Shown here piece by piece: positions 1-64,000 of a stretch of DNA of 64,000 nt (position 1 is its first letter; the number at the start of each line of letters is the position of its first letter). The stretch is from an uncultured virus (IMG/VR IMGVR_UViG_3300042863_000355) (lineage: Duplodnaviria > Heunggongvirae > Uroviricota > Caudoviricetes), in the IMG/VR virus record IMGVR_UViG_3300042863_000355. One strand, given 5' to 3'. Made by a program: the position numbers and the translations under genes. Below the pieces are notes generated by a model, which worked only from the letters and a program-made list of their open reading frames with translations, made no database searches and was not told the DNA's origin.

Positions 1-1642
1 TAATATTATTGGTAATTATTTTGTGGGCAATGGCGCAACATTATCAAGCATAGCAGGCGGTAATGTAACTGGCACAGTGGCTAACGCAACTTACGCAACT
101 TCGGCAGGATCAGCCACTACTGCAGGATCAGCTACTACTGCGGCTACTGTAACAGGTAATGCTCAAGCTAATGTTACTAGTTTAGGTACATTAACAAGTT
201 TAAGTGTAACAGGTAATACTACTGGCGGCAACTTATTGACAGGTGGATTAATTTCAGCTACTGGTAATGTCTCTGGTGCTAGTTTAATTGGTACTATTGC
301 CACAGCATCACAAACAAGTATTACTAGCGTTGGCACATTGGGTAGTTTAAGTGTAACAGGTAATACTACTGGCGGCAACTTTACTACGGCTGGCACAATA
401 TCAGTTGGAGGTATTACATTAAGTGGTAACTTAATCGTAGGTGTTGGCCCTACTCTAACTATTGATCCAAATGGATCAGGTGGAACTGATGGTAACGTGG
501 TTATTACTGGTAACTTGACAGTTAATGGTACTACTACAACTATTAATTCAAATACAATTAGTACAAACGATTTACAAATTAACATGGCCAATAATGCTGC
601 TAACTCTACCGCTGCTAATAACGGTGGAATTGAGGTTGGGCCAGTAGGTTCGGCATATGCGACATTGCTGTATAACACATCTGCGAATGTTTGGGTATCA
701 AGTTTAGGTATTAGTGCTGTTGGTAATGTCTCTGGTGCTAGTTTAATTGGTACTATTGCCACAGCATCACAAACAAGTATTACTTCAGTTGGTACTTTGG
801 GTAGTTTAGCTGTAACAGCAAACATTACTGGTGGCAATCTTCTAACAGCAGGTTTAATTAGTTCAACTGGCGCCATAACAGGCGCAGCATTAACTGGAAC
901 AAATTTAACGGTATCAACTGGTAATATTACTGGTGGTAACTTGCTGCTAAGTGGAGCAATTACTGACTCAGGTCAATTAGATATTCAAACTAGTGCTGCT
1001 AATTCTAATATTGTATTAACTCCAAACGGCACAGGTAATGTTAATACAGGTGCTAACGTAAGTGTTACTGGTAATGTTCAAGCAGGTAATGTCAGAACAG
1101 CTGGATTAATATCAGCAACTGGAAATATAAACGGTGGTAACTTGTCAGTTGGTACAGGTACAATTACAGCAGGAAATATTGTTAATTCAAATGGTAATGC
1201 AGTAGGAAATATTGGTAGCTCAAGTAACTACTTTAACAGAGTATTTGCTCAATCAACCTCAGCCTTATACGCTGACTTAGCTGAATTATACTTAGCAGAC
1301 GCAGAATATGCTCCTGGAACAGTAGTATCGTTTGGTGGTGAATTAGAAGTAACAGGAAGTACTGTTGCTAGCGATGCTAAAGTAGCTGGCATTGTATCAA
1401 CTAATCCAAGTTACTTAATGAACAGCGGATTAATTGGTGAAAATGTTGTGGCCGTGGCCTTACAAGGGCGTGTTCCATGTAGCGTAACCGGCACTGTGCG
1501 TAAGGGTGATATGCTAGTAAGTAATGGCAACGGTACAGCTCGTGCTGAAGCAAATCCAGCAGTTGGTACAGTAATTGGTAAAGCTCTTGCTGATTTTACT
1601 GGCGAAAATGGTATTATAGAGGTTGTAGTTGGTATTAGATAA
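1..1642 (+). CDS. Tail fibre-like repeat protein (5' end outside window) with C-terminal intramolecular-chaperone-like domain
   Basis: Frame is open from the window edge; GNxTGGNLLTAG repeats; C-terminal SALYADLAE...GRVPC...IGKAL domain typical of phage fibres. Confidence 0.75.
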   Translation, partial: NIIGNYFVGNGATLSSIAGGNVTGTVANATYATSAGSATTAGSATTAATVTGNAQANVTSLGTLTSLSVTGNTTGGNLLTGGLISATGNVSGASLIGTIATASQTSITSVGTLGSLSVTGNTTGGNFTTAGTISVGGITLSGNLIVGVGPTLTIDPNGSGGTDGNVVITGNLTVNGTTTTINSNTISTNDLQINMANNAANSTAANNGGIEVGPVGSAYATLLYNTSANVWVSSLGISAVGNVSGASLIGTIATASQTSITSVGTLGSLAVTANITGGNLLTAGLISSTGAITGAALTGTNLTVSTGNITGGNLLLSGAITDSGQLDIQTSAANSNIVLTPNGTGNVNTGANVSVTGNVQAGNVRTAGLISATGNINGGNLSVGTGTITAGNIVNSNGNAVGNIGSSSNYFNRVFAQSTSALYADLAELYLADAEYAPGTVVSFGGELEVTGSTVASDAKVAGIVSTNPSYLMNSGLIGENVVAVALQGRVPCSVTGTVRKGDMLVSNGNGTARAEANPAVGTVIGKALADFTGENGIIEVVVGIR

Positions 1643-1663
1643 TCTATAACCCAACTTAATTTA

Positions 1664-1694
1664 AAAACACTGGGACCTATGGTCCCTTTGTTTT
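1664..1694 (+). terminator. Probable intrinsic terminator
   Basis: AAAACAct-GGGACC-tat-GGTCCC-ttTGTTTT stem-loop after the fibre gene. Confidence 0.6.
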
Positions 1695-1697
1695 AAC

Positions 1698-1703
1698 TAA
1701 ATA
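1698..1703 (+). promoter_or_regulatory. Late-type promoter TAAATA
   Basis: Matches the core of the T4 late promoter TATAAATA; followed by AGGA RBS and ATG at 1725. Confidence 0.6.
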
Positions 1704-1724
1704 ATACTAATAACAGGAAAATAG

Positions 1725-2762
1725 ATGGGCTTAACACGAATCCGTGCTGAACAGATATCAGACATTGATTATAAACAATCGGTTAGAGTTCTTACAACAA
1801 CAAATGTAGCACTTGGGGGCGGAGCTCCTAGTACAGTTGATGGTGTAAGCCTCGTCGCGGGTGATCGTATACTAGTTACAGGACAAACTACTACCAGTCA
1901 AAATGGACTGTATGATGTTGCTACAGTTGGTTCTGGTAGCAATGGAACTTGGGTAAGAACATCTGATGCCAATCAAACCGGTGAAATTAATGCTGGTATG
2001 ATTGTAATGGTCACAGAAGGTACCGAATGGGGCGATACTTCTTGGAAATTAGTCACTGACGATCCTATTGTAATAGGAATTACAGGATTAACTTTTCTAC
2101 AAAATACAGGCAATTCATTTAGTATTATTAATGTAGTTGGCAGCGGAAATGTTGTTGCCAACGGTGTTAGTAGCACAGTATCTTTTGGAAGCGGCAATAA
2201 TATTTCAATTACAGGCAACGCTGCTGCTGACATTATTACATTTAGTTTGTCAAACAATCCAAGTGTTACTGGAAATATAACAGGTAATAGTGTTTTTGCC
2301 ACTAATATTATCAGTGCTGCTGGCAATATATTTGGTGGTGGTATACGATCAACTTCTAGTCCAACACCTCCTAGTAATCCTAGCGTGGGTGATTTTTGGT
2401 ACGATACTAGTACAAACGCACAATATCGCTATACTTTTGATGGAACAGACTATTTTTGGTTAGATGATTATGGCTCAACCTTAGGAATTAACGGTTCGTT
2501 TAGTGCAGTTACTAATGGAACTAGTAATATTACCATTGCTAATACTAATTCAAATGCTGCGGTTAGCATTAATGGTACCAGTAATGTAGCAGTTTTTGCC
2601 AACACAGGATTTTATACATCAGCATTAAATGTAACAACAAGTTTCACTCCGGCTAGTAGTTCGGCCACGGGAGTAGCAGGGCAAATAGCATGGGATTCTA
2701 ACTATGTATACGTTTGTATAGCCACAAACACATGGAAACGATCTCCTATAGGCACATGGTAA
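1725..2762 (+). CDS. Fibre/baseplate-attachment structural protein
   Basis: N-terminal DYKQSVRV..T.NVAL...DGV.L..GDRILV..Q...QNGLY motif common in phage fibre N-termini; PSVGDFWY module shared with 2813..9469. Confidence 0.65.
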   Translation: MGLTRIRAEQISDIDYKQSVRVLTTTNVALGGGAPSTVDGVSLVAGDRILVTGQTTTSQNGLYDVATVGSGSNGTWVRTSDANQTGEINAGMIVMVTEGTEWGDTSWKLVTDDPIVIGITGLTFLQNTGNSFSIINVVGSGNVVANGVSSTVSFGSGNNISITGNAAADIITFSLSNNPSVTGNITGNSVFATNIISAAGNIFGGGIRSTSSPTPPSNPSVGDFWYDTSTNAQYRYTFDGTDYFWLDDYGSTLGINGSFSAVTNGTSNITIANTNSNAAVSINGTSNVAVFANTGFYTSALNVTTSFTPASSSATGVAGQIAWDSNYVYVCIATNTWKRSPIGTW

Positions 2763-2776
2763 CGTATGTACGATAC

Positions 2777-2784
2777 TATAAATA
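2777..2784 (+). promoter_or_regulatory. Late-type promoter TATAAATA
   Basis: Exact T4 late consensus upstream of AAGGA RBS and ATG at 2813. Confidence 0.65.
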
Positions 2785-2812
2785 AGAATAGCAGTTTAAC
2801 AAAGGATTCATA

Positions 2813-5800
2813 ATGGCATTTCCAACCTCACCAACCGACGGACAGACAGCAGTAGTTAATAATATAACATATGTTTACTCATCTGCGTCTAACGCATGGA
2901 CAAGAACTGCCACAGGATTCGTAAATCTGTCGGCTTCAGCTAATATTTCGGCAGGCGGAAATGTCGTAGGCGGTAATATTCTTACAAGTGGCATTGTTAG
3001 CGCACTGGGAAATATTACTGGTAACTATTACTTTGGTAATGGTAGTCAATTAACAGGTATTACTGCTAATAGTATTGTTGGTGCATACAGCAACAGCAAC
3101 GTTTTAGCTTATTTAAGCACAGGATTTAATGGCAACATTATTCCATCTGCTGCTAACACATATTCATTAGGTAATGCGACAAATACTTGGCAACATCTTT
3201 ATGTAAGCAATACATCAATTTATATCGGCGGAGTTCAGTTAACTGGAAATGCTACTCAACTGACTTATGCCGGAAATGCTATTCCAGTCACCAATGCTAA
3301 TGGTAACATTTCACTTGGTAATGTATTTTCAAGTGGTGCGGTAAGTGCTACCGGCAATTTAATTGGTGGCAATATTACAACAGCTGGGTTAGTTTCAGCA
3401 ACAGGAACTGTTACAGGATCAAGTGTACTAGGTACTGTTGTATCAGCAAGCGGTAACGTAATTGGTGGCAATATCACAACTGCCGGATTAGTTTCAGCAA
3501 CTGGCAACGTAACTGGTAACTATATTTTAGGCAATGGTTCACAATTAACTGGTGTTATTACATCAGTATCAAACGTAACAAATGGCAATAGTAATGTTAA
3601 TATTGCCGCTGCTGCTGCGAACATAACTGTTTCAGTAAGTGGCGTAGGCAATGTTGCTGTATTTTCTCCGACTGGTGAATATGTAACAGGTGTTATTAGC
3701 GCATCGGGCAATATTACTGGTGGTAATTTATCAGGTACATTGGTTACTGGTACATTAACTACTATCGCACAACCTAACGTTACTAGTTTAGGTACATTAA
3801 CAAGTTTAAGTGTTACTGGCAATACTACAGGTGGTAACTTTACTACAAGCGGAACACTATCAGTTGGTGGTATTGTAATAAGCGGCAATACAATTGTAGG
3901 AGCAGGTCCAACTCTAACTATTGATCCAAATGGATCAGGTGGCACAGATGGTAACGTGGTCATTACAGGTAACTTGACCGTTAATGGTACAACAACTACT
4001 ATTAACTCAAATACAATTACCACAAACGATTTACAAATTAACATGGCCAATAATGCGGCCAATGCAACAGCGGCTAACAATGGCGGTATTGGAGTAGGTC
4101 CGTTAGGTGCTGAATATGCAACATTATTGTACAACACAGCCTCAAATGTCTGGGTATCTAGTTTAGGTATTAGTGCAGTTGGTAACCTAACAACCGGTGC
4201 TGGCGTTACTGCAACCGGCAACGTATATGGCGGTAATATTTTAACTGCTGGTGTGATGAGCAGCACAGGTAACGCCATACATGGAAATATTTTAACAGCT
4301 GGCATAGTATCAGCAACTGGTAATATTACAACGGCTGGATTCTTCGTTGGTACATTTGCGGGTAGTATTAGCGGTAACGTAACTGCTGCTGGTGCCAATA
4401 CACAGGTACAATTTAATAATAGTGGTAACTTAGCTGCTACTGCTGGATTGACATTTAACACAGTGGGTAATGTATTAACTGTAGCCGGTAATATTGCCGG
4501 CGGTAATTTACTAACAGCAGGATTGATTAGTTCAACAGGAACAATTACATCAGCCGCAAACGTAATTGGTGGTAATATTACTACTGTTGGTTTAGTAAGT
4601 GCTACTGGCACAGTAACAGGATCAAGTTTATTGGGTACTGTTGTTAGTGCGTCTGGTAATGTATATGGCAATAATATTGGCGCAATAACTGACATTAGTG
4701 CTGGCGGTAATATTACTGGTGCTAATTTTTCAACAACAGGCGCAAGTGGTAACATCACTGGCGCTAATGTAATTGCATCAACTACATTAACAGCAACTGG
4801 CAACGTTTACGGTGGTAATTTTCTAACAGCAGGTTTAATTAGTTCAACTGGTGCCATAACAGGCGCAGCATTAACTGGAACAAGTTTAACAGTATCAACC
4901 GGTAATATTACTGGTGGTAACTTATTATTGAGTGGAGCAATTACTGACTCAGGTCAATTAGATATTCAAACTAGTGCAGGTAATGCTAACATTGTGTTAA
5001 CTCCTAATGGAACAGGTAATGTTAATACAGGCGCTAACGTAAGTGTTACAGGAAATGTTCAAGCGGGTAATGTCAGAACAGCTGGACTAGTATCAGCTAC
5101 GGGAAATGTTACTGGCGGTAACTTACTAACTGCTGGGTTAATATCAGCAACAAGCACTATCACATCAGCGGCCAATATTGTTGGCGGTAATATTACTACG
5201 GCTGGCTTGGTAACTGCTACAGGTAATGTAACTGGTGGTAATGTTTTAACAGCGGGATTAATTTCAGCAACAAGTACTATTACAAGTGCAGCAAATATTA
5301 CAGGTGGCAATTTACTAACAGCTGGATTAATTAGTGCTACGAGTACTATTACAAGTGCTGCTAATATTGTCGGTGGTAACTTATTAACAGCTGGATTAAT
5401 TAGTGCTACGAGTACTATTACATCAGCGGCAAACGTAGTTGGTGGTAATATTACAACGGCTGGGTTAGTAACTGCTACCGGTAACGTAACCGGCGGAAAT
5501 GTATTAACTGCTGGTATTATGAGTAGTGCTGGTAATGCGATACATGGCAATATTTTAACAGCTGGATTAATAACTGCTACTGGTAATGTAACTGGTAATT
5601 TCTTTATTGGTAACGGTAGTCAACTAACTGGTATTAGCTCAACGGCAGGAACAGCATTAACAAACGGTAATACTAATATTACCACAGCACTAAACGGTAA
5701 CGCTAATATTACTATTAGCGGAACAAGTAATGTTGTAGTATTCACAGCGACCGGCGTTAACGTAACGGGAGTTGTCAGTGCATCTGGTAACGTAACTGGC

Positions 5801-8800
5801 GGTAATGTTTTAACAGCAGGATTAATCAGCGCAACAAGCACAATTACCTCAGCAGCAAATATTACAGGCGGTAATTTATTAACAGCCGGATTAGTTAGTG
5901 CTACTGGCACAGTAACCGGTTCAAGTTTATTAGGTACTGTTGTTAGTGCTTCCGGCAACGTAATTGGTGGTAATGTAACTACAGTGGGATTAATTTCAGC
6001 TACTGGTAACGTTACGACAGCTAATTATTTCTTAGGTAATGGCGCATTATTATCGGGTATTAACGTAGCTGCTTCGTCAAGCAAAATCAGCAACGGCGGA
6101 AGTTATGCTAATATTCCAACTAGTGGTAGCAATTTAAGTATTGGTATTGGGGCAAGTTCAAACGTAGTTGCTGTATTTTATGACTCAGGCGTAAACTTTA
6201 CTGGACCAATTAGTGCAAGTGGTAATGTAACTGGCGGAAATTTATTAACAGCTGGATTGATTTCAGCAACTTCGACTATCACAAGTGCTGCTAATATCAC
6301 AGGCGGCAATATACTAACTGCTGGTATTATGTCAAGTACTGGTAATGCGATACATGGTAATATTTTAACAGCTGGATTGATTTCAGCAACAAGTACAATT
6401 ACATCAGCAGCAAACGTTGTTGGTGGCAATATTTCAACTGCCGGACTAATAACTGCTACTGGTAATGTAACTGGTGGCAATGTATTAACAGCTGGCATCA
6501 TGTCAAGCACAGGTAATGCGATACATGGCAATATTTTAACAGCAGGATTAGCGAGTGCCACTGGAAACGTTATTGGTGGCAACGTTACAACAGCTGGATT
6601 AATTAGTGCCACTGGTAATATTACAGGTGGTAATTTATCAGGCACATTAGTTACTGGCACATTAGCTACAGCGGCACAGCCAAATGTTACCTCAGTTGGC
6701 ACTTTAACAAGTTTAAGTATTACTGGTAATACTACAGGTGGCAATTTCACAACAGGTGGAACTTTATCAGTTGGTGGAATTGTAATTAGTGGAAACACAA
6801 TCGTTGGTGCAGGTCCAACACTAACTATTGATCCAAATGGATCAGGTGGCACAGATGGTAACGTGGTCATTACAGGTAACTTAACCGTTAATGGTACAAC
6901 GACTACAATTAATTCTAATACAATTACCACAAACGATTTACAAATTAACATGGCCAATAATGCTGCTAACTCTACTGCGGCAAATAATGGCGGTATTGGT
7001 GTTGGCCCAGTAGGAGCAGAATATGCAACATGGTTGTATAATACAGCATCAAATGTTTGGATATCTAGCTTAGGTATTAGCTCAGTCGGTAATGTAACAG
7101 CTGGACTTGGTATTACTGCTACAGGAAACTTAGCGGGTGGCAACGTATTAACAGCTGGCATTATGTCAAGTACTGGTAATGCTATACACGGCAACATCTT
7201 AACAGCTGGACAAGTAAGTGCTACAGGTAATATTACTACAGCCGGTTTCTTTGTAGGAACATTTGCGGGTAGTATTAGTGGTAACGTAACGGCAGCAGGA
7301 GCAAACACACAAGTACAATTTAATAATAGCGGCAATTTAGCTGCTACAGCTGGATTAACTTTTAACACAGTAGGTAACGTATTAAGTGTAACCGGTAACG
7401 TAGTTGGTGCTAACTTACTAACAGCTGGATTGATTAGTTCAACAGGAACAATTACATCAGCAGCAAACGTAATTGGTGGTAATATTACTACCGCTGGTTT
7501 AGTAACGGCTACTGGTAACGTAACTGGCGGTAATGTATTGACCGCTGGTATTATGTCAAGTACTGGTAATGCCATACATGGTAATATCTTAACAGCTGGA
7601 TTAATTTCAGCAACAAGTACAATTACTAGTGCTGCCAATATTATAGGCGGTAACTTATTAACAGCTGGATTAATTTCAGCAACAAGTACAATTACTAGTG
7701 CTGCTAATATTATCGGTGGTAATATTACAACAGCAGGATTAATTTCAGCTACTGGTGCTATTACAGGTGCAGCACTAACTGGCACAAGTTTAACAGTATC
7801 AACCGGCAATATTACCGGCGGAAACTTGCTGCTAAGTGGTGCAATTACTGATTCTGGCCAATTAGATATTCAAACTAGTGCAGGTAATGCTAACATTGTA
7901 TTAACTCCAAACGGCACAGGTAATGTTAATACTGGAGCTAATTTAAGTGTTACTGGTAATGTCCAAGCAGGTAATGTCAGAACAGCTGGACTAGTATCAG
8001 CTACTGGAAACGTTGCTGGTGGAAATATTCTAACAGCTGGTATTATTAGTGCTACTGGCAACATAACTGGTAACTTTATACTTGGTAACGGTAGTCAATT
8101 AACTGGTATCATTACATCAGTATCAAACGTAACAAACGGCAACAGTAATGTTAATATTTCCGCTGCTGCCGCTAACGTAACCATATCAGTAAGTGGTGTT
8201 GGCAACGTAGTTGTGTTTGCCCCAACTGGTGAATATGTAACTGGTTTATTAAGTGTTAGTGGTAACGTAACTGGTGGTAATGTATTAACAGCTGGATTGA
8301 TTTCAGCTACAAGTACAATTACTTCGGCAGCTAATATAACTGGTGGAAATATTCTAACAGCAGGTATCGTTAGCTCAACTGGTAATATAACTGGCGGAAA
8401 CATTGTTTCTTCTGGTATTATTAGCACATCAGGTAACATATTTGGTGGTGGTATACGCTCAACATCAAGCTCTACTGCTCCAAGCAGCCCAAGCGTGGGT
8501 GACTTCTGGTACAACACTGATACAAACGTACAGTATCGCTTTACATTTGACGGTACAAGTTACTACTGGATTGATGATTTTGGTGCATCAACTGGAATGA
8601 ATGGCACATTTAATGCTATTACAAACGGTACAAGTAACGTAACTGCTAGTGCTAGTGCTAACATTACAGTTGGCGTAGCCGGAACACCAAACGTTGTTGT
8701 TTGGGCAACTACGGGACAATATGTAACTGGTATTGTCAGCGCAACTGGAAACGTAATTGGTGGTAATATTACTACTGCTGGATTAATTAGTGCTACAGGT

Positions 8801-9469
8801 AATGTATCAGGCGGTAATTTAAACGTAACAGGCAATATTGTTGATACTGGGGCATTAACTATCATAACGGGCAGTAATGGAAATATTGCGTTGACTCCAA
8901 ATGGCACAGGTATAGTCACAGTTTCTAGTAATGTTAGTATAACAGGAAATGTAATTGGTGGCAATTTATCAGTCGGCACTGGAACAATTACTGTAGGAAA
9001 TATTGTTAATTCAAATGCTAACGCGGTAGGTAACATTGGTTCGGCAAGTAACTACTTTAACACAGTATTTGCTAAATCAACATCAGCACAATACGCCGAC
9101 TTAGCTGAAACTTATATTGCTGATGCTGGATATGCTCCTGGAACACTAGTTATATTTGGTGGTGCTGATGAAATTACTGCGTCAACTGTATCACATGATA
9201 CAAGAGTAGCTGGTATTATTTCAACAGCTCCTGCTTACTTAATGAACTCAGGTGCAGTTGGTTTGCCAGTAGCATTAACTGGGCGTGTTCCATGTAGTGT
9301 AGTAGGAACAATTAGAAAAGGAGACAGATTAGTTGCTAGTGATATAAAAGGTGTAGCAACTGCTTTAGATATCACTAAATACTTGCCAGGATGTATCATT
9401 GGCAAAGCTCTAGAGAATTATGATTTAGATTCAACAGGAGTAATTGAAGTAGCTGTCGGAAGGTATTAA
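2813..9469 (+). CDS. Giant repeat fibre protein (2218 aa) with C-terminal chaperone-like domain
   Basis: MAFPTSP..GQTA N-terminus, dozens of ~15-aa GN-rich repeats, SAQYADLAE C-terminal domain. Confidence 0.75.
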   Translation: MAFPTSPTDGQTAVVNNITYVYSSASNAWTRTATGFVNLSASANISAGGNVVGGNILTSGIVSALGNITGNYYFGNGSQLTGITANSIVGAYSNSNVLAYLSTGFNGNIIPSAANTYSLGNATNTWQHLYVSNTSIYIGGVQLTGNATQLTYAGNAIPVTNANGNISLGNVFSSGAVSATGNLIGGNITTAGLVSATGTVTGSSVLGTVVSASGNVIGGNITTAGLVSATGNVTGNYILGNGSQLTGVITSVSNVTNGNSNVNIAAAAANITVSVSGVGNVAVFSPTGEYVTGVISASGNITGGNLSGTLVTGTLTTIAQPNVTSLGTLTSLSVTGNTTGGNFTTSGTLSVGGIVISGNTIVGAGPTLTIDPNGSGGTDGNVVITGNLTVNGTTTTINSNTITTNDLQINMANNAANATAANNGGIGVGPLGAEYATLLYNTASNVWVSSLGISAVGNLTTGAGVTATGNVYGGNILTAGVMSSTGNAIHGNILTAGIVSATGNITTAGFFVGTFAGSISGNVTAAGANTQVQFNNSGNLAATAGLTFNTVGNVLTVAGNIAGGNLLTAGLISSTGTITSAANVIGGNITTVGLVSATGTVTGSSLLGTVVSASGNVYGNNIGAITDISAGGNITGANFSTTGASGNITGANVIASTTLTATGNVYGGNFLTAGLISSTGAITGAALTGTSLTVSTGNITGGNLLLSGAITDSGQLDIQTSAGNANIVLTPNGTGNVNTGANVSVTGNVQAGNVRTAGLVSATGNVTGGNLLTAGLISATSTITSAANIVGGNITTAGLVTATGNVTGGNVLTAGLISATSTITSAANITGGNLLTAGLISATSTITSAANIVGGNLLTAGLISATSTITSAANVVGGNITTAGLVTATGNVTGGNVLTAGIMSSAGNAIHGNILTAGLITATGNVTGNFFIGNGSQLTGISSTAGTALTNGNTNITTALNGNANITISGTSNVVVFTATGVNVTGVVSASGNVTGGNVLTAGLISATSTITSAANITGGNLLTAGLVSATGTVTGSSLLGTVVSASGNVIGGNVTTVGLISATGNVTTANYFLGNGALLSGINVAASSSKISNGGSYANIPTSGSNLSIGIGASSNVVAVFYDSGVNFTGPISASGNVTGGNLLTAGLISATSTITSAANITGGNILTAGIMSSTGNAIHGNILTAGLISATSTITSAANVVGGNISTAGLITATGNVTGGNVLTAGIMSSTGNAIHGNILTAGLASATGNVIGGNVTTAGLISATGNITGGNLSGTLVTGTLATAAQPNVTSVGTLTSLSITGNTTGGNFTTGGTLSVGGIVISGNTIVGAGPTLTIDPNGSGGTDGNVVITGNLTVNGTTTTINSNTITTNDLQINMANNAANSTAANNGGIGVGPVGAEYATWLYNTASNVWISSLGISSVGNVTAGLGITATGNLAGGNVLTAGIMSSTGNAIHGNILTAGQVSATGNITTAGFFVGTFAGSISGNVTAAGANTQVQFNNSGNLAATAGLTFNTVGNVLSVTGNVVGANLLTAGLISSTGTITSAANVIGGNITTAGLVTATGNVTGGNVLTAGIMSSTGNAIHGNILTAGLISATSTITSAANIIGGNLLTAGLISATSTITSAANIIGGNITTAGLISATGAITGAALTGTSLTVSTGNITGGNLLLSGAITDSGQLDIQTSAGNANIVLTPNGTGNVNTGANLSVTGNVQAGNVRTAGLVSATGNVAGGNILTAGIISATGNITGNFILGNGSQLTGIITSVSNVTNGNSNVNISAAAANVTISVSGVGNVVVFAPTGEYVTGLLSVSGNVTGGNVLTAGLISATSTITSAANITGGNILTAGIVSSTGNITGGNIVSSGIISTSGNIFGGGIRSTSSSTAPSSPSVGDFWYNTDTNVQYRFTFDGTSYYWIDDFGASTGMNGTFNAITNGTSNVTASASANITVGVAGTPNVVVWATTGQYVTGIVSATGNVIGGNITTAGLISATGNVSGGNLNVTGNIVDTGALTIITGSNGNIALTPNGTGIVTVSSNVSITGNVIGGNLSVGTGTITVGNIVNSNANAVGNIGSASNYFNTVFAKSTSAQYADLAETYIADAGYAPGTLVIFGGADEITASTVSHDTRVAGIISTAPAYLMNSGAVGLPVALTGRVPCSVVGTIRKGDRLVASDIKGVATALDITKYLPGCIIGKALENYDLDSTGVIEVAVGRY

Positions 9470-12400
9470 TGGCATTTCCCGTATCGCCCGTAAATGGGCA
9501 AACCGCAACCGTAAACAATATTGTTTACGTATTTTCCACTGCTAACAACACGTGGACTAGGTCTGCGACGGGATTTGTTAATATTGGTGCATCTGGTAAT
9601 ATATCAGCTGCTGGAAATATCTACGGTAATTATATCGTAGGTAATATTTCCGGCACAGTTACTACTGCTCAAACAGTTACTACCAATGCTCAACCGAATA
9701 TTACATCAGTAGGAACATTAACTAGTTTAACATCGTCTGGTTTAATCAGTACAACGGGCAACATTGTTGGCAATTACCTATTTGGTAATGGTAACCTACT
9801 AACTAACGTTGTTGCCAATACTATAAACACAACATTTAGCGGCTCGGCAAATACTTTTTACATTGATTTTGTTGCAGATGACGGTGCTAACGCTCAGACA
9901 ATTTGGAATTCACCATTTTTAACTTTTGTTCCAATTAGTGGAATATTAGGCGCATCAGCATTCACGGCAACTGGCAATATAAATGGCGCTAATATTTTAT
10001 CTGCTGGATTATTAACTGCTACTGGTAATATATTAGGTGGTAACATACTTACTGCCGGATTAATATCAGCAACAAGTACTATCACAAGTGCCGCTAACAT
10101 TACTGGTGGCAATCTTCTAACAGCAGGTTTAATTAGTTCAACTGGCGCCATAACAGGCGCAGCATTAACTGGAACAAGTTTAACTGTATCAACCGGCAAT
10201 ATTACTGGTGGTAACTTACTATTGAGTGGAGCAATTACTGATTCCGGTCAATTAGATATTCAAACTAGTGCAGGTAATGCTAACATTGTGTTAACTCCAA
10301 ATGGAACTGGTAATGTTAACACAGGTGCTAATTTAAGTGTTACAGGAAATGTTCAAGCAGGTAATGTCAGAACAGCTGGATTAATTTCAGCAACTGGAAA
10401 TATAAACGGCGGTAACATTGTAACAAGTAGAGTAGTTGTTTCAGGTAATGCTGCTGTTAATACATTAGTATCTATCACAGACACAGCGCCACAAGGAACT
10501 GGCGCGGCATTTAGTGTTACTAATGCTGGAAATACAATTTCTATACTGCCCAATATTTCTGCTGGATCATTTAACAGCTTACAGTCAAATGGTGACATAG
10601 CAATATTAACTACAGGTCCTACTATAGGTAATGTAGGATTTTCAATTATACCATGGGCAGGCGGAACTAATGGTATAAAAATGAATACTGTGTCAAACGT
10701 AACTACTATAACGTTGGCTGCGGCAACACTTTCAACTACTGGCAATATAACTGGCGGAATTGGTAATTTAACAACTGGAAATATACTAACTCCCGGTATT
10801 ATGAGCAGTACTGGTAATGCGATACATGGTAATATCTTAACTGCCGGTATTATGTCAAGTACTGGCAACGCAATACATGGCAATATTTTAACTGCTGGCC
10901 TAATTTCAGCTACTAGCACAATTACATCAGCAGCAAATATTACTGGTGGTAATATATTAACTGCCGGTATTATGAGCAGTACTGGTAACGCAATACATGG
11001 CAATATTTTAACTGCTGGCCTAATTTCAGCTACGAGCACAATTACATCAGCAGCAAATATTACTGGTGGTAACATATTAACAGCTGGATTAATGTCAAGT
11101 ACTGGCAACGCAATACATGGAAATATCCTAACAGCTGGATTAATAACTGCTACTGGTAACGTAACTGGCGGAAATATCCTAACAGCAGGAGCAGTTAGTT
11201 CTGCTGGAATAGTAACCGCAGCTAGCGTAGTTGGCGGTGTTATTACAGGTTCAAGTACCTCAGTTACTGGTGCTACAGTCGCAGCATCGGTTACTGCTAA
11301 TACTGCCACTGGTAGAGTAGGATTAGGTACAGATGGAGGAGGATCTTTAACATTAGGATTTCAAGCTAACAACGCATCTGCTACTACTCCTTATATTGAT
11401 TTTAATTCTAGTGCTAATTATGTTGATTTTGATGCTCGTATACAAGCTTCTGGTAATACTGGCACGACTGGTGCCGGCACATTAACTGTAACCGCTGCTA
11501 TTCTTGCAGCAAGCGCATTGTTCAGCGCAGCAGGTAATGTTATTGGTGGAAATATCCTAACAGCCGGTATAATGTCAAGTACTGGCAATGCAATACACGG
11601 CAATATCTTAACAGCCGGCTTAGTTTCAGCAACCGGAAATATTACTGGTAACTTTATACTGGGTAATGGATCGCAACTTACTGGTATTATTACAAGTGTA
11701 TCTAACGTTGTAAACGGTGGAAGTAATTTAAACATTGCTGCGGCAAACGCCAATGTAACTATATCAGTTAGCACAGTCGGTAACGTTGCTGTATTTTCAC
11801 CAACTGGTGTTAGTGTACTTGGAACTATAGCTGGAAATGGTAATATTACTGGCGGCAATTTATTAACAGCAGGATTGATTAGTTCAACAGGAACTATCAC
11901 AGGATCAAGTCATTTAGGTGCTGTAGTTTCGGTAACTGCAAACGTAACTGGCGGTAACTTATTAACAGCTGGATTGATTTCAGCAACTTCAACAATTACA
12001 TCAGCAGCAAACGTTGTTGGTGGAAATATTACAACTGCTGGTCTAGTAACTGCTACAGGTAACGTAACAGGCGGAAATATCTTAACTGCCGGTATTATGT
12101 CAAGTACTGGCAACGCAATACATGGTAATATTTTAACAGCAGGTATTGTAAGTGCTACTGCTAATGTAACTGGCGGTAATGTTCTAACAGCAGGATTGAT
12201 TAGTTCAACTGGAAATATAACAGCAAACTATCACATTGGTAATGGTTCTACATTAACATCATTAACCGGTGGTAACGTAACTGGTACTGTAGCAAACGCA
12301 ACATTTGCTGTATCAGCAGGATCGGCGGTTGGAACTGCTGCTACTGTTACTACAAATGCTCAACCAAATATTACTTCGGTTGGTACATTAACTAGTTTAA

Positions 12401-15327
12401 CATCAAGTGGATTAATCAGTACAACTGGTAATATTGCCGGCGGTAATTTATCGGGTACATTAATTACAGGTACTCTTGCTACAGCGGCACAGCCAAATGT
12501 CACTAGTTTAGGTACATTAACAAGTTTAAGCGTAACAGGCAACACGACTGGTGGTAATTTCACAACAAGTGGAACTATATCAGTTGGTGGTATCACACTA
12601 AGTGGTAACTTAATTGTAGGTGCTGGCCCAACATTAACTATTGATCCAAATGGATCGGGTGGTACTGATGGTAACGTTGTTATTACAGGTAACTTAACTG
12701 TCAATGGTACAACAACCACAATTAATTCTAATACAATTACCACAAATGATTTACAAATTAATATGGCCAACAATGCTGCTAACGCAACAGCAGCAAATAA
12801 TGGCGGTATTGGGGTTGGTCCTGCGGGCGCAGAATACGCAACATTATTATATAACACAGCATCAAACGTTTGGGTATCAAGTTTAGGTATTAGTTCAGTT
12901 GGTAATATAACAGCGGGCCTTGGAATTACTGCCACTGGAAACTTAGCCGGCGGTAATATATCAACCGCCGGATTAATATCAGCAACTGGAACAATTACTA
13001 CAACATCGGGGATTGTGTTAAACAATGGCCTCTCTGATGGTGCCGGAATCCAATTCCAATCGGCAGGAAACCAAACATGGGAAATTGATAATTTACTTAA
13101 TTTAAGATTCTTCCAACCTGGAAATACTTACATGACTCTGAGTAATACCTCAGGATTAAGTGTCACAGGTAACGTTACTTCTGGTAATGTGGTAACCGCT
13201 GGGTTAATAACAGCAACTGGAAACTTAACCGGCGGAAATATCCTAACTGCTGGTATTATGTCAAGTACTGGTAATGCGATACATGGCAATATTTTAACTG
13301 CTGGCCTAATTTCAGCAACAAGTACTATTACTTCAGCAGCAAACGTAATTGGTGGCAATATTACAACTGCCGGTCTTGTAACGTCTACAGGTAACGTAAC
13401 TGGCGGCAACCTCTTAACAGCTGGACTAATTTCAGCAACTTCAACAATTACATCGGCAGCTAACATAATTGGCGGCAACATTACAACTGCTGGTTTAGTG
13501 ACCGCCACTGGTAACGTAACCGGCGGTAACGTGTTAACAGCTGGATTAATGAGCAGTACTGGTAATGCGATACATGGAAATATTTTAACAGCTGGATTAA
13601 TTTCAGCAACTTCAACTATTACAAGTGCTGCTAATATTACTGGCGGTAACATATTAACTGGTGGGTTAATTAGTTCAACAGGCACTATTACTGGTTCAAG
13701 TCATTTAGGTGCTGTTGTTTCGGTAACTGCAAACGTAACTGGTGGAAATATTACTACTGCTGGCCTAGTGTCGGCAACCGGCAATATAACGGGTGGTAAT
13801 TTATTAACAGCTGGATTAATCAGTTCAACAGGTACTATTACTGGATCAAGTCATTTAGGTGCTGTTGTTTCAGTAACAGCAAACGTAACTGGCGGCAACA
13901 TATTAACAGCAGGATTAATCAGTGCCACTGGTGCTATTACCGGCGCAGCATTAACTGGAACAAGTTTAACAGTATCAACTGGTAATATTACCGGCGGCAA
14001 CTTGCTGCTAAGTGGTGCAATTACTGATTCCGGTCAGTTAGACATTAATACTAGTGCTGGTAATTCTAATATTGTATTAACTCCAAATGGAACAGGTAAT
14101 GTTAACACAGGTGCTAATTTAAGTGTTACAGGTAATATTCAAGGTGGTAATGTCAGAACAGCTGGTATTGTATCAGCAACTGGAAACGTTACTGGCGGTA
14201 ATATTCTAACGGCTGGCATTGTATCAGCAACTTCAACGATTACTTCGGCAGCTAATATAACTGGTGGTAATATTTTAACTGTTGGACTAGTAAGTGCTAC
14301 TGCTAACGTAACTGGCGGTAACTTACTAACAAGCGGACAGGTGTATGCCACTGGTACTGTTACAGGGATCAACGGATTCATAGTAGGGCCTTGGAATTTA
14401 GGATCAACTGATATTTCAGCCGCTGCTATTGGTGGTGGTACTACATCATCTGGTAGAACATTATTAGGATGGAATAGATCTGGCGGCGGTGGCGAATTTG
14501 ATATTATTGTCAATAGAAACGGTGGCAGTACCGGTGGATTAGCTCTATACGAATGGGCCAATACACTATCCAATACTACCACACTGGTTTTTAATGTTAC
14601 AGCAGCTGGCGCAACATCGGCAATTGGCAACATCACCGGTGCTAACTTAAATACTGCAGGATTAGTAAGTGCTAGCGGTAACGTAACCGGTGGTAATGTC
14701 AGAACAGCAGGGTTGATAAGTGCCACTGGTGCTATAACAGGCGCAGCATTAACTGGAACAAGTTTAACTGTATCAACTGGTAATATTACTGGCGGTAACT
14801 TAATTTTAAGTGGAGCAATTACTGATTCAACCGAATTGCTCTTACAAACAACTGCTGTTAATGCTAATATTGTATTAACACCAAATGGCACAGGTAATGT
14901 TAACACAGGCGCTAACGTAAGTGTTACTGGAAATATTCAAGGTGGTAACTTACGGACCGCTGGTATTGTATCAGCAACTGGTAATATTACAGGTAGCTTT
15001 ATACTGGGTAACGGCAGTCAACTGACTGGAATTAGTACTGGCAGTAGCTCAAACATAAGCAATGGTACAAGTAATGTAAGCATTACCGCAAGTGGTGGTA
15101 ATGTAACTGTGGGTGTTGGTGGCACAGCCAACGTGGCAACATTTACATCATCCGGCGTAAAGGCTCCTGTTGTAGAAGCCACAAACGGTATTTTAGTTAA
15201 CAGTAGCAACGTAACAGCTAATTATACTATAGCAGCGAATACAAATGGATTTAGTGTGGGTCCAATTACTACTAACGGTGGTGTAGTTGTCACAGTTACC
15301 GCTGGGCAGCGTTGGGTAATTATTTAA
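9469..15327 (+). CDS. Giant repeat fibre protein (1952 aa)
   Basis: Same N-terminal module and repeats as the upstream gene; TAATG stop/start overlap; ends VGPIT...VTVTAGQRWVII. Confidence 0.75.
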   Translation: MAFPVSPVNGQTATVNNIVYVFSTANNTWTRSATGFVNIGASGNISAAGNIYGNYIVGNISGTVTTAQTVTTNAQPNITSVGTLTSLTSSGLISTTGNIVGNYLFGNGNLLTNVVANTINTTFSGSANTFYIDFVADDGANAQTIWNSPFLTFVPISGILGASAFTATGNINGANILSAGLLTATGNILGGNILTAGLISATSTITSAANITGGNLLTAGLISSTGAITGAALTGTSLTVSTGNITGGNLLLSGAITDSGQLDIQTSAGNANIVLTPNGTGNVNTGANLSVTGNVQAGNVRTAGLISATGNINGGNIVTSRVVVSGNAAVNTLVSITDTAPQGTGAAFSVTNAGNTISILPNISAGSFNSLQSNGDIAILTTGPTIGNVGFSIIPWAGGTNGIKMNTVSNVTTITLAAATLSTTGNITGGIGNLTTGNILTPGIMSSTGNAIHGNILTAGIMSSTGNAIHGNILTAGLISATSTITSAANITGGNILTAGIMSSTGNAIHGNILTAGLISATSTITSAANITGGNILTAGLMSSTGNAIHGNILTAGLITATGNVTGGNILTAGAVSSAGIVTAASVVGGVITGSSTSVTGATVAASVTANTATGRVGLGTDGGGSLTLGFQANNASATTPYIDFNSSANYVDFDARIQASGNTGTTGAGTLTVTAAILAASALFSAAGNVIGGNILTAGIMSSTGNAIHGNILTAGLVSATGNITGNFILGNGSQLTGIITSVSNVVNGGSNLNIAAANANVTISVSTVGNVAVFSPTGVSVLGTIAGNGNITGGNLLTAGLISSTGTITGSSHLGAVVSVTANVTGGNLLTAGLISATSTITSAANVVGGNITTAGLVTATGNVTGGNILTAGIMSSTGNAIHGNILTAGIVSATANVTGGNVLTAGLISSTGNITANYHIGNGSTLTSLTGGNVTGTVANATFAVSAGSAVGTAATVTTNAQPNITSVGTLTSLTSSGLISTTGNIAGGNLSGTLITGTLATAAQPNVTSLGTLTSLSVTGNTTGGNFTTSGTISVGGITLSGNLIVGAGPTLTIDPNGSGGTDGNVVITGNLTVNGTTTTINSNTITTNDLQINMANNAANATAANNGGIGVGPAGAEYATLLYNTASNVWVSSLGISSVGNITAGLGITATGNLAGGNISTAGLISATGTITTTSGIVLNNGLSDGAGIQFQSAGNQTWEIDNLLNLRFFQPGNTYMTLSNTSGLSVTGNVTSGNVVTAGLITATGNLTGGNILTAGIMSSTGNAIHGNILTAGLISATSTITSAANVIGGNITTAGLVTSTGNVTGGNLLTAGLISATSTITSAANIIGGNITTAGLVTATGNVTGGNVLTAGLMSSTGNAIHGNILTAGLISATSTITSAANITGGNILTGGLISSTGTITGSSHLGAVVSVTANVTGGNITTAGLVSATGNITGGNLLTAGLISSTGTITGSSHLGAVVSVTANVTGGNILTAGLISATGAITGAALTGTSLTVSTGNITGGNLLLSGAITDSGQLDINTSAGNSNIVLTPNGTGNVNTGANLSVTGNIQGGNVRTAGIVSATGNVTGGNILTAGIVSATSTITSAANITGGNILTVGLVSATANVTGGNLLTSGQVYATGTVTGINGFIVGPWNLGSTDISAAAIGGGTTSSGRTLLGWNRSGGGGEFDIIVNRNGGSTGGLALYEWANTLSNTTTLVFNVTAAGATSAIGNITGANLNTAGLVSASGNVTGGNVRTAGLISATGAITGAALTGTSLTVSTGNITGGNLILSGAITDSTELLLQTTAVNANIVLTPNGTGNVNTGANVSVTGNIQGGNLRTAGIVSATGNITGSFILGNGSQLTGISTGSSSNISNGTSNVSITASGGNVTVGVGGTANVATFTSSGVKAPVVEATNGILVNSSNVTANYTIAANTNGFSVGPITTNGGVVVTVTAGQRWVII

Positions 15328-15336
15328 AGAGAACAT

Positions 15337-17211
15337 ATGAGTAATATATCAGCTGGAACTTCGACCACAACAAGTTTAGTCCAAACTGGTGATCTCACTG
15401 GTAATTTGGTATTACAAAGTAATGCAGTATCCATTGCCACTGTTACCAGCACAGGAGTATTGGTTTCTGGTATTGTAAGTGCTACAGGTGCTGTAACAGG
15501 TGCTGCCTTAACAGGTACAAGTTTAACTGTATCAACTGGTAACATTACCGGTGGTAACTTGATATTGTCAGGCGCAATCACTGATACTGCTGAACTAACC
15601 ATACAAACTACTGCTGCTAACGGAAATATTGTTTTGACACCAAATGGCACAGGTAATGTTAATACAGGTGCCAACGTAAGTGTTACTGGTCGTGTAACAG
15701 CAGCGTCGGTTGTGGGTGGAGTTATTACTGGTACTTCAACAAGTGTCACTGGCACTACCACAGCAGCGTCAGTAGTAGGCGGTGTAATAACAGGTACTTC
15801 AACTAGTGTTACAGGTACAACCACAGCAGCATCAGTAGTGGGTGGTGTCATTACAGGCTCAAGCACCTCAGTAACAGGTACAACAACCACCGGAGGTACA
15901 ACGACATCTGGTGGATATATAAGCCAAACGCAATCCACTAATGTCATGTCTAGAATATCATTGGTAAACTCAGTGAGAAACTGGTCAATATCCAATTACG
16001 GAAATCAGTTTAGTCCCAATGGTTCATTTACTATTGCCGATGAAACTGGTGCTGCAGTTCGCTTACAAATTACTACCGATGGCATTACTTCCATAACTGG
16101 CAGTCTTGGTGTAAGTGGTAACGCCACAATTGGTAATGTTTTAACCGGAGGTTTGTTAAGTTCCACTGGCAACGTACAAGGTGGTAATTTACGCACAGTT
16201 GGACTAATAACTGCTACTGGTAATGTAACAGGAAATTTCTTTATTGGCAATGGCTCAGTATTAACTGGTATACCGTTAAAAACACTGGGCCAACAAGTTA
16301 TTGCGGCAAATACCACATTAACTTCTTCCAATTATGGAACAAATATACTTGTTACTGTAGCGGGAATTACAATTACTCTACCCACGACTGCTCCAAGTGG
16401 TACAGTAATATCAATATCAAATCTTGCGAATGGTACTCTTAATCTTTCATATACTGGGTCATCGGGCACAGATGGTCCTATATCATTGCAGTATCAACAA
16501 AATATCATGCTTATATCTGATGGCGGATCCCCGACGTCATTTTGGCGACAATTTTTTGGTAGCCCAGGATATTTACCAGCTGGTACTGGATTTGTAGGTA
16601 CTACATTTGTATCACTTACTGCAACTGGCAACGTACAGGGTGGTAACTTACGCACAGTTGGTTTAATATCAGCAACTGGTGCTGTTACAGGTGCCGCACT
16701 AACAGGCACAAGTTTAACAGTATCAACTGGTAACATCACTGGCGGTAATATTGTCAATGCCAACGCTAACGGTGTAGGTAATATTGGCAGTGCCACTACT
16801 TACTTCAACACAGTATTTGCCAAAGCAACTTCAGCACAATACGCTGACTTGGCTGAAAATTACTTGGCTGATGATGAATATGCGCCTGGGACTGTTGTTA
16901 TATTTGGCGGCGACAACGAAATTACAATCACAACAGAAATGGCTGACGAGCGAGTAGCAGGAGCAATATCTACAAATCCAGCTTATCTAATGAACACTGG
17001 ACAGACAGGGCTTCCGGTAGCCTTACGCGGTCGTGTTCCGGTAAAAGTAACTGGTCCTGTTGAAAAAGGCGATAGTTTAGTAACATCTAGTGTAGCAGGA
17101 TACGCTGTCAGTGTTGGTAGAGATTGCGGTTACGGTCAGGCTGTATTTGCCAAATCACTTGAAACTAACAATGATACCGGCACAAAAGTCATCACTGCTG
17201 TAATATTATAA
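15337..17211 (+). CDS. Fibre protein (624 aa) with C-terminal chaperone-like domain
   Basis: Shared fibre modules; SAQYADLAE...LRGRVPVKV...FAKSLE C-terminus. Confidence 0.7.
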   Translation: MSNISAGTSTTTSLVQTGDLTGNLVLQSNAVSIATVTSTGVLVSGIVSATGAVTGAALTGTSLTVSTGNITGGNLILSGAITDTAELTIQTTAANGNIVLTPNGTGNVNTGANVSVTGRVTAASVVGGVITGTSTSVTGTTTAASVVGGVITGTSTSVTGTTTAASVVGGVITGSSTSVTGTTTTGGTTTSGGYISQTQSTNVMSRISLVNSVRNWSISNYGNQFSPNGSFTIADETGAAVRLQITTDGITSITGSLGVSGNATIGNVLTGGLLSSTGNVQGGNLRTVGLITATGNVTGNFFIGNGSVLTGIPLKTLGQQVIAANTTLTSSNYGTNILVTVAGITITLPTTAPSGTVISISNLANGTLNLSYTGSSGTDGPISLQYQQNIMLISDGGSPTSFWRQFFGSPGYLPAGTGFVGTTFVSLTATGNVQGGNLRTVGLISATGAVTGAALTGTSLTVSTGNITGGNIVNANANGVGNIGSATTYFNTVFAKATSAQYADLAENYLADDEYAPGTVVIFGGDNEITITTEMADERVAGAISTNPAYLMNTGQTGLPVALRGRVPVKVTGPVEKGDSLVTSSVAGYAVSVGRDCGYGQAVFAKSLETNNDTGTKVITAVIL

Positions 17212-17227
17212 TTCTGAATCATAAAAT

Positions 17228-17506
17228 ATGGCATCAAGTATAAACGCACAATCAGACACAACAGTAGGCACTCTTACCAAATCAGGAGATGCCACTGGTA
17301 ATATCACGCTTCAAACAAATGGCACCACAGCATTAACAATCAATACCAGTCAAAACATAACATTCAACGGTACTGGCGCATTTACAGTTCCAGTTGGTAA
17401 TACAGCACAACGTCCTAGTCCAGCAGCAAATGGTATGATTAGATACAATACTACTACAGCTAGACTTGAAGGATATATAAATTCAACATGGGCTAACATA
17501 GCATGA
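17228..17506 (+). CDS. Small fibre-associated protein (92 aa)
   Basis: Paralogous to the N-terminus of 17503..18579 (LQTNG..AL.IN.SQNIT...VGNTAQRP...NGMIRY). Confidence 0.6.
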   Translation: MASSINAQSDTTVGTLTKSGDATGNITLQTNGTTALTINTSQNITFNGTGAFTVPVGNTAQRPSPAANGMIRYNTTTARLEGYINSTWANIA

Positions 17507-18579
17507 CAGTCATAATCAACGCAAACAGTTCAGGGTTAGTTGAAACAGTAGATACAAGTGGTAATCTACAATTTCAAACCAATGGATTAGCAGCATTACA
17601 TATCAATAACAGTCAAAATATTACAGCAAACAGTACCGGTGCAATCACAGTAAATGTGGGTAATACAGCACAGCGGCCGACCGGCGCCAATGGCATGATC
17701 AGATACAGTAACACATCAAATGCAATGGAAGTATATGTCAACGGAGCTTGGGCAAATGTCAATACCAGTGCAGGTAGTCCTGTAGCTTATAATATAACTG
17801 TGGCTGTAGTAGCAGGTGGCGGTGGCGGTGGGGCATTTTTAGGTGGTGGTGGTGGCGCAGGCGGTGTTGTATCTTTTGCAGCATTCACATTAAATCCAGG
17901 CACTGCTTATACTGCCAACATAGGAGCAGGCGGTGCAGGTGGTGTATCAGCAGGTGCTGGCACAGCTGGATCAAATAGTACATTTGGATCAGGATCATTA
18001 TCACGAATCACAGCAATTGGCGGATCAGGCGGTGGTGGATCCGGCGCTGGGCCAGGGGCAAACGTAGGAGGATCAGGTGGTGGGTTAGGTGGTCAAAATA
18101 ACTATGCCTCGTTTGGAGCATTAAGTCCTGGAATTCCCGGCCAAGGTTTTAATGGTGGATCAAACTCCAGTGCAGTATTCTGCGGCGGTGGTGGGGCAGG
18201 GGGTGTAGGTGCCAATGGAGCAAGTACAGCATCAGGTGGAGTTGGTGTAATTAATGGCATAGCAGGTTCAACAGCGGGACAATTAATTTCTGGCAACTAT
18301 TGGTTAGCAGGTGGTGGTGGTGCTGGATCAAGTACAACTAGCACAGGCGGTAACGGTGGCGGGGGAAATACCGGAGTAGCAGGCACAGTCAACACCGGTG
18401 GTGGTGGTGGTGGAACTAACAACGGCACAGGCGGTGCTGGCGGATCTGGTGTAGTAGTTATATCTATTCCTATCGCTAATTATCCGGGTAATGGTAATGT
18501 AAGTGGAACTTATACATACGCCAACACAGGCACAGCTATTGTGCTGGGATTTACGGCTAATACTGTTTACACAGCATAA
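17503..18579 (+). CDS. Glycine-rich adhesin-like / receptor-binding protein
   Basis: VVAGGGGGG...GGGGGAGG polyglycine blocks, ending GGAGGSGVVVI; at the end of the fibre cluster. Confidence 0.65.
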   Translation: MTVIINANSSGLVETVDTSGNLQFQTNGLAALHINNSQNITANSTGAITVNVGNTAQRPTGANGMIRYSNTSNAMEVYVNGAWANVNTSAGSPVAYNITVAVVAGGGGGGAFLGGGGGAGGVVSFAAFTLNPGTAYTANIGAGGAGGVSAGAGTAGSNSTFGSGSLSRITAIGGSGGGGSGAGPGANVGGSGGGLGGQNNYASFGALSPGIPGQGFNGGSNSSAVFCGGGGAGGVGANGASTASGGVGVINGIAGSTAGQLISGNYWLAGGGGAGSSTTSTGGNGGGGNTGVAGTVNTGGGGGGTNNGTGGAGGSGVVVISIPIANYPGNGNVSGTYTYANTGTAIVLGFTANTVYTA

Positions 18580-18595
18580 AGATACGGAAATTAAA

Positions 18596-18976
18596 ATGCC
18601 ATATTACGCTAAAGTAGAAAATAACATAGTAACTGAAGTAATGTCAGTTACTGAAGAACAATCTTCATCGTACTCATCAACAGGTGAACTTTGGGTGCAA
18701 ACCAGTTATAATACCGAAGGTGGAATTTATTATATTCCAAATGTTTATCCCAGAGTGCCAGCACCAGACCAATCTAAAGCCCTACGAGCAAATTATGCTG
18801 GCATAGGATACACATATGATGACATAAATGATGTATTTTATGCCCCGCAACCTTATCCAAGCTGGAGTATATCAGCACCAACTTGGATATGGTCGTCACC
18901 AGTTCCATATCCCACTGATGGAAATTTATATTATTGGGATGAAGCAACATTATCATGGGTTGAGTATATTCAATAA
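18596..18976 (+). CDS. Hypothetical fibre-associated protein (start revised to MPYYAKVENN)
   Basis: ATG 17 nt after the previous stop with GGA upstream; WVQTSYN...RANYAGIGYTYD...FYAPQPYPSW motif. Confidence 0.6.
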   Translation: MPYYAKVENNIVTEVMSVTEEQSSSYSSTGELWVQTSYNTEGGIYYIPNVYPRVPAPDQSKALRANYAGIGYTYDDINDVFYAPQPYPSWSISAPTWIWSSPVPYPTDGNLYYWDEATLSWVEYIQ

Positions 18977-18977
18977 T

Positions 18978-19640
18978 ATGGAAGCTAGATACAGACGAGA
19001 TTATCCAGGCGAATTTGTAATCACAGAAACTAAATTTTCTGGTGGTAGAAAACACGAAAAACGTGAATGGATAGCAAATCCCATCGTAAATCAACATTTA
19101 TCAGGCCGTGCTGTTGCCATAGGTAGCAGCAATGATCAAGCAAGATTTGACTATCGCATACTGGCAACACATCGTGGTGGATTGTTAGGAAGTTTAAAAG
19201 TTCAAACGTATGGCACAAGTGAAATAGCCAAACAAATGAGATTAGATTTTACTGTAGATACTGATTATGATAAGCTAATTCCATTAGTAGAAAGTAAGTA
19301 TACAGAAAATAATATTGTCTATACTACTGCTAAAAATTGTACAAAGAAACCTGGTGAATTTTATTTAATACCTCAACATCCACATATGTGCCCTGAAGTA
19401 TTGCCCATTTATCTCGCGGCATTTGACGGACACAATGAAGTTTATTTAATAGGTTACAGTAAAGAAATGACAGCGGGACATGATAACTGGGTTAAACAAA
19501 TTACAGATGTCATAAAGGCATACGCTGGCACTATGTTTATTATGGTAGGAAATGAATTTAATATGCCAGATGAATGGCTATCATGTTCAAATACAAAAAC
19601 CCTGACCAATAGAGATTTTGTAACTTACTGTGATGTTTGA
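18978..19640 (+). CDS. Hypothetical protein, possible Rossmann-like (MptE/glycosyltransferase-like) fold
   Basis: Start revised to MEARYRRDY directly after the upstream stop; RAVAIG and IYLAAFDGHNEVYLIGY segments. Confidence 0.4.
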   Translation: MEARYRRDYPGEFVITETKFSGGRKHEKREWIANPIVNQHLSGRAVAIGSSNDQARFDYRILATHRGGLLGSLKVQTYGTSEIAKQMRLDFTVDTDYDKLIPLVESKYTENNIVYTTAKNCTKKPGEFYLIPQHPHMCPEVLPIYLAAFDGHNEVYLIGYSKEMTAGHDNWVKQITDVIKAYAGTMFIMVGNEFNMPDEWLSCSNTKTLTNRDFVTYCDV

Positions 19641-20074
19641 AGTTGCGTTTGTATAATAGCTATCTTACTGCGTACTGCTTCAAAATTTACAGTACTCCAT
19701 AGTCCAGGGTGTAGCGGTTTAGGCCAAGTGCCAGAATCAATCCAAGCATAACCTAAATGTTCATCATTTAAAATAGGCTTAAATTCATCTGCTACAATAC
19801 AAAAAAATGTGTTGTAAACAAATCCATTGTCAGCACTTGTGAATTTTTCTAGAGGCATTAGCTTGATATAATCAGGCATTGAGCCTAATTCTTCTTCGCA
19901 CTCACGAACCATAGCAGCCATGATACTTTCGCCTGATTCTATTTTTCCACCTGCTAATCCCCACGAGTCAGGATTTTTAACATCATTTCTTAGCAGATAT
20001 AGATAGCGATTAGTAGATTGACTATAAAACCAAATGCCAACTGCGTTAACAGTTTTTAAATTATAAGGCTCCAT
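19625..20074 (-). CDS. Nudix hydrolase
   Basis: Nudix box GGKIESGESIMAAMVRECEEELG; start revised to MEPYNL (uncertain). Confidence 0.9.
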   Translation of the reverse strand: MEPYNLKTVNAVGIWFYSQSTNRYLYLLRNDVKNPDSWGLAGGKIESGESIMAAMVRECEEELGSMPDYIKLMPLEKFTSADNGFVYNTFFCIVADEFKPILNDEHLGYAWIDSGTWPKPLHPGLWSTVNFEAVRSKIAIIQTQLQTSQ

Positions 20075-21456
20075 TGGCCTCCGGGATATTGCCCTTGGTA
20101 TGACTTGACCCAATTGTATCCTGTCCAGCGATATTGAATTTCTGTTGTGATGTTAGTAACATATTGTGTATTTACTGGACTTGATTGCGAATCAAAAGTA
20201 ATTACCCAGCGTGATCCATCATATTGTATAATATCATTAGGATACGCTACTAATATTTCACCTGTAGTGCCTGCCCATGCTTGAGCATATCCATTATCGC
20301 TGCCGGTAGATTCAGTCAACAAATATCTTTGACCAATACTAGCAGCGGGCAATCCCTCTCCTGGTCCACTGACTCGAGGATTGATAACTGAACTTACAGG
20401 CGACATTGTATTAGCAGGAATAGATTCTGGCATTACTGCAAATAGTAAAAATTGATCATTTGTGGGATCAAAACTTACGTGCCCATACACTTGACTACCA
20501 TCTTCTTGGGTCAATGCTACTATACTGATCCCAGGACGTAGTACACCATACATATTAACAACCGGTGTCCATAGTACATTGCTAGGTTCAACTGGGTCAG
20601 GAGGTGCTAGTTGTTCATTATTTTCGTCGACTATTGCAGAACGGGCTAAAATTTGTAATTTATTACCAATTAATACCACTTGATATCCATACGGAGTAAT
20701 GTATTGTCGTGTACCTAACAATAAATCACTATCGGCAATGGCGTTAATTAAATCACCAGATCCATCATAAATTGAAGCAATAATGGTTTCTACAACTCCT
20801 AATTTTTTAACTTTAGCAGGTAATGATAACCATACTGGTAACACAAATTTAATGGTAGAAATATCAATAGGATCTTCTGTACCCTGGGGAATACTTCTGC
20901 TTGACCATCCAGTGGATGCTAGTTCTACTATACTTAAACTAGTCCAATCTAAAAAATTATCTGTACTTTGTATTTCTAAACTGGGATTGAATAGTGGTAA
21001 AATTTGTTCTAACAATTGCATTTTTTGATTGGTATTGCTGGTCCAAATGTCTAAATTAATTGACAATTTGTACGGTGCTGGCATGTATCGCTCAACAGTA
21101 AATGCGTTGCCTTGTGTAGTTTCATAAGTGCCAGTGGCTTGATCATATTCGCGTTGACGTATAGATTTATTATCAACATATGTTGGATTCTGCATACGAG
21201 GACGATCAAAATCTAGTCCAGTAATATAAAATGTCATTAAAGGTGTGGATGGCATGTTACTGGCGCTGTTATCCTGGAGAATAGTTTGAACTTGTCGTGT
21301 GCTGTCACCGTATCTAACGGGAACACGATATAATGTATCTCCTGTGTTTGCTGCACCTGCTTCATTACGTCCAAACTCTACTTGGAAGCCTGAAAACATA
21401 CGAGCAAATTGTGTTAGATAACGACGTATTTGCCCATCGAAAAAATATTGTTGCAT
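20056..21456 (-). CDS. Tail terminator / sheath stabiliser (T4 gp15-like)
   Basis: YFFDGQIRRY..QF..MFS, VPVRYG, PAPYKL.INLDIW...Q..QLLEQILPLFNP; adjacent to the gp14-like gene. Confidence 0.7.
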   Translation of the reverse strand: MQQYFFDGQIRRYLTQFARMFSGFQVEFGRNEAGAANTGDTLYRVPVRYGDSTRQVQTILQDNSASNMPSTPLMTFYITGLDFDRPRMQNPTYVDNKSIRQREYDQATGTYETTQGNAFTVERYMPAPYKLSINLDIWTSNTNQKMQLLEQILPLFNPSLEIQSTDNFLDWTSLSIVELASTGWSSRSIPQGTEDPIDISTIKFVLPVWLSLPAKVKKLGVVETIIASIYDGSGDLINAIADSDLLLGTRQYITPYGYQVVLIGNKLQILARSAIVDENNEQLAPPDPVEPSNVLWTPVVNMYGVLRPGISIVALTQEDGSQVYGHVSFDPTNDQFLLFAVMPESIPANTMSPVSSVINPRVSGPGEGLPAASIGQRYLLTESTGSDNGYAQAWAGTTGEILVAYPNDIIQYDGSRWVITFDSQSSPVNTQYVTNITTEIQYRWTGYNWVKSYQGQYPGGQWSLII

Positions 21457-22808
21457 TATCGCCCTTTAGGTCTTGGTTTAGCTGGCAAATTACCGCCCTG
21501 ATTGCCATTGTCAGCTTGCGGTTTAAGTAATTCTGATAGTGATTGTCTAGACGGAATGTTGCCTTGGTCTGATGTTGGCACAGTATAAGTGTTGTTGACA
21601 AAAGAACTACGTTGTGTTTCATTCTGTGGACCCCAATCTAAAGGAGTACGAACATCTTCACTGATGGCTAGCCAATTTGCTCCGCTGAATCTGAATAAAC
21701 GATTTGGGAAATAATCCAACCGTAAACAATAATCTCCTTTACTAGGATTAAACGGAAAGCTAACTCCTGGAGTAACTGGCAATCCATTTGGCGCCATATC
21801 ATCGCCGGTTAAGTATCCCATTGTCCATCCGAAATCCTGTGGACTAGTACCCTCGTCTGACTGAGCACCGTCTACCGTGAGAGCAGTTTGATCAGCAAAT
21901 AATCCTTCTCCACCTGGTTGACCATTGGGAGTAGTTGGTAATATATAAAACGACACGTTATCATAACCTGATTGTGGAACTTCGATGTTTGCCTGTATAA
22001 CTAAGGCATCATTAATAGCTAAATCTTTGTTTCTAGTTGAATTAACATCGCCCATCGTAGTTGGTTTTTCAATCAATGCCCAGTAGGTTGAGTCGTTGAT
22101 ATCAGTACCAGGCGGTGTATTTTTTGTTGCTTCGTAATATTTTCCACCATTATCTACAACCATTCCCTGAGGATAAAAGTTTCCATTATCCCAAATATTG
22201 TCTGGCATTAGTGGTTGATTAATGATTTGTTGATATTCTTGGGCATTCACCATGGGAGTAGCTTTAACACGCCAAACGTGAGGCAACCAAGTTTGACTGA
22301 ACCCTTCGGCGGCATAAGCAGCATCTTGTATAACATAATACTTAGGCAAAGCACGAGTAATATTTTGATTTAGTGGATAGTAATCTTTCATATTTGGCAA
22401 TTCTAATACATCGCCAGTCATTAATTTACGCCCAAAACTATCAATCATATCATTGTAATGAAATGTAATATATAACGTATCGTTGTTTAAAAACAACCCA
22501 AATTGCGTTAGGTCAAAATTGATATCCTGATGCGTATATACACCACGCATAACGTAAATGTTAGGGTCATACGCTCTGTCTCTGTTTTCTAACAGCAATA
22601 AATCTTCGATAAACAAGGGATTTTCCGAAGTATATACTGGTAAAGTAGCATCAGTATTTCCAGGATTGTCAGTAGTATCTACAATCGGTCCCATGTATTT
22701 GTGTACATAAAGATCAAGCCCTCCGACGGTATATCGTTCGGAAATGATACGATCCAGGTATTGGTAATCTGAAGTTCGGTTAGGTCTATAAAGGCTGAGT
22801 CTTGGCAT
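21456..22808 (-). CDS. Neck / head-closure protein (T4 gp14-like)
   Basis: LTQFGLFL.ND.LYITFH...GRKLM.GDVLELP; position near gp13- and gp15-like genes. Confidence 0.6.
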   Translation of the reverse strand: MPRLSLYRPNRTSDYQYLDRIISERYTVGGLDLYVHKYMGPIVDTTDNPGNTDATLPVYTSENPLFIEDLLLLENRDRAYDPNIYVMRGVYTHQDINFDLTQFGLFLNNDTLYITFHYNDMIDSFGRKLMTGDVLELPNMKDYYPLNQNITRALPKYYVIQDAAYAAEGFSQTWLPHVWRVKATPMVNAQEYQQIINQPLMPDNIWDNGNFYPQGMVVDNGGKYYEATKNTPPGTDINDSTYWALIEKPTTMGDVNSTRNKDLAINDALVIQANIEVPQSGYDNVSFYILPTTPNGQPGGEGLFADQTALTVDGAQSDEGTSPQDFGWTMGYLTGDDMAPNGLPVTPGVSFPFNPSKGDYCLRLDYFPNRLFRFSGANWLAISEDVRTPLDWGPQNETQRSSFVNNTYTVPTSDQGNIPSRQSLSELLKPQADNGNQGGNLPAKPRPKGR

Positions 22809-22815
22809 AGTTTAG

Positions 22816-22821
22816 TATTTA
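22816..22821 (-). promoter_or_regulatory. Late-type promoter TAAATA for the minus-strand neck operon
   Basis: TAAATA 7 nt before the ATG at 22808, no SD. Confidence 0.6.
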
Positions 22822-22833
22822 GCTAAGATTCAC

Positions 22834-22862
22834 TTGACAGTTAATTACAAAATACATATAAT
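22834..22862 (+). promoter_or_regulatory. Sigma70-type promoter (perfect consensus)
   Basis: TTGACA-17 nt-TATAAT, 6 nt before ATG 22869. Confidence 0.8.
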
Positions 22863-22868
22863 TACTAT

Positions 22869-23120
22869 ATGGATGAAATTTTAGAACGTTTGTCGGCCGC
22901 AGAAAAACAACTGCTTCTTGTCAAAAAGAAACGTAATCAGCGTGATCTTCAAAAAATGATCAGTAATATCGATAAAGTAATTACCGAAATTAGCAGAGAA
23001 TCTGTAGAATGCAGACGTCTTAAAAAAGAAACAACAAAATACAAGGATTTATTAGTTGAAGCTACTAAATTGTTAGACAACCTAGAGCATCAAATAATTT
23101 TTGCGATGCTGTTAGGTTGA
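22869..23120 (+). CDS. Hypothetical coiled-coil protein
   Basis: 83-aa helical ORF directly downstream of a consensus promoter. Confidence 0.6.
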   Translation: MDEILERLSAAEKQLLLVKKKRNQRDLQKMISNIDKVITEISRESVECRRLKKETTKYKDLLVEATKLLDNLEHQIIFAMLLG

Positions 23121-23145
23121 CTTTTTTTAATTTAACCACTATACT
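23117..23145 (+). promoter_or_regulatory. Sigma70-type promoter
   Basis: TTGACT-17 nt-TATACT upstream of ATG 23155. Confidence 0.7.
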
Positions 23146-23154
23146 ATTAACACT

Positions 23155-24300
23155 ATGGCAAAAATACAAACTACAATCAAACGACTTGTCCCACGCGGCG
23201 AAGATGCTAAATTTATTGGCTCAGAACCCGAATGGCCTACACAACCTTCCGACGAAACTCGTGTTAGCACATTAACAAAAGCATTCAATTGGTATAATTA
23301 TTCTTATGGCCGTAAAGAAGCTAGGGATATGATTATTCAATATTTTGAAATAAATCAAAAAGCTAAAGAAGCAAAGCTAATCCGAGGTATTTCAGATAAC
23401 CGCGTTAAACCCACTACAGGATGGATTTGTAGAATGTCAGTTATGGGATTAATTCTCACAGAAATTGAACAATCTGTACTAGATGATCACTTAACTGAAT
23501 TATTGGCTAGCAAGCAAGAAGAACAAAAAGTTGCAGCTACCTCTGAAGAAACAGCTCAACAAAAGCTAACTATTCAAGATCATTTACGTGAAAAAGCAAG
23601 TGAATGTGCCGCTGAACTTGAAGGCATGTATGATGATTTTATCCAAGCTGATGCCAAAATGTCAGCGAATTTCAAGCCTATTGCGCTAATTCGTGGCATG
23701 AATATTTCTACACAAATGATTCCTAATATTACTGCTGTATGGAAGTTGCGACTAGCAGAACTTGAAGAAGTATTAGAGGGAAAAGATCCACAACTTGTAG
23801 AAGGCTTTAGCCATCTTACTAAACCTCAGTTGAAAAGCTGTGTGAAATTTTGTGAAACTGTGCTGGCAGACTGCCAATCTTACATTTCACTTAAGAAAGT
23901 AGAACGTAAACCCCGCGCTAAAAAGGCAGTTAGTCCTGAAAAAGTAGCGTTAAAGTTTAAATATCTTAAAGAATTTGTCGAACTTGGGCTTAAATCTTTG
24001 TCCCCTGTAAGTTTAGTAGGTGCTTCTGAAGCTTTCCTTTATGACACAACTAAACGTAAGCTAATTTATGTGGTAGCAGATACACATGCAGGTACATTTA
24101 CTATTAAAGGTTCATCATTGTTGGCATTTGATGCTCTAGCAACTGTACAAAAAACTCTACGCAAACCTAAAGAGCAGATTAAAGCTATTATGAGTGTGGG
24201 TAAACCTGCTGCTCGTAAGGCGTTTAAGGATATTAAATCTACTGAAATTAAATATACAGGGCGTAGCAATGACAACTTGGTTATCTTGAAGGCTTGGTAA
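23155..24300 (+). CDS. Hypothetical protein (381 aa, basic C-terminus)
   Basis: Long ORF with its own promoter; no motif recognised. Confidence 0.65.
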   Translation: MAKIQTTIKRLVPRGEDAKFIGSEPEWPTQPSDETRVSTLTKAFNWYNYSYGRKEARDMIIQYFEINQKAKEAKLIRGISDNRVKPTTGWICRMSVMGLILTEIEQSVLDDHLTELLASKQEEQKVAATSEETAQQKLTIQDHLREKASECAAELEGMYDDFIQADAKMSANFKPIALIRGMNISTQMIPNITAVWKLRLAELEEVLEGKDPQLVEGFSHLTKPQLKSCVKFCETVLADCQSYISLKKVERKPRAKKAVSPEKVALKFKYLKEFVELGLKSLSPVSLVGASEAFLYDTTKRKLIYVVADTHAGTFTIKGSSLLAFDALATVQKTLRKPKEQIKAIMSVGKPAARKAFKDIKSTEIKYTGRSNDNLVILKAW

Positions 24301-24306
24301 ATCTGC

Positions 24307-24332
24307 TAAATATATGGACACGGAGTCCATAT
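24307..24332 (+). promoter_or_regulatory. Late promoter TAAATA with overlapping RBS-sequestering hairpin
   Basis: TAAATA 24307-24312; inverted repeat ATATGGAC/GTCCATAT 24312-24332 covering the GGAG SD and start codon. Confidence 0.7.
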
Positions 24333-25101
24333 GGCAGAGCAATCACAATCTACTTTAGAAACACTTAAACAAGATCTAATCGAATACGTTAGGCTTCAAT
24401 TAGGCGATGATATCATCGATATAGAGCTGGATGCTAGTCATTATGAGTCGGCATATCGCAACAGTATCGGAACTTATCGTCAACGAGCACAAAATGCCTA
24501 TGAAGAAAGTTATACGTTTATGGAACTGGTTACTAACGTAAACATCTATGATTTGCCAGACGAAGTTATACAAGTAAGACAGATTTTCCGTAGAACTTTT
24601 GGTGATTCATCCGGCCCGAATGCCAGCAATTTTGACCCATTTAGTCAAGCTTCGTTAAATGTATATTTGATGAACTTTAACGTATCTGGTGGGTTAGCTA
24701 CATATGATTTTTACTCTCAATATATTGAGTTAGCTGGACGCATGTTTGGTGCGTATATGAATTATACTTGGAATCCAGTTACCAAAAAACTCCAATTAAT
24801 ACGCGATCCCAAGGGGTCGGGCGAGAATGTATTGTTATGGACTTATAACTTAAAACCTGAAGTAAATTTACTCAGTGATTATCAAATTCGCCAATGGATA
24901 CGTAATTATATGTACGCCAATTGTAAGATGATTATTGGCGACGCACGAGAAAAATTTGGTACTATTGCCGGCCCGCAAGGCGGAACCACACTAAATGGTG
25001 CTGCAATGAAGGCCGATGCCAAAGAACTAATGGCACAATGTCTTAAAGACCTAACAGATTATGTAGATGGTTCGGCTCCGTTGACCTGGATTATAGGATG
25101 A
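24331..25101 (+). CDS. Neck protein (T4 gp13-like head-tail adaptor)
   Basis: L.LG..IIDIELD N-terminus; WIRNY..A.CKMIIG.AREKF...GPQGG.TLNG..MK C-terminus. Confidence 0.8.
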   Translation: MAEQSQSTLETLKQDLIEYVRLQLGDDIIDIELDASHYESAYRNSIGTYRQRAQNAYEESYTFMELVTNVNIYDLPDEVIQVRQIFRRTFGDSSGPNASNFDPFSQASLNVYLMNFNVSGGLATYDFYSQYIELAGRMFGAYMNYTWNPVTKKLQLIRDPKGSGENVLLWTYNLKPEVNLLSDYQIRQWIRNYMYANCKMIIGDAREKFGTIAGPQGGTTLNGAAMKADAKELMAQCLKDLTDYVDGSAPLTWIIG

Positions 25102-25146
25102 TTGGTTAGAATATTACTTGGATGATAGGCTAACATAAATAATGTT

Positions 25147-25977
25147 ATGACCTTAAGACAACAATTAATAGAAATAATAGATACTGATACAACCTACAAG
25201 AAACGTGCTGTTAAATACCTATACCTACGACATCCTGATTTATGGAGCGAGGCATTAGAGTTAACATCTTTCTTGCCAGATACTGCTAAACCTAAGCAGA
25301 GAGTATGGCACATTTTAAATGATATTTGGGAAATACCCAAGTGTCCAGAAACAGGAAAGGAAGTCAACTGGTTTGATAATCGTTATCTCACATACGCATC
25401 TGTCAAAGCATCTAGAAAGATTGTAGCAAAAAAGTTAAGTGAGTCTACTAAAGGTACTGGCCATTGGCGCAATAAAGATCCTGATAAATCGAAAGAAGCT
25501 AACAAAAATTTTACTACTGGGTTCACATCAGGTGATCATAAACCCTGGGAAGACCGCGATAGAGATCCAAAGGCGTATGCTGTAAAAGCAAAAGAAACCT
25601 GGCTTGAAAAATACGGAGTAGATAATCCCAGTAAACTTAAAGAAGTGAAAGAAAAAATCTACCAGAAAGCTGTAGATCGAGGTTGCACTCGTCGTGAAGA
25701 AAGATCAGATCGCCGGATCTATTATGAAGCAGTATGGCGTTTTACTGAAGAAAGTTGGAAGACACATTTTGATGAAATAAATCCTACGAGATTAAATCGT
25801 TCGCATAATGCCCTGGATCATATCTATTCAATACAACAGGGTTTTCGTGATTGCATACCACCATATATTATCGGACATTATACCAATCTGCGTGTTATTA
25901 GTCTAAGCGAAAATGGTATTAAGGGTATGCGATGTGATAAAACTCGAGAAGAACTTTTTGAAGACTTTTTTGCTTGA
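25147..25977 (+). CDS. Putative free-standing HNH-type (homing) endonuclease
   Basis: KETWLEKYGVDNPSK segment of the kind seen in phage endonucleases; C-terminal LDHI...GHYTNLRVI...EN..K HNH-like motif. Confidence 0.55.
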   Translation: MTLRQQLIEIIDTDTTYKKRAVKYLYLRHPDLWSEALELTSFLPDTAKPKQRVWHILNDIWEIPKCPETGKEVNWFDNRYLTYASVKASRKIVAKKLSESTKGTGHWRNKDPDKSKEANKNFTTGFTSGDHKPWEDRDRDPKAYAVKAKETWLEKYGVDNPSKLKEVKEKIYQKAVDRGCTRREERSDRRIYYEAVWRFTEESWKTHFDEINPTRLNRSHNALDHIYSIQQGFRDCIPPYIIGHYTNLRVISLSENGIKGMRCDKTREELFEDFFA

Positions 25978-26002
25978 CTAACCTGTGCTACTCTGCTATA
26001 AT
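25974..26002 (+). promoter_or_regulatory. Sigma70-type promoter
   Basis: TTGACT-17 nt-TATAAT with TG extended -10. Confidence 0.75.
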
Positions 26003-26032
26003 AGTGTTATGAACAATACGAGATACTAATAA

Positions 26033-26560
26033 ATGTCAAGTCATCTTATGGTGGATATCGAAGGCCTGGCTACAACGCCAGATGCTACTATTTTGACTAT
26101 TGCTGCACAGTCATTTAATCCCTTTGACACTGGTTACTACGATAATAGATTCTTTTATGCTCGAGTAACATTAGAAAGTCAAGAAGATCGTGCAATAAAT
26201 GACGAAACAATTGCATGGTGGGCAACACAAAAAGAAGCACAGGAAGAAGCATTTAACGAAAATAATCGTATTTCTTTAGAAGATGCTCTAGATGGACTTT
26301 ATAAAATTTCATGGCAACATGATTTTATTTGGGCAAATGGCCCAACTTATGATATTAATATTTTAGAACATGCTTATCGTTCTAAAGACAAAAAACAACC
26401 GTGGCAATATTATAAAATACGTGATGCTAGATCTATCTATTCACTTTATCCTGGTTTGCCAAAACCACTTACTAGTCATCATGCATTGGAAGATTGTAAA
26501 CGTCAAATTGACATGCTGCAAGCCACCTTTAAACATTTGAATATAACAGAAATTAGATGA
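26033..26560 (+). CDS. 3'-5' exonuclease, DEDDh family
   Basis: MVDIEG, WANGPTYD, HHALED motifs. Confidence 0.85.
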   Translation: MSSHLMVDIEGLATTPDATILTIAAQSFNPFDTGYYDNRFFYARVTLESQEDRAINDETIAWWATQKEAQEEAFNENNRISLEDALDGLYKISWQHDFIWANGPTYDINILEHAYRSKDKKQPWQYYKIRDARSIYSLYPGLPKPLTSHHALEDCKRQIDMLQATFKHLNITEIR

Positions 26561-26946
26561 TTAATCTTAAATCTACCAGCCCAAAATATAACCCATATGT
26601 TCCTGAAAAGAGTTTTAGGCCCAAATGTGAGCATGAAGGCTGCTCTGAGCCAAAAGTTATTTGCACTATATCTAAAAAAACTAACGGGCCATTATACAAC
26701 AGATTATGTCGTAAGCACCACAATCAAAAATACTATAATGATGAACCTGCGTTGACTTCTACAGCTAGGAAGTTAGGATTAACATCTACACAATATGTCG
26801 AACGAGCAGCAATCATACGCGGATTTAATTCACATTGGGATTATGAAAAATGGTTAAAAACACAGCCTAAACAAGCATTACCAACAATTAAAGATGTTAT
26901 ATTCACGGAAATTAATGCAAGATCTAGGGTAACTATTTCAGAATGA
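26557..26946 (+). CDS. Hypothetical protein with possible Zn-binding motif
   Basis: C-x4-C...C-x2-H pattern; ATGA coupling on both sides. Confidence 0.55.
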   Translation: MINLKSTSPKYNPYVPEKSFRPKCEHEGCSEPKVICTISKKTNGPLYNRLCRKHHNQKYYNDEPALTSTARKLGLTSTQYVERAAIIRGFNSHWDYEKWLKTQPKQALPTIKDVIFTEINARSRVTISE

Positions 26947-27419
26947 TTTCTATAGAAATTGTCAATGAACTAACTAATCAAAGTAGTGTAAGTGAACTGT
27001 TGAAACGTTCATTCTTATACAAATCTGCTGGGGAAATGCCTTCTCTAATATCTAAAAATGTAGAACATTTGATTGAAATAGAGAAAATAACATATCTAAT
27101 TAATCTAATTGAGAACCCCAAGTTTTACATACTGGCAAAAGATCAAGAAAAGATAGTTGGGTTCGGTATAGTTAGCGAGTCAAGTTTACAATACTTTTAC
27201 GATTTGACTTGGGTATGTGTTGATCCTGATTATAGAAATCAAGGTCTCGGTAAACAAATAACTGCAAAAGCAGTAGAATTTGCTAGCAGTCGTGATAGAA
27301 CAATTATAATTACAACAGAAATTCCTAAATTTTATACAGATTTAGGATTTATACAGTTAGGATCTTACCGCCCAGGGTGGTACTTAATGTCATCATCCAT
27401 ACTAAAGGACAACATATGA
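26943..27419 (+). CDS. GNAT family N-acetyltransferase
   Basis: VCVDPDYRNQGLGK motif A and FYTDLGF motif B. Confidence 0.85.
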   Translation: MISIEIVNELTNQSSVSELLKRSFLYKSAGEMPSLISKNVEHLIEIEKITYLINLIENPKFYILAKDQEKIVGFGIVSESSLQYFYDLTWVCVDPDYRNQGLGKQITAKAVEFASSRDRTIIITTEIPKFYTDLGFIQLGSYRPGWYLMSSSILKDNI

Positions 27420-28066
27420 TTATTGGAATTTCAGGATTAATAGGCAGCGGCAAAGATACTGTAGCTGATTATCTAGTGAATGTGCATGGGTTTCGTAGAG
27501 AAAGTTTTGCAGGAACTCTTAAGGACGCAGTATCAGCAGTATTTGGTTGGGATAGAGTACTGTTAGAAGGTCGTACTAAAGCGTCGAGGGAATGGCGTGA
27601 GCAAGTAGATCTATGGTGGGCAGAACGGTTGCACATGCCTCACTTAACTCCACGCTGGATATTACAATACTGGGGTACTGAAGTAATGCGTAAGGGCTTC
27701 CATGATGATATTTGGATTGCCAGTATTGAAAATAAAATACGAAATCTTAAAGATAATGTGGTAATTTCAGATTGTCGTTTTCCCAACGAACTTACAGCAA
27801 TTAGATCTTCTGGAGGGTTAGCCATTAGAACCAAGCGAGGTCCTGATCCAGAGTGGTTTCATGCAGCAGAAGTAGTAAATGGTGGCCCTACGCAGAATTT
27901 AAGTTGGGCTAGTAATAAATCAGTACTAGATACTTATAAAGTACATGCCAGCGAAACTGCCTGGGCGGGAACAGAATTCAATCATGTACTAGACAATAAC
28001 GGCACAATGGATGAGCTATATGCTCAAGTTGACTCTTTAGTGCTGGGTATTAAAAATTCTCAATGA
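27416..28066 (+). CDS. Deoxynucleoside monophosphate kinase (T4 gp1-like)
   Basis: MIIGISGLIGSGKDT P-loop, TPRWILQYWGTE, SDCRFPNE; AAGGA RBS before ATG 27416. Confidence 0.9.
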   Translation: MIIGISGLIGSGKDTVADYLVNVHGFRRESFAGTLKDAVSAVFGWDRVLLEGRTKASREWREQVDLWWAERLHMPHLTPRWILQYWGTEVMRKGFHDDIWIASIENKIRNLKDNVVISDCRFPNELTAIRSSGGLAIRTKRGPDPEWFHAAEVVNGGPTQNLSWASNKSVLDTYKVHASETAWAGTEFNHVLDNNGTMDELYAQVDSLVLGIKNSQ

Positions 28067-28407
28067 TCTGGTTCAAGATCACCTTGCTTCCAAGGTAAAT
28101 CAGACTTAGCTACATCCACTACGCAATTTTGACAAATTGTTTTAAGATTTTGTGCTACATTGTTATTTAGATTTCCATCTATATGAACCACTAAAAGCTG
28201 TGCGGCCCATCTCGATCTAAATCCACATCGATCACAAACTGTTTTCTTTTTATATCCCGAGGTAGCCCACCTTGGTTCTTGTGGTTTTTTCTTTCGTCCT
28301 CGCTTTATACAGTACTCGCAACGACTACGATATTGTATATTACCATTGGGTCTATGGTAAGCTACCGCTCTAGGACGCTGATTACAAGAGGAACATATAG
28401 GACGCAT
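28060..28407 (-). CDS. Zn-finger HNH-like protein
   Basis: CxxC pairs and HIDGNLNNN...NLKTICQNC; start revised to MRPIC, 5 nt after TAAATA. Confidence 0.7.
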   Translation of the reverse strand: MRPICSSCNQRPRAVAYHRPNGNIQYRSRCEYCIKRGRKKKPQEPRWATSGYKKKTVCDRCGFRSRWAAQLLVVHIDGNLNNNVAQNLKTICQNCVVDVAKSDLPWKQGDLEPDH

Positions 28408-28473
28408 GTAGTTATTTATTACCAAACCCTATCCAGTAGGGAGCCGTTGTTGGGGTCTTTTTCAATAATTTAC

Positions 28474-28479
28474 TAAATA
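28474..28479 (+). promoter_or_regulatory. Late-type promoter for sheath
   Basis: TAAATA followed by AAGGA RBS. Confidence 0.6.
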
Positions 28480-28506
28480 TTGTATATTATTATAAGGATT
28501 TAAATT

Positions 28507-31500
28507 ATGTCTAGCACATTAGTATCCCCAGGCGTACAAGTTACGGTAGTTGATCAAAGTCAATATCTTCCAGCTGCTACTAACTCGGTTCCTCTCTTAG
28601 TTATCGCAACGGCTTCGAACAAACTGTCAGCAGATGGTGCAGGCATTGCTTCTGGTACATTGGCTGTTAATGCTGATAAATTATTCTTGGCAACAAGCCA
28701 ACGTGCGTTATCTGCCAATTATGGCGTACCATTCTTTTATCAAACAACTAATGGCACTCCGATCAACGGATATGAACTTAACGAATATGGTCTTCTTGCT
28801 GCTTATTCGGCACTAGGCGTAACTAATCAATGTTATGTATTACGTGCTAACATTGACCTAGCTGCTCTTTCGGCTAGCTTAACTCGTCCAGTTGGCGATC
28901 CAGATAATGGCACATACTGGTTAGACACAGTTAATAGCACATGGGGCATTTATCAGTGGAATCAAACTACTTCGGCGTTTACTAATCAAATTCCTTTAGT
29001 AATTACTAGTACTGATTATTTGAATTCAGGTTCTTCTATACCTTTACAAAGTTATGGTAGTATTGGTAATTACGCAGTGACAGCTACATACACTACAAAT
29101 CCTATCTATTTTAAGCGTGGCGGACCAACAACAACTCAGTCAGATGACACAAGAATTACTGGTTTGTATAACACATGGGCACTCGTTGGTAGTACAGAAT
29201 GGCAATCAGCTTGGGCGACAGTGCAAGGTACTAATACTCCAACTAGCTTAACTGCTGCTAATACATTCATAATTAATGGAACAACAATTACTGTTCCGGC
29301 TAGTCCAAATAATACAGTAACAGGCATTGTTGATGCTATTACTTCGGCTGGGTTAACTGGTGTTTATGCTGCTAATATGGGCGGTGCACTTAATTTATAC
29401 GCTGATCATGATGCTACTGGTGTCACAATTGCAGTAACTGGCGCGTCTGGTAGTGGTACTGCTGCAACATTAACATTTGCTAGCCAAGCATCAGCTCCAT
29501 TTACTGTTGGCAGTTCAATTTCAGTTAGTAACATTGATCCAGTTGAATATAATGGAACTTATGTTGTCACAGCCTGTACTACAACATCAGTATCGTATGC
29601 TTCTACTGAAGTCGCTGCATATGTTGACGGTGGTACAGTTGGTACACCAACCGGAACTGTTGTAGTGGCAGCTGGTACAGGAACAGTCCTTACTACATTA
29701 GGAATTACTGCAAAAACCTATACATGCCCACGATATCAAGCAACTCCTAGCTATCAAGTACCGACTTGGAGCCAAGGCGGGTCAACTGCTATTGGAGTAA
29801 CTGGTTCTATTTGGCAAAAAACAAATAATATTAACCTTGGTGTTAATATTGTAATGAAGTCATATAATTCGGCGTTGGGAGTATATGTAATTAATAATAC
29901 TCCTGTTTACACAGGTTATAGCGCAGCAATTTATGGCTTAGATCCATCGGGTGGCGGCGAAAATATTCCAGCTGGCGCATTGTTTGCAAAGGCTATTCCA
30001 TTTAATAATAGTACTGCTGGATTTACAATTTATAAGCGTTATGTAACTGGTCCAACGATTGTTACTGGTGATACAGTAAATCAAACATTCACTAATGGTA
30101 ATGAATTTACTATTTCAGCAACACAGCCGGGAACAGAAACACTTACATCTGCTACTGTAACCCTTACAGGAACTACACCTAGTAGCTTTATTGCTGCTGT
30201 AAGTTCAGCTGACGTGCCATATGTTAGTGCTTCCATTGACAGCAACGGTGCAATTGTGTTCACACACAGCGCAGGTGGTAATATTATCCTGACAAACGTT
30301 ACTGGAACTCCAGTTACAGCAGCAGGATTTACAACTAGCACTTTCTTATGTTTCCAAAATTACGTAGCGGGTGTAGCATCAGGTATCACATTAAGCAATT
30401 GGGTATCTAGCCCAACATTTACATATACTGCATCTAGTACAGCACCTGATCAAAATCCAACAGACGGTACATATTGGTATTACAGTGACCCAACTCAAGC
30501 TGATATTATGATTCAACAGAACGGTGAATGGGTAGGATATCAAACTGTAACCTCTGATTCTCGTGGATATAATTTAACATTGTGTAATGCTACTGGGCCT
30601 ATCATTAGTGCAACTGCACCTACTACACAAACTAATACAGCAGCTAGTCCATTAGCGTACGGTGATTTATGGGTCAACACAAGTGATTTAGAAAATTATC
30701 CGTTGTTATATCGTTGGCAAAATGTTAATGGTGTAGATCAGTGGGTAGAAATTGTTAATACAGATTCTACACAATCTAATGGTATCCTATTTCAGGATGC
30801 TCGTTGGGCTCCTAATGGAATAACAGATCCAGTAAGCGCCGCGTTACCAACAATTCAAAGTTTGTTAACTAGCAACTATTTAGATCCAGATGCTCCTACC
30901 GCTGAATTGTATCCAGCAGGTCTATTGTTATGGAATACACGCCGTTCAGGATTTAACGTTAAGACTTATCAATCAAACTATTTTAATAATAATAGTTTTC
31001 CTACATATGAGTGGGCATCTACTACAACATATACAGTTGGTGAATACGTACAATACGATAGTCTTGTGTATGCGTGTATTGCTAACAGTACTGACGATAT
31101 TCCAGATGCAAGTCCATCTTTTTGGTCACTTCAGTCAGTAACTAACACATGGTTATCGGCTGCTGGTGTTCGTCCGGATGGTTCGCCATATATGGGTCGT
31201 CAAGCTCAACGTAAGATTATTGTTAGTGCTTTGAAGAACGCAATAGATACTAATTCGTCTATTCGTGAAGAACAAAATGCGTTTAACTTAATAGCAGTTC
31301 CTGGATATCCGGAACTATCTACTAACATGGTAGCATTAAACAATGAAATTAACAACGTAGCATTTAGTATTATTGATACTCCATTGCGTTTATCACCCGC
31401 TGATGTTGCTGCATGGGCAACTAATAATAACGGATTAGGATTACCAACTGCTGACGGTAATTTAGCAGCAGGCGATAGTTATGCAGCGGCATTTTATCCA

Positions 31501-32142
31501 AGTTGCCAAACAACTGATTTAAGTGGTAATACTGTTGTTACATATCCAAGCCATATGATGGTTCGTACAATTATACGTAACGATGAAATTGCTTATCCAT
31601 GGTTAGCTCCGGCAGGTACAAGACGTGGTCTAGTTGATAATGCATTCCAATTAGGTTATATAGAGTCTATTACCGGGGCATTTACAACACTGGGTGTAAG
31701 TCAAGCACTACGTGATGTATTATATCAAAATCAAGTTAATCCAATTACCTTTATTCCTGGTGTTGGTATTACTAACTTTGGTAATAAAACATTACAAGGT
31801 ACATCATCAGCATTAGATCGTATCAACGTAGCTCGTTTAGTTTGCTATATGCGTGCCAGACTTGAGACAATTGGTAAACAATATTTGTTTGAACCAAATG
31901 ATCAAATCACACGTACTGAAATTAGCAACACAATTACAAGTTTACTAATTGATTTAGTGGCTAAACGTGGTGTTTACGACTATCTAGTGGTATGTGATAC
32001 AACTAATAATACACCTACAACGATTGATCAAAATCAATTATGGGTTGATATTGCTATTGAACCAGTTAAGGCAGTGGAATTTATTTACATTCCATTACGT
32101 ATTGAAAATACTGGATCGATTGCAGCACAGGCAGTAGCCTAA
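28507..32142 (+). CDS. Contractile tail sheath protein (T4 gp18-like) with inserted domains
   Basis: LVSPGVQVTVVD N-terminus; YPWLAPAGTRRG, NPI, FGNKTL, LDRINVARL, FEPND, IEPVKAVEFIYI. Confidence 0.95.
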   Translation: MSSTLVSPGVQVTVVDQSQYLPAATNSVPLLVIATASNKLSADGAGIASGTLAVNADKLFLATSQRALSANYGVPFFYQTTNGTPINGYELNEYGLLAAYSALGVTNQCYVLRANIDLAALSASLTRPVGDPDNGTYWLDTVNSTWGIYQWNQTTSAFTNQIPLVITSTDYLNSGSSIPLQSYGSIGNYAVTATYTTNPIYFKRGGPTTTQSDDTRITGLYNTWALVGSTEWQSAWATVQGTNTPTSLTAANTFIINGTTITVPASPNNTVTGIVDAITSAGLTGVYAANMGGALNLYADHDATGVTIAVTGASGSGTAATLTFASQASAPFTVGSSISVSNIDPVEYNGTYVVTACTTTSVSYASTEVAAYVDGGTVGTPTGTVVVAAGTGTVLTTLGITAKTYTCPRYQATPSYQVPTWSQGGSTAIGVTGSIWQKTNNINLGVNIVMKSYNSALGVYVINNTPVYTGYSAAIYGLDPSGGGENIPAGALFAKAIPFNNSTAGFTIYKRYVTGPTIVTGDTVNQTFTNGNEFTISATQPGTETLTSATVTLTGTTPSSFIAAVSSADVPYVSASIDSNGAIVFTHSAGGNIILTNVTGTPVTAAGFTTSTFLCFQNYVAGVASGITLSNWVSSPTFTYTASSTAPDQNPTDGTYWYYSDPTQADIMIQQNGEWVGYQTVTSDSRGYNLTLCNATGPIISATAPTTQTNTAASPLAYGDLWVNTSDLENYPLLYRWQNVNGVDQWVEIVNTDSTQSNGILFQDARWAPNGITDPVSAALPTIQSLLTSNYLDPDAPTAELYPAGLLLWNTRRSGFNVKTYQSNYFNNNSFPTYEWASTTTYTVGEYVQYDSLVYACIANSTDDIPDASPSFWSLQSVTNTWLSAAGVRPDGSPYMGRQAQRKIIVSALKNAIDTNSSIREEQNAFNLIAVPGYPELSTNMVALNNEINNVAFSIIDTPLRLSPADVAAWATNNNGLGLPTADGNLAAGDSYAAAFYPSCQTTDLSGNTVVTYPSHMMVRTIIRNDEIAYPWLAPAGTRRGLVDNAFQLGYIESITGAFTTLGVSQALRDVLYQNQVNPITFIPGVGITNFGNKTLQGTSSALDRINVARLVCYMRARLETIGKQYLFEPNDQITRTEISNTITSLLIDLVAKRGVYDYLVVCDTTNNTPTTIDQNQLWVDIAIEPVKAVEFIYIPLRIENTGSIAAQAVA

Positions 32143-32145
32143 ATA

Positions 32146-32169
32146 AATTGGGTAGGAAACTACCCAATT
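32146..32169 (+). terminator. GAAA-tetraloop hairpin between sheath and tube (terminator or stabiliser)
   Basis: AATTGGGTAG-GAAA-CTACCCAATT perfect 10-bp stem; weak U tract. Confidence 0.5.
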
Positions 32170-32204
32170 CATTTAACTAAATAAAGTATATCGGAGATTA
32201 ACAA

Positions 32205-32858
32205 ATGGCAACATCATCACTAACTAACATGACAGTTCCTCTAGGAATAAACGGTCAAAGTCCATCGACACAAGGCCTTTTAATGCCTAAGCTGGCATAT
32301 CGTTATCGTGTTTTCTTTAATAACTTTGGTGTTAGTACTCCTACCACGGAATTAACTAAACAAGTTATGAAGTTTGATCGTCCTCATGTTCAATTTGAGG
32401 AAATTAAACTGCCAATTTATAACAGTACTGTTAAAATTGCTGGAAAACACAGCTGGCAAGATGTTACTTGCGATTTGCGCGATGATGCTGTTGGTAATGT
32501 AAGCCGTTTAGTTGGCGAGCAATTACAAAAGCAATTAGACTTTTTGGAACAAAGTTCTGCAACTGCTGCTAATACGTATAAATTTACTGTTACATTACAA
32601 GTATTAGATGGCGGCAATGGTATACAAGAAGCTGTTGTATTAGAGCAATGGAATATCTTAGGTTGCTATTTAAAAGATGTAAACTATAACTCAATGGATT
32701 ATAATACATCAGAAGCTGTTAAAATTACAATGGCGATTACATATGATAATGCTATTCAGGTTAATGCACAATCTGGAGTACCAGTAGGCGTTGGTCAAGA
32801 GATTGGTCGTGCATTTGGAAGCCTTGCTACTGCTCCAGCAACAATATTAGGTCAGTAA
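32205..32858 (+). CDS. Tail tube protein (T4 gp19-like)
   Basis: Follows sheath; PKLAYRYRV, RP.V.FEE, AGKHSW, W.I.GC, ITYDNA; own TAAATA (32178) and GGAG RBS. Confidence 0.85.
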   Translation: MATSSLTNMTVPLGINGQSPSTQGLLMPKLAYRYRVFFNNFGVSTPTTELTKQVMKFDRPHVQFEEIKLPIYNSTVKIAGKHSWQDVTCDLRDDAVGNVSRLVGEQLQKQLDFLEQSSATAANTYKFTVTLQVLDGGNGIQEAVVLEQWNILGCYLKDVNYNSMDYNTSEAVKITMAITYDNAIQVNAQSGVPVGVGQEIGRAFGSLATAPATILGQ

Positions 32859-32862
32859 TTAA

Positions 32863-34155
32863 ATGGGTACCGGCTATCAAGGCCAAGGCGGAGACCTACA
32901 GCAACCTGCTGTAGGTACTCTATTAAAAGACTACACACATGCTTCCAGAACTTTCTTAACCAACGGGTTTCAACTTACTCCGCGGTTAAAGTTTTTATAT
33001 CATGTTTATTTCAATATTAACACAGGGCAAATTCCGCAATTACAAGCCGCTTACGGAAGTGGTACTGTAGAAACTCTCGGGTTGATGGTTAAAAGCATCG
33101 ATTTGCCTAAATATAAAATTAATACTACAGTAATGAATCAGTACAATCGTAAACGTGTTGTACAAACTAAACTTAATTATGAACCATGCAGATTTACATT
33201 ACATGATGATCAAGCTGATGTAATTCGTAATCTGTGGTATAACTATCTTACATATTACTATAAAGATCCAACACAAAAATACGATAATATAGCTAATCAA
33301 AGCGGTACATTGGGGTTGACTGAAGGCAAAAGTAACGGATTTAATTATAATGTTTCAGACATTTATAATCAATCTTTTCAAACTTCCGATTGGGGTTTTA
33401 TAGGCGAAAGTTATGCAGACGGTGCTAACTCTGCTACTAATTCTAATGGTAAACCACCTTTTTTTAGAGATATTACTATATATGCATTGAGTCAAAAGAA
33501 ATTTGCCGCATGGGTGTTAGTTAATCCCATTATTTCATCATGGAATGGTGATAGTTTCGATTATTCCGATGGCGCCGGTACCATGAAAGATGATGTTACT
33601 GTTGAATATGAAACTGTAAAATACTATTCCGGAGCCGTAGGCGGAGCTCAACCATCGTCATCAGTTAAAGGGTTCGCTGATCCTGCACACTATGATATCG
33701 AACCATCGAGCATTAGTCGCCCGGGCGCAACTAATTCTGTATTTGGTCAAACTGGCATTAAACCAGCTGTAGAAGGTTCCATACAAGATTTACAAGCACT
33801 TACTTCAGGTCAAGGCGGATTGCAAAACGTAATAGGCGGGGTTCAGCGACCTATGACCACTATCAACACATTTGAAAATCAAGATTTAATTGAACAGGTA
33901 CAACCTGCATTACAAAAATCTGCTACACAAGCCGCATTAAATAGTACACCAAATGCCACTCGCGGAGCAGTTAATTCCGGCAACGGAATGGCATTTCCTA
34001 GGGCAGCTGGATATAATAATGCTAATGCGCCTGGTACAGTCGGCGAAGCATTAGCAAATGGTACGTTGACTAGTGAACAAGCACAAGCAGCAGCAGCCCG
34101 TGTAAATGCTCAAAATGCAGCATTTAGGGACGAAGAAGAAAACAAAGATTTTTAA
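32863..34155 (+). CDS. Tube-like baseplate / tube-initiator protein
   Basis: VKSIDLP...NQYNRKR..QTK..Y.P..FTLHDD...LVNPII...V.YE tube-fold pattern. Confidence 0.55.
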   Translation: MGTGYQGQGGDLQQPAVGTLLKDYTHASRTFLTNGFQLTPRLKFLYHVYFNINTGQIPQLQAAYGSGTVETLGLMVKSIDLPKYKINTTVMNQYNRKRVVQTKLNYEPCRFTLHDDQADVIRNLWYNYLTYYYKDPTQKYDNIANQSGTLGLTEGKSNGFNYNVSDIYNQSFQTSDWGFIGESYADGANSATNSNGKPPFFRDITIYALSQKKFAAWVLVNPIISSWNGDSFDYSDGAGTMKDDVTVEYETVKYYSGAVGGAQPSSSVKGFADPAHYDIEPSSISRPGATNSVFGQTGIKPAVEGSIQDLQALTSGQGGLQNVIGGVQRPMTTINTFENQDLIEQVQPALQKSATQAALNSTPNATRGAVNSGNGMAFPRAAGYNNANAPGTVGEALANGTLTSEQAQAAAARVNAQNAAFRDEEENKDF

Positions 34156-34167
34156 TAAGATAAAATT

Positions 34168-34527
34168 ATGGCCAACATTAATTCTACTAATCCCAACATC
34201 GATTTAACAGTACAAATTTTTGATAGATTCTATAATTTTCAACAATCAGTGCCGGCACAAGAATACGATGTAGTTCGTAGTTATTTGATGTCAGTTTTTG
34301 GCACAACAGCACAGGCCAATAATTTTACCACTACTATGTTTCGTATAGCAGCAGCATCTGGCATTCCAGTTATGCAACTATTACAAGGCATAGAAGGCAT
34401 GACTGGCCCTCAAATTACATTAAATTTTGCTTTTTATTTAAACACATTCCAAAGTCCGTCAACAATGTTGGGTATACAATCTCCTGTAACACCTAATTAT
34501 TATATTGCACATAATATTAAACAATAA
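34168..34527 (+). CDS. Hypothetical virion protein
   Basis: ORF within the tail operon. Confidence 0.55.
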   Translation: MANINSTNPNIDLTVQIFDRFYNFQQSVPAQEYDVVRSYLMSVFGTTAQANNFTTTMFRIAAASGIPVMQLLQGIEGMTGPQITLNFAFYLNTFQSPSTMLGIQSPVTPNYYIAHNIKQ

Positions 34528-34529
34528 TT

Positions 34530-34964
34530 ATGTCAAGTTTCCGTCAAGGTTTATACGAAGTAAACAACGCACACAAATATGTAGGCAAAGGCAAACCTAG
34601 ATATCGCAGTGGATGGGAAATGACTTTCATGCATTTCTGTGATAATAATGATAATGTAATAAATTGGGCTAGTGAACCTGTTAGAATTCCTTACCGACAT
34701 CCTCTTACAGGCAAAATGACCATGTATGTGCCTGATTTCATTGTGGTATATCGTGGCCCAAACAATACTACTAAAGCTGAATTAATAGAAATAAAACCAC
34801 GTAATCAAAGCGTAGTCGAATCAACTATGAAAGATAGCCAACGTGCTATTGTAGCAGTAAACTATTCTAAATGGTCAGCAGCTCAAAAATGGGCCAGACA
34901 AAATGGCCTAAGTTTTCGTGTAATCACAGAATCTGATATATTCTCGCAAGGACGCAAGAAGTAA
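34530..34964 (+). CDS. Head completion nuclease (T4 gp4-like, TnsA-type PD-(D/E)xK)
   Basis: YRSGWE..FM.FCD....V..WASE...IPY, YVPDF, EIKP, KW.AA..W....G..F.VITE. Confidence 0.9.
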   Translation: MSSFRQGLYEVNNAHKYVGKGKPRYRSGWEMTFMHFCDNNDNVINWASEPVRIPYRHPLTGKMTMYVPDFIVVYRGPNNTTKAELIEIKPRNQSVVESTMKDSQRAIVAVNYSKWSAAQKWARQNGLSFRVITESDIFSQGRKK

Positions 34965-34996
34965 TTGCTATCCTCCAAAATACTGTAAATAACAGT

Positions 34997-35497
34997 ATGA
35001 CTAAACGATTAGAAGAAGTTTTTGGATTTGACCAACTTGACGATGCTCAAGATCCGCCTGTTGTTGAAAATATGACAGCAGAAGAAACGCGACATGCTAT
35101 AGTACACATTGATGAAACGCTTGATAAAATTGACGATGCGTTGCCGGCTATTAGAGATTTAGCTGCATCAGATAAAGAATTAGATGAACTGTCTGATCTT
35201 GCTAAACAAAGTTATCAGGATCTAAGTGATCTTGCGTTTAATGTGGACAGTAGATATTCAGCTGAATTGTTTGCTGTTGCTAGTACAATGCTAAGTCATG
35301 CTTTAACAGCTAAAACAACCAAATTAAACAAAAAATTAAAAATGATTGATCTACAGCTTAGAAAACTAAAGTTGGATCAAGATGCAACTAAAAAATCTGG
35401 TGAGTTAAGTAACATTCCAACTGCACAAGGTCAAGTATTATCGCGTAATGATCTTCTTCAACGCTTGCTAGATGCTGGCTCACAAAAAGACAAATAG
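34997..35497 (+). CDS. Possible terminase small subunit (gp16-like)
   Basis: Helical-hairpin/coiled-coil pattern ending SRNDLL; late promoter; assignment by resemblance only. Confidence 0.4.
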   Translation: MTKRLEEVFGFDQLDDAQDPPVVENMTAEETRHAIVHIDETLDKIDDALPAIRDLAASDKELDELSDLAKQSYQDLSDLAFNVDSRYSAELFAVASTMLSHALTAKTTKLNKKLKMIDLQLRKLKLDQDATKKSGELSNIPTAQGQVLSRNDLLQRLLDAGSQKDK

Positions 35498-35522
35498 TAT
35501 AAATATAATATAGGAATCAATC

Positions 35523-36134
35523 ATGAAAAATTTTAAAGACTACTTAGCCGAAAGCGAAAGAACCTATAACTATCGTATCAAGATAGCGGGTGATTTACCA
35601 TCGGGGTTTTACAATTTGTTAAAAAGTAAACTGGCACAGTTTGATCCATTGAAAATTGGCTCAGAAAAAACTACTCCAATACAAGCTAAACCTGCTGATT
35701 TTCCAGCATGTGAAAATGAAAAAGTTACTTGCATCGATGTTATGCTACGTTATCCTGCAATTGAGCCACAGATTAAACAAATAGCTCGTTTGATGGGATT
35801 CGATGAAAATAAAATTATTATGCAAACTTCAGTGTATGGCGATGACATTGCTGAATATCAGAAAAAACTTGAAGATCAACCAGAATCATTACTGGCCGAT
35901 ACTAACTATCCAGCTGATGATGCAGAACAAAAAGAATTAAAAGCAGATTATTCAGCTGATCCATACGACCATGCTGTGTTAAAAAATGCGTATCGTTCAA
36001 ACTTTACTGTTGCAGGTGGAAAAACTAAGCCAGCAGAAACAACAAATGATTTTAAAACGGGTAATGTTAGCCCAATGACACACGCAGAAAAGCGTCCAGC
36101 AAGACCAGCCACTGGCGCAAAGACCAAAGGATAA
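35523..36134 (+). CDS. Probable head-associated protein
   Basis: MKNFKDYLAES N-terminus resembles T4 capsid-targeting sequences; TATAAATA at 35498. Confidence 0.5.
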   Translation: MKNFKDYLAESERTYNYRIKIAGDLPSGFYNLLKSKLAQFDPLKIGSEKTTPIQAKPADFPACENEKVTCIDVMLRYPAIEPQIKQIARLMGFDENKIIMQTSVYGDDIAEYQKKLEDQPESLLADTNYPADDAEQKELKADYSADPYDHAVLKNAYRSNFTVAGGKTKPAETTNDFKTGNVSPMTHAEKRPARPATGAKTKG

Positions 36135-36139
36135 TAGTA

Positions 36140-39100
36140 ATGAACCCATTTTACGCACTGAACAAGACATTAGATGATATTAGAAATGAGCCGACGCAAG
36201 AGCAAAAAGCACTTGTAGAAAGTCAAGCTCCTAAGAGTCCTGCTAAAAAGACACTTGAAGAGGCACTACGAACAGACTTACGTAGTTTGATGGAAGATGC
36301 TACTGGCGGAATGTCCGGCAGCAATACACTAGAAGGTTATCCGCCTGTGATGACACCATCTGATGAAAAATACAAACAAGCATTAGCTAGAGTGTATGGT
36401 CAACAAATATTACGTAATCCTAAGTTTCCAGACTTGCTTGCTAGATTAAAAAGAAGTACTCCAAACGAACGAGATTTAGATCTTATTATCAGAAATGGTA
36501 CATTACCAAATCATCTTGAAGAAGCCGAGAAGTCATTAAGTCAAGCTGCTAAAACAGTTAAAAAAGGTGCGTTACATAAGCAAGAAGGTATTCCGCAAGA
36601 CGAGAAAATTGGCAACAAGAAATTACAAAGTCTTAAGAAATCTGGTACGCCCCTAGAAAAGAAACGTGCTAACTTTGCGTTAAATATTCAAGGCAAGGGC
36701 AAGAAAAAAGTTAACGAATGGGGCGGTGATCCTAATGATCTATCTAATCCAAATTCTATGTGGCATCAAGGTGGCAAAGGTGCTCCTGATAGAGATCCAA
36801 AACAACACCATTACGAAATGATAGAATCTTGGTCCGATGCTGTACTTGACGCATTAGTTGATTACGGGTTCGAAATTCCTGTGCCTGAGCAACAAATAGA
36901 TCAAGTAGCAGATAAAATTTCTAATGATTTAGATTGCCCAGTTGATATTGTTAAACACATTATAGTAGGGTCAAATGATCAATACATGCATGACAACAAC
37001 GTAGATGAATGTGGAATGTATGAAGCAACACCAGATGAACTTGATCAACAAACTATAGCGCAAAAAAATAGAGCAGCAAAAACTAGAAAAAATAGTCGTG
37101 CTGTCCAACAAAAACCAGCACAGGACGGCCCACGCCGTTCAGAAATACCAGCATTTATCCGTAAGGGTCGCGGCGATCCAGGATTAGATCACAATGACCT
37201 TGAGGAAACAAATATGTACAGTGAATCAGATAAAGATATTTTAAATTATTTAAAAGCTAAATTAGCTCCTGCAGGCAAAGCAACTAGTCAGCCTTACAAT
37301 GGTTCGGCAGGTGATGCTGATGCTTACAACGGCATGGAATTTGAAGATGACGAAGGCACTGGTAAATTTGACAAACGTGAAATTTCCCCAGGCAGAACAC
37401 AATATACCCGCAAGGCAAATACATTTGTTGATGTAAATGATCCAGATCAAAAATCAACAAGCGATGGCCCACGTGGGCGTGGTCGTCCAGCTGGCAGTAC
37501 AGGTGGTGGTGGTGCTCGTTTGAAAGGCACACATGTGGCAAAACATGTCATGAAGAATCGTGAAAGAGAAGTTGACGAAGCTGGATTTGGTGATTACGAA
37601 CCTGAGCAAGGCACTGGTAAATTTGACAAACGTGTAACGTCAACTGGAACAGTATATACACGTAAGCCAGAAACTTATGTTGATGTAAACGATCCAGATC
37701 AAAAATCAGCAAGTGATGAGCCACGTGGGCGTGGTCGTCCAGCTGGCAGTACAGGTGGCGGCGGTGCTCGTTTGAAAGGCACACATGTGGCAAAACATGT
37801 CATGAAGAATCGTGAAAGAGAAGTTGACGAAGGCGATGTAGAAGATTTTGTAGACCGTGGTGGAAAGGTAACTCAAGTTCCACCAAATGACGCACCGCAT
37901 CGTCCGGGAGTCAGCTTGGGCAGCAAGCACATTGGCACAGTTAAAGGTGGAAAAGCCGGTAATATTAGCGGCAAACGTGCTAATACTCGGTCTACTGCTA
38001 AACCTATAGTTGCTGTTGAAGGCGGAGACGATTGTCCACATTGCGGTCAAGCAATGCCAGCACATGGCAAAGGCCGTGAAGTTGACATGGAAGGCGTAAA
38101 AGGCGGCATGGGTCATTTTGTTAAAGCTGCTAAGAAAGTGGGTGGTGTAGCTAAAGTACTTGCTAACAGAGACTATGATGGCGATGGCAAAATTGAAACT
38201 GGTAAAGAAGAACATGCTGGATCAGTTGACAAAGCTATCAAAGCTAACAAAGATAAACCAAAGGCTAAGAAAACCGAAGAAGGTAAAGGCGATGGTAACT
38301 TAGCCAATAATGCTAAGCCTTACGACAAAGTAACACAGGGTGATGTTGTTGCTGGACGTTTAGGTAAGGATGAAGAAGGCGGCAAAAAGAAAGCCAAGAA
38401 AGAAGAAAAAGTTGACGAAACAACAACTACTGGCTCGGTAGCTACATCATCGGGTGGTAAATCTTCAGGTGGCGGTATGTCATTTGGTGGAAGCATTTAT
38501 GATTCATGGGAACGCAAGTACAGTAACTTGCTCAAAGAAGATGTAAATGTTAGCACTAACTCATCAAAAAATGATGGTGGCGAAGAAGTTGAGAATATCA
38601 CTATTAATGTAAGTGGCGATGATGTTGCTCGCATTAAGGAAATGTTACATAGCATGGGTGTTTCACACGGGGACGAAGCTGGACATGAGCATGGCGGTGA
38701 AGAACCTTGTGATACATGTGGTGGCGTACCTTGCCAATGTGATGACATGGAAGAAGGCACAGTTGGTAGTATAGCTGGCGGCGGCATAGGCGGCGCAGCA
38801 GGTGCAGCACTTGGTGCAGTCGGCGGTCCAGTAGGCGCATTAGCAGGACGTGCAATCGGTAGCACTATTGGCAGTGCTATTGGCGATAAAGTTACTGGTG
38901 AATCTGATGTAATGGATGAATCTGCTGCACCGTTTGAAATAGGCGATAAAGTAATTTGGCGCCAGCCTTCAGGCGCACGAGTGCGCGGAGTGTTCAAAGG
39001 TATGAAAGACGGGGTAGCTGCATTGATATATAGTCATCCGTCTACAGTTGCAATTCCACTTTCTAATGTGAAATCTGATCAGGGCGAAAACGACGGAGAT

Positions 39101-39430
39101 TTATATGATCCAAAAAGGCCTAATCCAACAATGGAAGAAGAAGATGATGCTGGGCATCAAAGAATGATGGAGCTAGCTGGCCTTGGCGAAGCTAATGTTA
39201 CATACAGTAACAACGAGCCAGATTATCCTAGCAACCAAGAATATGCTGATACTCAGATGATTACAAGAGGTTACGCAGGTGGTGGTGGAGCCAAAGAAAA
39301 ATCAACTGGGCAAGCTACTTTACCTGTAGTGGCAAGTCAAGTTAATCGATTGCATAGCCATGTTTCAGAAGGACAACGCATGAATGATTTATATAAAACT
39401 ATCCAAGCGATAGAAAATAAGGAAGTATAA
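36140..39430 (+). CDS. Large low-complexity modular protein (1096 aa), probable internal head protein
   Basis: Segments punctuated by hydrophobic-x-E motifs; duplicated PRGRGRP module, DxDxDG, CxxC and glycine zipper. Confidence 0.55.
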   Translation: MNPFYALNKTLDDIRNEPTQEQKALVESQAPKSPAKKTLEEALRTDLRSLMEDATGGMSGSNTLEGYPPVMTPSDEKYKQALARVYGQQILRNPKFPDLLARLKRSTPNERDLDLIIRNGTLPNHLEEAEKSLSQAAKTVKKGALHKQEGIPQDEKIGNKKLQSLKKSGTPLEKKRANFALNIQGKGKKKVNEWGGDPNDLSNPNSMWHQGGKGAPDRDPKQHHYEMIESWSDAVLDALVDYGFEIPVPEQQIDQVADKISNDLDCPVDIVKHIIVGSNDQYMHDNNVDECGMYEATPDELDQQTIAQKNRAAKTRKNSRAVQQKPAQDGPRRSEIPAFIRKGRGDPGLDHNDLEETNMYSESDKDILNYLKAKLAPAGKATSQPYNGSAGDADAYNGMEFEDDEGTGKFDKREISPGRTQYTRKANTFVDVNDPDQKSTSDGPRGRGRPAGSTGGGGARLKGTHVAKHVMKNREREVDEAGFGDYEPEQGTGKFDKRVTSTGTVYTRKPETYVDVNDPDQKSASDEPRGRGRPAGSTGGGGARLKGTHVAKHVMKNREREVDEGDVEDFVDRGGKVTQVPPNDAPHRPGVSLGSKHIGTVKGGKAGNISGKRANTRSTAKPIVAVEGGDDCPHCGQAMPAHGKGREVDMEGVKGGMGHFVKAAKKVGGVAKVLANRDYDGDGKIETGKEEHAGSVDKAIKANKDKPKAKKTEEGKGDGNLANNAKPYDKVTQGDVVAGRLGKDEEGGKKKAKKEEKVDETTTTGSVATSSGGKSSGGGMSFGGSIYDSWERKYSNLLKEDVNVSTNSSKNDGGEEVENITINVSGDDVARIKEMLHSMGVSHGDEAGHEHGGEEPCDTCGGVPCQCDDMEEGTVGSIAGGGIGGAAGAALGAVGGPVGALAGRAIGSTIGSAIGDKVTGESDVMDESAAPFEIGDKVIWRQPSGARVRGVFKGMKDGVAALIYSHPSTVAIPLSNVKSDQGENDGDLYDPKRPNPTMEEEDDAGHQRMMELAGLGEANVTYSNNEPDYPSNQEYADTQMITRGYAGGGGAKEKSTGQATLPVVASQVNRLHSHVSEGQRMNDLYKTIQAIENKEV
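37353..37832 (+). repeat. Tandem intragenic duplication (~84 codons)
   Basis: 37469-37580 vs 37721-37832 near-identical (offset 252 nt); upstream parts also similar. Confidence 0.9.
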
Positions 39431-39919
39431 ATGGCACAGGCAAATGTACTAACATCAGCATCAAATGTAATTTGGTACACTGATAAATGTGAAATTGTTA
39501 CAGGCAATACTGCTGTCACATATAACGTTTATCAGGTTGCGTTGCCTCCACAAATTACATTTAGTGGTACTACTGCTAATCTTAGTAATGTTATCACTAC
39601 TACCGCATCAATGGTATTGCCAGCAGGTAGCGCAATTACTGGAACTGGCATTGCAGCTTCAACCACTATAGCTTCACAAATTCCGTATGTTAGTGTAACC
39701 CTAAGTGCTAATGCTACAGCAAATGCCACTAATGTGTTTACTGTAACAACTCCTCCTAATGGTAATTTGTACTCAGCTGCTCCGCAAGTTTCAGCTAATT
39801 CTAGTCAACAAATTTACGTTGGTGCTGGTAACTATCTAACTGTTACCGGAGCTAACTTTACTGCTAGAGAATTAGGAACAGCATCATCTGCTACGGCTGG
39901 TGTTAACGGGCAAGGTTAA
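39431..39919 (+). CDS. Hypothetical virion structural protein
   Basis: Thr/Ala/Asn-rich beta-type sequence; AGGA RBS. Confidence 0.55.
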   Translation: MAQANVLTSASNVIWYTDKCEIVTGNTAVTYNVYQVALPPQITFSGTTANLSNVITTTASMVLPAGSAITGTGIAASTTIASQIPYVSVTLSANATANATNVFTVTTPPNGNLYSAAPQVSANSSQQIYVGAGNYLTVTGANFTARELGTASSATAGVNGQG

Positions 39920-39921
39920 TC

Positions 39922-40299
39922 ATGCGAGCCCGTGAGTTTATTGTTGAAAATGCTGTAGGTAAACTTAGCAAACATCATCAAGAAGCTACTCGCGGACTAA
40001 ATGTTTTTGCCAAGAGAATAGATACTTACGATAAATTATATGATTTAAATCGTGTAATGATGGCAGTAGCAAGTAGTGATGGAATAAACCCAATAGAAAT
40101 GGATTCTGAAAGTTGGGTGGGCAAACATAATACTGCACACGCTTATACTGAAGAAGAACAGAATATGCTTAAATTGGCATACAAAGCTGCCGGCGTAGAA
40201 TATAAAGATTTAAATGATGGTAATTTAAATAGTGAAGAATTAGCATCGACGAACACAGATAGTCCAGTGGTAGCATTTAAAGGATACAAACGCAAATGA
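39922..40299 (+). CDS. Hypothetical protein, paralogue of the next gene
   Basis: MRAREFIVE...SPVVAFKGYKRK. Confidence 0.65.
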   Translation: MRAREFIVENAVGKLSKHHQEATRGLNVFAKRIDTYDKLYDLNRVMMAVASSDGINPIEMDSESWVGKHNTAHAYTEEEQNMLKLAYKAAGVEYKDLNDGNLNSEELASTNTDSPVVAFKGYKRK

Positions 40300-40697
40300 G
40301 AGCCCGTGAATTTATTGCGGAAGATACAAGTTTTGACAAGGGCTCTATACAGACTGACGTTGCTCGTAGTTTGCCATCAACATATATTATTCCAGCCTTA
40401 CAAAATCAAAATGCATACATGCAATATAGATTTAGTGTAGCATTAGCAGGAGCCAAAGGAAAAGAAGAAAGAAAAAAAGAAGGTGATCCTGAATTTAATA
40501 CTACTACCAGTTGGGGAGAAAATGAAATTATTATATCATCTGATCCTGATATCGAAAAATGGATTGATATTGCTTTAAAAGATATGGGATTGCCAAGCTC
40601 TGACAAAAGATTAGTAAGCACTAAAACTAGTGATGAACCCGCTAGTACCATTACAAAAAGCCCTGTAACTGCCTTTACTGGGTACAAAAGAAAATAA
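40296..40697 (+). CDS. Hypothetical protein, paralogue of the previous gene
   Basis: MRAREFIAE...SPVTAFTGYKRK. Confidence 0.65.
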   Translation: MRAREFIAEDTSFDKGSIQTDVARSLPSTYIIPALQNQNAYMQYRFSVALAGAKGKEERKKEGDPEFNTTTSWGENEIIISSDPDIEKWIDIALKDMGLPSSDKRLVSTKTSDEPASTITKSPVTAFTGYKRK

Positions 40698-41513
40698 ATG
40701 AAGAAGTTATTCGTTGTATTATTATCGATATTATCATCTACTGTATTTGCGTGGGATCAACGCCCTCCTAACCCAGTAGCAGCATGCCAAATACATGCCC
40801 CATACGGGTTTCCTCAAAGTTCTAGATCAATACAACCTATTTGTAGACAAGCATATCTAGTGGGATATGATTCTGCTGCCAAAATACCAGAGTTTGTAAT
40901 GTACGAACTTATTCCTACTAACGCATTAGGTTGCATACCACGAACCAATGCGTTTGTTGCTGATCAATCTATACGTAATGGTCCTCGCCCAGATGATTAT
41001 GCTGGCACAGGTTACGATAAAGGACATATGGCTCCGGATGGAGATTTAAGTTGGAATATGCAAGTTGAACTTGAATCATTTTTAATGACTAACATGGTTC
41101 CGCAAGCCGGGTCATTAAACCGTGGAATTTGGAAATTACTAGAAACATCTATCCGAGGGTGGACAGTACAGCTTAATAATTCTTATACAATCATAACCGG
41201 TAGCATATATGCACCTGGTGACAAGATTATTGGCAATGGAGTAGTTGTGCCACGTGGATTTTATAAGATTGTTATCAATAATCAAACAAATGAAGTGGCA
41301 GGTTGGCAATTCCCACATGTGCCACCATATCCAAATTTAGGCAATGACCTAACTAAATTCCGTGTGTCTGTAGCACAAATTATGCAAACAGCCGGCGTTA
41401 AGTATGCGTTTCCCACTAATGCAGTAGAATTACCACCAGGCAAAGAATGGCCTGTAAATTTTGGTAAATTGGTACAGACTAAACGTGCAAGGTGCGGTGC
41501 TGCAAATGGTTAA
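40698..41513 (+). CDS. DNA/RNA non-specific endonuclease (NucA/EndoG family) with signal peptide
   Basis: GYDKGHMAP active site, SFLMTNMVPQ...NRGIW, VP..FYK; MKKLFVVLLSILSSTVFA signal peptide. Confidence 0.9.
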   Translation: MKKLFVVLLSILSSTVFAWDQRPPNPVAACQIHAPYGFPQSSRSIQPICRQAYLVGYDSAAKIPEFVMYELIPTNALGCIPRTNAFVADQSIRNGPRPDDYAGTGYDKGHMAPDGDLSWNMQVELESFLMTNMVPQAGSLNRGIWKLLETSIRGWTVQLNNSYTIITGSIYAPGDKIIGNGVVVPRGFYKIVINNQTNEVAGWQFPHVPPYPNLGNDLTKFRVSVAQIMQTAGVKYAFPTNAVELPPGKEWPVNFGKLVQTKRARCGAANG

Positions 41514-41565
41514 ATGCCATAAATTGGCAAATGATTTTAATACCTAATTAAAATCCAACATTATT

Positions 41566-41829
41566 ATGACTAAACAATATAGGATCACAACACAAAATTT
41601 AACTCAAAGTAGCGAAGATGATTGCTATCTTGAGCCAGATGATCCTGTGTATCAATTGCTAATTGCCAGTCACATGGGTGGGTTAGGCAGTCAATCAAAG
41701 TTAGCAGAATACAATAGGATTACATCCGAACGACAAAAAGCTAAAATATCACCCGAGCTTGAATATGCTAAATCAACAGGAATACGCCCAGGGACGCCGG
41801 CTTGGTATGCGCTGTTTCCTAAGAAGTAA
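41566..41829 (+). CDS. Hypothetical protein
   Basis: 87-aa ORF ending IRPGTPAWYALF, just upstream of terminase. Confidence 0.55.
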   Translation: MTKQYRITTQNLTQSSEDDCYLEPDDPVYQLLIASHMGGLGSQSKLAEYNRITSERQKAKISPELEYAKSTGIRPGTPAWYALFPKK

Positions 41830-41851
41830 CACATTTTAAAGTAAATACAAC

Positions 41852-43414
41852 ATGGGATTTGATTCACACTCGCTGGCAAAAACGCCACATAAAAAAGAAA
41901 TATATACAGAGCAACAGCTTACAGAATTTGCTGCCTGCGCCGATCCGGTTACTGGGCCAGAATATTTTATGCGTAATTTCTTCTATATTCAACAAACAGT
42001 TGGTGGAAGAACACTATATAAACCCTTTGAATATCAAGTACGATTAATTGACACTTATCATAATTATCGTTTCTCAATAGCTATGATGCCACGCCAAACA
42101 GGCAAGTCAACATCAGCGGCGGGCTATCTATTATGGTATGCTATGTTTGTGCCTGACTCAACAGTTCTTATTGCTGCACACAAATTCGACGGATCGCAAG
42201 AGATTATGAAACGTATTCGTTTTGCATACGAATTATGTCCTGACCATATTCGCGCAGGAGCCACTAATTATAATTTAGGTTCAATAGATTTTGAAAACGG
42301 AAGTCGTATTGTATCAGCTACAACTACAGAAAATACTGGCCGTGGTATGTCAATTTCACTCTTATATTGCGATGAGTTTGCATTCGTGCGGCCAAGTGTA
42401 GCACAAGAATTCTGGACTTCTATAAGCCCAACATTGGCAACTGGTGGATCAGCTATCATTACTTCCACTCCAAATAGCGACGAAGATCAATTTGCGCTAT
42501 TGTGGAAAGGCGCCAATAAAATGGAAGATAGCCATGGTAATCCACAAGATTTAGGTATAAACGGATTTAGAGCATTCCGTAGCTATTGGCGCGAACATCC
42601 TGATAGAGACGACAACTGGGCCTCATCTATGCGGGCACAGTTAGGGGAAGATCAATTCCGTCGCGAGATGGATTGTGAATTTATTATTAATGATGAAACA
42701 CTCATTGCTCCAGCTAAACTCATAGATTTAGAAGGTATTGAACCTACACATCGCACAGCACAAGTACGTTGGTACAAGGAACCACAAGCCGGCAAAATGT
42801 ACTGTGTCGGACTTGACCCATCACTGGGAACTGGTGGTGATCCCTCTGCTATACAAATTTTTGAAGCTAATAGTACAGAACAAATTGGTGAATGGAAACA
42901 CAATAGAACAACAATTCCTGAGCAAGTACGTATACTTGCAGACATTATAAAACACATTTATAGTTTTACCAAAGACGAACAATCAATATATTATTCGGTT
43001 GAGAATAACACTATCGGAGAAGCTGCACTTATATCTATAGAGCAGTTTGGAGAAGAGAACATTAAGGGCTATTTCTTGTCAGACCCTACCAGAGGAGCCG
43101 GCAGGTATCGGAAAGGTTTTAACACTAGTCCTAAAAACAAGCTAACAGCATGTTCTAAGTTAAAAACGTTGATAGAATCAAATAAAATGAAATTACGGAG
43201 TCGTCCACTCATTTCTGAACTTAAAACATTTGTGGCCAATGGAGTTAGTTATGCAGCTAAACCCGGGTCAACTGACGACTTAGTTATGGCTACACTACTA
43301 GTTACACGCATGATGATACTATTGCAGACATATCACCCAGAGATGGACACTCAAATGCGTGATCATGGTGAAAGTATCGTTCCGCCGTTGCCATTCATTG
43401 CTACGATGTATTAA
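41852..43414 (+). CDS. terL: Terminase large subunit (T4 gp17-like)
   Basis: PRQTGKS Walker A, LLYCDEFAF Walker B, TSTPN, GLDPS and DDLVMA nuclease motifs. Confidence 0.95.
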   Translation: MGFDSHSLAKTPHKKEIYTEQQLTEFAACADPVTGPEYFMRNFFYIQQTVGGRTLYKPFEYQVRLIDTYHNYRFSIAMMPRQTGKSTSAAGYLLWYAMFVPDSTVLIAAHKFDGSQEIMKRIRFAYELCPDHIRAGATNYNLGSIDFENGSRIVSATTTENTGRGMSISLLYCDEFAFVRPSVAQEFWTSISPTLATGGSAIITSTPNSDEDQFALLWKGANKMEDSHGNPQDLGINGFRAFRSYWREHPDRDDNWASSMRAQLGEDQFRREMDCEFIINDETLIAPAKLIDLEGIEPTHRTAQVRWYKEPQAGKMYCVGLDPSLGTGGDPSAIQIFEANSTEQIGEWKHNRTTIPEQVRILADIIKHIYSFTKDEQSIYYSVENNTIGEAALISIEQFGEENIKGYFLSDPTRGAGRYRKGFNTSPKNKLTACSKLKTLIESNKMKLRSRPLISELKTFVANGVSYAAKPGSTDDLVMATLLVTRMMILLQTYHPEMDTQMRDHGESIVPPLPFIATMY

Positions 43415-43428
43415 ACATAAATAATACT

Positions 43429-45675
43429 ATGAATCAAAATACACCCGATCAAGAACTATATAACTTACTAGTTACTAGAGATTTCAATCCAGAAAAAGTA
43501 CCGCTTAACAATACTAGCGGGTCTACGATTAAGCCAGTATCGTACAAATTTGATTACAAAGCACAATCAGGTAAGGACTATGGTACAGCAGTAGCTATGA
43601 TTAATGACGAAGGATTGACACTTTTCTTTGGAGATAATCTGGGAAAAAGCATGGATTCAGAGGATAAAGATGGATGGTTTTCTTTTTTATCGCAACTAAA
43701 GAACTTAGCAGTACGTGATGACATGAAAGGCGGGTTTAACGCTAACGATTTAAGTAAACTAAGATATAGTATGCAAGGTCAAGCAGCAATCAAAGAAGGA
43801 TTGTTTGAAAGTTGGGCCGGCACAAAAACTCGTTCTTGGAATGGAATGGAAACTGAAGCACGGTTAATGATTAAACACAAACGTGTCATTGGTGAAAATG
43901 ATGCTCGTTTTCGTTACATTGAAAGTTTATTTGTAGAAACGGCAGAAGGCGAAAGATACAAATTACCATTTACAAAATTATCAGCAGGTCGTGCCATGAT
44001 AGAACATGTACGACAAGGTGGTAAACCTTACGATATTCGTGGCAATCACATTGCTCAAATCGTAGAAGAAATGAATGTACTAAGTAGATTCAAACGTGCC
44101 AATCAGGGCAAAATTTTTGAAGGTGTGACTGCCGAGTTAGTTGAAAGCGCAGGCGCATATTACGAAAATCTACAGCATAATTTAAAAAGTTTAAGTTCAA
44201 AAACCGGATATATAAAGTACTTTGAAGCATGGGATCCAGCAGCAATAACGGATGAAGATGTTATTATTGAAGACCTGCGCCACATGTTTGTTGAACAAAA
44301 TATCGACTCACGTGTTGAACAAGCATTACCTTTACTGGCAAGATTACAACGGGAACAAGCAATGAAAGAAGCTAATATATTCGAAGGATGGGCAAACCTT
44401 ATACTTGAAGGTACTTGGGCATTGCCTGACACAAAAGAAAAACAAATAGCACTTGTTGAATTACTAAGCCAAGAATTGCCAGTTGGCCCTGATGCTATTA
44501 ATGTTACTGAACAACTATACAGCTTAATAGGCGATGATAAATTATTTGAACAGTTAGGTGCATTGGCCAGTAAAAATGCAGATGCTGATGCTAGAGAAAT
44601 TATACTTAACAGACTAGAAGAATTAAAAGATAATCCTGGTGTAGCACAAGTGATTGGAGAATTAACTAATCAATCTCTAGAGGAACCAGCACAAGAGGTA
44701 TCAGAATCTCGCGGAGCTGATTATGAATTTGAAACTGAAATAATTAATCCAGCGTGGTTGGCATGGGAAAGCACAGAGGAAACTGAAGATAATCCTCTGC
44801 CGCCAGAACCAGAACAAATGATTTCAGTTACAGTTTCTTATAATACTTCGGGATCATATCAGCCTGCAACATGGGGCGATGGTGGTGGTAGTCCAGCAGA
44901 AGGTCCGGAAATAAGTATTGTATCTGTAGTTGATAATACTACAGGCGAACAACTTGATCCTGAAAATGTGGTAACTGGAGACCATGAAAATTTATACGAT
45001 AAAGCTTCTAATGATCAAAGTGGTATGAGTGAGGGTTCGGAAGATCCACTTATTCAACTACGCCGCAGCGCAGGCATGCACGAAGATGATATGGAAGAAA
45101 GTTGGAAAGGCAAATTAGCTGCCGCTGGGCTAGTGGGTGCTGCTGCTTTAGGTGGGTATGCTGCCGGATCACATAATCCAGGTAATGGATTCAGTAATAC
45201 AAAAGGTATTGATCAATTTAATAAACCTACAACTTCTCATGTTCAACCATTAAAAACTCAAGCAGATTTAGATAGATATAACAAAACTCGTCCATCTGGC
45301 ACTTCAAAATTAGTTAATTTACCCAGTGATTTTGAAGAAGAAAAAGAAATGAATGAAGGTGGATTTGCCACTGCCGGCAAATATATCGGTACTGGGCTTG
45401 GCGCATTAGCTGGTTCAAAGGCAAGCAAAGGTAGTAAGCGTGGAATGAAAGGCGGAGCATTAGCCGGTGCTGCTGCTGGCGAAGCCGGCGGACAATGGAT
45501 TGATGACAAAATTTCTAATTTACATAAAAAATCATCTAACCCTACTCAAATGACAGCAGAAAGTGGCAATCGGTTAGAAGGACAATATGGACATTCTGGC
45601 AAAATGACACCCGTCGAAGGTGGCGATGCGGATACTATAGCCCGCTTAAAATTCTTATCAGGTATAAATAAATAG
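43429..45675 (+). CDS. Hypothetical virion/head protein (748 aa)
   Basis: Late TAAATA 5 nt upstream; many hydrophobic-x-E motifs, glycine-rich helices, C-terminal IARLKFLSGI. Confidence 0.55.
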   Translation: MNQNTPDQELYNLLVTRDFNPEKVPLNNTSGSTIKPVSYKFDYKAQSGKDYGTAVAMINDEGLTLFFGDNLGKSMDSEDKDGWFSFLSQLKNLAVRDDMKGGFNANDLSKLRYSMQGQAAIKEGLFESWAGTKTRSWNGMETEARLMIKHKRVIGENDARFRYIESLFVETAEGERYKLPFTKLSAGRAMIEHVRQGGKPYDIRGNHIAQIVEEMNVLSRFKRANQGKIFEGVTAELVESAGAYYENLQHNLKSLSSKTGYIKYFEAWDPAAITDEDVIIEDLRHMFVEQNIDSRVEQALPLLARLQREQAMKEANIFEGWANLILEGTWALPDTKEKQIALVELLSQELPVGPDAINVTEQLYSLIGDDKLFEQLGALASKNADADAREIILNRLEELKDNPGVAQVIGELTNQSLEEPAQEVSESRGADYEFETEIINPAWLAWESTEETEDNPLPPEPEQMISVTVSYNTSGSYQPATWGDGGGSPAEGPEISIVSVVDNTTGEQLDPENVVTGDHENLYDKASNDQSGMSEGSEDPLIQLRRSAGMHEDDMEESWKGKLAAAGLVGAAALGGYAAGSHNPGNGFSNTKGIDQFNKPTTSHVQPLKTQADLDRYNKTRPSGTSKLVNLPSDFEEEKEMNEGGFATAGKYIGTGLGALAGSKASKGSKRGMKGGALAGAAAGEAGGQWIDDKISNLHKKSSNPTQMTAESGNRLEGQYGHSGKMTPVEGGDADTIARLKFLSGINK

Positions 45676-45738
45676 ATAAATAAGACGTAAGAATAAAATG
45701 GCAAACCTAGTTTACTATGTTTGTCGTTTTAGTAGTAA

Positions 45739-45769
45739 GCACATACCTAGATGTGTATAATTAACTAGG
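45739..45769 (+). promoter_or_regulatory. H-type pseudoknot in the SSB (gene 32-like) mRNA leader
   Basis: S1 GCACAT/ATGTGT, single-A loop, S2 CCTAG/CTAGG; same topology as the T4 gene 32 operator. Confidence 0.7.
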
Positions 45770-45838
45770 CAGGCAACTAAAATCTAAACATAAATTAGAT
45801 AGGCATCACATTTTACTTAATTAAAAAGGCATCTTAAA

Positions 45839-46849
45839 ATGGCATCATTAGCAGAAATCCGTGCTCGTTTAGCACAAACAGAAAACAAACAAGGCAGTCA
45901 ATCACAAGGCGACAACTCGATTTATCCACATTGGAATATCGCAGAAGGCACAGCCGCAGTACTTCGATTTATCCCAGACGGTAATACAAAAAACACTTTC
46001 TTTTGGCAAGAACGTGCAATGATTCGTCTACCATTTGCTGGTATTAAAGGCGAGTTAGAATCTAAACAAGTACAAGTTCGTGTACCATGTGTAGAGATGT
46101 GGGGAGAAACTTGCCCAATCTTGAGCGAAGTTCGTGCTTGGTTTAAAGACAAATCACTTGAAGATATGGGTCGTAAGTATTGGAAAAAGCGTGATTATAT
46201 TTTCCAAGGCTTTGTTCGTGAGAATCCTATTGCTGACGACAAGACTCCGGAAAATCCAATCCGTCGTTTCATTATCGGTCCACAAATCTTTACATCAATC
46301 AAATCAGCACTTATGGATCCAGAATTGGAAGAATTGCCAACAGATTATCTGCGTGGCTTAGACTTCCGTATTAGCAAAGGTTCCAAAGGCGGCTTTGCTG
46401 ATTATAGCAGTTCTAAATGGGCTCGTAAAGAGTCAGCACTTACAGAAGCTGAACAAGCAGCAATTGAACAATATGGCTTGTTTGATCTTTCAACATTCTT
46501 ACCTAAGCGTCCAACTGAAGTTGAGTTGAATGTTATGAAAGAAATGTTTGAAGCTTCAGTTGATGGACAAAGCTATGACACAGAACGTTGGGGACAATAC
46601 TTCCGTCCAGCAGGACTAAGTGCTCCGGCAACATCTGGTACTTCATCATCAGCAGCAGCTCCGGCAGCAGCAGCAGAAGACGATGATCCATTCTCTACAC
46701 CTACTAAAGTAGCAGCACCTGCTGCTCCAGTGAGTAGTTTCGATGAGGATGATGTTCCAGAAGCATCAGCTCCAGTAGCAACTCCCGCAGCATCATCGGA
46801 TAAGGCACAAGATATCTTGGCCATGATCCGAGCACGTCAAAAGGCCTAA
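45839..46849 (+). CDS. Single-stranded DNA-binding protein (T4 gp32-like)
   Basis: AVLRFIPD, C....GE.CPI, YWKKR, GLDFRI.K....ADYS.S.W; acidic Ala-rich tail; upstream of uvsX. Confidence 0.85.
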   Translation: MASLAEIRARLAQTENKQGSQSQGDNSIYPHWNIAEGTAAVLRFIPDGNTKNTFFWQERAMIRLPFAGIKGELESKQVQVRVPCVEMWGETCPILSEVRAWFKDKSLEDMGRKYWKKRDYIFQGFVRENPIADDKTPENPIRRFIIGPQIFTSIKSALMDPELEELPTDYLRGLDFRISKGSKGGFADYSSSKWARKESALTEAEQAAIEQYGLFDLSTFLPKRPTEVELNVMKEMFEASVDGQSYDTERWGQYFRPAGLSAPATSGTSSSAAAPAAAAEDDDPFSTPTKVAAPAAPVSSFDEDDVPEASAPVATPAASSDKAQDILAMIRARQKA

Positions 46850-46862
46850 GCACTAAGCCATC

Positions 46863-46892
46863 AATAATACAGGGGTCATACCCTGTATTATT
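46863..46892 (+). terminator. Stem-loop after the SSB gene
   Basis: AATAATACAGGG-gtcata-CCCTGTATTATT 12-bp stem. Confidence 0.6.
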
Positions 46893-46919
46893 AGCAGTAA
46901 AACAATAAAAGGATTAAAC

Positions 46920-47978
46920 ATGGCTAAGCCCTATGACTTTAGTAAATTTAGAAAAGACATTACCAAATCAATTGAAGGTATGTCTATTGGATATAATGAT
47001 CCTACTGATTGGATCTCAACAGGTAATTATGCTTTAAACTATCTTATCAGTGGCGATTTCAATAAAGGTATTCCATTAGGTAAAGTAACAGTATTTGCAG
47101 GCGAATCCGGTGCAGGCAAGAGTTACATTTGCTCAGGCAATATCGTTAAAAACGCACAAGATCAAGGCATTTTTGTTGTATTAATTGACTCAGAAAATGC
47201 TCTTGACGAATCTTGGTTGCAAGCACTTGGTGTCGATACTGACGAAAGCAAGTTACTTAAACTTAACATGGCTATGATAGATGATGTAGCTAAGACAATT
47301 GCAACATTTATGAGTGATTATAAAACACTACCAGAAGGCGAACGTCCCAAGGTATTGTTTGTTATTGACTCACTGGGTATGTTATTAACTCCTACTGATG
47401 TTAAACAGTTCGATGATGGTGATATGAAAGGCGACATGGGTCGTAAACCTAAAGCACTTACATCACTGGTTCGTAATTGCGTAAACATGTTTGGTAGTTA
47501 TAACGTTGGCATGGTTTGTACTAATCATACCTACGCAAGTCAAGATATGTTTGACCCTGATGATAAAATATCAGGCGGACAAGGATTCATTTATGCTTCT
47601 AGTATTGTCGTTGCTATGAAGAAAATGAAGTTGAAAGAAGATGAAGATGGCAACAAAATCTCTGATGTAATGGGTATTCGTGCAGGTTGTAAAGTAATGA
47701 AAACACGTTATGCAAAACCATTTGAAGGTATGCAGATCAAGATTCCTTATGAAACTGGCATGAATCCATACAGCGGCATGGTAGACTTAGCTGAGAAGCG
47801 TGAAATGCTGAAAAAAGAAGGCAACAGTCTAGTGTTTACTACTCCAGACGGCGAAGTTATTAAACAATTCCGCAAAAAATGGGAAGCCAATGAAGATGGT
47901 TGTTTAGATAAAATTATGGAAAATTTTGGTAAACACCCAGAAATAGTAAGTACTGATGACATAACTACGGAGGAATAA
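46920..47978 (+). CDS. uvsX: RecA-like recombinase
   Basis: GESGAGKS, IDSENA, VIDSLG, TNHTY, SGGQG, KTRY. Confidence 0.95.
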   Translation: MAKPYDFSKFRKDITKSIEGMSIGYNDPTDWISTGNYALNYLISGDFNKGIPLGKVTVFAGESGAGKSYICSGNIVKNAQDQGIFVVLIDSENALDESWLQALGVDTDESKLLKLNMAMIDDVAKTIATFMSDYKTLPEGERPKVLFVIDSLGMLLTPTDVKQFDDGDMKGDMGRKPKALTSLVRNCVNMFGSYNVGMVCTNHTYASQDMFDPDDKISGGQGFIYASSIVVAMKKMKLKEDEDGNKISDVMGIRAGCKVMKTRYAKPFEGMQIKIPYETGMNPYSGMVDLAEKREMLKKEGNSLVFTTPDGEVIKQFRKKWEANEDGCLDKIMENFGKHPEIVSTDDITTEE

Positions 47979-47980
47979 AA

Positions 47981-48232
47981 ATGTCAGTAGATTTATCAAG
48001 AGAAATTTATAACGAGTTAAAACGGTTTATCAACGTAGTTGATCGTGATGAAGCAGCAGAAACATTAGTATCAGTATTAATTGACAACGATATTTCTGCG
48101 GATGATATTAAAGATGCATTTAAGGGCGAAGCAGATATTAAGCGGGCTCTTACCAGTTATCTTAAAGATCATCTAGAAGAAGAAGAGGAAGACGATTACG
48201 ACGAAGACGAAGACGAAGATTATGAGAACTAG
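47981..48232 (+). CDS. Small acidic hypothetical protein
   Basis: GGAGG RBS; poly-D/E C-terminus. Confidence 0.65.
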   Translation: MSVDLSREIYNELKRFINVVDRDEAAETLVSVLIDNDISADDIKDAFKGEADIKRALTSYLKDHLEEEEEDDYDEDEDEDYEN

Positions 48233-48234
48233 TT

Positions 48235-48687
48235 ATGTGGTATAGTCGAGTAACAGCTAACTTAGGTGTAATACCAGATTTTATCGCACACTATGAAGCT
48301 GAACTTGTAAATGCTAAAAAAGAATGTCAGGTAGGGGGTATTATTGAAAAAAATATTACTTCCTTACCTGGCATTACTGAGCATAGATTTAATCAATTAC
48401 AAGAGATTGAGGCTGTATTAAACTATCTTAATATTCAACTACGTAAAATTCGTCGTAAACATTTTCAAAAATATCTAGAAGGATATGCTCGTGCTTTGAC
48501 TAGTAGAGATGCCGAAAAGTATGTAGATGGTGAAGATGAAGTTATTGATTTTGAAACATTAATAAATGAACTTGCATTATTACGAAATCGTTATCTAGGT
48601 ATTATGAAAGGACTTGAGTCTAAAAACTTTATGCTAGGGCATGTTGTTAGACTTAGAGCAGCTGGAATGGAAGACGTACAGGTATAA
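48235..48687 (+). CDS. uvsY: Recombination mediator UvsY-like
   Basis: Helical protein with KYLEGY...LTSRDAEKYVDGE; between uvsX and uvsW. Confidence 0.7.
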   Translation: MWYSRVTANLGVIPDFIAHYEAELVNAKKECQVGGIIEKNITSLPGITEHRFNQLQEIEAVLNYLNIQLRKIRRKHFQKYLEGYARALTSRDAEKYVDGEDEVIDFETLINELALLRNRYLGIMKGLESKNFMLGHVVRLRAAGMEDVQV

Positions 48688-48688
48688 C

Positions 48689-49441
48689 ATGTTTAGAAAC
48701 GCAGAAGAATCACATCAGCATAGTCTACACACCTTAAATCAATTGTATGAATACGACGATTTTATGGCGTCTATAAAAACAGTTGCCGATTTAGGATGCG
48801 GAACTGGCGAGGATTTAGTATGGTGGGCAACAAGGACCATGCGTGATGACCGAAAGACTAAACTTAATATTAAATGTCAGGGCATAGATATTCTTAACAG
48901 GCTACCTATTGCCGGTGCATATCCTAATATAATTTATCAGAGAGCAGATTTCGAGGTTAAAATTAATGCACCTCCTGGAGGATTTGATATTTTATGGTGT
49001 CATGATGCTTTCCAGTATGTTGTTGATCCAATAAAAACTCTAACATATTGGCGAGATATTAGCTCAGAAGGGGCAATGCTAGCTATCATAGTACCACAAA
49101 CAACTAATATTCGGCAAAAAGATTTAGATTTTACTCAACATGATGGCTGTTATTATCATTATACCATAGTAAATCTTATTCATATGTTGGCTATAACAGG
49201 GTGGGATTGCAAGTCAGGATTTTTTAAAAAAGATCCTACTGACAATTGGCTACATGCCATAGTTTATAAAAGTCATCGTACCCCATTTGACTTGAAAAAA
49301 ACACGTTGGTACGATTTAGTAGATGCAAAATTATTACCAGATTCTGCAGATAAATCAATATTAGCCAAGGGTTACTTGGATCAAAAAGATTTAGTTCTTC
49401 CGTGGCTAAACAAAAGTTTATCCAGTATGAATACTCAATAG
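48689..49441 (+). CDS. Class I SAM-dependent methyltransferase
   Basis: VADLGCGTG, GID, FDILWCHDAFQY; start revised to MFRNAE. Confidence 0.8.
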   Translation: MFRNAEESHQHSLHTLNQLYEYDDFMASIKTVADLGCGTGEDLVWWATRTMRDDRKTKLNIKCQGIDILNRLPIAGAYPNIIYQRADFEVKINAPPGGFDILWCHDAFQYVVDPIKTLTYWRDISSEGAMLAIIVPQTTNIRQKDLDFTQHDGCYYHYTIVNLIHMLAITGWDCKSGFFKKDPTDNWLHAIVYKSHRTPFDLKKTRWYDLVDAKLLPDSADKSILAKGYLDQKDLVLPWLNKSLSSMNTQ

Positions 49442-49480
49442 CATAAAATTTACCCATACGCTAATTAGCGTATAAATAAA

Positions 49481-49553
49481 AGGTAGCTCCTGTATTGCTA
49501 CAAAAAAAGCAATACATTTTATCAGGCGCCTGTAAAACGGCGCCTGTTTTTTT
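49481..49553 (+). ncRNA. Candidate small non-coding RNA
   Basis: Between TATAAATA (49471-49478) and terminator CAGGCGCC/GGCGCCTG-T7; structured; no ATG on this strand. Confidence 0.55.
49523..49553 (+). terminator. Intrinsic terminator
   Basis: 8-bp GC stem followed by TTTTTTT. Confidence 0.8.
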
Positions 49554-49580
49554 GATTTAACGGGATAAGTGTGTTATTAT
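49552..49580 (+). promoter_or_regulatory. Sigma70-like promoter for uvsW
   Basis: TTGATT-17 nt-TATTAT. Confidence 0.5.
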
Positions 49581-49602
49581 TACAACATGAAAACATATCA
49601 AT

Positions 49603-51066
49603 ATGAAAACAGCTACAATTATAATTAAAGACGAAGTCAATATTAAGATTGAAGGGCTTGATCTTGACGCTCGTAAAAAGCTAGTCAATACCTTTAAGTA
49701 TGATGTACCTGGCGCAAGGTATCAGCCAGCAGTTAGATTAGGCAGATGGGATGGAAAAGTTGCTTACTTTCAACTAGGTGGTAGCACATATACTAATTTA
49801 CTTCCTGAAATTATTCCAATATTAGATAATTTTAACTACGACATACAGCTTGATGATCAAAGAGATTATTCAACTAACTTTACGTTTGAGCAAGTAACTG
49901 AAAATACGTTTGCCCATATTAATTGGGCAGAAGGGCATCCTATGGAAGGACAGCCTATTAAATTGCGTGATTATCAAGTTGAAATTATCAACAACTTTTT
50001 AGAAAATCCACAATCAATACAAGAAATTGCTACAGGTGCTGGCAAAACTATTATGACAGCAGCACTAAGTCAGCGATGCGAAGCACATGGCAGAACTATT
50101 GTAATTGTACCAAACAAATCACTGGTCACTCAAACTGAAAAAGACTATAAAGGGCTAGGCTTAGATGTAGGGGTATACTTTGGTGATAGAAAAGATATAG
50201 GCAAAACACATACTATCTGTACATGGCAAAGTCTAAATATCCTAATGAAAAATAGTAAAGATGATGTAGTAGCATGGACTACTATGGGTGCATTCTTACA
50301 AGATGTTGTATGCGTAATGGTCGATGAAGTTCATATGGCCAAAGCTGATGCACTTAAAACATTACTGACTACAATAATGAGTCGTGTACCAATTAGATGG
50401 GGATTAACTGGAACTGTTCCTAAGGAACCATTTGAATTTCAAGCATTGAAATGTAGCTTAGGCCCGGTGATTAATCAACTATCTGCGAGTGAATTACAGA
50501 ATCGAGGGGTACTAGCACAATGTCATGTAAATATTGTACAACTGGTTGACCACGCAGAATTTAGTAACTATCAAAGTGAGTTGAAATTTTTATTAGAAGA
50601 TAGCAAACGTCTAGAAACTGTGGCTAAACTTGTCACACAAGTAAATTTAACAGGCAATACATTGGTACTAGTAGATCGTGTGGCCCCAGGTCATGCTCTT
50701 GTAGAATTGCTAGGTGATCGTGCGGTATTTGTTAGCGGTGCAACTAAAGGAACTAAAAGAGATGAAGAATATAATGAAGTGGCAACTAGTACGGATAAAA
50801 TTATCGTGGCAACTTACGGCGTTGCCGCTGTTGGAATCAATATTCCTCGTATCTTTAATCTGGTCCTTATCGAGCCTGGCAAATCTTTTGTTAGGGTAAT
50901 ACAAAGTATAGGCCGTGGCATTAGAAAAGCTGAAGATAAAGATCATGTGCAAATATGGGATGTAACATCAACTTGTAAATTTGCTAAACGACATTTAACC
51001 AAGCGTAAGGTATTTTACAAAGACGCAAACTATCCTTTTACACAAGAGAAACTGGAATGGAAGTGA
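49603..51066 (+). CDS. uvsW: SF2 helicase UvsW
   Basis: WDGK, LRDYQ, ATGAGKT, DEVH, GLTGT, QSIGRGIR. Confidence 0.95.
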   Translation: MKTATIIIKDEVNIKIEGLDLDARKKLVNTFKYDVPGARYQPAVRLGRWDGKVAYFQLGGSTYTNLLPEIIPILDNFNYDIQLDDQRDYSTNFTFEQVTENTFAHINWAEGHPMEGQPIKLRDYQVEIINNFLENPQSIQEIATGAGKTIMTAALSQRCEAHGRTIVIVPNKSLVTQTEKDYKGLGLDVGVYFGDRKDIGKTHTICTWQSLNILMKNSKDDVVAWTTMGAFLQDVVCVMVDEVHMAKADALKTLLTTIMSRVPIRWGLTGTVPKEPFEFQALKCSLGPVINQLSASELQNRGVLAQCHVNIVQLVDHAEFSNYQSELKFLLEDSKRLETVAKLVTQVNLTGNTLVLVDRVAPGHALVELLGDRAVFVSGATKGTKRDEEYNEVATSTDKIIVATYGVAAVGINIPRIFNLVLIEPGKSFVRVIQSIGRGIRKAEDKDHVQIWDVTSTCKFAKRHLTKRKVFYKDANYPFTQEKLEWK

Positions 51067-51071
51067 TGCGG

Positions 51072-51100
51072 TTGCTCTATACAATTTTACAAAGTATAAT
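51072..51100 (+). promoter_or_regulatory. Sigma70-type promoter
   Basis: TTGCTC-17 nt-TATAAT, 6 nt before ATG 51107. Confidence 0.65.
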
Positions 51101-51106
51101 AACAAT

Positions 51107-51607
51107 ATGAAAATATTAACCCTTGACAATGAACCTTACGACTTAGATCATTTACCCGAAGAAATAGATGATATGCGTTTTGCTATTTTAGATAATTCCA
51201 ATCCGCAAGACCCTGACTATCATTATATTCCTTTGATCTTCTTAGAAAGCTTCAATAGCCCGGCATTGGTATTGCAAATAGGCGAATATAAAATACGTAT
51301 GCCAGTTGATTGGCAACTGTTAATTGGTGATCCGGATGCAGGTGATTTAGAAGTTATTCCATTATCAGCTCTTAATGACAGAGGATTTCAAGCATTTCAA
51401 TTTAATCCATTAACTAGTTTTAGGCCAAGTTTTTTGAATGTTGAAATCTTAGACGTATATCAAGATGTAGCATGGTATGCTCCGAAACTTAAAAATGGAC
51501 AATTGTTGTGTGTTCCAATAAGTGAAGGAGAGAAGCCTGAGTGTGTTTATTTTGTCAAAGACATTAGTCGCACTTGTGAAATAGTTAACTATGGAAAATC
51601 GTTTTAA
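51107..51607 (+). CDS. Hypothetical all-beta protein
   Basis: 166-aa ORF with its own promoter; see findings for possible Hint-like fold. Confidence 0.65.
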   Translation: MKILTLDNEPYDLDHLPEEIDDMRFAILDNSNPQDPDYHYIPLIFLESFNSPALVLQIGEYKIRMPVDWQLLIGDPDAGDLEVIPLSALNDRGFQAFQFNPLTSFRPSFLNVEILDVYQDVAWYAPKLKNGQLLCVPISEGEKPECVYFVKDISRTCEIVNYGKSF

Positions 51608-51608
51608 C

Positions 51609-51842
51609 ATGGCAAAAATTACAGCAAATAAAACTAAGGATCAATATAATCCAGGTGATGATCCAATCACTCCCAATAGAATGGCAGTTAAGGAAAAGAT
51701 GGTTGTTGATTTAGAAAGTATGGTTAAGAATCTTCAAGCAGCAAATGATGCTAATGCAAAAATTATTGACAAAATGCGTCGAGATATTACGCGTCTTAAA
51801 GATCAAATCAGTGAACTAGCAGGAAAAATTACTCGTGGATAA
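51609..51842 (+). CDS. Small coiled-coil hypothetical protein
   Basis: Start revised to MAKIT directly after the upstream stop. Confidence 0.5.
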   Translation: MAKITANKTKDQYNPGDDPITPNRMAVKEKMVVDLESMVKNLQAANDANAKIIDKMRRDITRLKDQISELAGKITRG

Positions 51843-52275
51843 ACTTAGTATTGCCAATGAAATGGCATGTTTTGATCGTAAGGATCGTGATTTTTATGAC
51901 GAACTTACAGATGAAGAACGTAAAAAATTCAGTAATTATCTAATGATACGCTGGGGAAGTAGTGTAAATGGAAGCAAAGAAATGCAAGAATATTATCTAA
52001 TTGCCACTAACGAGCGATTAAATAAACACTTCTTTGACATAAGTAAGCATCCTAAATTACAATGGCTATGTGCAACTACAGTAAGCCCAGGTATGGGTGT
52101 ACAGCGTCATAATTGGATTTCTACTAAAAAGAAAGAAGCTGGAGCTAACAGTATTAGGAAACAATTAGGTGAATTGTTTCCTCATTTAGAAGATGATTCG
52201 CTTGACTTAATGGCGAAACTTAATACTCAAAAAGATATCAATGCATATTTGAAAAAACTAGGTCGAGATAAGTGA
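51835..52275 (+). CDS. Clamp-loader small subunit-like (T4 gp62-like)
   Basis: FSNYLMIRWGS...N...N...HPKLQW...WI..KK pattern and size resemble gp62; GTG start with AGGA RBS. Confidence 0.5.
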   Translation: MDKLSIANEMACFDRKDRDFYDELTDEERKKFSNYLMIRWGSSVNGSKEMQEYYLIATNERLNKHFFDISKHPKLQWLCATTVSPGMGVQRHNWISTKKKEAGANSIRKQLGELFPHLEDDSLDLMAKLNTQKDINAYLKKLGRDK

Positions 52276-52946
52276 GTTATATTTGTCAGTATTGTAAAAA
52301 GTCTTTTGTAAAAGAGTCTAGTCTAACTGTACATTCGTGTGAGCCAAGACGTAGACGGCAAGAAAAAGATGAAGCAGGTGTGCGTGTGGGATTCCATGCG
52401 TACTTAAAATTTTACGAATTGACACAAGGATCAGCTAAATTAAAAACGTACGACAATTTTTGCGAAAGCCCATACTATAAAGCCTTTGTAAAATTCGGAA
52501 GATATTGTGTAAACACACGAGTTATCAATCCATCGAGATTTACAGAATGGGTACTAAAACAAAACAAAAAATTAGACTACTGGTGTAGTGATAAATTATA
52601 TGAAGAATATCTTTTATTTTATCTCAAAGTAGAAACAATGGAAGATGCACTCGCTAGATCTATTGAACATGCAATGTGTTGGAGCGAAGAAAAAAATTCT
52701 CCTTCGCATGATTACTTGCGTTACGGTAATCATAATTCAATAACACAGGCTATAGTATCGGGACGCATTAGTCCATGGGTATTATATAATTCTGAATCAG
52801 GGCAAAGGTTTTTATCAGTAATGAATACTGAGCATCAAGCTATGGTATGGCCATACATTGATCCAGATGTATGGAATAAAAAGTTAAAAGAAGATCCAGC
52901 TAATCGTATAGAAGCACAAGAATTACTTAAAAAGGCAGGTTGGTAA
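52272..52946 (+). CDS. Hypothetical protein with N-terminal Zn finger
   Basis: YICQYCKKSF...L..HSC motif; GRISPW. Confidence 0.6.
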   Translation: MSYICQYCKKSFVKESSLTVHSCEPRRRRQEKDEAGVRVGFHAYLKFYELTQGSAKLKTYDNFCESPYYKAFVKFGRYCVNTRVINPSRFTEWVLKQNKKLDYWCSDKLYEEYLLFYLKVETMEDALARSIEHAMCWSEEKNSPSHDYLRYGNHNSITQAIVSGRISPWVLYNSESGQRFLSVMNTEHQAMVWPYIDPDVWNKKLKEDPANRIEAQELLKKAGW

Positions 52947-53536
52947 TGTCAGCAGATATTGACTTAGACCTAGCAGATAGAAATCAAGTTTTACAACTTA
53001 TCAAGTCTACTTCAGCTAGGCAACATCAACAAGGACAAGTACGTAGGCACAATTCTGGAGTATACGTAACTGATATACCTTATGATCCAGTTAACCAATG
53101 TGCTGCAATAGATTACGAACTTGCTGAAAAGCGTGGATATTTTAAGATTGATTTATTGAACATGTCGGTATATCAGCTGATTAAATCACAAGATCACTAT
53201 GACGCATTATTAGCCAAAGAGCCGCCGTGGCAACGTCTATGGACTGATCCAGAATGGACAAAACAAGTAGTACATATTGGGAATTATACTGATTTGATAG
53301 CAAGAATGAAACCTGATAGTATTACTAGAATGGCAGCATTTATAGCAATCATACGTCCTGGCAAAGCACATTTGCAACATTGTACTTGGTCAGAAATATT
53401 TCAATCAGTATGGGACGGTGATGACAGTAGAGGGTTTGTATTCAAGCATAGCCATTCTATCGGCTATGCTATGCTAGTGGCACTACATATGAATTTACTA
53501 GATGAGATTAGTCAGGCATCCGGCGAACAAGAGTAA
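52946..53536 (+). CDS. Minimal DNA polymerase III alpha (DnaE)-like protein
   Basis: ADIDLD, RHNSGVYV, GYFKIDLLN, AIIRPG, FKHSHSIGYA in the order of the DnaE motifs. Confidence 0.8.
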   Translation: MSADIDLDLADRNQVLQLIKSTSARQHQQGQVRRHNSGVYVTDIPYDPVNQCAAIDYELAEKRGYFKIDLLNMSVYQLIKSQDHYDALLAKEPPWQRLWTDPEWTKQVVHIGNYTDLIARMKPDSITRMAAFIAIIRPGKAHLQHCTWSEIFQSVWDGDDSRGFVFKHSHSIGYAMLVALHMNLLDEISQASGEQE

Positions 53537-53888
53537 TAGATTTTCTTTTGCTCTTTTTACGAGCTAGTTCAGCTAAACTACATATAGGGCCATGCAAGAT
53601 TTCAAGATCTTTATTGGCAAAAGTACGAATGTAGATACGGAAAGGTTCCCATTCTTTTTTGAGAAATATGTTGATAGGGATCGATCGATTACTTTCCCAC
53701 CACCATACATTGGCTAGTTCTAAAAATAGCTGTTTAGCTTCTAAGTTGACAATACTACCAAAGTCATAAATGGTAGTGATAGCATCATCTCGATTCTGTA
53801 TTATTCCAACATATTCTTGTGAAGAATAAACACATAGCGTTATAAACGGATATTTTTCGTTTAATTTTTCGAAGATTTCTTTATTCAT
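53508..53888 (-). CDS. Hypothetical protein
   Basis: 126-aa ORF, WWWESNRSIPINIF, basic C-terminus; TAAATA on minus strand at 53913-53918. Confidence 0.65.
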   Translation of the reverse strand: MNKEIFEKLNEKYPFITLCVYSSQEYVGIIQNRDDAITTIYDFGSIVNLEAKQLFLELANVWWWESNRSIPINIFLKKEWEPFRIYIRTFANKDLEILHGPICSLAELARKKSKRKSITLVRRMPD

Positions 53889-53955
53889 TGAATGGTAGTT
53901 TTCATATATGGATATTTATGTTCCAAAATCAAGTTGTTAAAAATCGCTAAATAGT

Positions 53956-55107
53956 ATGATGTATTCAACCACAGCTTACCTTTTTCAGCAACGAACACAA
54001 GTACTATTGCTTGACAGCAGTGGTCAATACTTTACTATGAGGTACAATCCCGTGTACGCCAAACGCTTAACCCTTAATCTTGGAGTAGATAATGTACTCT
54101 TATTTTCATTTGTTAATCAGGACGAAAAGCCTGTTAACGTAAATGGATGTACTTTTACGTTCCGAGTTACTAACACAGCCGGTACAACTTTGTTGCTACA
54201 AGAGCCAATGACTATTCTTAATGCAGCTACTGGACAAGTTAAAGTGTCTATTCCAGCCGAGCATACGCTAGAGTTAATTGCTCAGCCAGCCAATTATTCA
54301 ATCAGTGTACAAAGCGGTAACTTAAATCAAGCAGTATTTACTAACGCACAATCCGGAGCACGGGCTCCTATTGATCTCGTTAACTCAGTTTTTCCAAGAT
54401 TTATACCTTCAATGCCATGTACTATCCCAACAATCAGTTTAACTTCGCAAGCATCATTAGATGGTAGTCAATTCCAAAACTTTCCGGGCTGGGCGGGCAA
54501 TTGGTATTATGGCGGCAATGGAAGTAACTTTTTTAACAACTATGAGAATACAGAATTTTACTCAAGTTTCATTGAGCCACGCAACTATGTAACTACAATT
54601 CAGTTAGATTTGATTGGATATACCGGCACAATTAAAGCTCAATGGGCACAGAATTATCAAAGTATCTGGTACAATGTTACTGAATCTACTACATATCTAA
54701 ACAAAACTGGTACTATCTATATGAATGTTATGGGATGGTATCCATTATTGCGTTTATGTTTTAATAATAGTATCTTTGCTACTCCTAATCCACCTGGCTA
54801 TCCTGCTTCAGCTTACGCTATTTGTACAGATGGAGTAGTAACAGGAATGAATGTTCAAAACGGCGGAGCTGGATACTTAGCACCACCTAAAGTTGATATT
54901 TTAGGCAATGGATCCGGGGCTGTAGTAGAATCAATAATAAATGAATATGGTGTTGTTACTGGATTTAATATTTTAAACGGCGGCGCAGGTTATTGGCCTA
55001 TTCCAGCTGGTGGAATTAATCCCGCTGCATATCCTGTTCCTCCTGCTAGTCAAGGCGCATTTCCGGTTATATCAACTGGATATGCAACTAACATACTGTA
55101 CCGTTAA
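53956..55107 (+). CDS. Virion structural protein (baseplate upper protein/Ig-like N-terminus); start may be 53959
   Basis: GVDN.LLF.F.NQDEKPV...TF...G.VKV N-terminus; NGGAGY..PP.V.I.G.GSGA repeat; late promoter. Confidence 0.55.
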   Translation: MMYSTTAYLFQQRTQVLLLDSSGQYFTMRYNPVYAKRLTLNLGVDNVLLFSFVNQDEKPVNVNGCTFTFRVTNTAGTTLLLQEPMTILNAATGQVKVSIPAEHTLELIAQPANYSISVQSGNLNQAVFTNAQSGARAPIDLVNSVFPRFIPSMPCTIPTISLTSQASLDGSQFQNFPGWAGNWYYGGNGSNFFNNYENTEFYSSFIEPRNYVTTIQLDLIGYTGTIKAQWAQNYQSIWYNVTESTTYLNKTGTIYMNVMGWYPLLRLCFNNSIFATPNPPGYPASAYAICTDGVVTGMNVQNGGAGYLAPPKVDILGNGSGAVVESIINEYGVVTGFNILNGGAGYWPIPAGGINPAAYPVPPASQGAFPVISTGYATNILYR

Positions 55108-55109
55108 AG

Positions 55110-55139
55110 TTGATTTAGCATATTAACGTCTGCTATACT
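55110..55139 (+). promoter_or_regulatory. Sigma70-type promoter (extended -10)
   Basis: TTGATT-18 nt-TATACT with TG at the extended position, 5 nt before ATG. Confidence 0.6.
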
Positions 55140-55144
55140 ATAGC

Positions 55145-56137
55145 ATGATTGACATAATCTCTTACTTGCCTGCGAAAAGAAAACATACCAGTTCAGGTTG
55201 GATTTCTTTTAACGCACCTTGTTGTATACACAATGGTGATAGCCAAGATAAAAGGATGCGGGGCGGAATAAAATCTAATAATGACGAATGGAGTTACCAT
55301 TGTTTTAACTGTGGGTATACTGCTAGTTTCATATTGGGTCGTAATCTTAGTATAAAAGCTCGCAACTTATTAACATGGCTTAATGTGCCGCAAGAAGAAA
55401 TTGAGCGTATTAACTTAGAAAGTATGCGGCATAGATCTATGGATGGTATGTTGTATGATCGTGAGAAGAGACAGGTAGCAGACCAATTAGCGGGAGTAAG
55501 ATTTAAGGAATTTCCTCTTCCGAAAGACTCTGTTTTACTTGATGAAGATGAACATCCTATGCAGTTTGCTTACTTGCTATCGCGCAATGCTCCTACAGAC
55601 TATCCCTATATGATTAGAGCATCAGACGGAGTTCATTGGACTCGACCACACATTATGATTCCATTCACTTATGATAATGTGATAGTGGGCAGTACAACAA
55701 GATTCTTAGATGGAAAACAACCAGTATGGATCAATGATTTTCAGCCCGGATATGTATTTGGTACTGATTTACAAAAGCATAATTGGCAATATGTAATAGT
55801 AACTGAAGGTATATTTGATGCACTAAGTATTAATGGATTGGCATTGATGCACAATACAGTAAACGACAAACAAGCTAAATTAATAAGAAATATAGGCAAA
55901 GAAATAATAGTAGTACCTGACCAAGACAAAGCTGGACTAGAATTGATAGACCGCGCTGTAGAATTAAGATGGGCTGTTAGTATTCCCATTTGGCCAGAAG
56001 GCATCAAGGATGTAAATGATGCTGTGTGTAAACTAGGTAAAGTAGCAACGTTACTTACTATATTACAGGCCAAAGAAACTAGCAAGATTAAAATTGAAAT
56101 AGGGAAGCAACGACTTGTTAAACGATTACGGAATTGA
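55145..56137 (+). CDS. DNA primase (T4 gp61-like)
   Basis: Zn motif PCC...YHCFNCG; TOPRIM VTEGIFDA, PDQDKAG, KDVND. Confidence 0.9.
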   Translation: MIDIISYLPAKRKHTSSGWISFNAPCCIHNGDSQDKRMRGGIKSNNDEWSYHCFNCGYTASFILGRNLSIKARNLLTWLNVPQEEIERINLESMRHRSMDGMLYDREKRQVADQLAGVRFKEFPLPKDSVLLDEDEHPMQFAYLLSRNAPTDYPYMIRASDGVHWTRPHIMIPFTYDNVIVGSTTRFLDGKQPVWINDFQPGYVFGTDLQKHNWQYVIVTEGIFDALSINGLALMHNTVNDKQAKLIRNIGKEIIVVPDQDKAGLELIDRAVELRWAVSIPIWPEGIKDVNDAVCKLGKVATLLTILQAKETSKIKIEIGKQRLVKRLRN

Positions 56138-57518
56138 AACACAAAGATTATTTTTAGAAATGATGTTACAGGATGCTGAATCTTTTGTTCGTATACAAAA
56201 TATTTATAATCCAGAAAATTTTGATCGTAGTATTAGACCAGCAGCAGAATTTATTAAAACTCATTACCAGGATCACAGTACTATACCTATTTTAGCACAG
56301 GTATCAGCTACAACTGGCATAAAACTAAGTGAAATTCCTGACTTACCAGATGGCAGTTTATCATGGTTCATGGAGGAATTTGAGAAATTTACTCAACGCC
56401 AAGAACTTGAGCGAGCTATTCTTAAGTCAGCTGACTTATTAGAAAAGGGTGAGTTTGGGCCTGTTGAAAAATTAATTAAAGATGCTGTTCAGATCAGTCT
56501 TCAAAAAGACATGGGAACTGATTACTTTGCAAGCCCTAAAGATAGAAACGACAAATACTTTAATAGCGGCGGGCAAGTAAGTACTGGCTGGCCTAGCTTA
56601 GATAGAATTTTATACGGTGGATTTAGCCGCGGCGAATTGAATATTTTTGCCGGTGGATCAGGTTCGGGCAAGTCATTAGTTATGATGAATATCGCCATCA
56701 GTTGGCTAGAACAAGGACTAAGTGGTGCTTATATCAGTTTAGAACTTAGTGAAGAACTAGTTGGATTAAGAACTGATGCCATGCTATCTGGTATGTCAAC
56801 TAAAGATATTAGAAAAGACTTAGATACATCAGAATTAAAAGTTAAGATGTTTAGCAAAAAAGCAGGACAGTATCGTGTTAAAGGATTACCTGCACAGAGT
56901 AATGTTAATGATATCAGGGCATATTTGAAGGAAGTTCAAGTACAAACAGGTATCAAAATTGACTTTGTTATGGTTGATTACTTAGATTTGTTAATGCCTG
57001 TGTCAGCAAAAGTTAGTCCCAATGATTTATTTGTTAAAGACAAATATGTATCTGAGGAATTACGTAACTTAGCCAAGGAACTTAACATATTATTTGTCAC
57101 TGCAAGTCAGTTAAATCGTTCGGCAGTGGAAGAAATAGCATTTGATCACAGTCATATTTCAGGTGGTATTAGTAAGATTAATACAGCAGATAACGTATTT
57201 GGTATTTTTACAAGCCGTGCTATGAAAGAACGTGGGCGTTATCAAATTCAATGTATGAAAACTCGAACAAGTACTGGTAATGGGCAAAACGTTGAATTAG
57301 AATATAATGTAGAAACTATGCGTATTACTGATTTACCTGAAGAATCATCTCCTGTAAGTTCATTTAAACGTCCCAATGTGTATGATAGCATTAAACCGCA
57401 AAGTAAGGTAATTAGTAATGAAACAGTAGATCCGGAAACTGGGGAAGTGAGTAAAATCACAGCAGAAGTGCAAAGTAGTAAATTAAAATCCATGTTGGCT
57501 CAAATTAAAGGCAGCTAG
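56115..57518 (+). CDS. Replicative DnaB-like helicase (T4 gp41-like)
   Basis: STGW..LD..LYGG, GGSGSGKS, SLEL, VDYLDL, TASQLNR, KTR. Confidence 0.95.
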   Translation: MLNDYGIETQRLFLEMMLQDAESFVRIQNIYNPENFDRSIRPAAEFIKTHYQDHSTIPILAQVSATTGIKLSEIPDLPDGSLSWFMEEFEKFTQRQELERAILKSADLLEKGEFGPVEKLIKDAVQISLQKDMGTDYFASPKDRNDKYFNSGGQVSTGWPSLDRILYGGFSRGELNIFAGGSGSGKSLVMMNIAISWLEQGLSGAYISLELSEELVGLRTDAMLSGMSTKDIRKDLDTSELKVKMFSKKAGQYRVKGLPAQSNVNDIRAYLKEVQVQTGIKIDFVMVDYLDLLMPVSAKVSPNDLFVKDKYVSEELRNLAKELNILFVTASQLNRSAVEEIAFDHSHISGGISKINTADNVFGIFTSRAMKERGRYQIQCMKTRTSTGNGQNVELEYNVETMRITDLPEESSPVSSFKRPNVYDSIKPQSKVISNETVDPETGEVSKITAEVQSSKLKSMLAQIKGS

Positions 57519-57571
57519 TTTGAAACTTTATATTCGATATTGTAATAAATAATAAAAAGGTTCTAACTAAA

Positions 57572-57820
57572 ATGCAAAAGAAAACCCGGAGTTTGTTGGA
57601 AGAATTAGATTCTATGTACATTGAGCATGATCAACGTCATGTAATTGAGAATCGTGCCAACAATATAATCTCCTCAGCAATTCGTTTATTAGAACAAATA
57701 GATGAGACATACACTCCTGAGCAAGCAGAAAACCTTACCCGTAAGTTAATTAATGCGATTAAGTTGCGAGATCCTGATAAATTTACACGCACAGTAAGGA
57801 AAACAGATGCAAATTCATGA
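57572..57820 (+). CDS. Hypothetical protein
   Basis: 82-aa helical ORF after TAAATA (57546). Confidence 0.6.
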   Translation: MQKKTRSLLEELDSMYIEHDQRHVIENRANNIISSAIRLLEQIDETYTPEQAENLTRKLINAIKLRDPDKFTRTVRKTDANS

Positions 57821-59075
57821 ATTAACTAAAGGCCCACAGCGTACAGACGAAGGAATTCTTGATGGGATAAAAGGTGCTGTTAAACAAGCTGCCACTTCAG
57901 TATATAAAAACAAAATTCAAGCCCCAATCAAAAACAAAATAAATTCTGTTGGGCAAGGAATTAAAAGAGCTGGCCAGGAATATACCGGAACTAAAATGGC
58001 AGCAGATGCCAATGGTCCGAATAATCCGTTTTTGACTAAAATGGCCGGAATTAAAAATGCTTATAATAACTGGGGTGACCAAGCCCAAGCAAATCAACAG
58101 AATAAAACACAGGATAAAATAAACAAAGATGCTGAGAAATCAGCCGCAATATTGGCTAGAAAAGGTTATAATGTCAACGGACAAAATCAAAACCAATCGT
58201 TAACTCCAGCTAAAGCAGGTACTCCTTCTAATATAAAAGCGCAGGCACAAGCCATGTCGCAATTGAAAAGTAACTTTATAAACACATTTGTAGGTCCGCA
58301 ACAGGGTAATAATACACCTACACCGACTACTATGGCCAATGCACCTGCTAGTGTAACAAACAAAGCTAATCCTAATAATCCTAATTTTAAAGGTGTTCCT
58401 CCTGTTGCTAATACTATGGCAAATGCGCCAGTTGGTAAAACGAATACAGCAAAGCCTGGTAATCCTAATGTAACAACACCTCCGCCGGCGGCTACTAATA
58501 TGGCAAGTGCGCCAGTAAGCAAAACGAATACAGCAAAGCCTGGTAATCCTAATTTACCAGCACCAACCCCAAAGCGCACAGGTGGAAGAGCAGCAGGGGC
58601 ACCATTAAGTCAAACACCTAATGCTATTAGAAAACGTGCTGCAAGACTAAAAGAAGACGGTGAATTTCTTACTGAGCTTAAATCTATACAAGATTTTCCT
58701 GCATGGATTGATTCACAAATTCCTGGATTAGCAAGTGCAAAACAAGATCCGGCTATAAAAGCAAAGTTAGATCAAGCATTTTCTGCATTATCTGCCGCAA
58801 AAAATAATCCCGATGCATTATCAAAGGCATTTGATAATTATGTGGCAATAGCTAATCAAGCAATGACTCAAAGTGGGCAACAAGATACACAACAAGGTAC
58901 ACACCAAGTTACATCATCTTCTGGGGTTCCTCCGTCGCAACAAGATAGAATGAATGCAAATTTAACTAAGTTAATCCCGCCAGATACTGCTAAACAATTA
59001 CAACAACAAATACGTAGAAAGGAATTGACCCCGGACGCATTGATACATTATCTTGAAAATCCAACCGGGTATTAA
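57807..59075 (+). CDS. Low-complexity Pro/Asn/Gln-rich probable virion protein
   Basis: MQIHEL N-terminus, three MA(N/S)AP...TN.A.P.NPN repeats, basic KRTGGR segment. Confidence 0.55.
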   Translation: MQIHELTKGPQRTDEGILDGIKGAVKQAATSVYKNKIQAPIKNKINSVGQGIKRAGQEYTGTKMAADANGPNNPFLTKMAGIKNAYNNWGDQAQANQQNKTQDKINKDAEKSAAILARKGYNVNGQNQNQSLTPAKAGTPSNIKAQAQAMSQLKSNFINTFVGPQQGNNTPTPTTMANAPASVTNKANPNNPNFKGVPPVANTMANAPVGKTNTAKPGNPNVTTPPPAATNMASAPVSKTNTAKPGNPNLPAPTPKRTGGRAAGAPLSQTPNAIRKRAARLKEDGEFLTELKSIQDFPAWIDSQIPGLASAKQDPAIKAKLDQAFSALSAAKNNPDALSKAFDNYVAIANQAMTQSGQQDTQQGTHQVTSSSGVPPSQQDRMNANLTKLIPPDTAKQLQQQIRRKELTPDALIHYLENPTGY

Positions 59076-59077
59076 TC

Positions 59078-60643
59078 ATGAATAATATGTTTAAAAATGG
59101 CGACGGTCAATCAATTACCCAACGTATCAATCAAACTGATGTTAAGACAACGTTATCTTGGCTTGAGCAGATGGTGGATCTTGATTTAATAAACAATTTG
59201 TCTAATGCTGATGAGCATAGTTTAGGAAAATTAGAGTTAACAATAGACTCTAATAAGATATCCCCTGATCAACTAATGGCTGAAATAACACAATGGTGTA
59301 ATAGCCATGAACTGAAAGCAAGAGAATATGTAAAAAACTCAGGTTCGAGAATTTATTTTAGAACTCCTATTAACGGCAATCCTGCTAATGGGTACGTACA
59401 AACTGATTTTAGTTTCGTGACACCTAATGAAACTCACAATGAATCAGATATAAACTTTTTATCTAGATTACGTGATCGCATAGTTAACCAAGGTATGCTA
59501 AAATTAATTGAATCAGATGAAGCCAAAATTAACGGTGGCAGAGCAAAAGGCATTGATCACATTGAAGATTTAGTATTTAGAAAAGGCACTAGCGGCATTA
59601 AAGATGCTTTGACACATATTAAACATTTGATTAATGATACTGCAAGTAGTGCTACCGTAAAATGGGATGGCAAACCAGCCATTGTATTTGGTAGAGATGA
59701 CGACGGTGAATTTGTACTTACTGATATCAGTGGGTTCACTGCAACTGGGTATAATGGATTATTTACAAGTCCTGCTCATATTACTGAGAGGTTGTCTAAT
59801 CGCGACAGTAAGTCAGCGACAATGGGAAAATTAGAGAATCGCGTAGAAGAACTTGGTCCAGTATACGAAATGCTATGGCCTATGTTAGAACAAGCTGTTC
59901 CTAGAAATTTCAAAGGTTTTGTACAAGGCGATTTACTTTATACTGAAACTCCAGATGAAGAATCTGGGGCATTAGTGTTTAAACCTAATACAATTGAATA
60001 TAAGATTCCTGTTTCTTCTGATCTAGGTGAGGCAATTGCCAGTAGTCAAGTGGGTATTGCCATACATACTTACTATAAAGAACATCGTGCATCTAAGCAG
60101 CCTATTGGAAAAATGAAATTTAAATCAGTTCCAGGACTATTGTTAATTGAGCCAGTTAAACCAAAAGAAAATATTAAACCTACTGATTCAAGTTTACTTA
60201 GAGAATTACGTGAGTTATTAAAAGAAGGTGGAGCGTCTATTGATACATTGTTTAACCCAGCAGAACTTAGACAATTACAAATCAGTGACTTACCTCGGCT
60301 ATGCGTAGATTATATTAACAGCATAGTAAAAGATGAACTTGAGTCTAATTTTGATATTGATACATTACTCCCGCAGTTTGGAGAATGGTTAAAAGATCAC
60401 GTAAGACCAAGAAAATATAACAATATAGTAGAATACTTACAAAGTCCACGTTCTAATATGATGGGTATTAGTGCAGCATTTGCGGCGTTTGTATTGATAC
60501 ACGAAATTAAGCTAGATTTACTACAACAGTTAGATCGTCAACACCCTGGGCACGAAGGCTGGGTAATTGCTACTCCTGGCGGACTTACTAAATTTGTTAA
60601 TAGATTCGGGTTTACTAGAAATAACATTCAAAATAACGCATAA
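59078..60643 (+). CDS. Hypothetical protein with ligase/nucleotidyltransferase-like KxDG domain
   Basis: HIEDL...TVKWDGKPAIVFGR...QGDLLY...HEGWV...KFVNR. Confidence 0.5.
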   Translation: MNNMFKNGDGQSITQRINQTDVKTTLSWLEQMVDLDLINNLSNADEHSLGKLELTIDSNKISPDQLMAEITQWCNSHELKAREYVKNSGSRIYFRTPINGNPANGYVQTDFSFVTPNETHNESDINFLSRLRDRIVNQGMLKLIESDEAKINGGRAKGIDHIEDLVFRKGTSGIKDALTHIKHLINDTASSATVKWDGKPAIVFGRDDDGEFVLTDISGFTATGYNGLFTSPAHITERLSNRDSKSATMGKLENRVEELGPVYEMLWPMLEQAVPRNFKGFVQGDLLYTETPDEESGALVFKPNTIEYKIPVSSDLGEAIASSQVGIAIHTYYKEHRASKQPIGKMKFKSVPGLLLIEPVKPKENIKPTDSSLLRELRELLKEGGASIDTLFNPAELRQLQISDLPRLCVDYINSIVKDELESNFDIDTLLPQFGEWLKDHVRPRKYNNIVEYLQSPRSNMMGISAAFAAFVLIHEIKLDLLQQLDRQHPGHEGWVIATPGGLTKFVNRFGFTRNNIQNNA

Positions 60644-60723
60644 ATCTAAACCAAAACCACACTTTTTTATCTTCTAACTAAATACTAGTAGGACCTCAGA
60701 GTCCATCAACTAGGAGATTTAAA

Positions 60724-61164
60724 ATGGCATCAATTCCATTAGTATCAGGTGGTTCACAACCAGTATTCGCAACTGACACGCTTAACGGCCCACAGTTAGC
60801 AGCAAACGCAACATACGCACCAACCGGTGTACCAGTTAACTTCATGGGTCCAAAACTGGACTTCTTCGGAGTAGACTTGGGTGCTGATCCTTCAGCACAA
60901 GCCGGCGTTAACGGAGCAATCCAGACAATTTTACAAACTATTCAGCAAACAGCAACTATCGCAATTTATCAAGTTGCTGCTACTGCTAACGTTACAAACT
61001 TGTCATTAGCTGTATATCCAACAGCAGCTTACACAGCAGCTACATTGCAAGCAGCTATTCGCACATGTGGTTCGAACGTAGCTGGTACAGGATATGACGC
61101 TTCTGGTGCTACAGTAACAGACGTAGGTTTCCGTTTAGCTTCATCAGCTACAACAGCATCCTAA
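60724..61164 (+). CDS. Probable abundant virion decoration/structural protein
   Basis: TAAATA (60679), AGGAG RBS, Ala/Thr-rich, own terminator. Confidence 0.55.
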   Translation: MASIPLVSGGSQPVFATDTLNGPQLAANATYAPTGVPVNFMGPKLDFFGVDLGADPSAQAGVNGAIQTILQTIQQTATIAIYQVAATANVTNLSLAVYPTAAYTAATLQAAIRTCGSNVAGTGYDASGATVTDVGFRLASSATTAS

Positions 61165-61190
61165 TTTTAAAGTTACCTTTAAAAACACTA

Positions 61191-61212
61191 AACCCGCTTT
61201 TGCGGGTTTTTT
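61191..61212 (+). terminator. Intrinsic terminator
   Basis: AAACCCGC-tttt-GCGGGTTTTTT. Confidence 0.8.
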
Positions 61213-61285
61213 GTTGAGTATATTTTTCAAGACTAAGTAATATTGCTCGTGTTTTAAACACACACATTCACACAAGGAGAAAACT

Positions 61286-61537
61286 ATGAGCAAAACACCT
61301 TATGAGATTCGTCTCGAACTTTTAAAGCTGGCAAAAGATTCATTATATGAGCCAGTATTCCAAAAACGACAAAATCTTATGGACGAATTTATGTCCAAAC
61401 GAGAAGTCTTTGTTGGAGTAGAAGGTCCTACTGAAGAACAGTTAGCATTACAGTTTCCGATTATGCCAGCTTTTCCCAGTACAGATATGATTATTGAAGA
61501 AGCTGAAAAACTTAATCAGTTCGTAAGTAAGCCATAA
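61286..61537 (+). CDS. Small hypothetical protein
   Basis: AAGGAG RBS; MSKTPYEIRLELLKLAK...FPS...IIEEAEKLNQFVS. Confidence 0.75.
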   Translation: MSKTPYEIRLELLKLAKDSLYEPVFQKRQNLMDEFMSKREVFVGVEGPTEEQLALQFPIMPAFPSTDMIIEEAEKLNQFVSKP

Positions 61538-61539
61538 TT

Positions 61540-61565
61540 AAAGGCCCCGCAAGGGGCTTTTTGTT
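61540..61565 (+). terminator. Intrinsic terminator
   Basis: AAGGCCCC-GCAA-GGGGCTTTTT. Confidence 0.8.
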
Positions 61566-61600
61566 GACACATATTTTAATTAGTTAAATACACATATATT

Positions 61601-61846
61601 ATGATGGTCAACAAAATAACAGAGTTAACAATTTTTGAAAGTCCAGATGGCGGACGTACTGTGTATGTGCGTAAACCTGGTGAAGAAACGCGGCATTTGC
61701 ACTCTAAAAATGAAATCCACGAAAAAGAAAAAGTTGAATACGAACGTTGGTTAAACATTTTTAATGCTAGACGTAATAACACAGCACTTAATGATGTATG
61801 TTTGCAAGCTGAAATATTGTATGAACTATCTAAGAATCCAGAATGA
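61601..61846 (+). CDS. Hypothetical protein
   Basis: IFESPDGGRTVYVR motif; TAAATA at 61585. Confidence 0.6.
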   Translation: MMVNKITELTIFESPDGGRTVYVRKPGEETRHLHSKNEIHEKEKVEYERWLNIFNARRNNTALNDVCLQAEILYELSKNPE

Positions 61847-62256
61847 GATTCTCTTGCAAAACTTTATTTGACATTACTGCCACAGGTGTTACTGGACATT
61901 ACAAATCTTCTCGTGTTCCGTTTAAAGATTTAGCAGATGCTGAAATAACAAATGAAATAGCTTGGAATAGATCTAGAAATCAACAACGTAACTGGGAAAC
62001 ATTGACACAATTGATAGGGTTACGTACTCAAATTGCTAAACTAGATCGTCCTGAAGAAAATTCGCAAGTATGGAGTTTTGAATTTGAAGTAGATGCTCCT
62101 TATGTGTTTGGTCCTGAGGAAAACCCTACTGAAATGCTACTATCTGATTGTAATGGTGTTCCTATGTTAATAAATCTTGAAAATAAAGTAGATTTAGAAC
62201 CCTTTTTGATAGTAAATGGGATTAATCAAAATATATGGTTTAACTTATTATACTAA
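61843..62256 (+). CDS. Hypothetical protein
   Basis: TLFDIT.TG...RNQQRNWETL.Q.IGLR; ATGA coupling. Confidence 0.6.
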   Translation: MRFSCKTLFDITATGVTGHYKSSRVPFKDLADAEITNEIAWNRSRNQQRNWETLTQLIGLRTQIAKLDRPEENSQVWSFEFEVDAPYVFGPEENPTEMLLSDCNGVPMLINLENKVDLEPFLIVNGINQNIWFNLLY

Positions 62257-62277
62257 ATACACTAACGAGGAAACATT

Positions 62278-62541
62278 ATGGTTGAGCCCACTGATATTGA
62301 GAAAAAAAGTTTAGAAGCGCATGTTGAACTATGTGCTGAGCGTTATAATGCCCTTGAAAATAAAATAGCCACAGTAGATAGTAAAATTACCCATCTGTGC
62401 GCTGAGGTAACTGATGTAAAAGACACTTTGAAAAAAATGTCTGAAAAAAACAATGACCGTTTAATCACATGGGGTATTGGAATTATTGCTACTTTAGTTG
62501 CAATAGTTGGATACTTTATATCACACTACATTATAAAATGA
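62278..62541 (+). CDS. Coiled-coil protein with C-terminal transmembrane helix (holin/XhlA-like architecture)
   Basis: Heptad region then LITWGIGIIATLVAIVGYFI; TAAATA and GAGG RBS. Confidence 0.5.
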   Translation: MVEPTDIEKKSLEAHVELCAERYNALENKIATVDSKITHLCAEVTDVKDTLKKMSEKNNDRLITWGIGIIATLVAIVGYFISHYIIK

Positions 62542-63035
62542 CAACAGAATTTGAAATGGACAAAGCCTTTAGGAAAGAATTCCCAAAGATATTAACTAAT
62601 CTTATTTTTCCAAATAAGGATGGTAGCTTTGAAGTTTTTGGAAGATATGTAATAAAGAAAGAAAACGCGGTATGCCGGGTTTATTGTACTGATACAGATA
62701 TAGGTGTTTTTACCAGTACAAAAACAGCACTAAGCTGGTGTATAGCTACAAAATTTGCTAATTATAATTTAGCAAGAGATATATTAATTTTGGATAATAA
62801 ATTAAGATCTTTAACTAACGACATTAACACAAGAGCTAACGTAGCGGATCGTAGTAAAAATTCGTTATTTCGTGAAACTGTGGAAACAAAGTTAGAAACT
62901 AAAATTATCCATAAGAAACAGGTTGAGCAACAATTAACCAAATGCGTCAATTACGCTAAATACTATCAACAAAAAGGATTTAATAATGAAAATGTTCGAA
63001 CTGGCCGCGATCAAGCCATCAAAACAAGCCGCTAA
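62538..63035 (+). CDS. Hypothetical protein
   Basis: Start revised to MTTEFEM (ATGA overlap). Confidence 0.55.
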   Translation: MTTEFEMDKAFRKEFPKILTNLIFPNKDGSFEVFGRYVIKKENAVCRVYCTDTDIGVFTSTKTALSWCIATKFANYNLARDILILDNKLRSLTNDINTRANVADRSKNSLFRETVETKLETKIIHKKQVEQQLTKCVNYAKYYQQKGFNNENVRTGRDQAIKTSR

Positions 63036-63960
63036 GGTATACGAGAGTTATTTCGGAGACAGCATTAATGTTGACGTAATTTCCCCAAAACAAGCTCGTA
63101 CAATGCTTAATAAAGTACAAAAGCTAGTAACTGAGCATCGTTCCACTCCGGCTTTTCATCATAGCGAAAAAAATCCAACTTATTTAAAGTTGATGATGTT
63201 AGAGCGTGTGTTAAAGGCTAAAGTAAAAGAAACTGCTACTATAGGTGTTGGCGATGCTGCTGGCGCTGATAAAAATACAGCACAAAACGCTGCTCAAAAT
63301 GCAGAAGCTAAGCCTAACGCCAATGTCGTTGCAGGAGATGCTGCTGCTAAACAAAAAATGCAACAGCAAGTTAATACTATTTCTGATCCTAAACTTAAAT
63401 CAGCTATGCAAAAAGCCTCGCAAGGCCAAGCAATGAATACTGATGACCAAAAATTAGTTGCTCAAGCTGCACTACAAACAGAAAGCAAAGCAATGCGTCG
63501 TCAGTTATATCGTGTATTGCGCGAATCAGAAGTTCAGCAAGCCCAAGTTGTATTAGCTGCTAAAGCTATGACCGATGATATTCAAACAATGTTAGAAGAA
63601 GTATCCAGTATGCAATTTAAAGATTTGCCAGCATTAGCCGACGAAATGAAAAATCAAATCGGTGTTGACCAAGCTATGCAATTCAATACTGATGTAACTG
63701 CGGTACTTGCTGGCTTAGTACAGAATCTACAGGCAGCTAAACAACAAATGGATCAAGCATTGGGTGTAGTTACTGGACAACAAGCAGCTCCAATTCCTGG
63801 GCAAGAACCTGAACTAGGTGCTGAACCTGAACTAGGTGCTGAACCTGGTATGGACGCTGAGCCCGATATGGACGCTGAGCCTAGTTTAGATGCTGAACCT
63901 GAGTTAGGTGCTGAAGAACCTGGTATGGATGGCGCCGGCCTTGGTCGCGCTAAACGTTAA
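62986..63960 (+). CDS. Probable prohead core/scaffold-like protein
   Basis: MKMFEL N-terminus, LRESEVQQAQVVLAA helical domain, acidic EPELGA tail; AAGGA RBS. Confidence 0.45.
   Translation: MKMFELAAIKPSKQAAKVYESYFGDSINVDVISPKQARTMLNKVQKLVTEHRSTPAFHHSEKNPTYLKLMMLERVLKAKVKETATIGVGDAAGADKNTAQNAAQNAEAKPNANVVAGDAAAKQKMQQQVNTISDPKLKSAMQKASQGQAMNTDDQKLVAQAALQTESKAMRRQLYRVLRESEVQQAQVVLAAKAMTDDIQTMLEEVSSMQFKDLPALADEMKNQIGVDQAMQFNTDVTAVLAGLVQNLQAAKQQMDQALGVVTGQQAAPIPGQEPELGAEPELGAEPGMDAEPDMDAEPSLDAEPELGAEEPGMDGAGLGRAKR
63805..63930 (+). repeat. Degenerate 18-bp coding tandem repeat (EPELGA/EPGMDA)
   Basis: GAACCTGAACTAGGTGCT twice exactly, then about five variant copies. Confidence 0.85.
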
Positions 63961-64000
63961 TGTTAATTTTTGAAGTAGAAAATCCTGAACCAGTAGATAC
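63960..64000 (+). CDS. Start of the next gene (MLIFEVE..., truncated by window)
   Basis: TAATG overlap with the previous stop. Confidence 0.45.
   Translation, partial: MLIFEVENPEPVD

What the first reader, a model, noticed from the sequence alone, without database searches (positions are those of the whole stretch)
49456..49553. Stand-alone late small RNA with a pseudoknot/hairpin switch and an anti-SD-like CUCCU
Seen: a perfect 18-bp palindrome (ATACGCTAATTAGCGTAT, 49456-49473) overlaps an exact TATAAATA. About 70 nt with no ATG follow, then a GC terminator with T7. The RNA can fold as an H-type pseudoknot (S1 GUAGC 49483-87/GCUAC 49497-501; S2 UGUAUU 49491-96/AAUACA 49511-16; A7-rich connecting loop). 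Alternatively it can form a 9-bp hairpin UGUAUUGCU/AGCAAUACA that frees the 5' AGCUCC. Established: compact pseudoknots with A-rich loops occur in preQ1-I aptamers and in type III TA antitoxins (ToxI), which some phages mimic. Inference: an unannotated phage sRNA, possibly an anti-defence decoy, or an SD-pairing RNA (CUCCU) in a phage whose own mRNAs are often leaderless; the palindrome could be an operator.
Basis: partly seen in the sequence, partly recalled or inferred. Interest (0 to 1): 0.75.

Follow-up and report, generated by a model that had tools for sequence, protein, structure and literature searches.

The report
Orphaned anti-ribosome-site RNA tail element
The small structured RNA region in front of the phage's uvsW helicase gene is a copy of a widespread phage "message tail" whose exposed letters normally pair with the ribosome-binding site of an ATPase gene, but in this phage it has been cut loose from that gene, so it is either a leftover or a new free-standing regulator.

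Summary
The sequence features are real: palindrome, exact TATAAATA, ATG-free ~70 nt, a 9-bp hairpin and a GC terminator with T7. The pseudoknot is not conserved. No Rfam family matches.

The stretch 49480-49553 belongs to a conserved family in uncultured T4-like giant phages. It has a single-stranded (GG)UAGCUCCUG, a hairpin P1, an AU linker and a terminator fused to an early promoter (a PeSL). In 70 distinct copies both hairpins pair in 99.2% of cells, and 11 of 15 pairs show compensatory changes.

In 63 of 70 copies the element ends the message of a T4 nrdC.10-like AAA ATPase gene. Its open motif is the complement of that gene's ribosome-binding site. The two sites covary across clades (UAGCUCCU/AGGAGCUA, UACUCCGUUA/UAACGGAGUA, GGUUGGCUCC/GGAGCCAACC, UUACUAGCCC/GGGCUAGUAA and others). 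The closest known mechanism is the icaR 3'UTR/SD pairing of S. aureus.

This window has no nrdC.10 homologue in 64 kb. The element follows a methyltransferase gene in the variable uvsY-uvsW interval. The TATAAATA arose by one G-to-A change relative to the nearest relatives.

Whether this copy acts in trans, possibly as a late small RNA, or is a relic remains open.

The parts
48689..49441 (+). Methyltransferase gene whose message the element ends in this window. The likely start is the ATG directly after the uvsY stop; the longer ORF begins at 48641.
   Evidence: Pfam Methyltransf_11 and related families, and a PHROG methyltransferase family. The in-frame ATG after the uvsY stop was read. The homologue in G012 is 80% identical and sits in the same context.
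49456..49473 (+). P0, an optional upstream hairpin (the perfect palindrome).
   Evidence: Relatives have hairpins of unrelated sequence at this place, maintained by compensatory and U-G changes (L156, L350). In many relatives P0 embeds the stop codon of nrdC.10.
49471..49478 (+). TATAAATA, a T4-type late-promoter-like octamer.
   Evidence: Exact match. TAAATA is strongly enriched in intergenic DNA 2-59 nt before starts. The nearest relatives L156, L229, L350, L351 and L354 read TATAAGTA. Activity was not tested.
49482..49492 (+). Anti-RBS word GGUAGCUCCUG (core UAGCUCCU at 49484-49491), single-stranded.
   Evidence: Invariant in A1. It is the complement of the AGGAGCUA ribosome-binding site of nrdC.10-like genes in relatives: 29 of 36 have a run of 8 nt or more. 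It covaries across clades. No matching RBS lies in the window.
49491..49516 (+). P1 hairpin, 9 bp.
   Evidence: Five of 8 pairs have changes on both sides, and 98.8% of cells are paired in 70 sequences.
49517..49522 (+). Conserved AU-rich linker (UUUUAU).
   Evidence: Alignments A1 and A2.
49523..49553 (+). Intrinsic terminator: 8-bp GC stem, 8-nt loop and T7. This is the stem-loop half of a PeSL.
   Evidence: Six of 7 pairs have changes on both sides, and 99.8% of cells are paired.
49552..49580 (+). Early sigma-70-like promoter TTGATT-17-TATTAT with an upstream TG. This is the promoter half of the PeSL.
   Evidence: The same T-run/TTGAC fusion occurs in relatives. The PeSL definition comes from PMC4122927.
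49587..49628 (+). 13-codon mini-ORF that starts 6 nt after the -10 box and overlaps the uvsW start out of frame. It comes from a 16-nt near-duplicate of the uvsW start.
   Evidence: Read. It is conserved in L156 and L350.
49603..51066 (+). UvsW-type helicase gene.
   Evidence: Pfam ResIII, DEAD, Helicase_C and UvsW_N. 599 of 600 pattern-matched stretches in viral contigs encode relatives of it (tblastn E <= 1e-3).

Best explanation
Bases 49480-49553 are a copy of a conserved phage RNA module. I call it the nrdC.10 tail anti-RBS element.

The module has four parts. An exposed word (GG)UAGCUCCUG comes first. It is held single-stranded next to a stable hairpin P1. An AU-rich linker follows. The last part is an intrinsic terminator fused to an early promoter, that is, a PeSL.

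In relatives the module ends the early message of a T4 nrdC.10-like AAA ATPase gene. The exposed word base-pairs with that gene's own ribosome-binding site. The RBS is an extended Shine-Dalgarno sequence, and the start codon is often UUG. The inferred consequence is that the message closes on itself, or is closed by released tails, and translation is limited.

In this window the module has been separated from nrdC.10 by rearrangement of the hypervariable uvsY-uvsW interval. It now ends the uvsX-uvsY-methyltransferase message.

The most likely working here is inferred, not shown. The RNA is made as that 3' tail, and perhaps also as a ~70-nt late transcript from the TATAAATA that begins at or next to the UAGCUCCU word. 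It would then act in trans on an AGGAGC(U)A-type RBS of an nrdC.10-like message encoded outside the 64-kb window.

My odds:
- same family as the relatives: about 0.95;
- the family works by RBS pairing: about 0.85;
- this detached copy still acts on a target: about 0.45.
For: Shown:
1. Homology and structure. Model R1 scores the window copy at 62.7 bits, E = 1e-17, and it is the only significant hit in the window. In 70 distinct copies the two hairpins pair in 99.2% of cells. Eleven of 15 pairs and 164 cells have changes on both sides. None of 500 shuffles reaches these values, and slid controls pair in 34-39% of cells. G-U pairs fit only the + strand.
2. Linkage. 63 of 70 copies have an nrdC.10 homologue 1-1008 nt upstream. 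The gene is the T4 nrdC.10 / phrog_1250 AAA ATPase.
3. Complementarity. 36 of 36 close-clade loci with a visible RBS have a run of 6 nt or more, and 29 of 36 have 8 nt or more. Among unselected nrdC.10 loci, 43 of 56 have a run of 8 nt or more.
4. Covariation. Ten clade representatives have own-pair runs of mean 9.1 nt against 6.2 nt for cross pairs. None of 20,000 random reassignments reaches the observed sum. Further matched variants appear.
5. Loci without the element have other or weak SD sequences (L200, L219-221, L240).
6. Full-length mRNA folds pair the RBS with the tail word in 11 of 14 representatives, against 1 of 14 control genes.
7. There is one copy per near-complete genome (G017, G002, G018).
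8. Detachment. The window has no nrdC.10 homologue. Gene order in G002 is uvsY-MTase-7.2 kb-nrdC.10-element-uvsW.
9. Across window, L156 and L229 the word AAAAGGTAGCTCCTGTAT and the linker are identical while all three stems change with compensation.
10. L229, L351 and L354 carry the window-type element still linked to nrdC.10.
Against: - No transcript data exist: no RNA run was listed.
- The window's whole genome is not held. Whether it has an nrdC.10 gene at all is therefore unknown.
- The two longest contigs of the subclade lack nrdC.10 (G013 at 157 kb and G012 at 84.5 kb).
- No RBS in the 64-kb window matches the word beyond 5-6 nt.
- In L229, the closest linked copy, the match is only 6 contiguous pairs (AGGAGC), or 8 if a G-U pair is counted and P1 opens.
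- L156 and L229 are very similar, so the detachment may be recent. Conservation of the word in the detached state is then weak evidence of function.
- Covariation cannot tell pairing within one message from pairing in trans. It also cannot tell repression from stabilisation.
- Three of 14 full-length folds did not show the pairing.
- T4 itself shows no such complementarity.
- Most rows of A1 were found with a pattern that fixes TAGCTCCTG. The invariance of that word is therefore partly by construction. The unselected sets show it too.
Confidence: 0.6

Rival explanations
1. Relic. After the block that carried nrdC.10 was deleted, the element survives only as the terminator and insulator part of the PeSL in front of uvsW. 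The anti-RBS word no longer has a partner.
For: - There is no nrdC.10 and no matching RBS in 64 kb.
- G013 and G012 also lack nrdC.10.
- Sister lineages L002, L004 and L005 have lost the whole interval, element included, and uvsY abuts uvsW.
- L350 has further lost most of the methyltransferase gene.
- PeSL-flanked cassettes are known hot spots of indels (PMC4122927, passages read).
- The near-identity of the L156 and L229 elements suggests the detachment is recent.
Against: - The 18-nt word and the linker are identical in window, L156 and L229, while P0, P1 and the terminator stems changed with compensation and the flanks are unalignable.
- Detached copies persist in three contexts: window, L156 and L350. 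L350, however, was found with that same 18-mer.
- nrdC.10 with a window-type element exists in the same subclade (L229, L351, L354). The gene is therefore not generally lost.
Confidence: 0.3
2. Stand-alone late small RNA. TATAAATA fires late and gives a ~70-nt RNA whose 5' end is the UAGCUCCU seed. This RNA shuts off an SD-led message in trans. The reading is compatible with the best explanation, as its most active form.
For: - TATAAATA is exact.
- TAAATA marks 17 other intergenic sites, 16 of them 2-59 nt before a start codon and one 156 nt before.
- With the spacing I recall for T4 late promoters (start about 6 nt after the octamer; recalled, from no call), the RNA would begin at 49484, the first base of the word.
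- The layout of seed, hairpin, AU linker and terminator with a U-tail is that of many base-pairing small RNAs (recalled).
- An earlier unchecked note of this scan reports an unlinked second copy in another phage (e1-6126780).
Against: - The octamer is not conserved. L156, L229, L350, L351 and L354 read TATAAGTA, one G instead of A. Most relatives have TAAGTA as the 3' arm of P0, or no spacer at all between the stop codon and the word.
- P0, which would lie outside such a transcript, is nevertheless kept by compensation.
- This site is 124 nt from the next start, further than 16 of the 17 other intergenic TAAATA sites.
- No RNA data exist.
- The presence of a gp55-type late sigma factor was not tested.
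Confidence: 0.3
3. Pseudoknot/hairpin switch that acts as an anti-defence decoy (a ToxI mimic) or as a preQ1-like aptamer.
For: In this one sequence GUAGC can pair with GCUAC, and the P1 loop is A-rich.
Against: - S1 pairs in 60.1% of cells and its central pair forms in 12 of 70 sequences.
- The A-rich loop is not conserved: loops are 3-8 nt of any sequence.
- No Rfam match comes near a threshold.
- The element is single copy, not a tandem array.
Confidence: 0.02
4. DNA-level signal. The palindrome is an operator, or the RBS/tail complement is a pair of inverted repeats used for recombination of the cassette.
For: The palindrome is perfect. The region is recombinationally plastic.
Against: - P0 has no conserved sequence, has loops of 3-11 nt in relatives, includes G-U pairs and is often absent.
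- The 5' partner always sits on the SD, 5-15 nt before the start codon. This is expected for RNA masking and not for recombination sites.
- The repeats are only 7-12 bp long.
Confidence: 0.04
5. General anti-SD sponge or protein decoy. An abundant CU-rich RNA titrates host SD-led messages, ribosomal protein S1 or Rho, and so favours the phage's leaderless messages.
For: Many phage genes here are leaderless. Distant relatives carry long CU-rich loops with several CUCC repeats.
Against: The word tracks the specific extension of one gene's RBS in each clade (GCUA, CCAACC, CAA, UAACGGAGUA, GGGCUAGUAA). This would not be needed for a general sponge.
Confidence: 0.04

Closest known systems
icaR mRNA of Staphylococcus aureus: a 3'-UTR UCCCCUG motif pairs with the SD of the same message (PMC3868564, abstract read)
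   Same: A pyrimidine-rich anti-SD word in the 3' untranslated tail is complementary to the SD region at the 5' end of the message. In icaR this blocks initiation and creates an RNase III substrate.
   Different: - This is a phage family, not a bacterial gene.
- The word is presented next to, or in the loop of, a short hairpin directly before the terminator.
- The tail is short, at most about 100 nt.
- Pairing is supported here by covariation only, not by experiment.
- In this window the cognate gene is absent, so pairing within one message is impossible.
Long-range anti-SD-like sequences that pair with the RBS in Bacillus subtilis messages (preprint PMC12697547, abstract read). Also the hbs 5'/3'-UTR interaction (PMC5737220, search listing only).
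   Same: Pyrimidine-rich words hundreds of nucleotides from the RBS can pair with it and lower translation and RNA stability. This makes the ~1.1-1.8 kb distance here plausible.
   Different: Those are synthetic substitutions, and natural genes are depleted of such words. Here the word is positively conserved and co-evolves with the RBS.
PeSL (promoter-early stem-loop) composite terminator/promoter motifs of T4-like phages (PMC4122927, abstract and passages read)
   Same: A stem-loop lies directly upstream of a sigma-70-like early promoter, in a hyperplastic region, next to indels between close relatives. Window 49523-49580 fits this description.
   Different: The PeSL description covers neither the anti-RBS word nor P1. 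PeSLs are repeated many times in a genome, whereas this module is single copy.
3'-UTR-derived base-pairing small RNAs of enterobacteria (for example CpxQ; recalled, from no call) and C-rich-loop sRNAs such as RsaE (PMC6158497, search listing only)
   Same: The layout is seed, hairpin, AU-rich stretch and terminator with a U tail. The seed is complementary to an SD region. A possible origin is the tail of a message.
   Different: No evidence of processing, accumulation or chaperone binding exists here. The family's only supported target is its own message's RBS.
preQ1-I riboswitch and the ToxI antitoxin RNA
   Same: Small size and an A-rich loop in this one copy.
   Different: There is no conserved pseudoknot, no Rfam match and no tandem repeats.

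Membership tests
nrdC.10 tail anti-RBS element (uncatalogued family defined here from relatives; also noted by earlier agents of this scan) | Sequence and structure: the word (GG)UAGCUCCUG, then hairpin P1, an AU linker and an intrinsic terminator. | tested here: met
   Model R1 scores the window copy at 62.7 bits, E = 1e-17, over the full model length. The window row was part of the model's seed alignment. L156, L229 and L003 align throughout.
nrdC.10 tail anti-RBS element | Location at the 3' end of the operon of an nrdC.10-like AAA ATPase gene. | tested here: not met
   tblastn finds no homologue in the 64-kb window. The upstream gene is a methyltransferase. 63 of 70 relatives meet this feature.
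nrdC.10 tail anti-RBS element | The word is complementary to the RBS of the cognate gene in the same genome. | not testable with these tools
   The window's assembly is not held. No RBS in the window matches. Relatives: 29 of 36 have a run of 8 nt or more.
nrdC.10 tail anti-RBS element | Single copy per genome. | tested here: inconclusive
   There is one hit in the window and one in each of three genomes that are 81-97% complete. The rest of this genome was not seen.
icaR-type 5'UTR/3'UTR pairing within one mRNA | The anti-SD word and the SD it matches lie on the same transcript. | tested here: not met
   No start region of the uvsX-uvsY-methyltransferase operon, or of any other gene in the window, pairs beyond 4-6 nt. 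The feature is met in relatives.
PeSL (PMC4122927) | A stem-loop directly upstream of a sigma-70-like early promoter, followed by the start of the next gene. | tested here: met
   The terminator at 49523-49553 overlaps TTGATT-17-TATTAT at 49552-49580. The definition comes from passages read.
PeSL (PMC4122927) | Lies in a hyperplastic region, next to indels between close relatives. | tested here: met
   The uvsY-uvsW interval measures 0 kb in L002/L004/L005, about 0.3 kb in L350, 0.9 kb in the window and about 10-11 kb in G002 and G017.
T4-type late promoter | The TATAAATA octamer. | tested here: met
   Exact match at 49471-49478. TAAATA is enriched in intergenic DNA.
T4-type late promoter | Conserved in relatives, a late sigma factor (gp55) is encoded, and a transcript start lies downstream. 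| tested here: not met
   Conservation is not met: five related copies read TATAAGTA. The gp55 gene and the transcript start were not tested.
Any Rfam family, including preQ1-I and sRNA families | Score at or above the family's gathering threshold. | tested here: not met
   The best hit is TarB at 22.8 bits against a threshold of 80. All 9 hits at E <= 10 lie far below their thresholds.
ToxI-type antitoxin RNA | A tandem array of repeats, each folding into a pseudoknot. | tested here: not met
   The element is single copy and the pseudoknot stem S1 is not conserved.

The most novel reading that the evidence does not exclude
This window may catch the birth of a trans-acting phage small RNA. A cis-acting anti-RBS message tail was cut loose from its ATPase gene by cassette shuffling at a PeSL. 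A single G-to-A change then turned TATAAGTA into the late promoter TATAAATA. The phage would then make, late in infection, a ~70-nt RNA that starts exactly at the UAGCUCCU seed and silences the early nrdC.10-type message, or another AGGAGCUA-led message, encoded elsewhere in the genome.
Probability: 0.2. Interest if true: 0.8.

Novelty: new variant of a known kind. Interest (0 to 1): 0.62.

Why it matters
Masking of a ribosome-binding site by the message's own 3' tail has one well-studied bacterial example, icaR. My searches found no paper that describes it for phages or for nrdC.10.

Here it appears as a family with many independent compensatory changes between the two ends of a message. This is unusually strong comparative evidence for a long-range RNA-RNA contact. 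It also singles out a conserved T4-type ATPase of unknown function as a gene whose dosage the phage controls tightly.

The detached copy in this window is a natural experiment. If it is still active, the tail works in trans, and small RNAs can arise from message tails by cassette shuffling. If it is a relic, it shows how PeSL-mediated deletions strip regulators from their targets.

In practice the element is a compact, portable and tunable translation brake. It could be tested with simple reporters.

Tried and rejected
- RNA evidence: no RNA holder was listed for window 48000-51500.
- Rfam: nothing near a threshold. tRNA/tmRNA: none in the window.
- Own genome: not held. The nearest record, G001, does not cover the locus.
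- Targets inside the window: the exact complement occurs only at the element itself. The 20 matches with 2 mismatches lie inside coding sequence, not at starts. The best duplexes with start regions are weak and not SD-centred.
- Targets in five long relatives: the extra CAGGAGCTA / TAGCTCCTG 9-mers are chance hits in coding DNA.
- Anti-terminator idea (the word competing with the terminator's 3' arm): the 4-nt CCUG/CAGG match does not follow the CCGG variants (read), so I dropped it.
- Alternative pairing of the word with the P1 3' arm: no covariation (read).
- T4 and Acj9 nrdC.10: no meaningful RBS/tail match (-7.3 and -10.3 kcal/mol).
- Pseudomonas phage 30-2 (PA5oct group): its tail contains AUGCUACU, complementary to its RBS. 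That word sits in a strong local hairpin, and the full-length fold pairs the RBS elsewhere. I count it as ambiguous.
- Linking G015 (nrdC.10 with a window-type element) to the window lineage through neighbouring genes gave nothing usable.
- The 96.6-kb record behind L350 is not held, so I could not ask whether a genome with a detached element also has nrdC.10.
- Earlier notes near this place or like this sequence: none.
- The first full-length folding script stopped at a locus without a T-run. I re-ran it with a fixed end.

Full report
**1. What is in the sequence.**

The 161-nt spacer between a methyltransferase gene and a UvsW helicase gene holds three hairpins in a row. The methyltransferase ends at 49441 and uvsW starts at 49603.

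- The perfect palindrome lies at 49456-49473 (here P0).
- A 9-bp hairpin lies at 49491-49516 (P1).
- An 8-bp GC hairpin at 49523-49546 is followed by T7.

The scan lists P1 and the GC hairpin as terminator-like. It also finds TTGATT-17-TATTAT at 49552-49580, overlapping the T-run.

The RNA folds far better than shuffles do: z = -4.7 and -4.9, and 0 of 200 shuffles fold as well. TATAAATA is exact at 49471-49478. No ATG follows until after the T-run. Rfam gives nothing near any threshold; the best hit is 22.8 bits against 80. No tRNA is present.

**2. The phage.**

The neighbours are a gp32-like SSB, UvsX, UvsY, the methyltransferase and UvsW. The nearest cultured phages are only about 65-71% identical, over parts of uvsW. 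They include Atu_ph07, the PA5oct group and Rak2-like phages.

Two kinds of start context recur. Early-type sites read TTGAC...TATAAT-like. Late-type sites read TAAATA. In many cases the ATG lies only 4-7 nt behind the -10 or the TAAATA, so leaderless messages are common.

TAAATA has 33 + strand hits, and 18 of them touch the 3% of the window that is intergenic.

**3. The element is a conserved family.**

I sampled relatives in four ways.

- uvsW relatives: 80 loci were kept of 599. At least 9 of the 80 carry a similar element upstream of uvsW: L001, L003, L006, L013, L026, L042 and L071, and L024 and L034.
- An unselected sample came from the 3' flanks of the usual upstream gene: 80 loci of 590.
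- Together these gave 70 distinct close-clade copies.

Aligned in A1, P1 and the terminator behave as follows:

- 99.2% of 1050 cells are paired.
- 11 of 15 pairs, and 164 cells, show changes on both sides.
- 0 of 500 shuffles reach these values.
- Slid controls pair in 34-39% of cells.
- Cells that are not standard pairs are rare, and G-U cells are common, which fits the + strand only.

I reject the pseudoknot.

A covariance model built from A1 finds one copy in the window (62.7 bits). It finds one copy in each of three genomes that are 81-97% complete.

**4. What the family does.**

In 63 of 70 copies a homologue of T4 nrdC.10 lies 1-1008 nt upstream. Seven copies have none in the DNA available, and five of those seven have under 500 nt of upstream sequence. 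The gene is phrog_1250, with weak AAA ATPase matches, and its function is unknown.

The gene has an early promoter and a 25-30-nt leader with an extended SD. Its start codon is often weak: ATG 18, TTG 15, GTG 3 of 36.

The exposed word of the tail is the complement of that RBS.

- In the close clade UAGCUCCU matches AGGAGCUA. All 36 of 36 loci with a visible RBS have a run of 6 nt or more, and 29 of 36 have 8 nt or more.
- Among unselected loci, 43 of 56 have a run of 8 nt or more.
- The 13 below that threshold fall into three groups. Some lack the element (L200, L219-221, L240). In some it lies beyond the 75-nt window (L201, L227, L256). Some have interrupted or shorter pairing (L229, L238, L250, L272, L277).

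The two sites change together across clades:

| Tail word | RBS |
|---|---|
| UACUCCGUUA | UAACGGAGUA |
| UUGCUCCUCC | GGAGGAGCAA |
| CUUGCUCCUC | GAGGAGCAAG |
| UUGCUCCUU | AAGGAGCAA |
| CUCUCUCC | GGAGAGAG |
| GGUUGGCUCC | GGAGCCAACC |
| UUACUAGCCC | GGGCUAGUAA |

For ten representatives, own pairs average 9.1 nt against 6.2 nt for cross pairs. None of 20,000 random reassignments reaches the observed total. For duplex energy, 0.00015 of reassignments do.

Minimum-energy folds of whole ~1.1-kb messages pair the RBS with the tail word in 11 of 14 representatives. The same holds for 1 of 14 control genes of the window.

The word may sit 5' of P1, as in the window. It may instead sit in the 3' part of a large hairpin loop, as in L026, L222, L238 and L013. 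In both layouts it is kept single-stranded. Small membrane-peptide ORFs can lie between the gene and the tail.

- Shown: the complementarity and its co-evolution.
- Inferred: pairing masks the SD and limits translation, as in icaR (PMC3868564, abstract).
- Open: whether pairing is within one molecule or by released tails, and whether it represses or stabilises.

In many lineages the stop codon lies 0-5 nt before the word, or inside P0. Terminating ribosomes may therefore cover the word. This is speculation.

**5. What is different in this window.**

The 64-kb window has no nrdC.10 homologue. In G002 the order is uvsX-orf83-uvsY-methyltransferase-7.2 kb-nrdC.10-element-gene-uvsW. The window subclade shows several other arrangements:

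| Locus | Arrangement |
|---|---|
| L002, L004, L005 | uvsY directly abuts uvsW |
| window, L156 (G012) | uvsY-methyltransferase-element-uvsW |
| L350 | same as L156, with most of the methyltransferase gene deleted |
| L003 | nrdC.10-element-uvsW |
| L229, L351, L354 | nrdC.10, a small ORF and a window-type element, in another context |

The terminator plus early promoter fits the PeSL composite described for T4-like phages as a hot spot of cassette indels (PMC4122927, abstract and passages). The element here has therefore been cut loose from its gene by shuffling in a hyperplastic interval.

Across window, L156 and L229 the 18-nt word region and the linker are identical. P0, P1 and the terminator stems differ with compensation, and the flanks do not align. 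This suggests that selection continues. But L156 and L229 are so alike that the detachment may be recent.

No RBS in the window matches the word. The whole genome is not held. G012 and G013 lack nrdC.10 in the parts that were assembled.

**6. The promoter question.**

TATAAATA is a good late-promoter candidate in this phage. With the start spacing I recall for T4, a transcript would begin at the first base of the word.

The five related copies read TATAAGTA. In most of the family the corresponding TAAG is simply the 3' arm of P0, which pairs with the stop-codon region. The octamer here is therefore a one-base novelty of this phage. It is identical in five further contigs: L328, L329, L331, L333 and L346.

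It may make a late small RNA, feed late read-through into uvsW, or do nothing. No RNA data could be obtained.

**7. Verdict.**

The pseudoknot is not.
It is wrong in its analogies (preQ1, ToxI, operator) and in taking the stand-alone late RNA as the basic state.
- My searches found no paper on such elements in phages or on nrdC.10 regulation. One search found one paper, on domain matches only. Searches found bacterial cases only.
- After reaching this reading I found that earlier agents of this scan had noted the same kind of element behind ATPase genes in other genomes. Those are unchecked notes and not independent evidence. I re-derived and tested the claim here.
- What this window adds is the detached state.

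Noticed in passing
window 49575-49628; also L156 1575-1640 and L350: In this lineage a 16-nt near-duplicate of the uvsW start (ATGAAAACATATCAAT before ATGAAAACAGCT) places a leaderless 13-codon mini-ORF at the usual distance from the -10 box. The real uvsW ATG is left 16 nt further on, out of frame and without an SD. Relatives such as L003 start uvsW itself 6 nt after the -10 box.
   Followed up: partly
whole window, e.g. 25136, 34986, 41842, 43418 (TAAATA); 23155, 26033, 51107, 55145 (TATAAT-like): Many early-type and late-type genes have their ATG only 4-7 nt behind the -10 box or the TAAATA, so leaderless messages seem common. Others carry clear SD sequences (32205, 60724, 61286). TAAATA, rather than the full TATAAATA, looks like the late core.
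   Followed up: partly
G012 (record of L156) 39618-42391; loci L306, L307: The uvsW gene of this relative is split by an insert of about 1.3 kb between residues ~248 and ~239 of the query. This suggests an intron, an intein or a homing-endonuclease insertion.
   Followed up: no
L013, L042, L071, L201, L227, L229, L309-L313 (between nrdC.10 and the tail element): One to three very small hydrophobic ORFs (about 30-80 codons) are inserted between the ATPase gene and the anti-RBS tail in several lineages. The tail stays complementary to the ATPase RBS up to 1.8 kb away.
   Followed up: no
L255, L258, L260, L262, L265, L267, L270-L278 (3' flanks of distant nrdC.10 homologues): Distant clades present the anti-RBS as long CU-rich hairpin loops with several CUCC/CCUCC repeats. 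These match purine-rich RBS sequences such as GGAGAGAGA or GGAGGAGCAA.
   Followed up: partly
L303 (Pseudomonas phage 30-2, PA5oct group) 3' flank of the nrdC.10 homologue: The tail contains AUGCUACU, complementary to the RBS GGAGUAGCAU, but inside a strong local hairpin whose 5' arm mimics the RBS. This might be a cultured system in which to test the idea.
   Followed up: partly
window 2813-15327: Two giant adjacent ORFs (2218 and 1952 aa) hold repeated CAGGNGCTAAC-like words. These explain the excess of near-matches to the complement of the element's word (21 found against 7.9 expected).
   Followed up: no
early promoters in relatives, e.g. L081, L089, L108 downstream of the terminator: The spacer of the early promoters carries a conserved TAAGTATG just before the -10 box (TTGACTTT...TAAGTATGTTATACT). 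This suggests an extended -10 or a regulator site.
   Followed up: no
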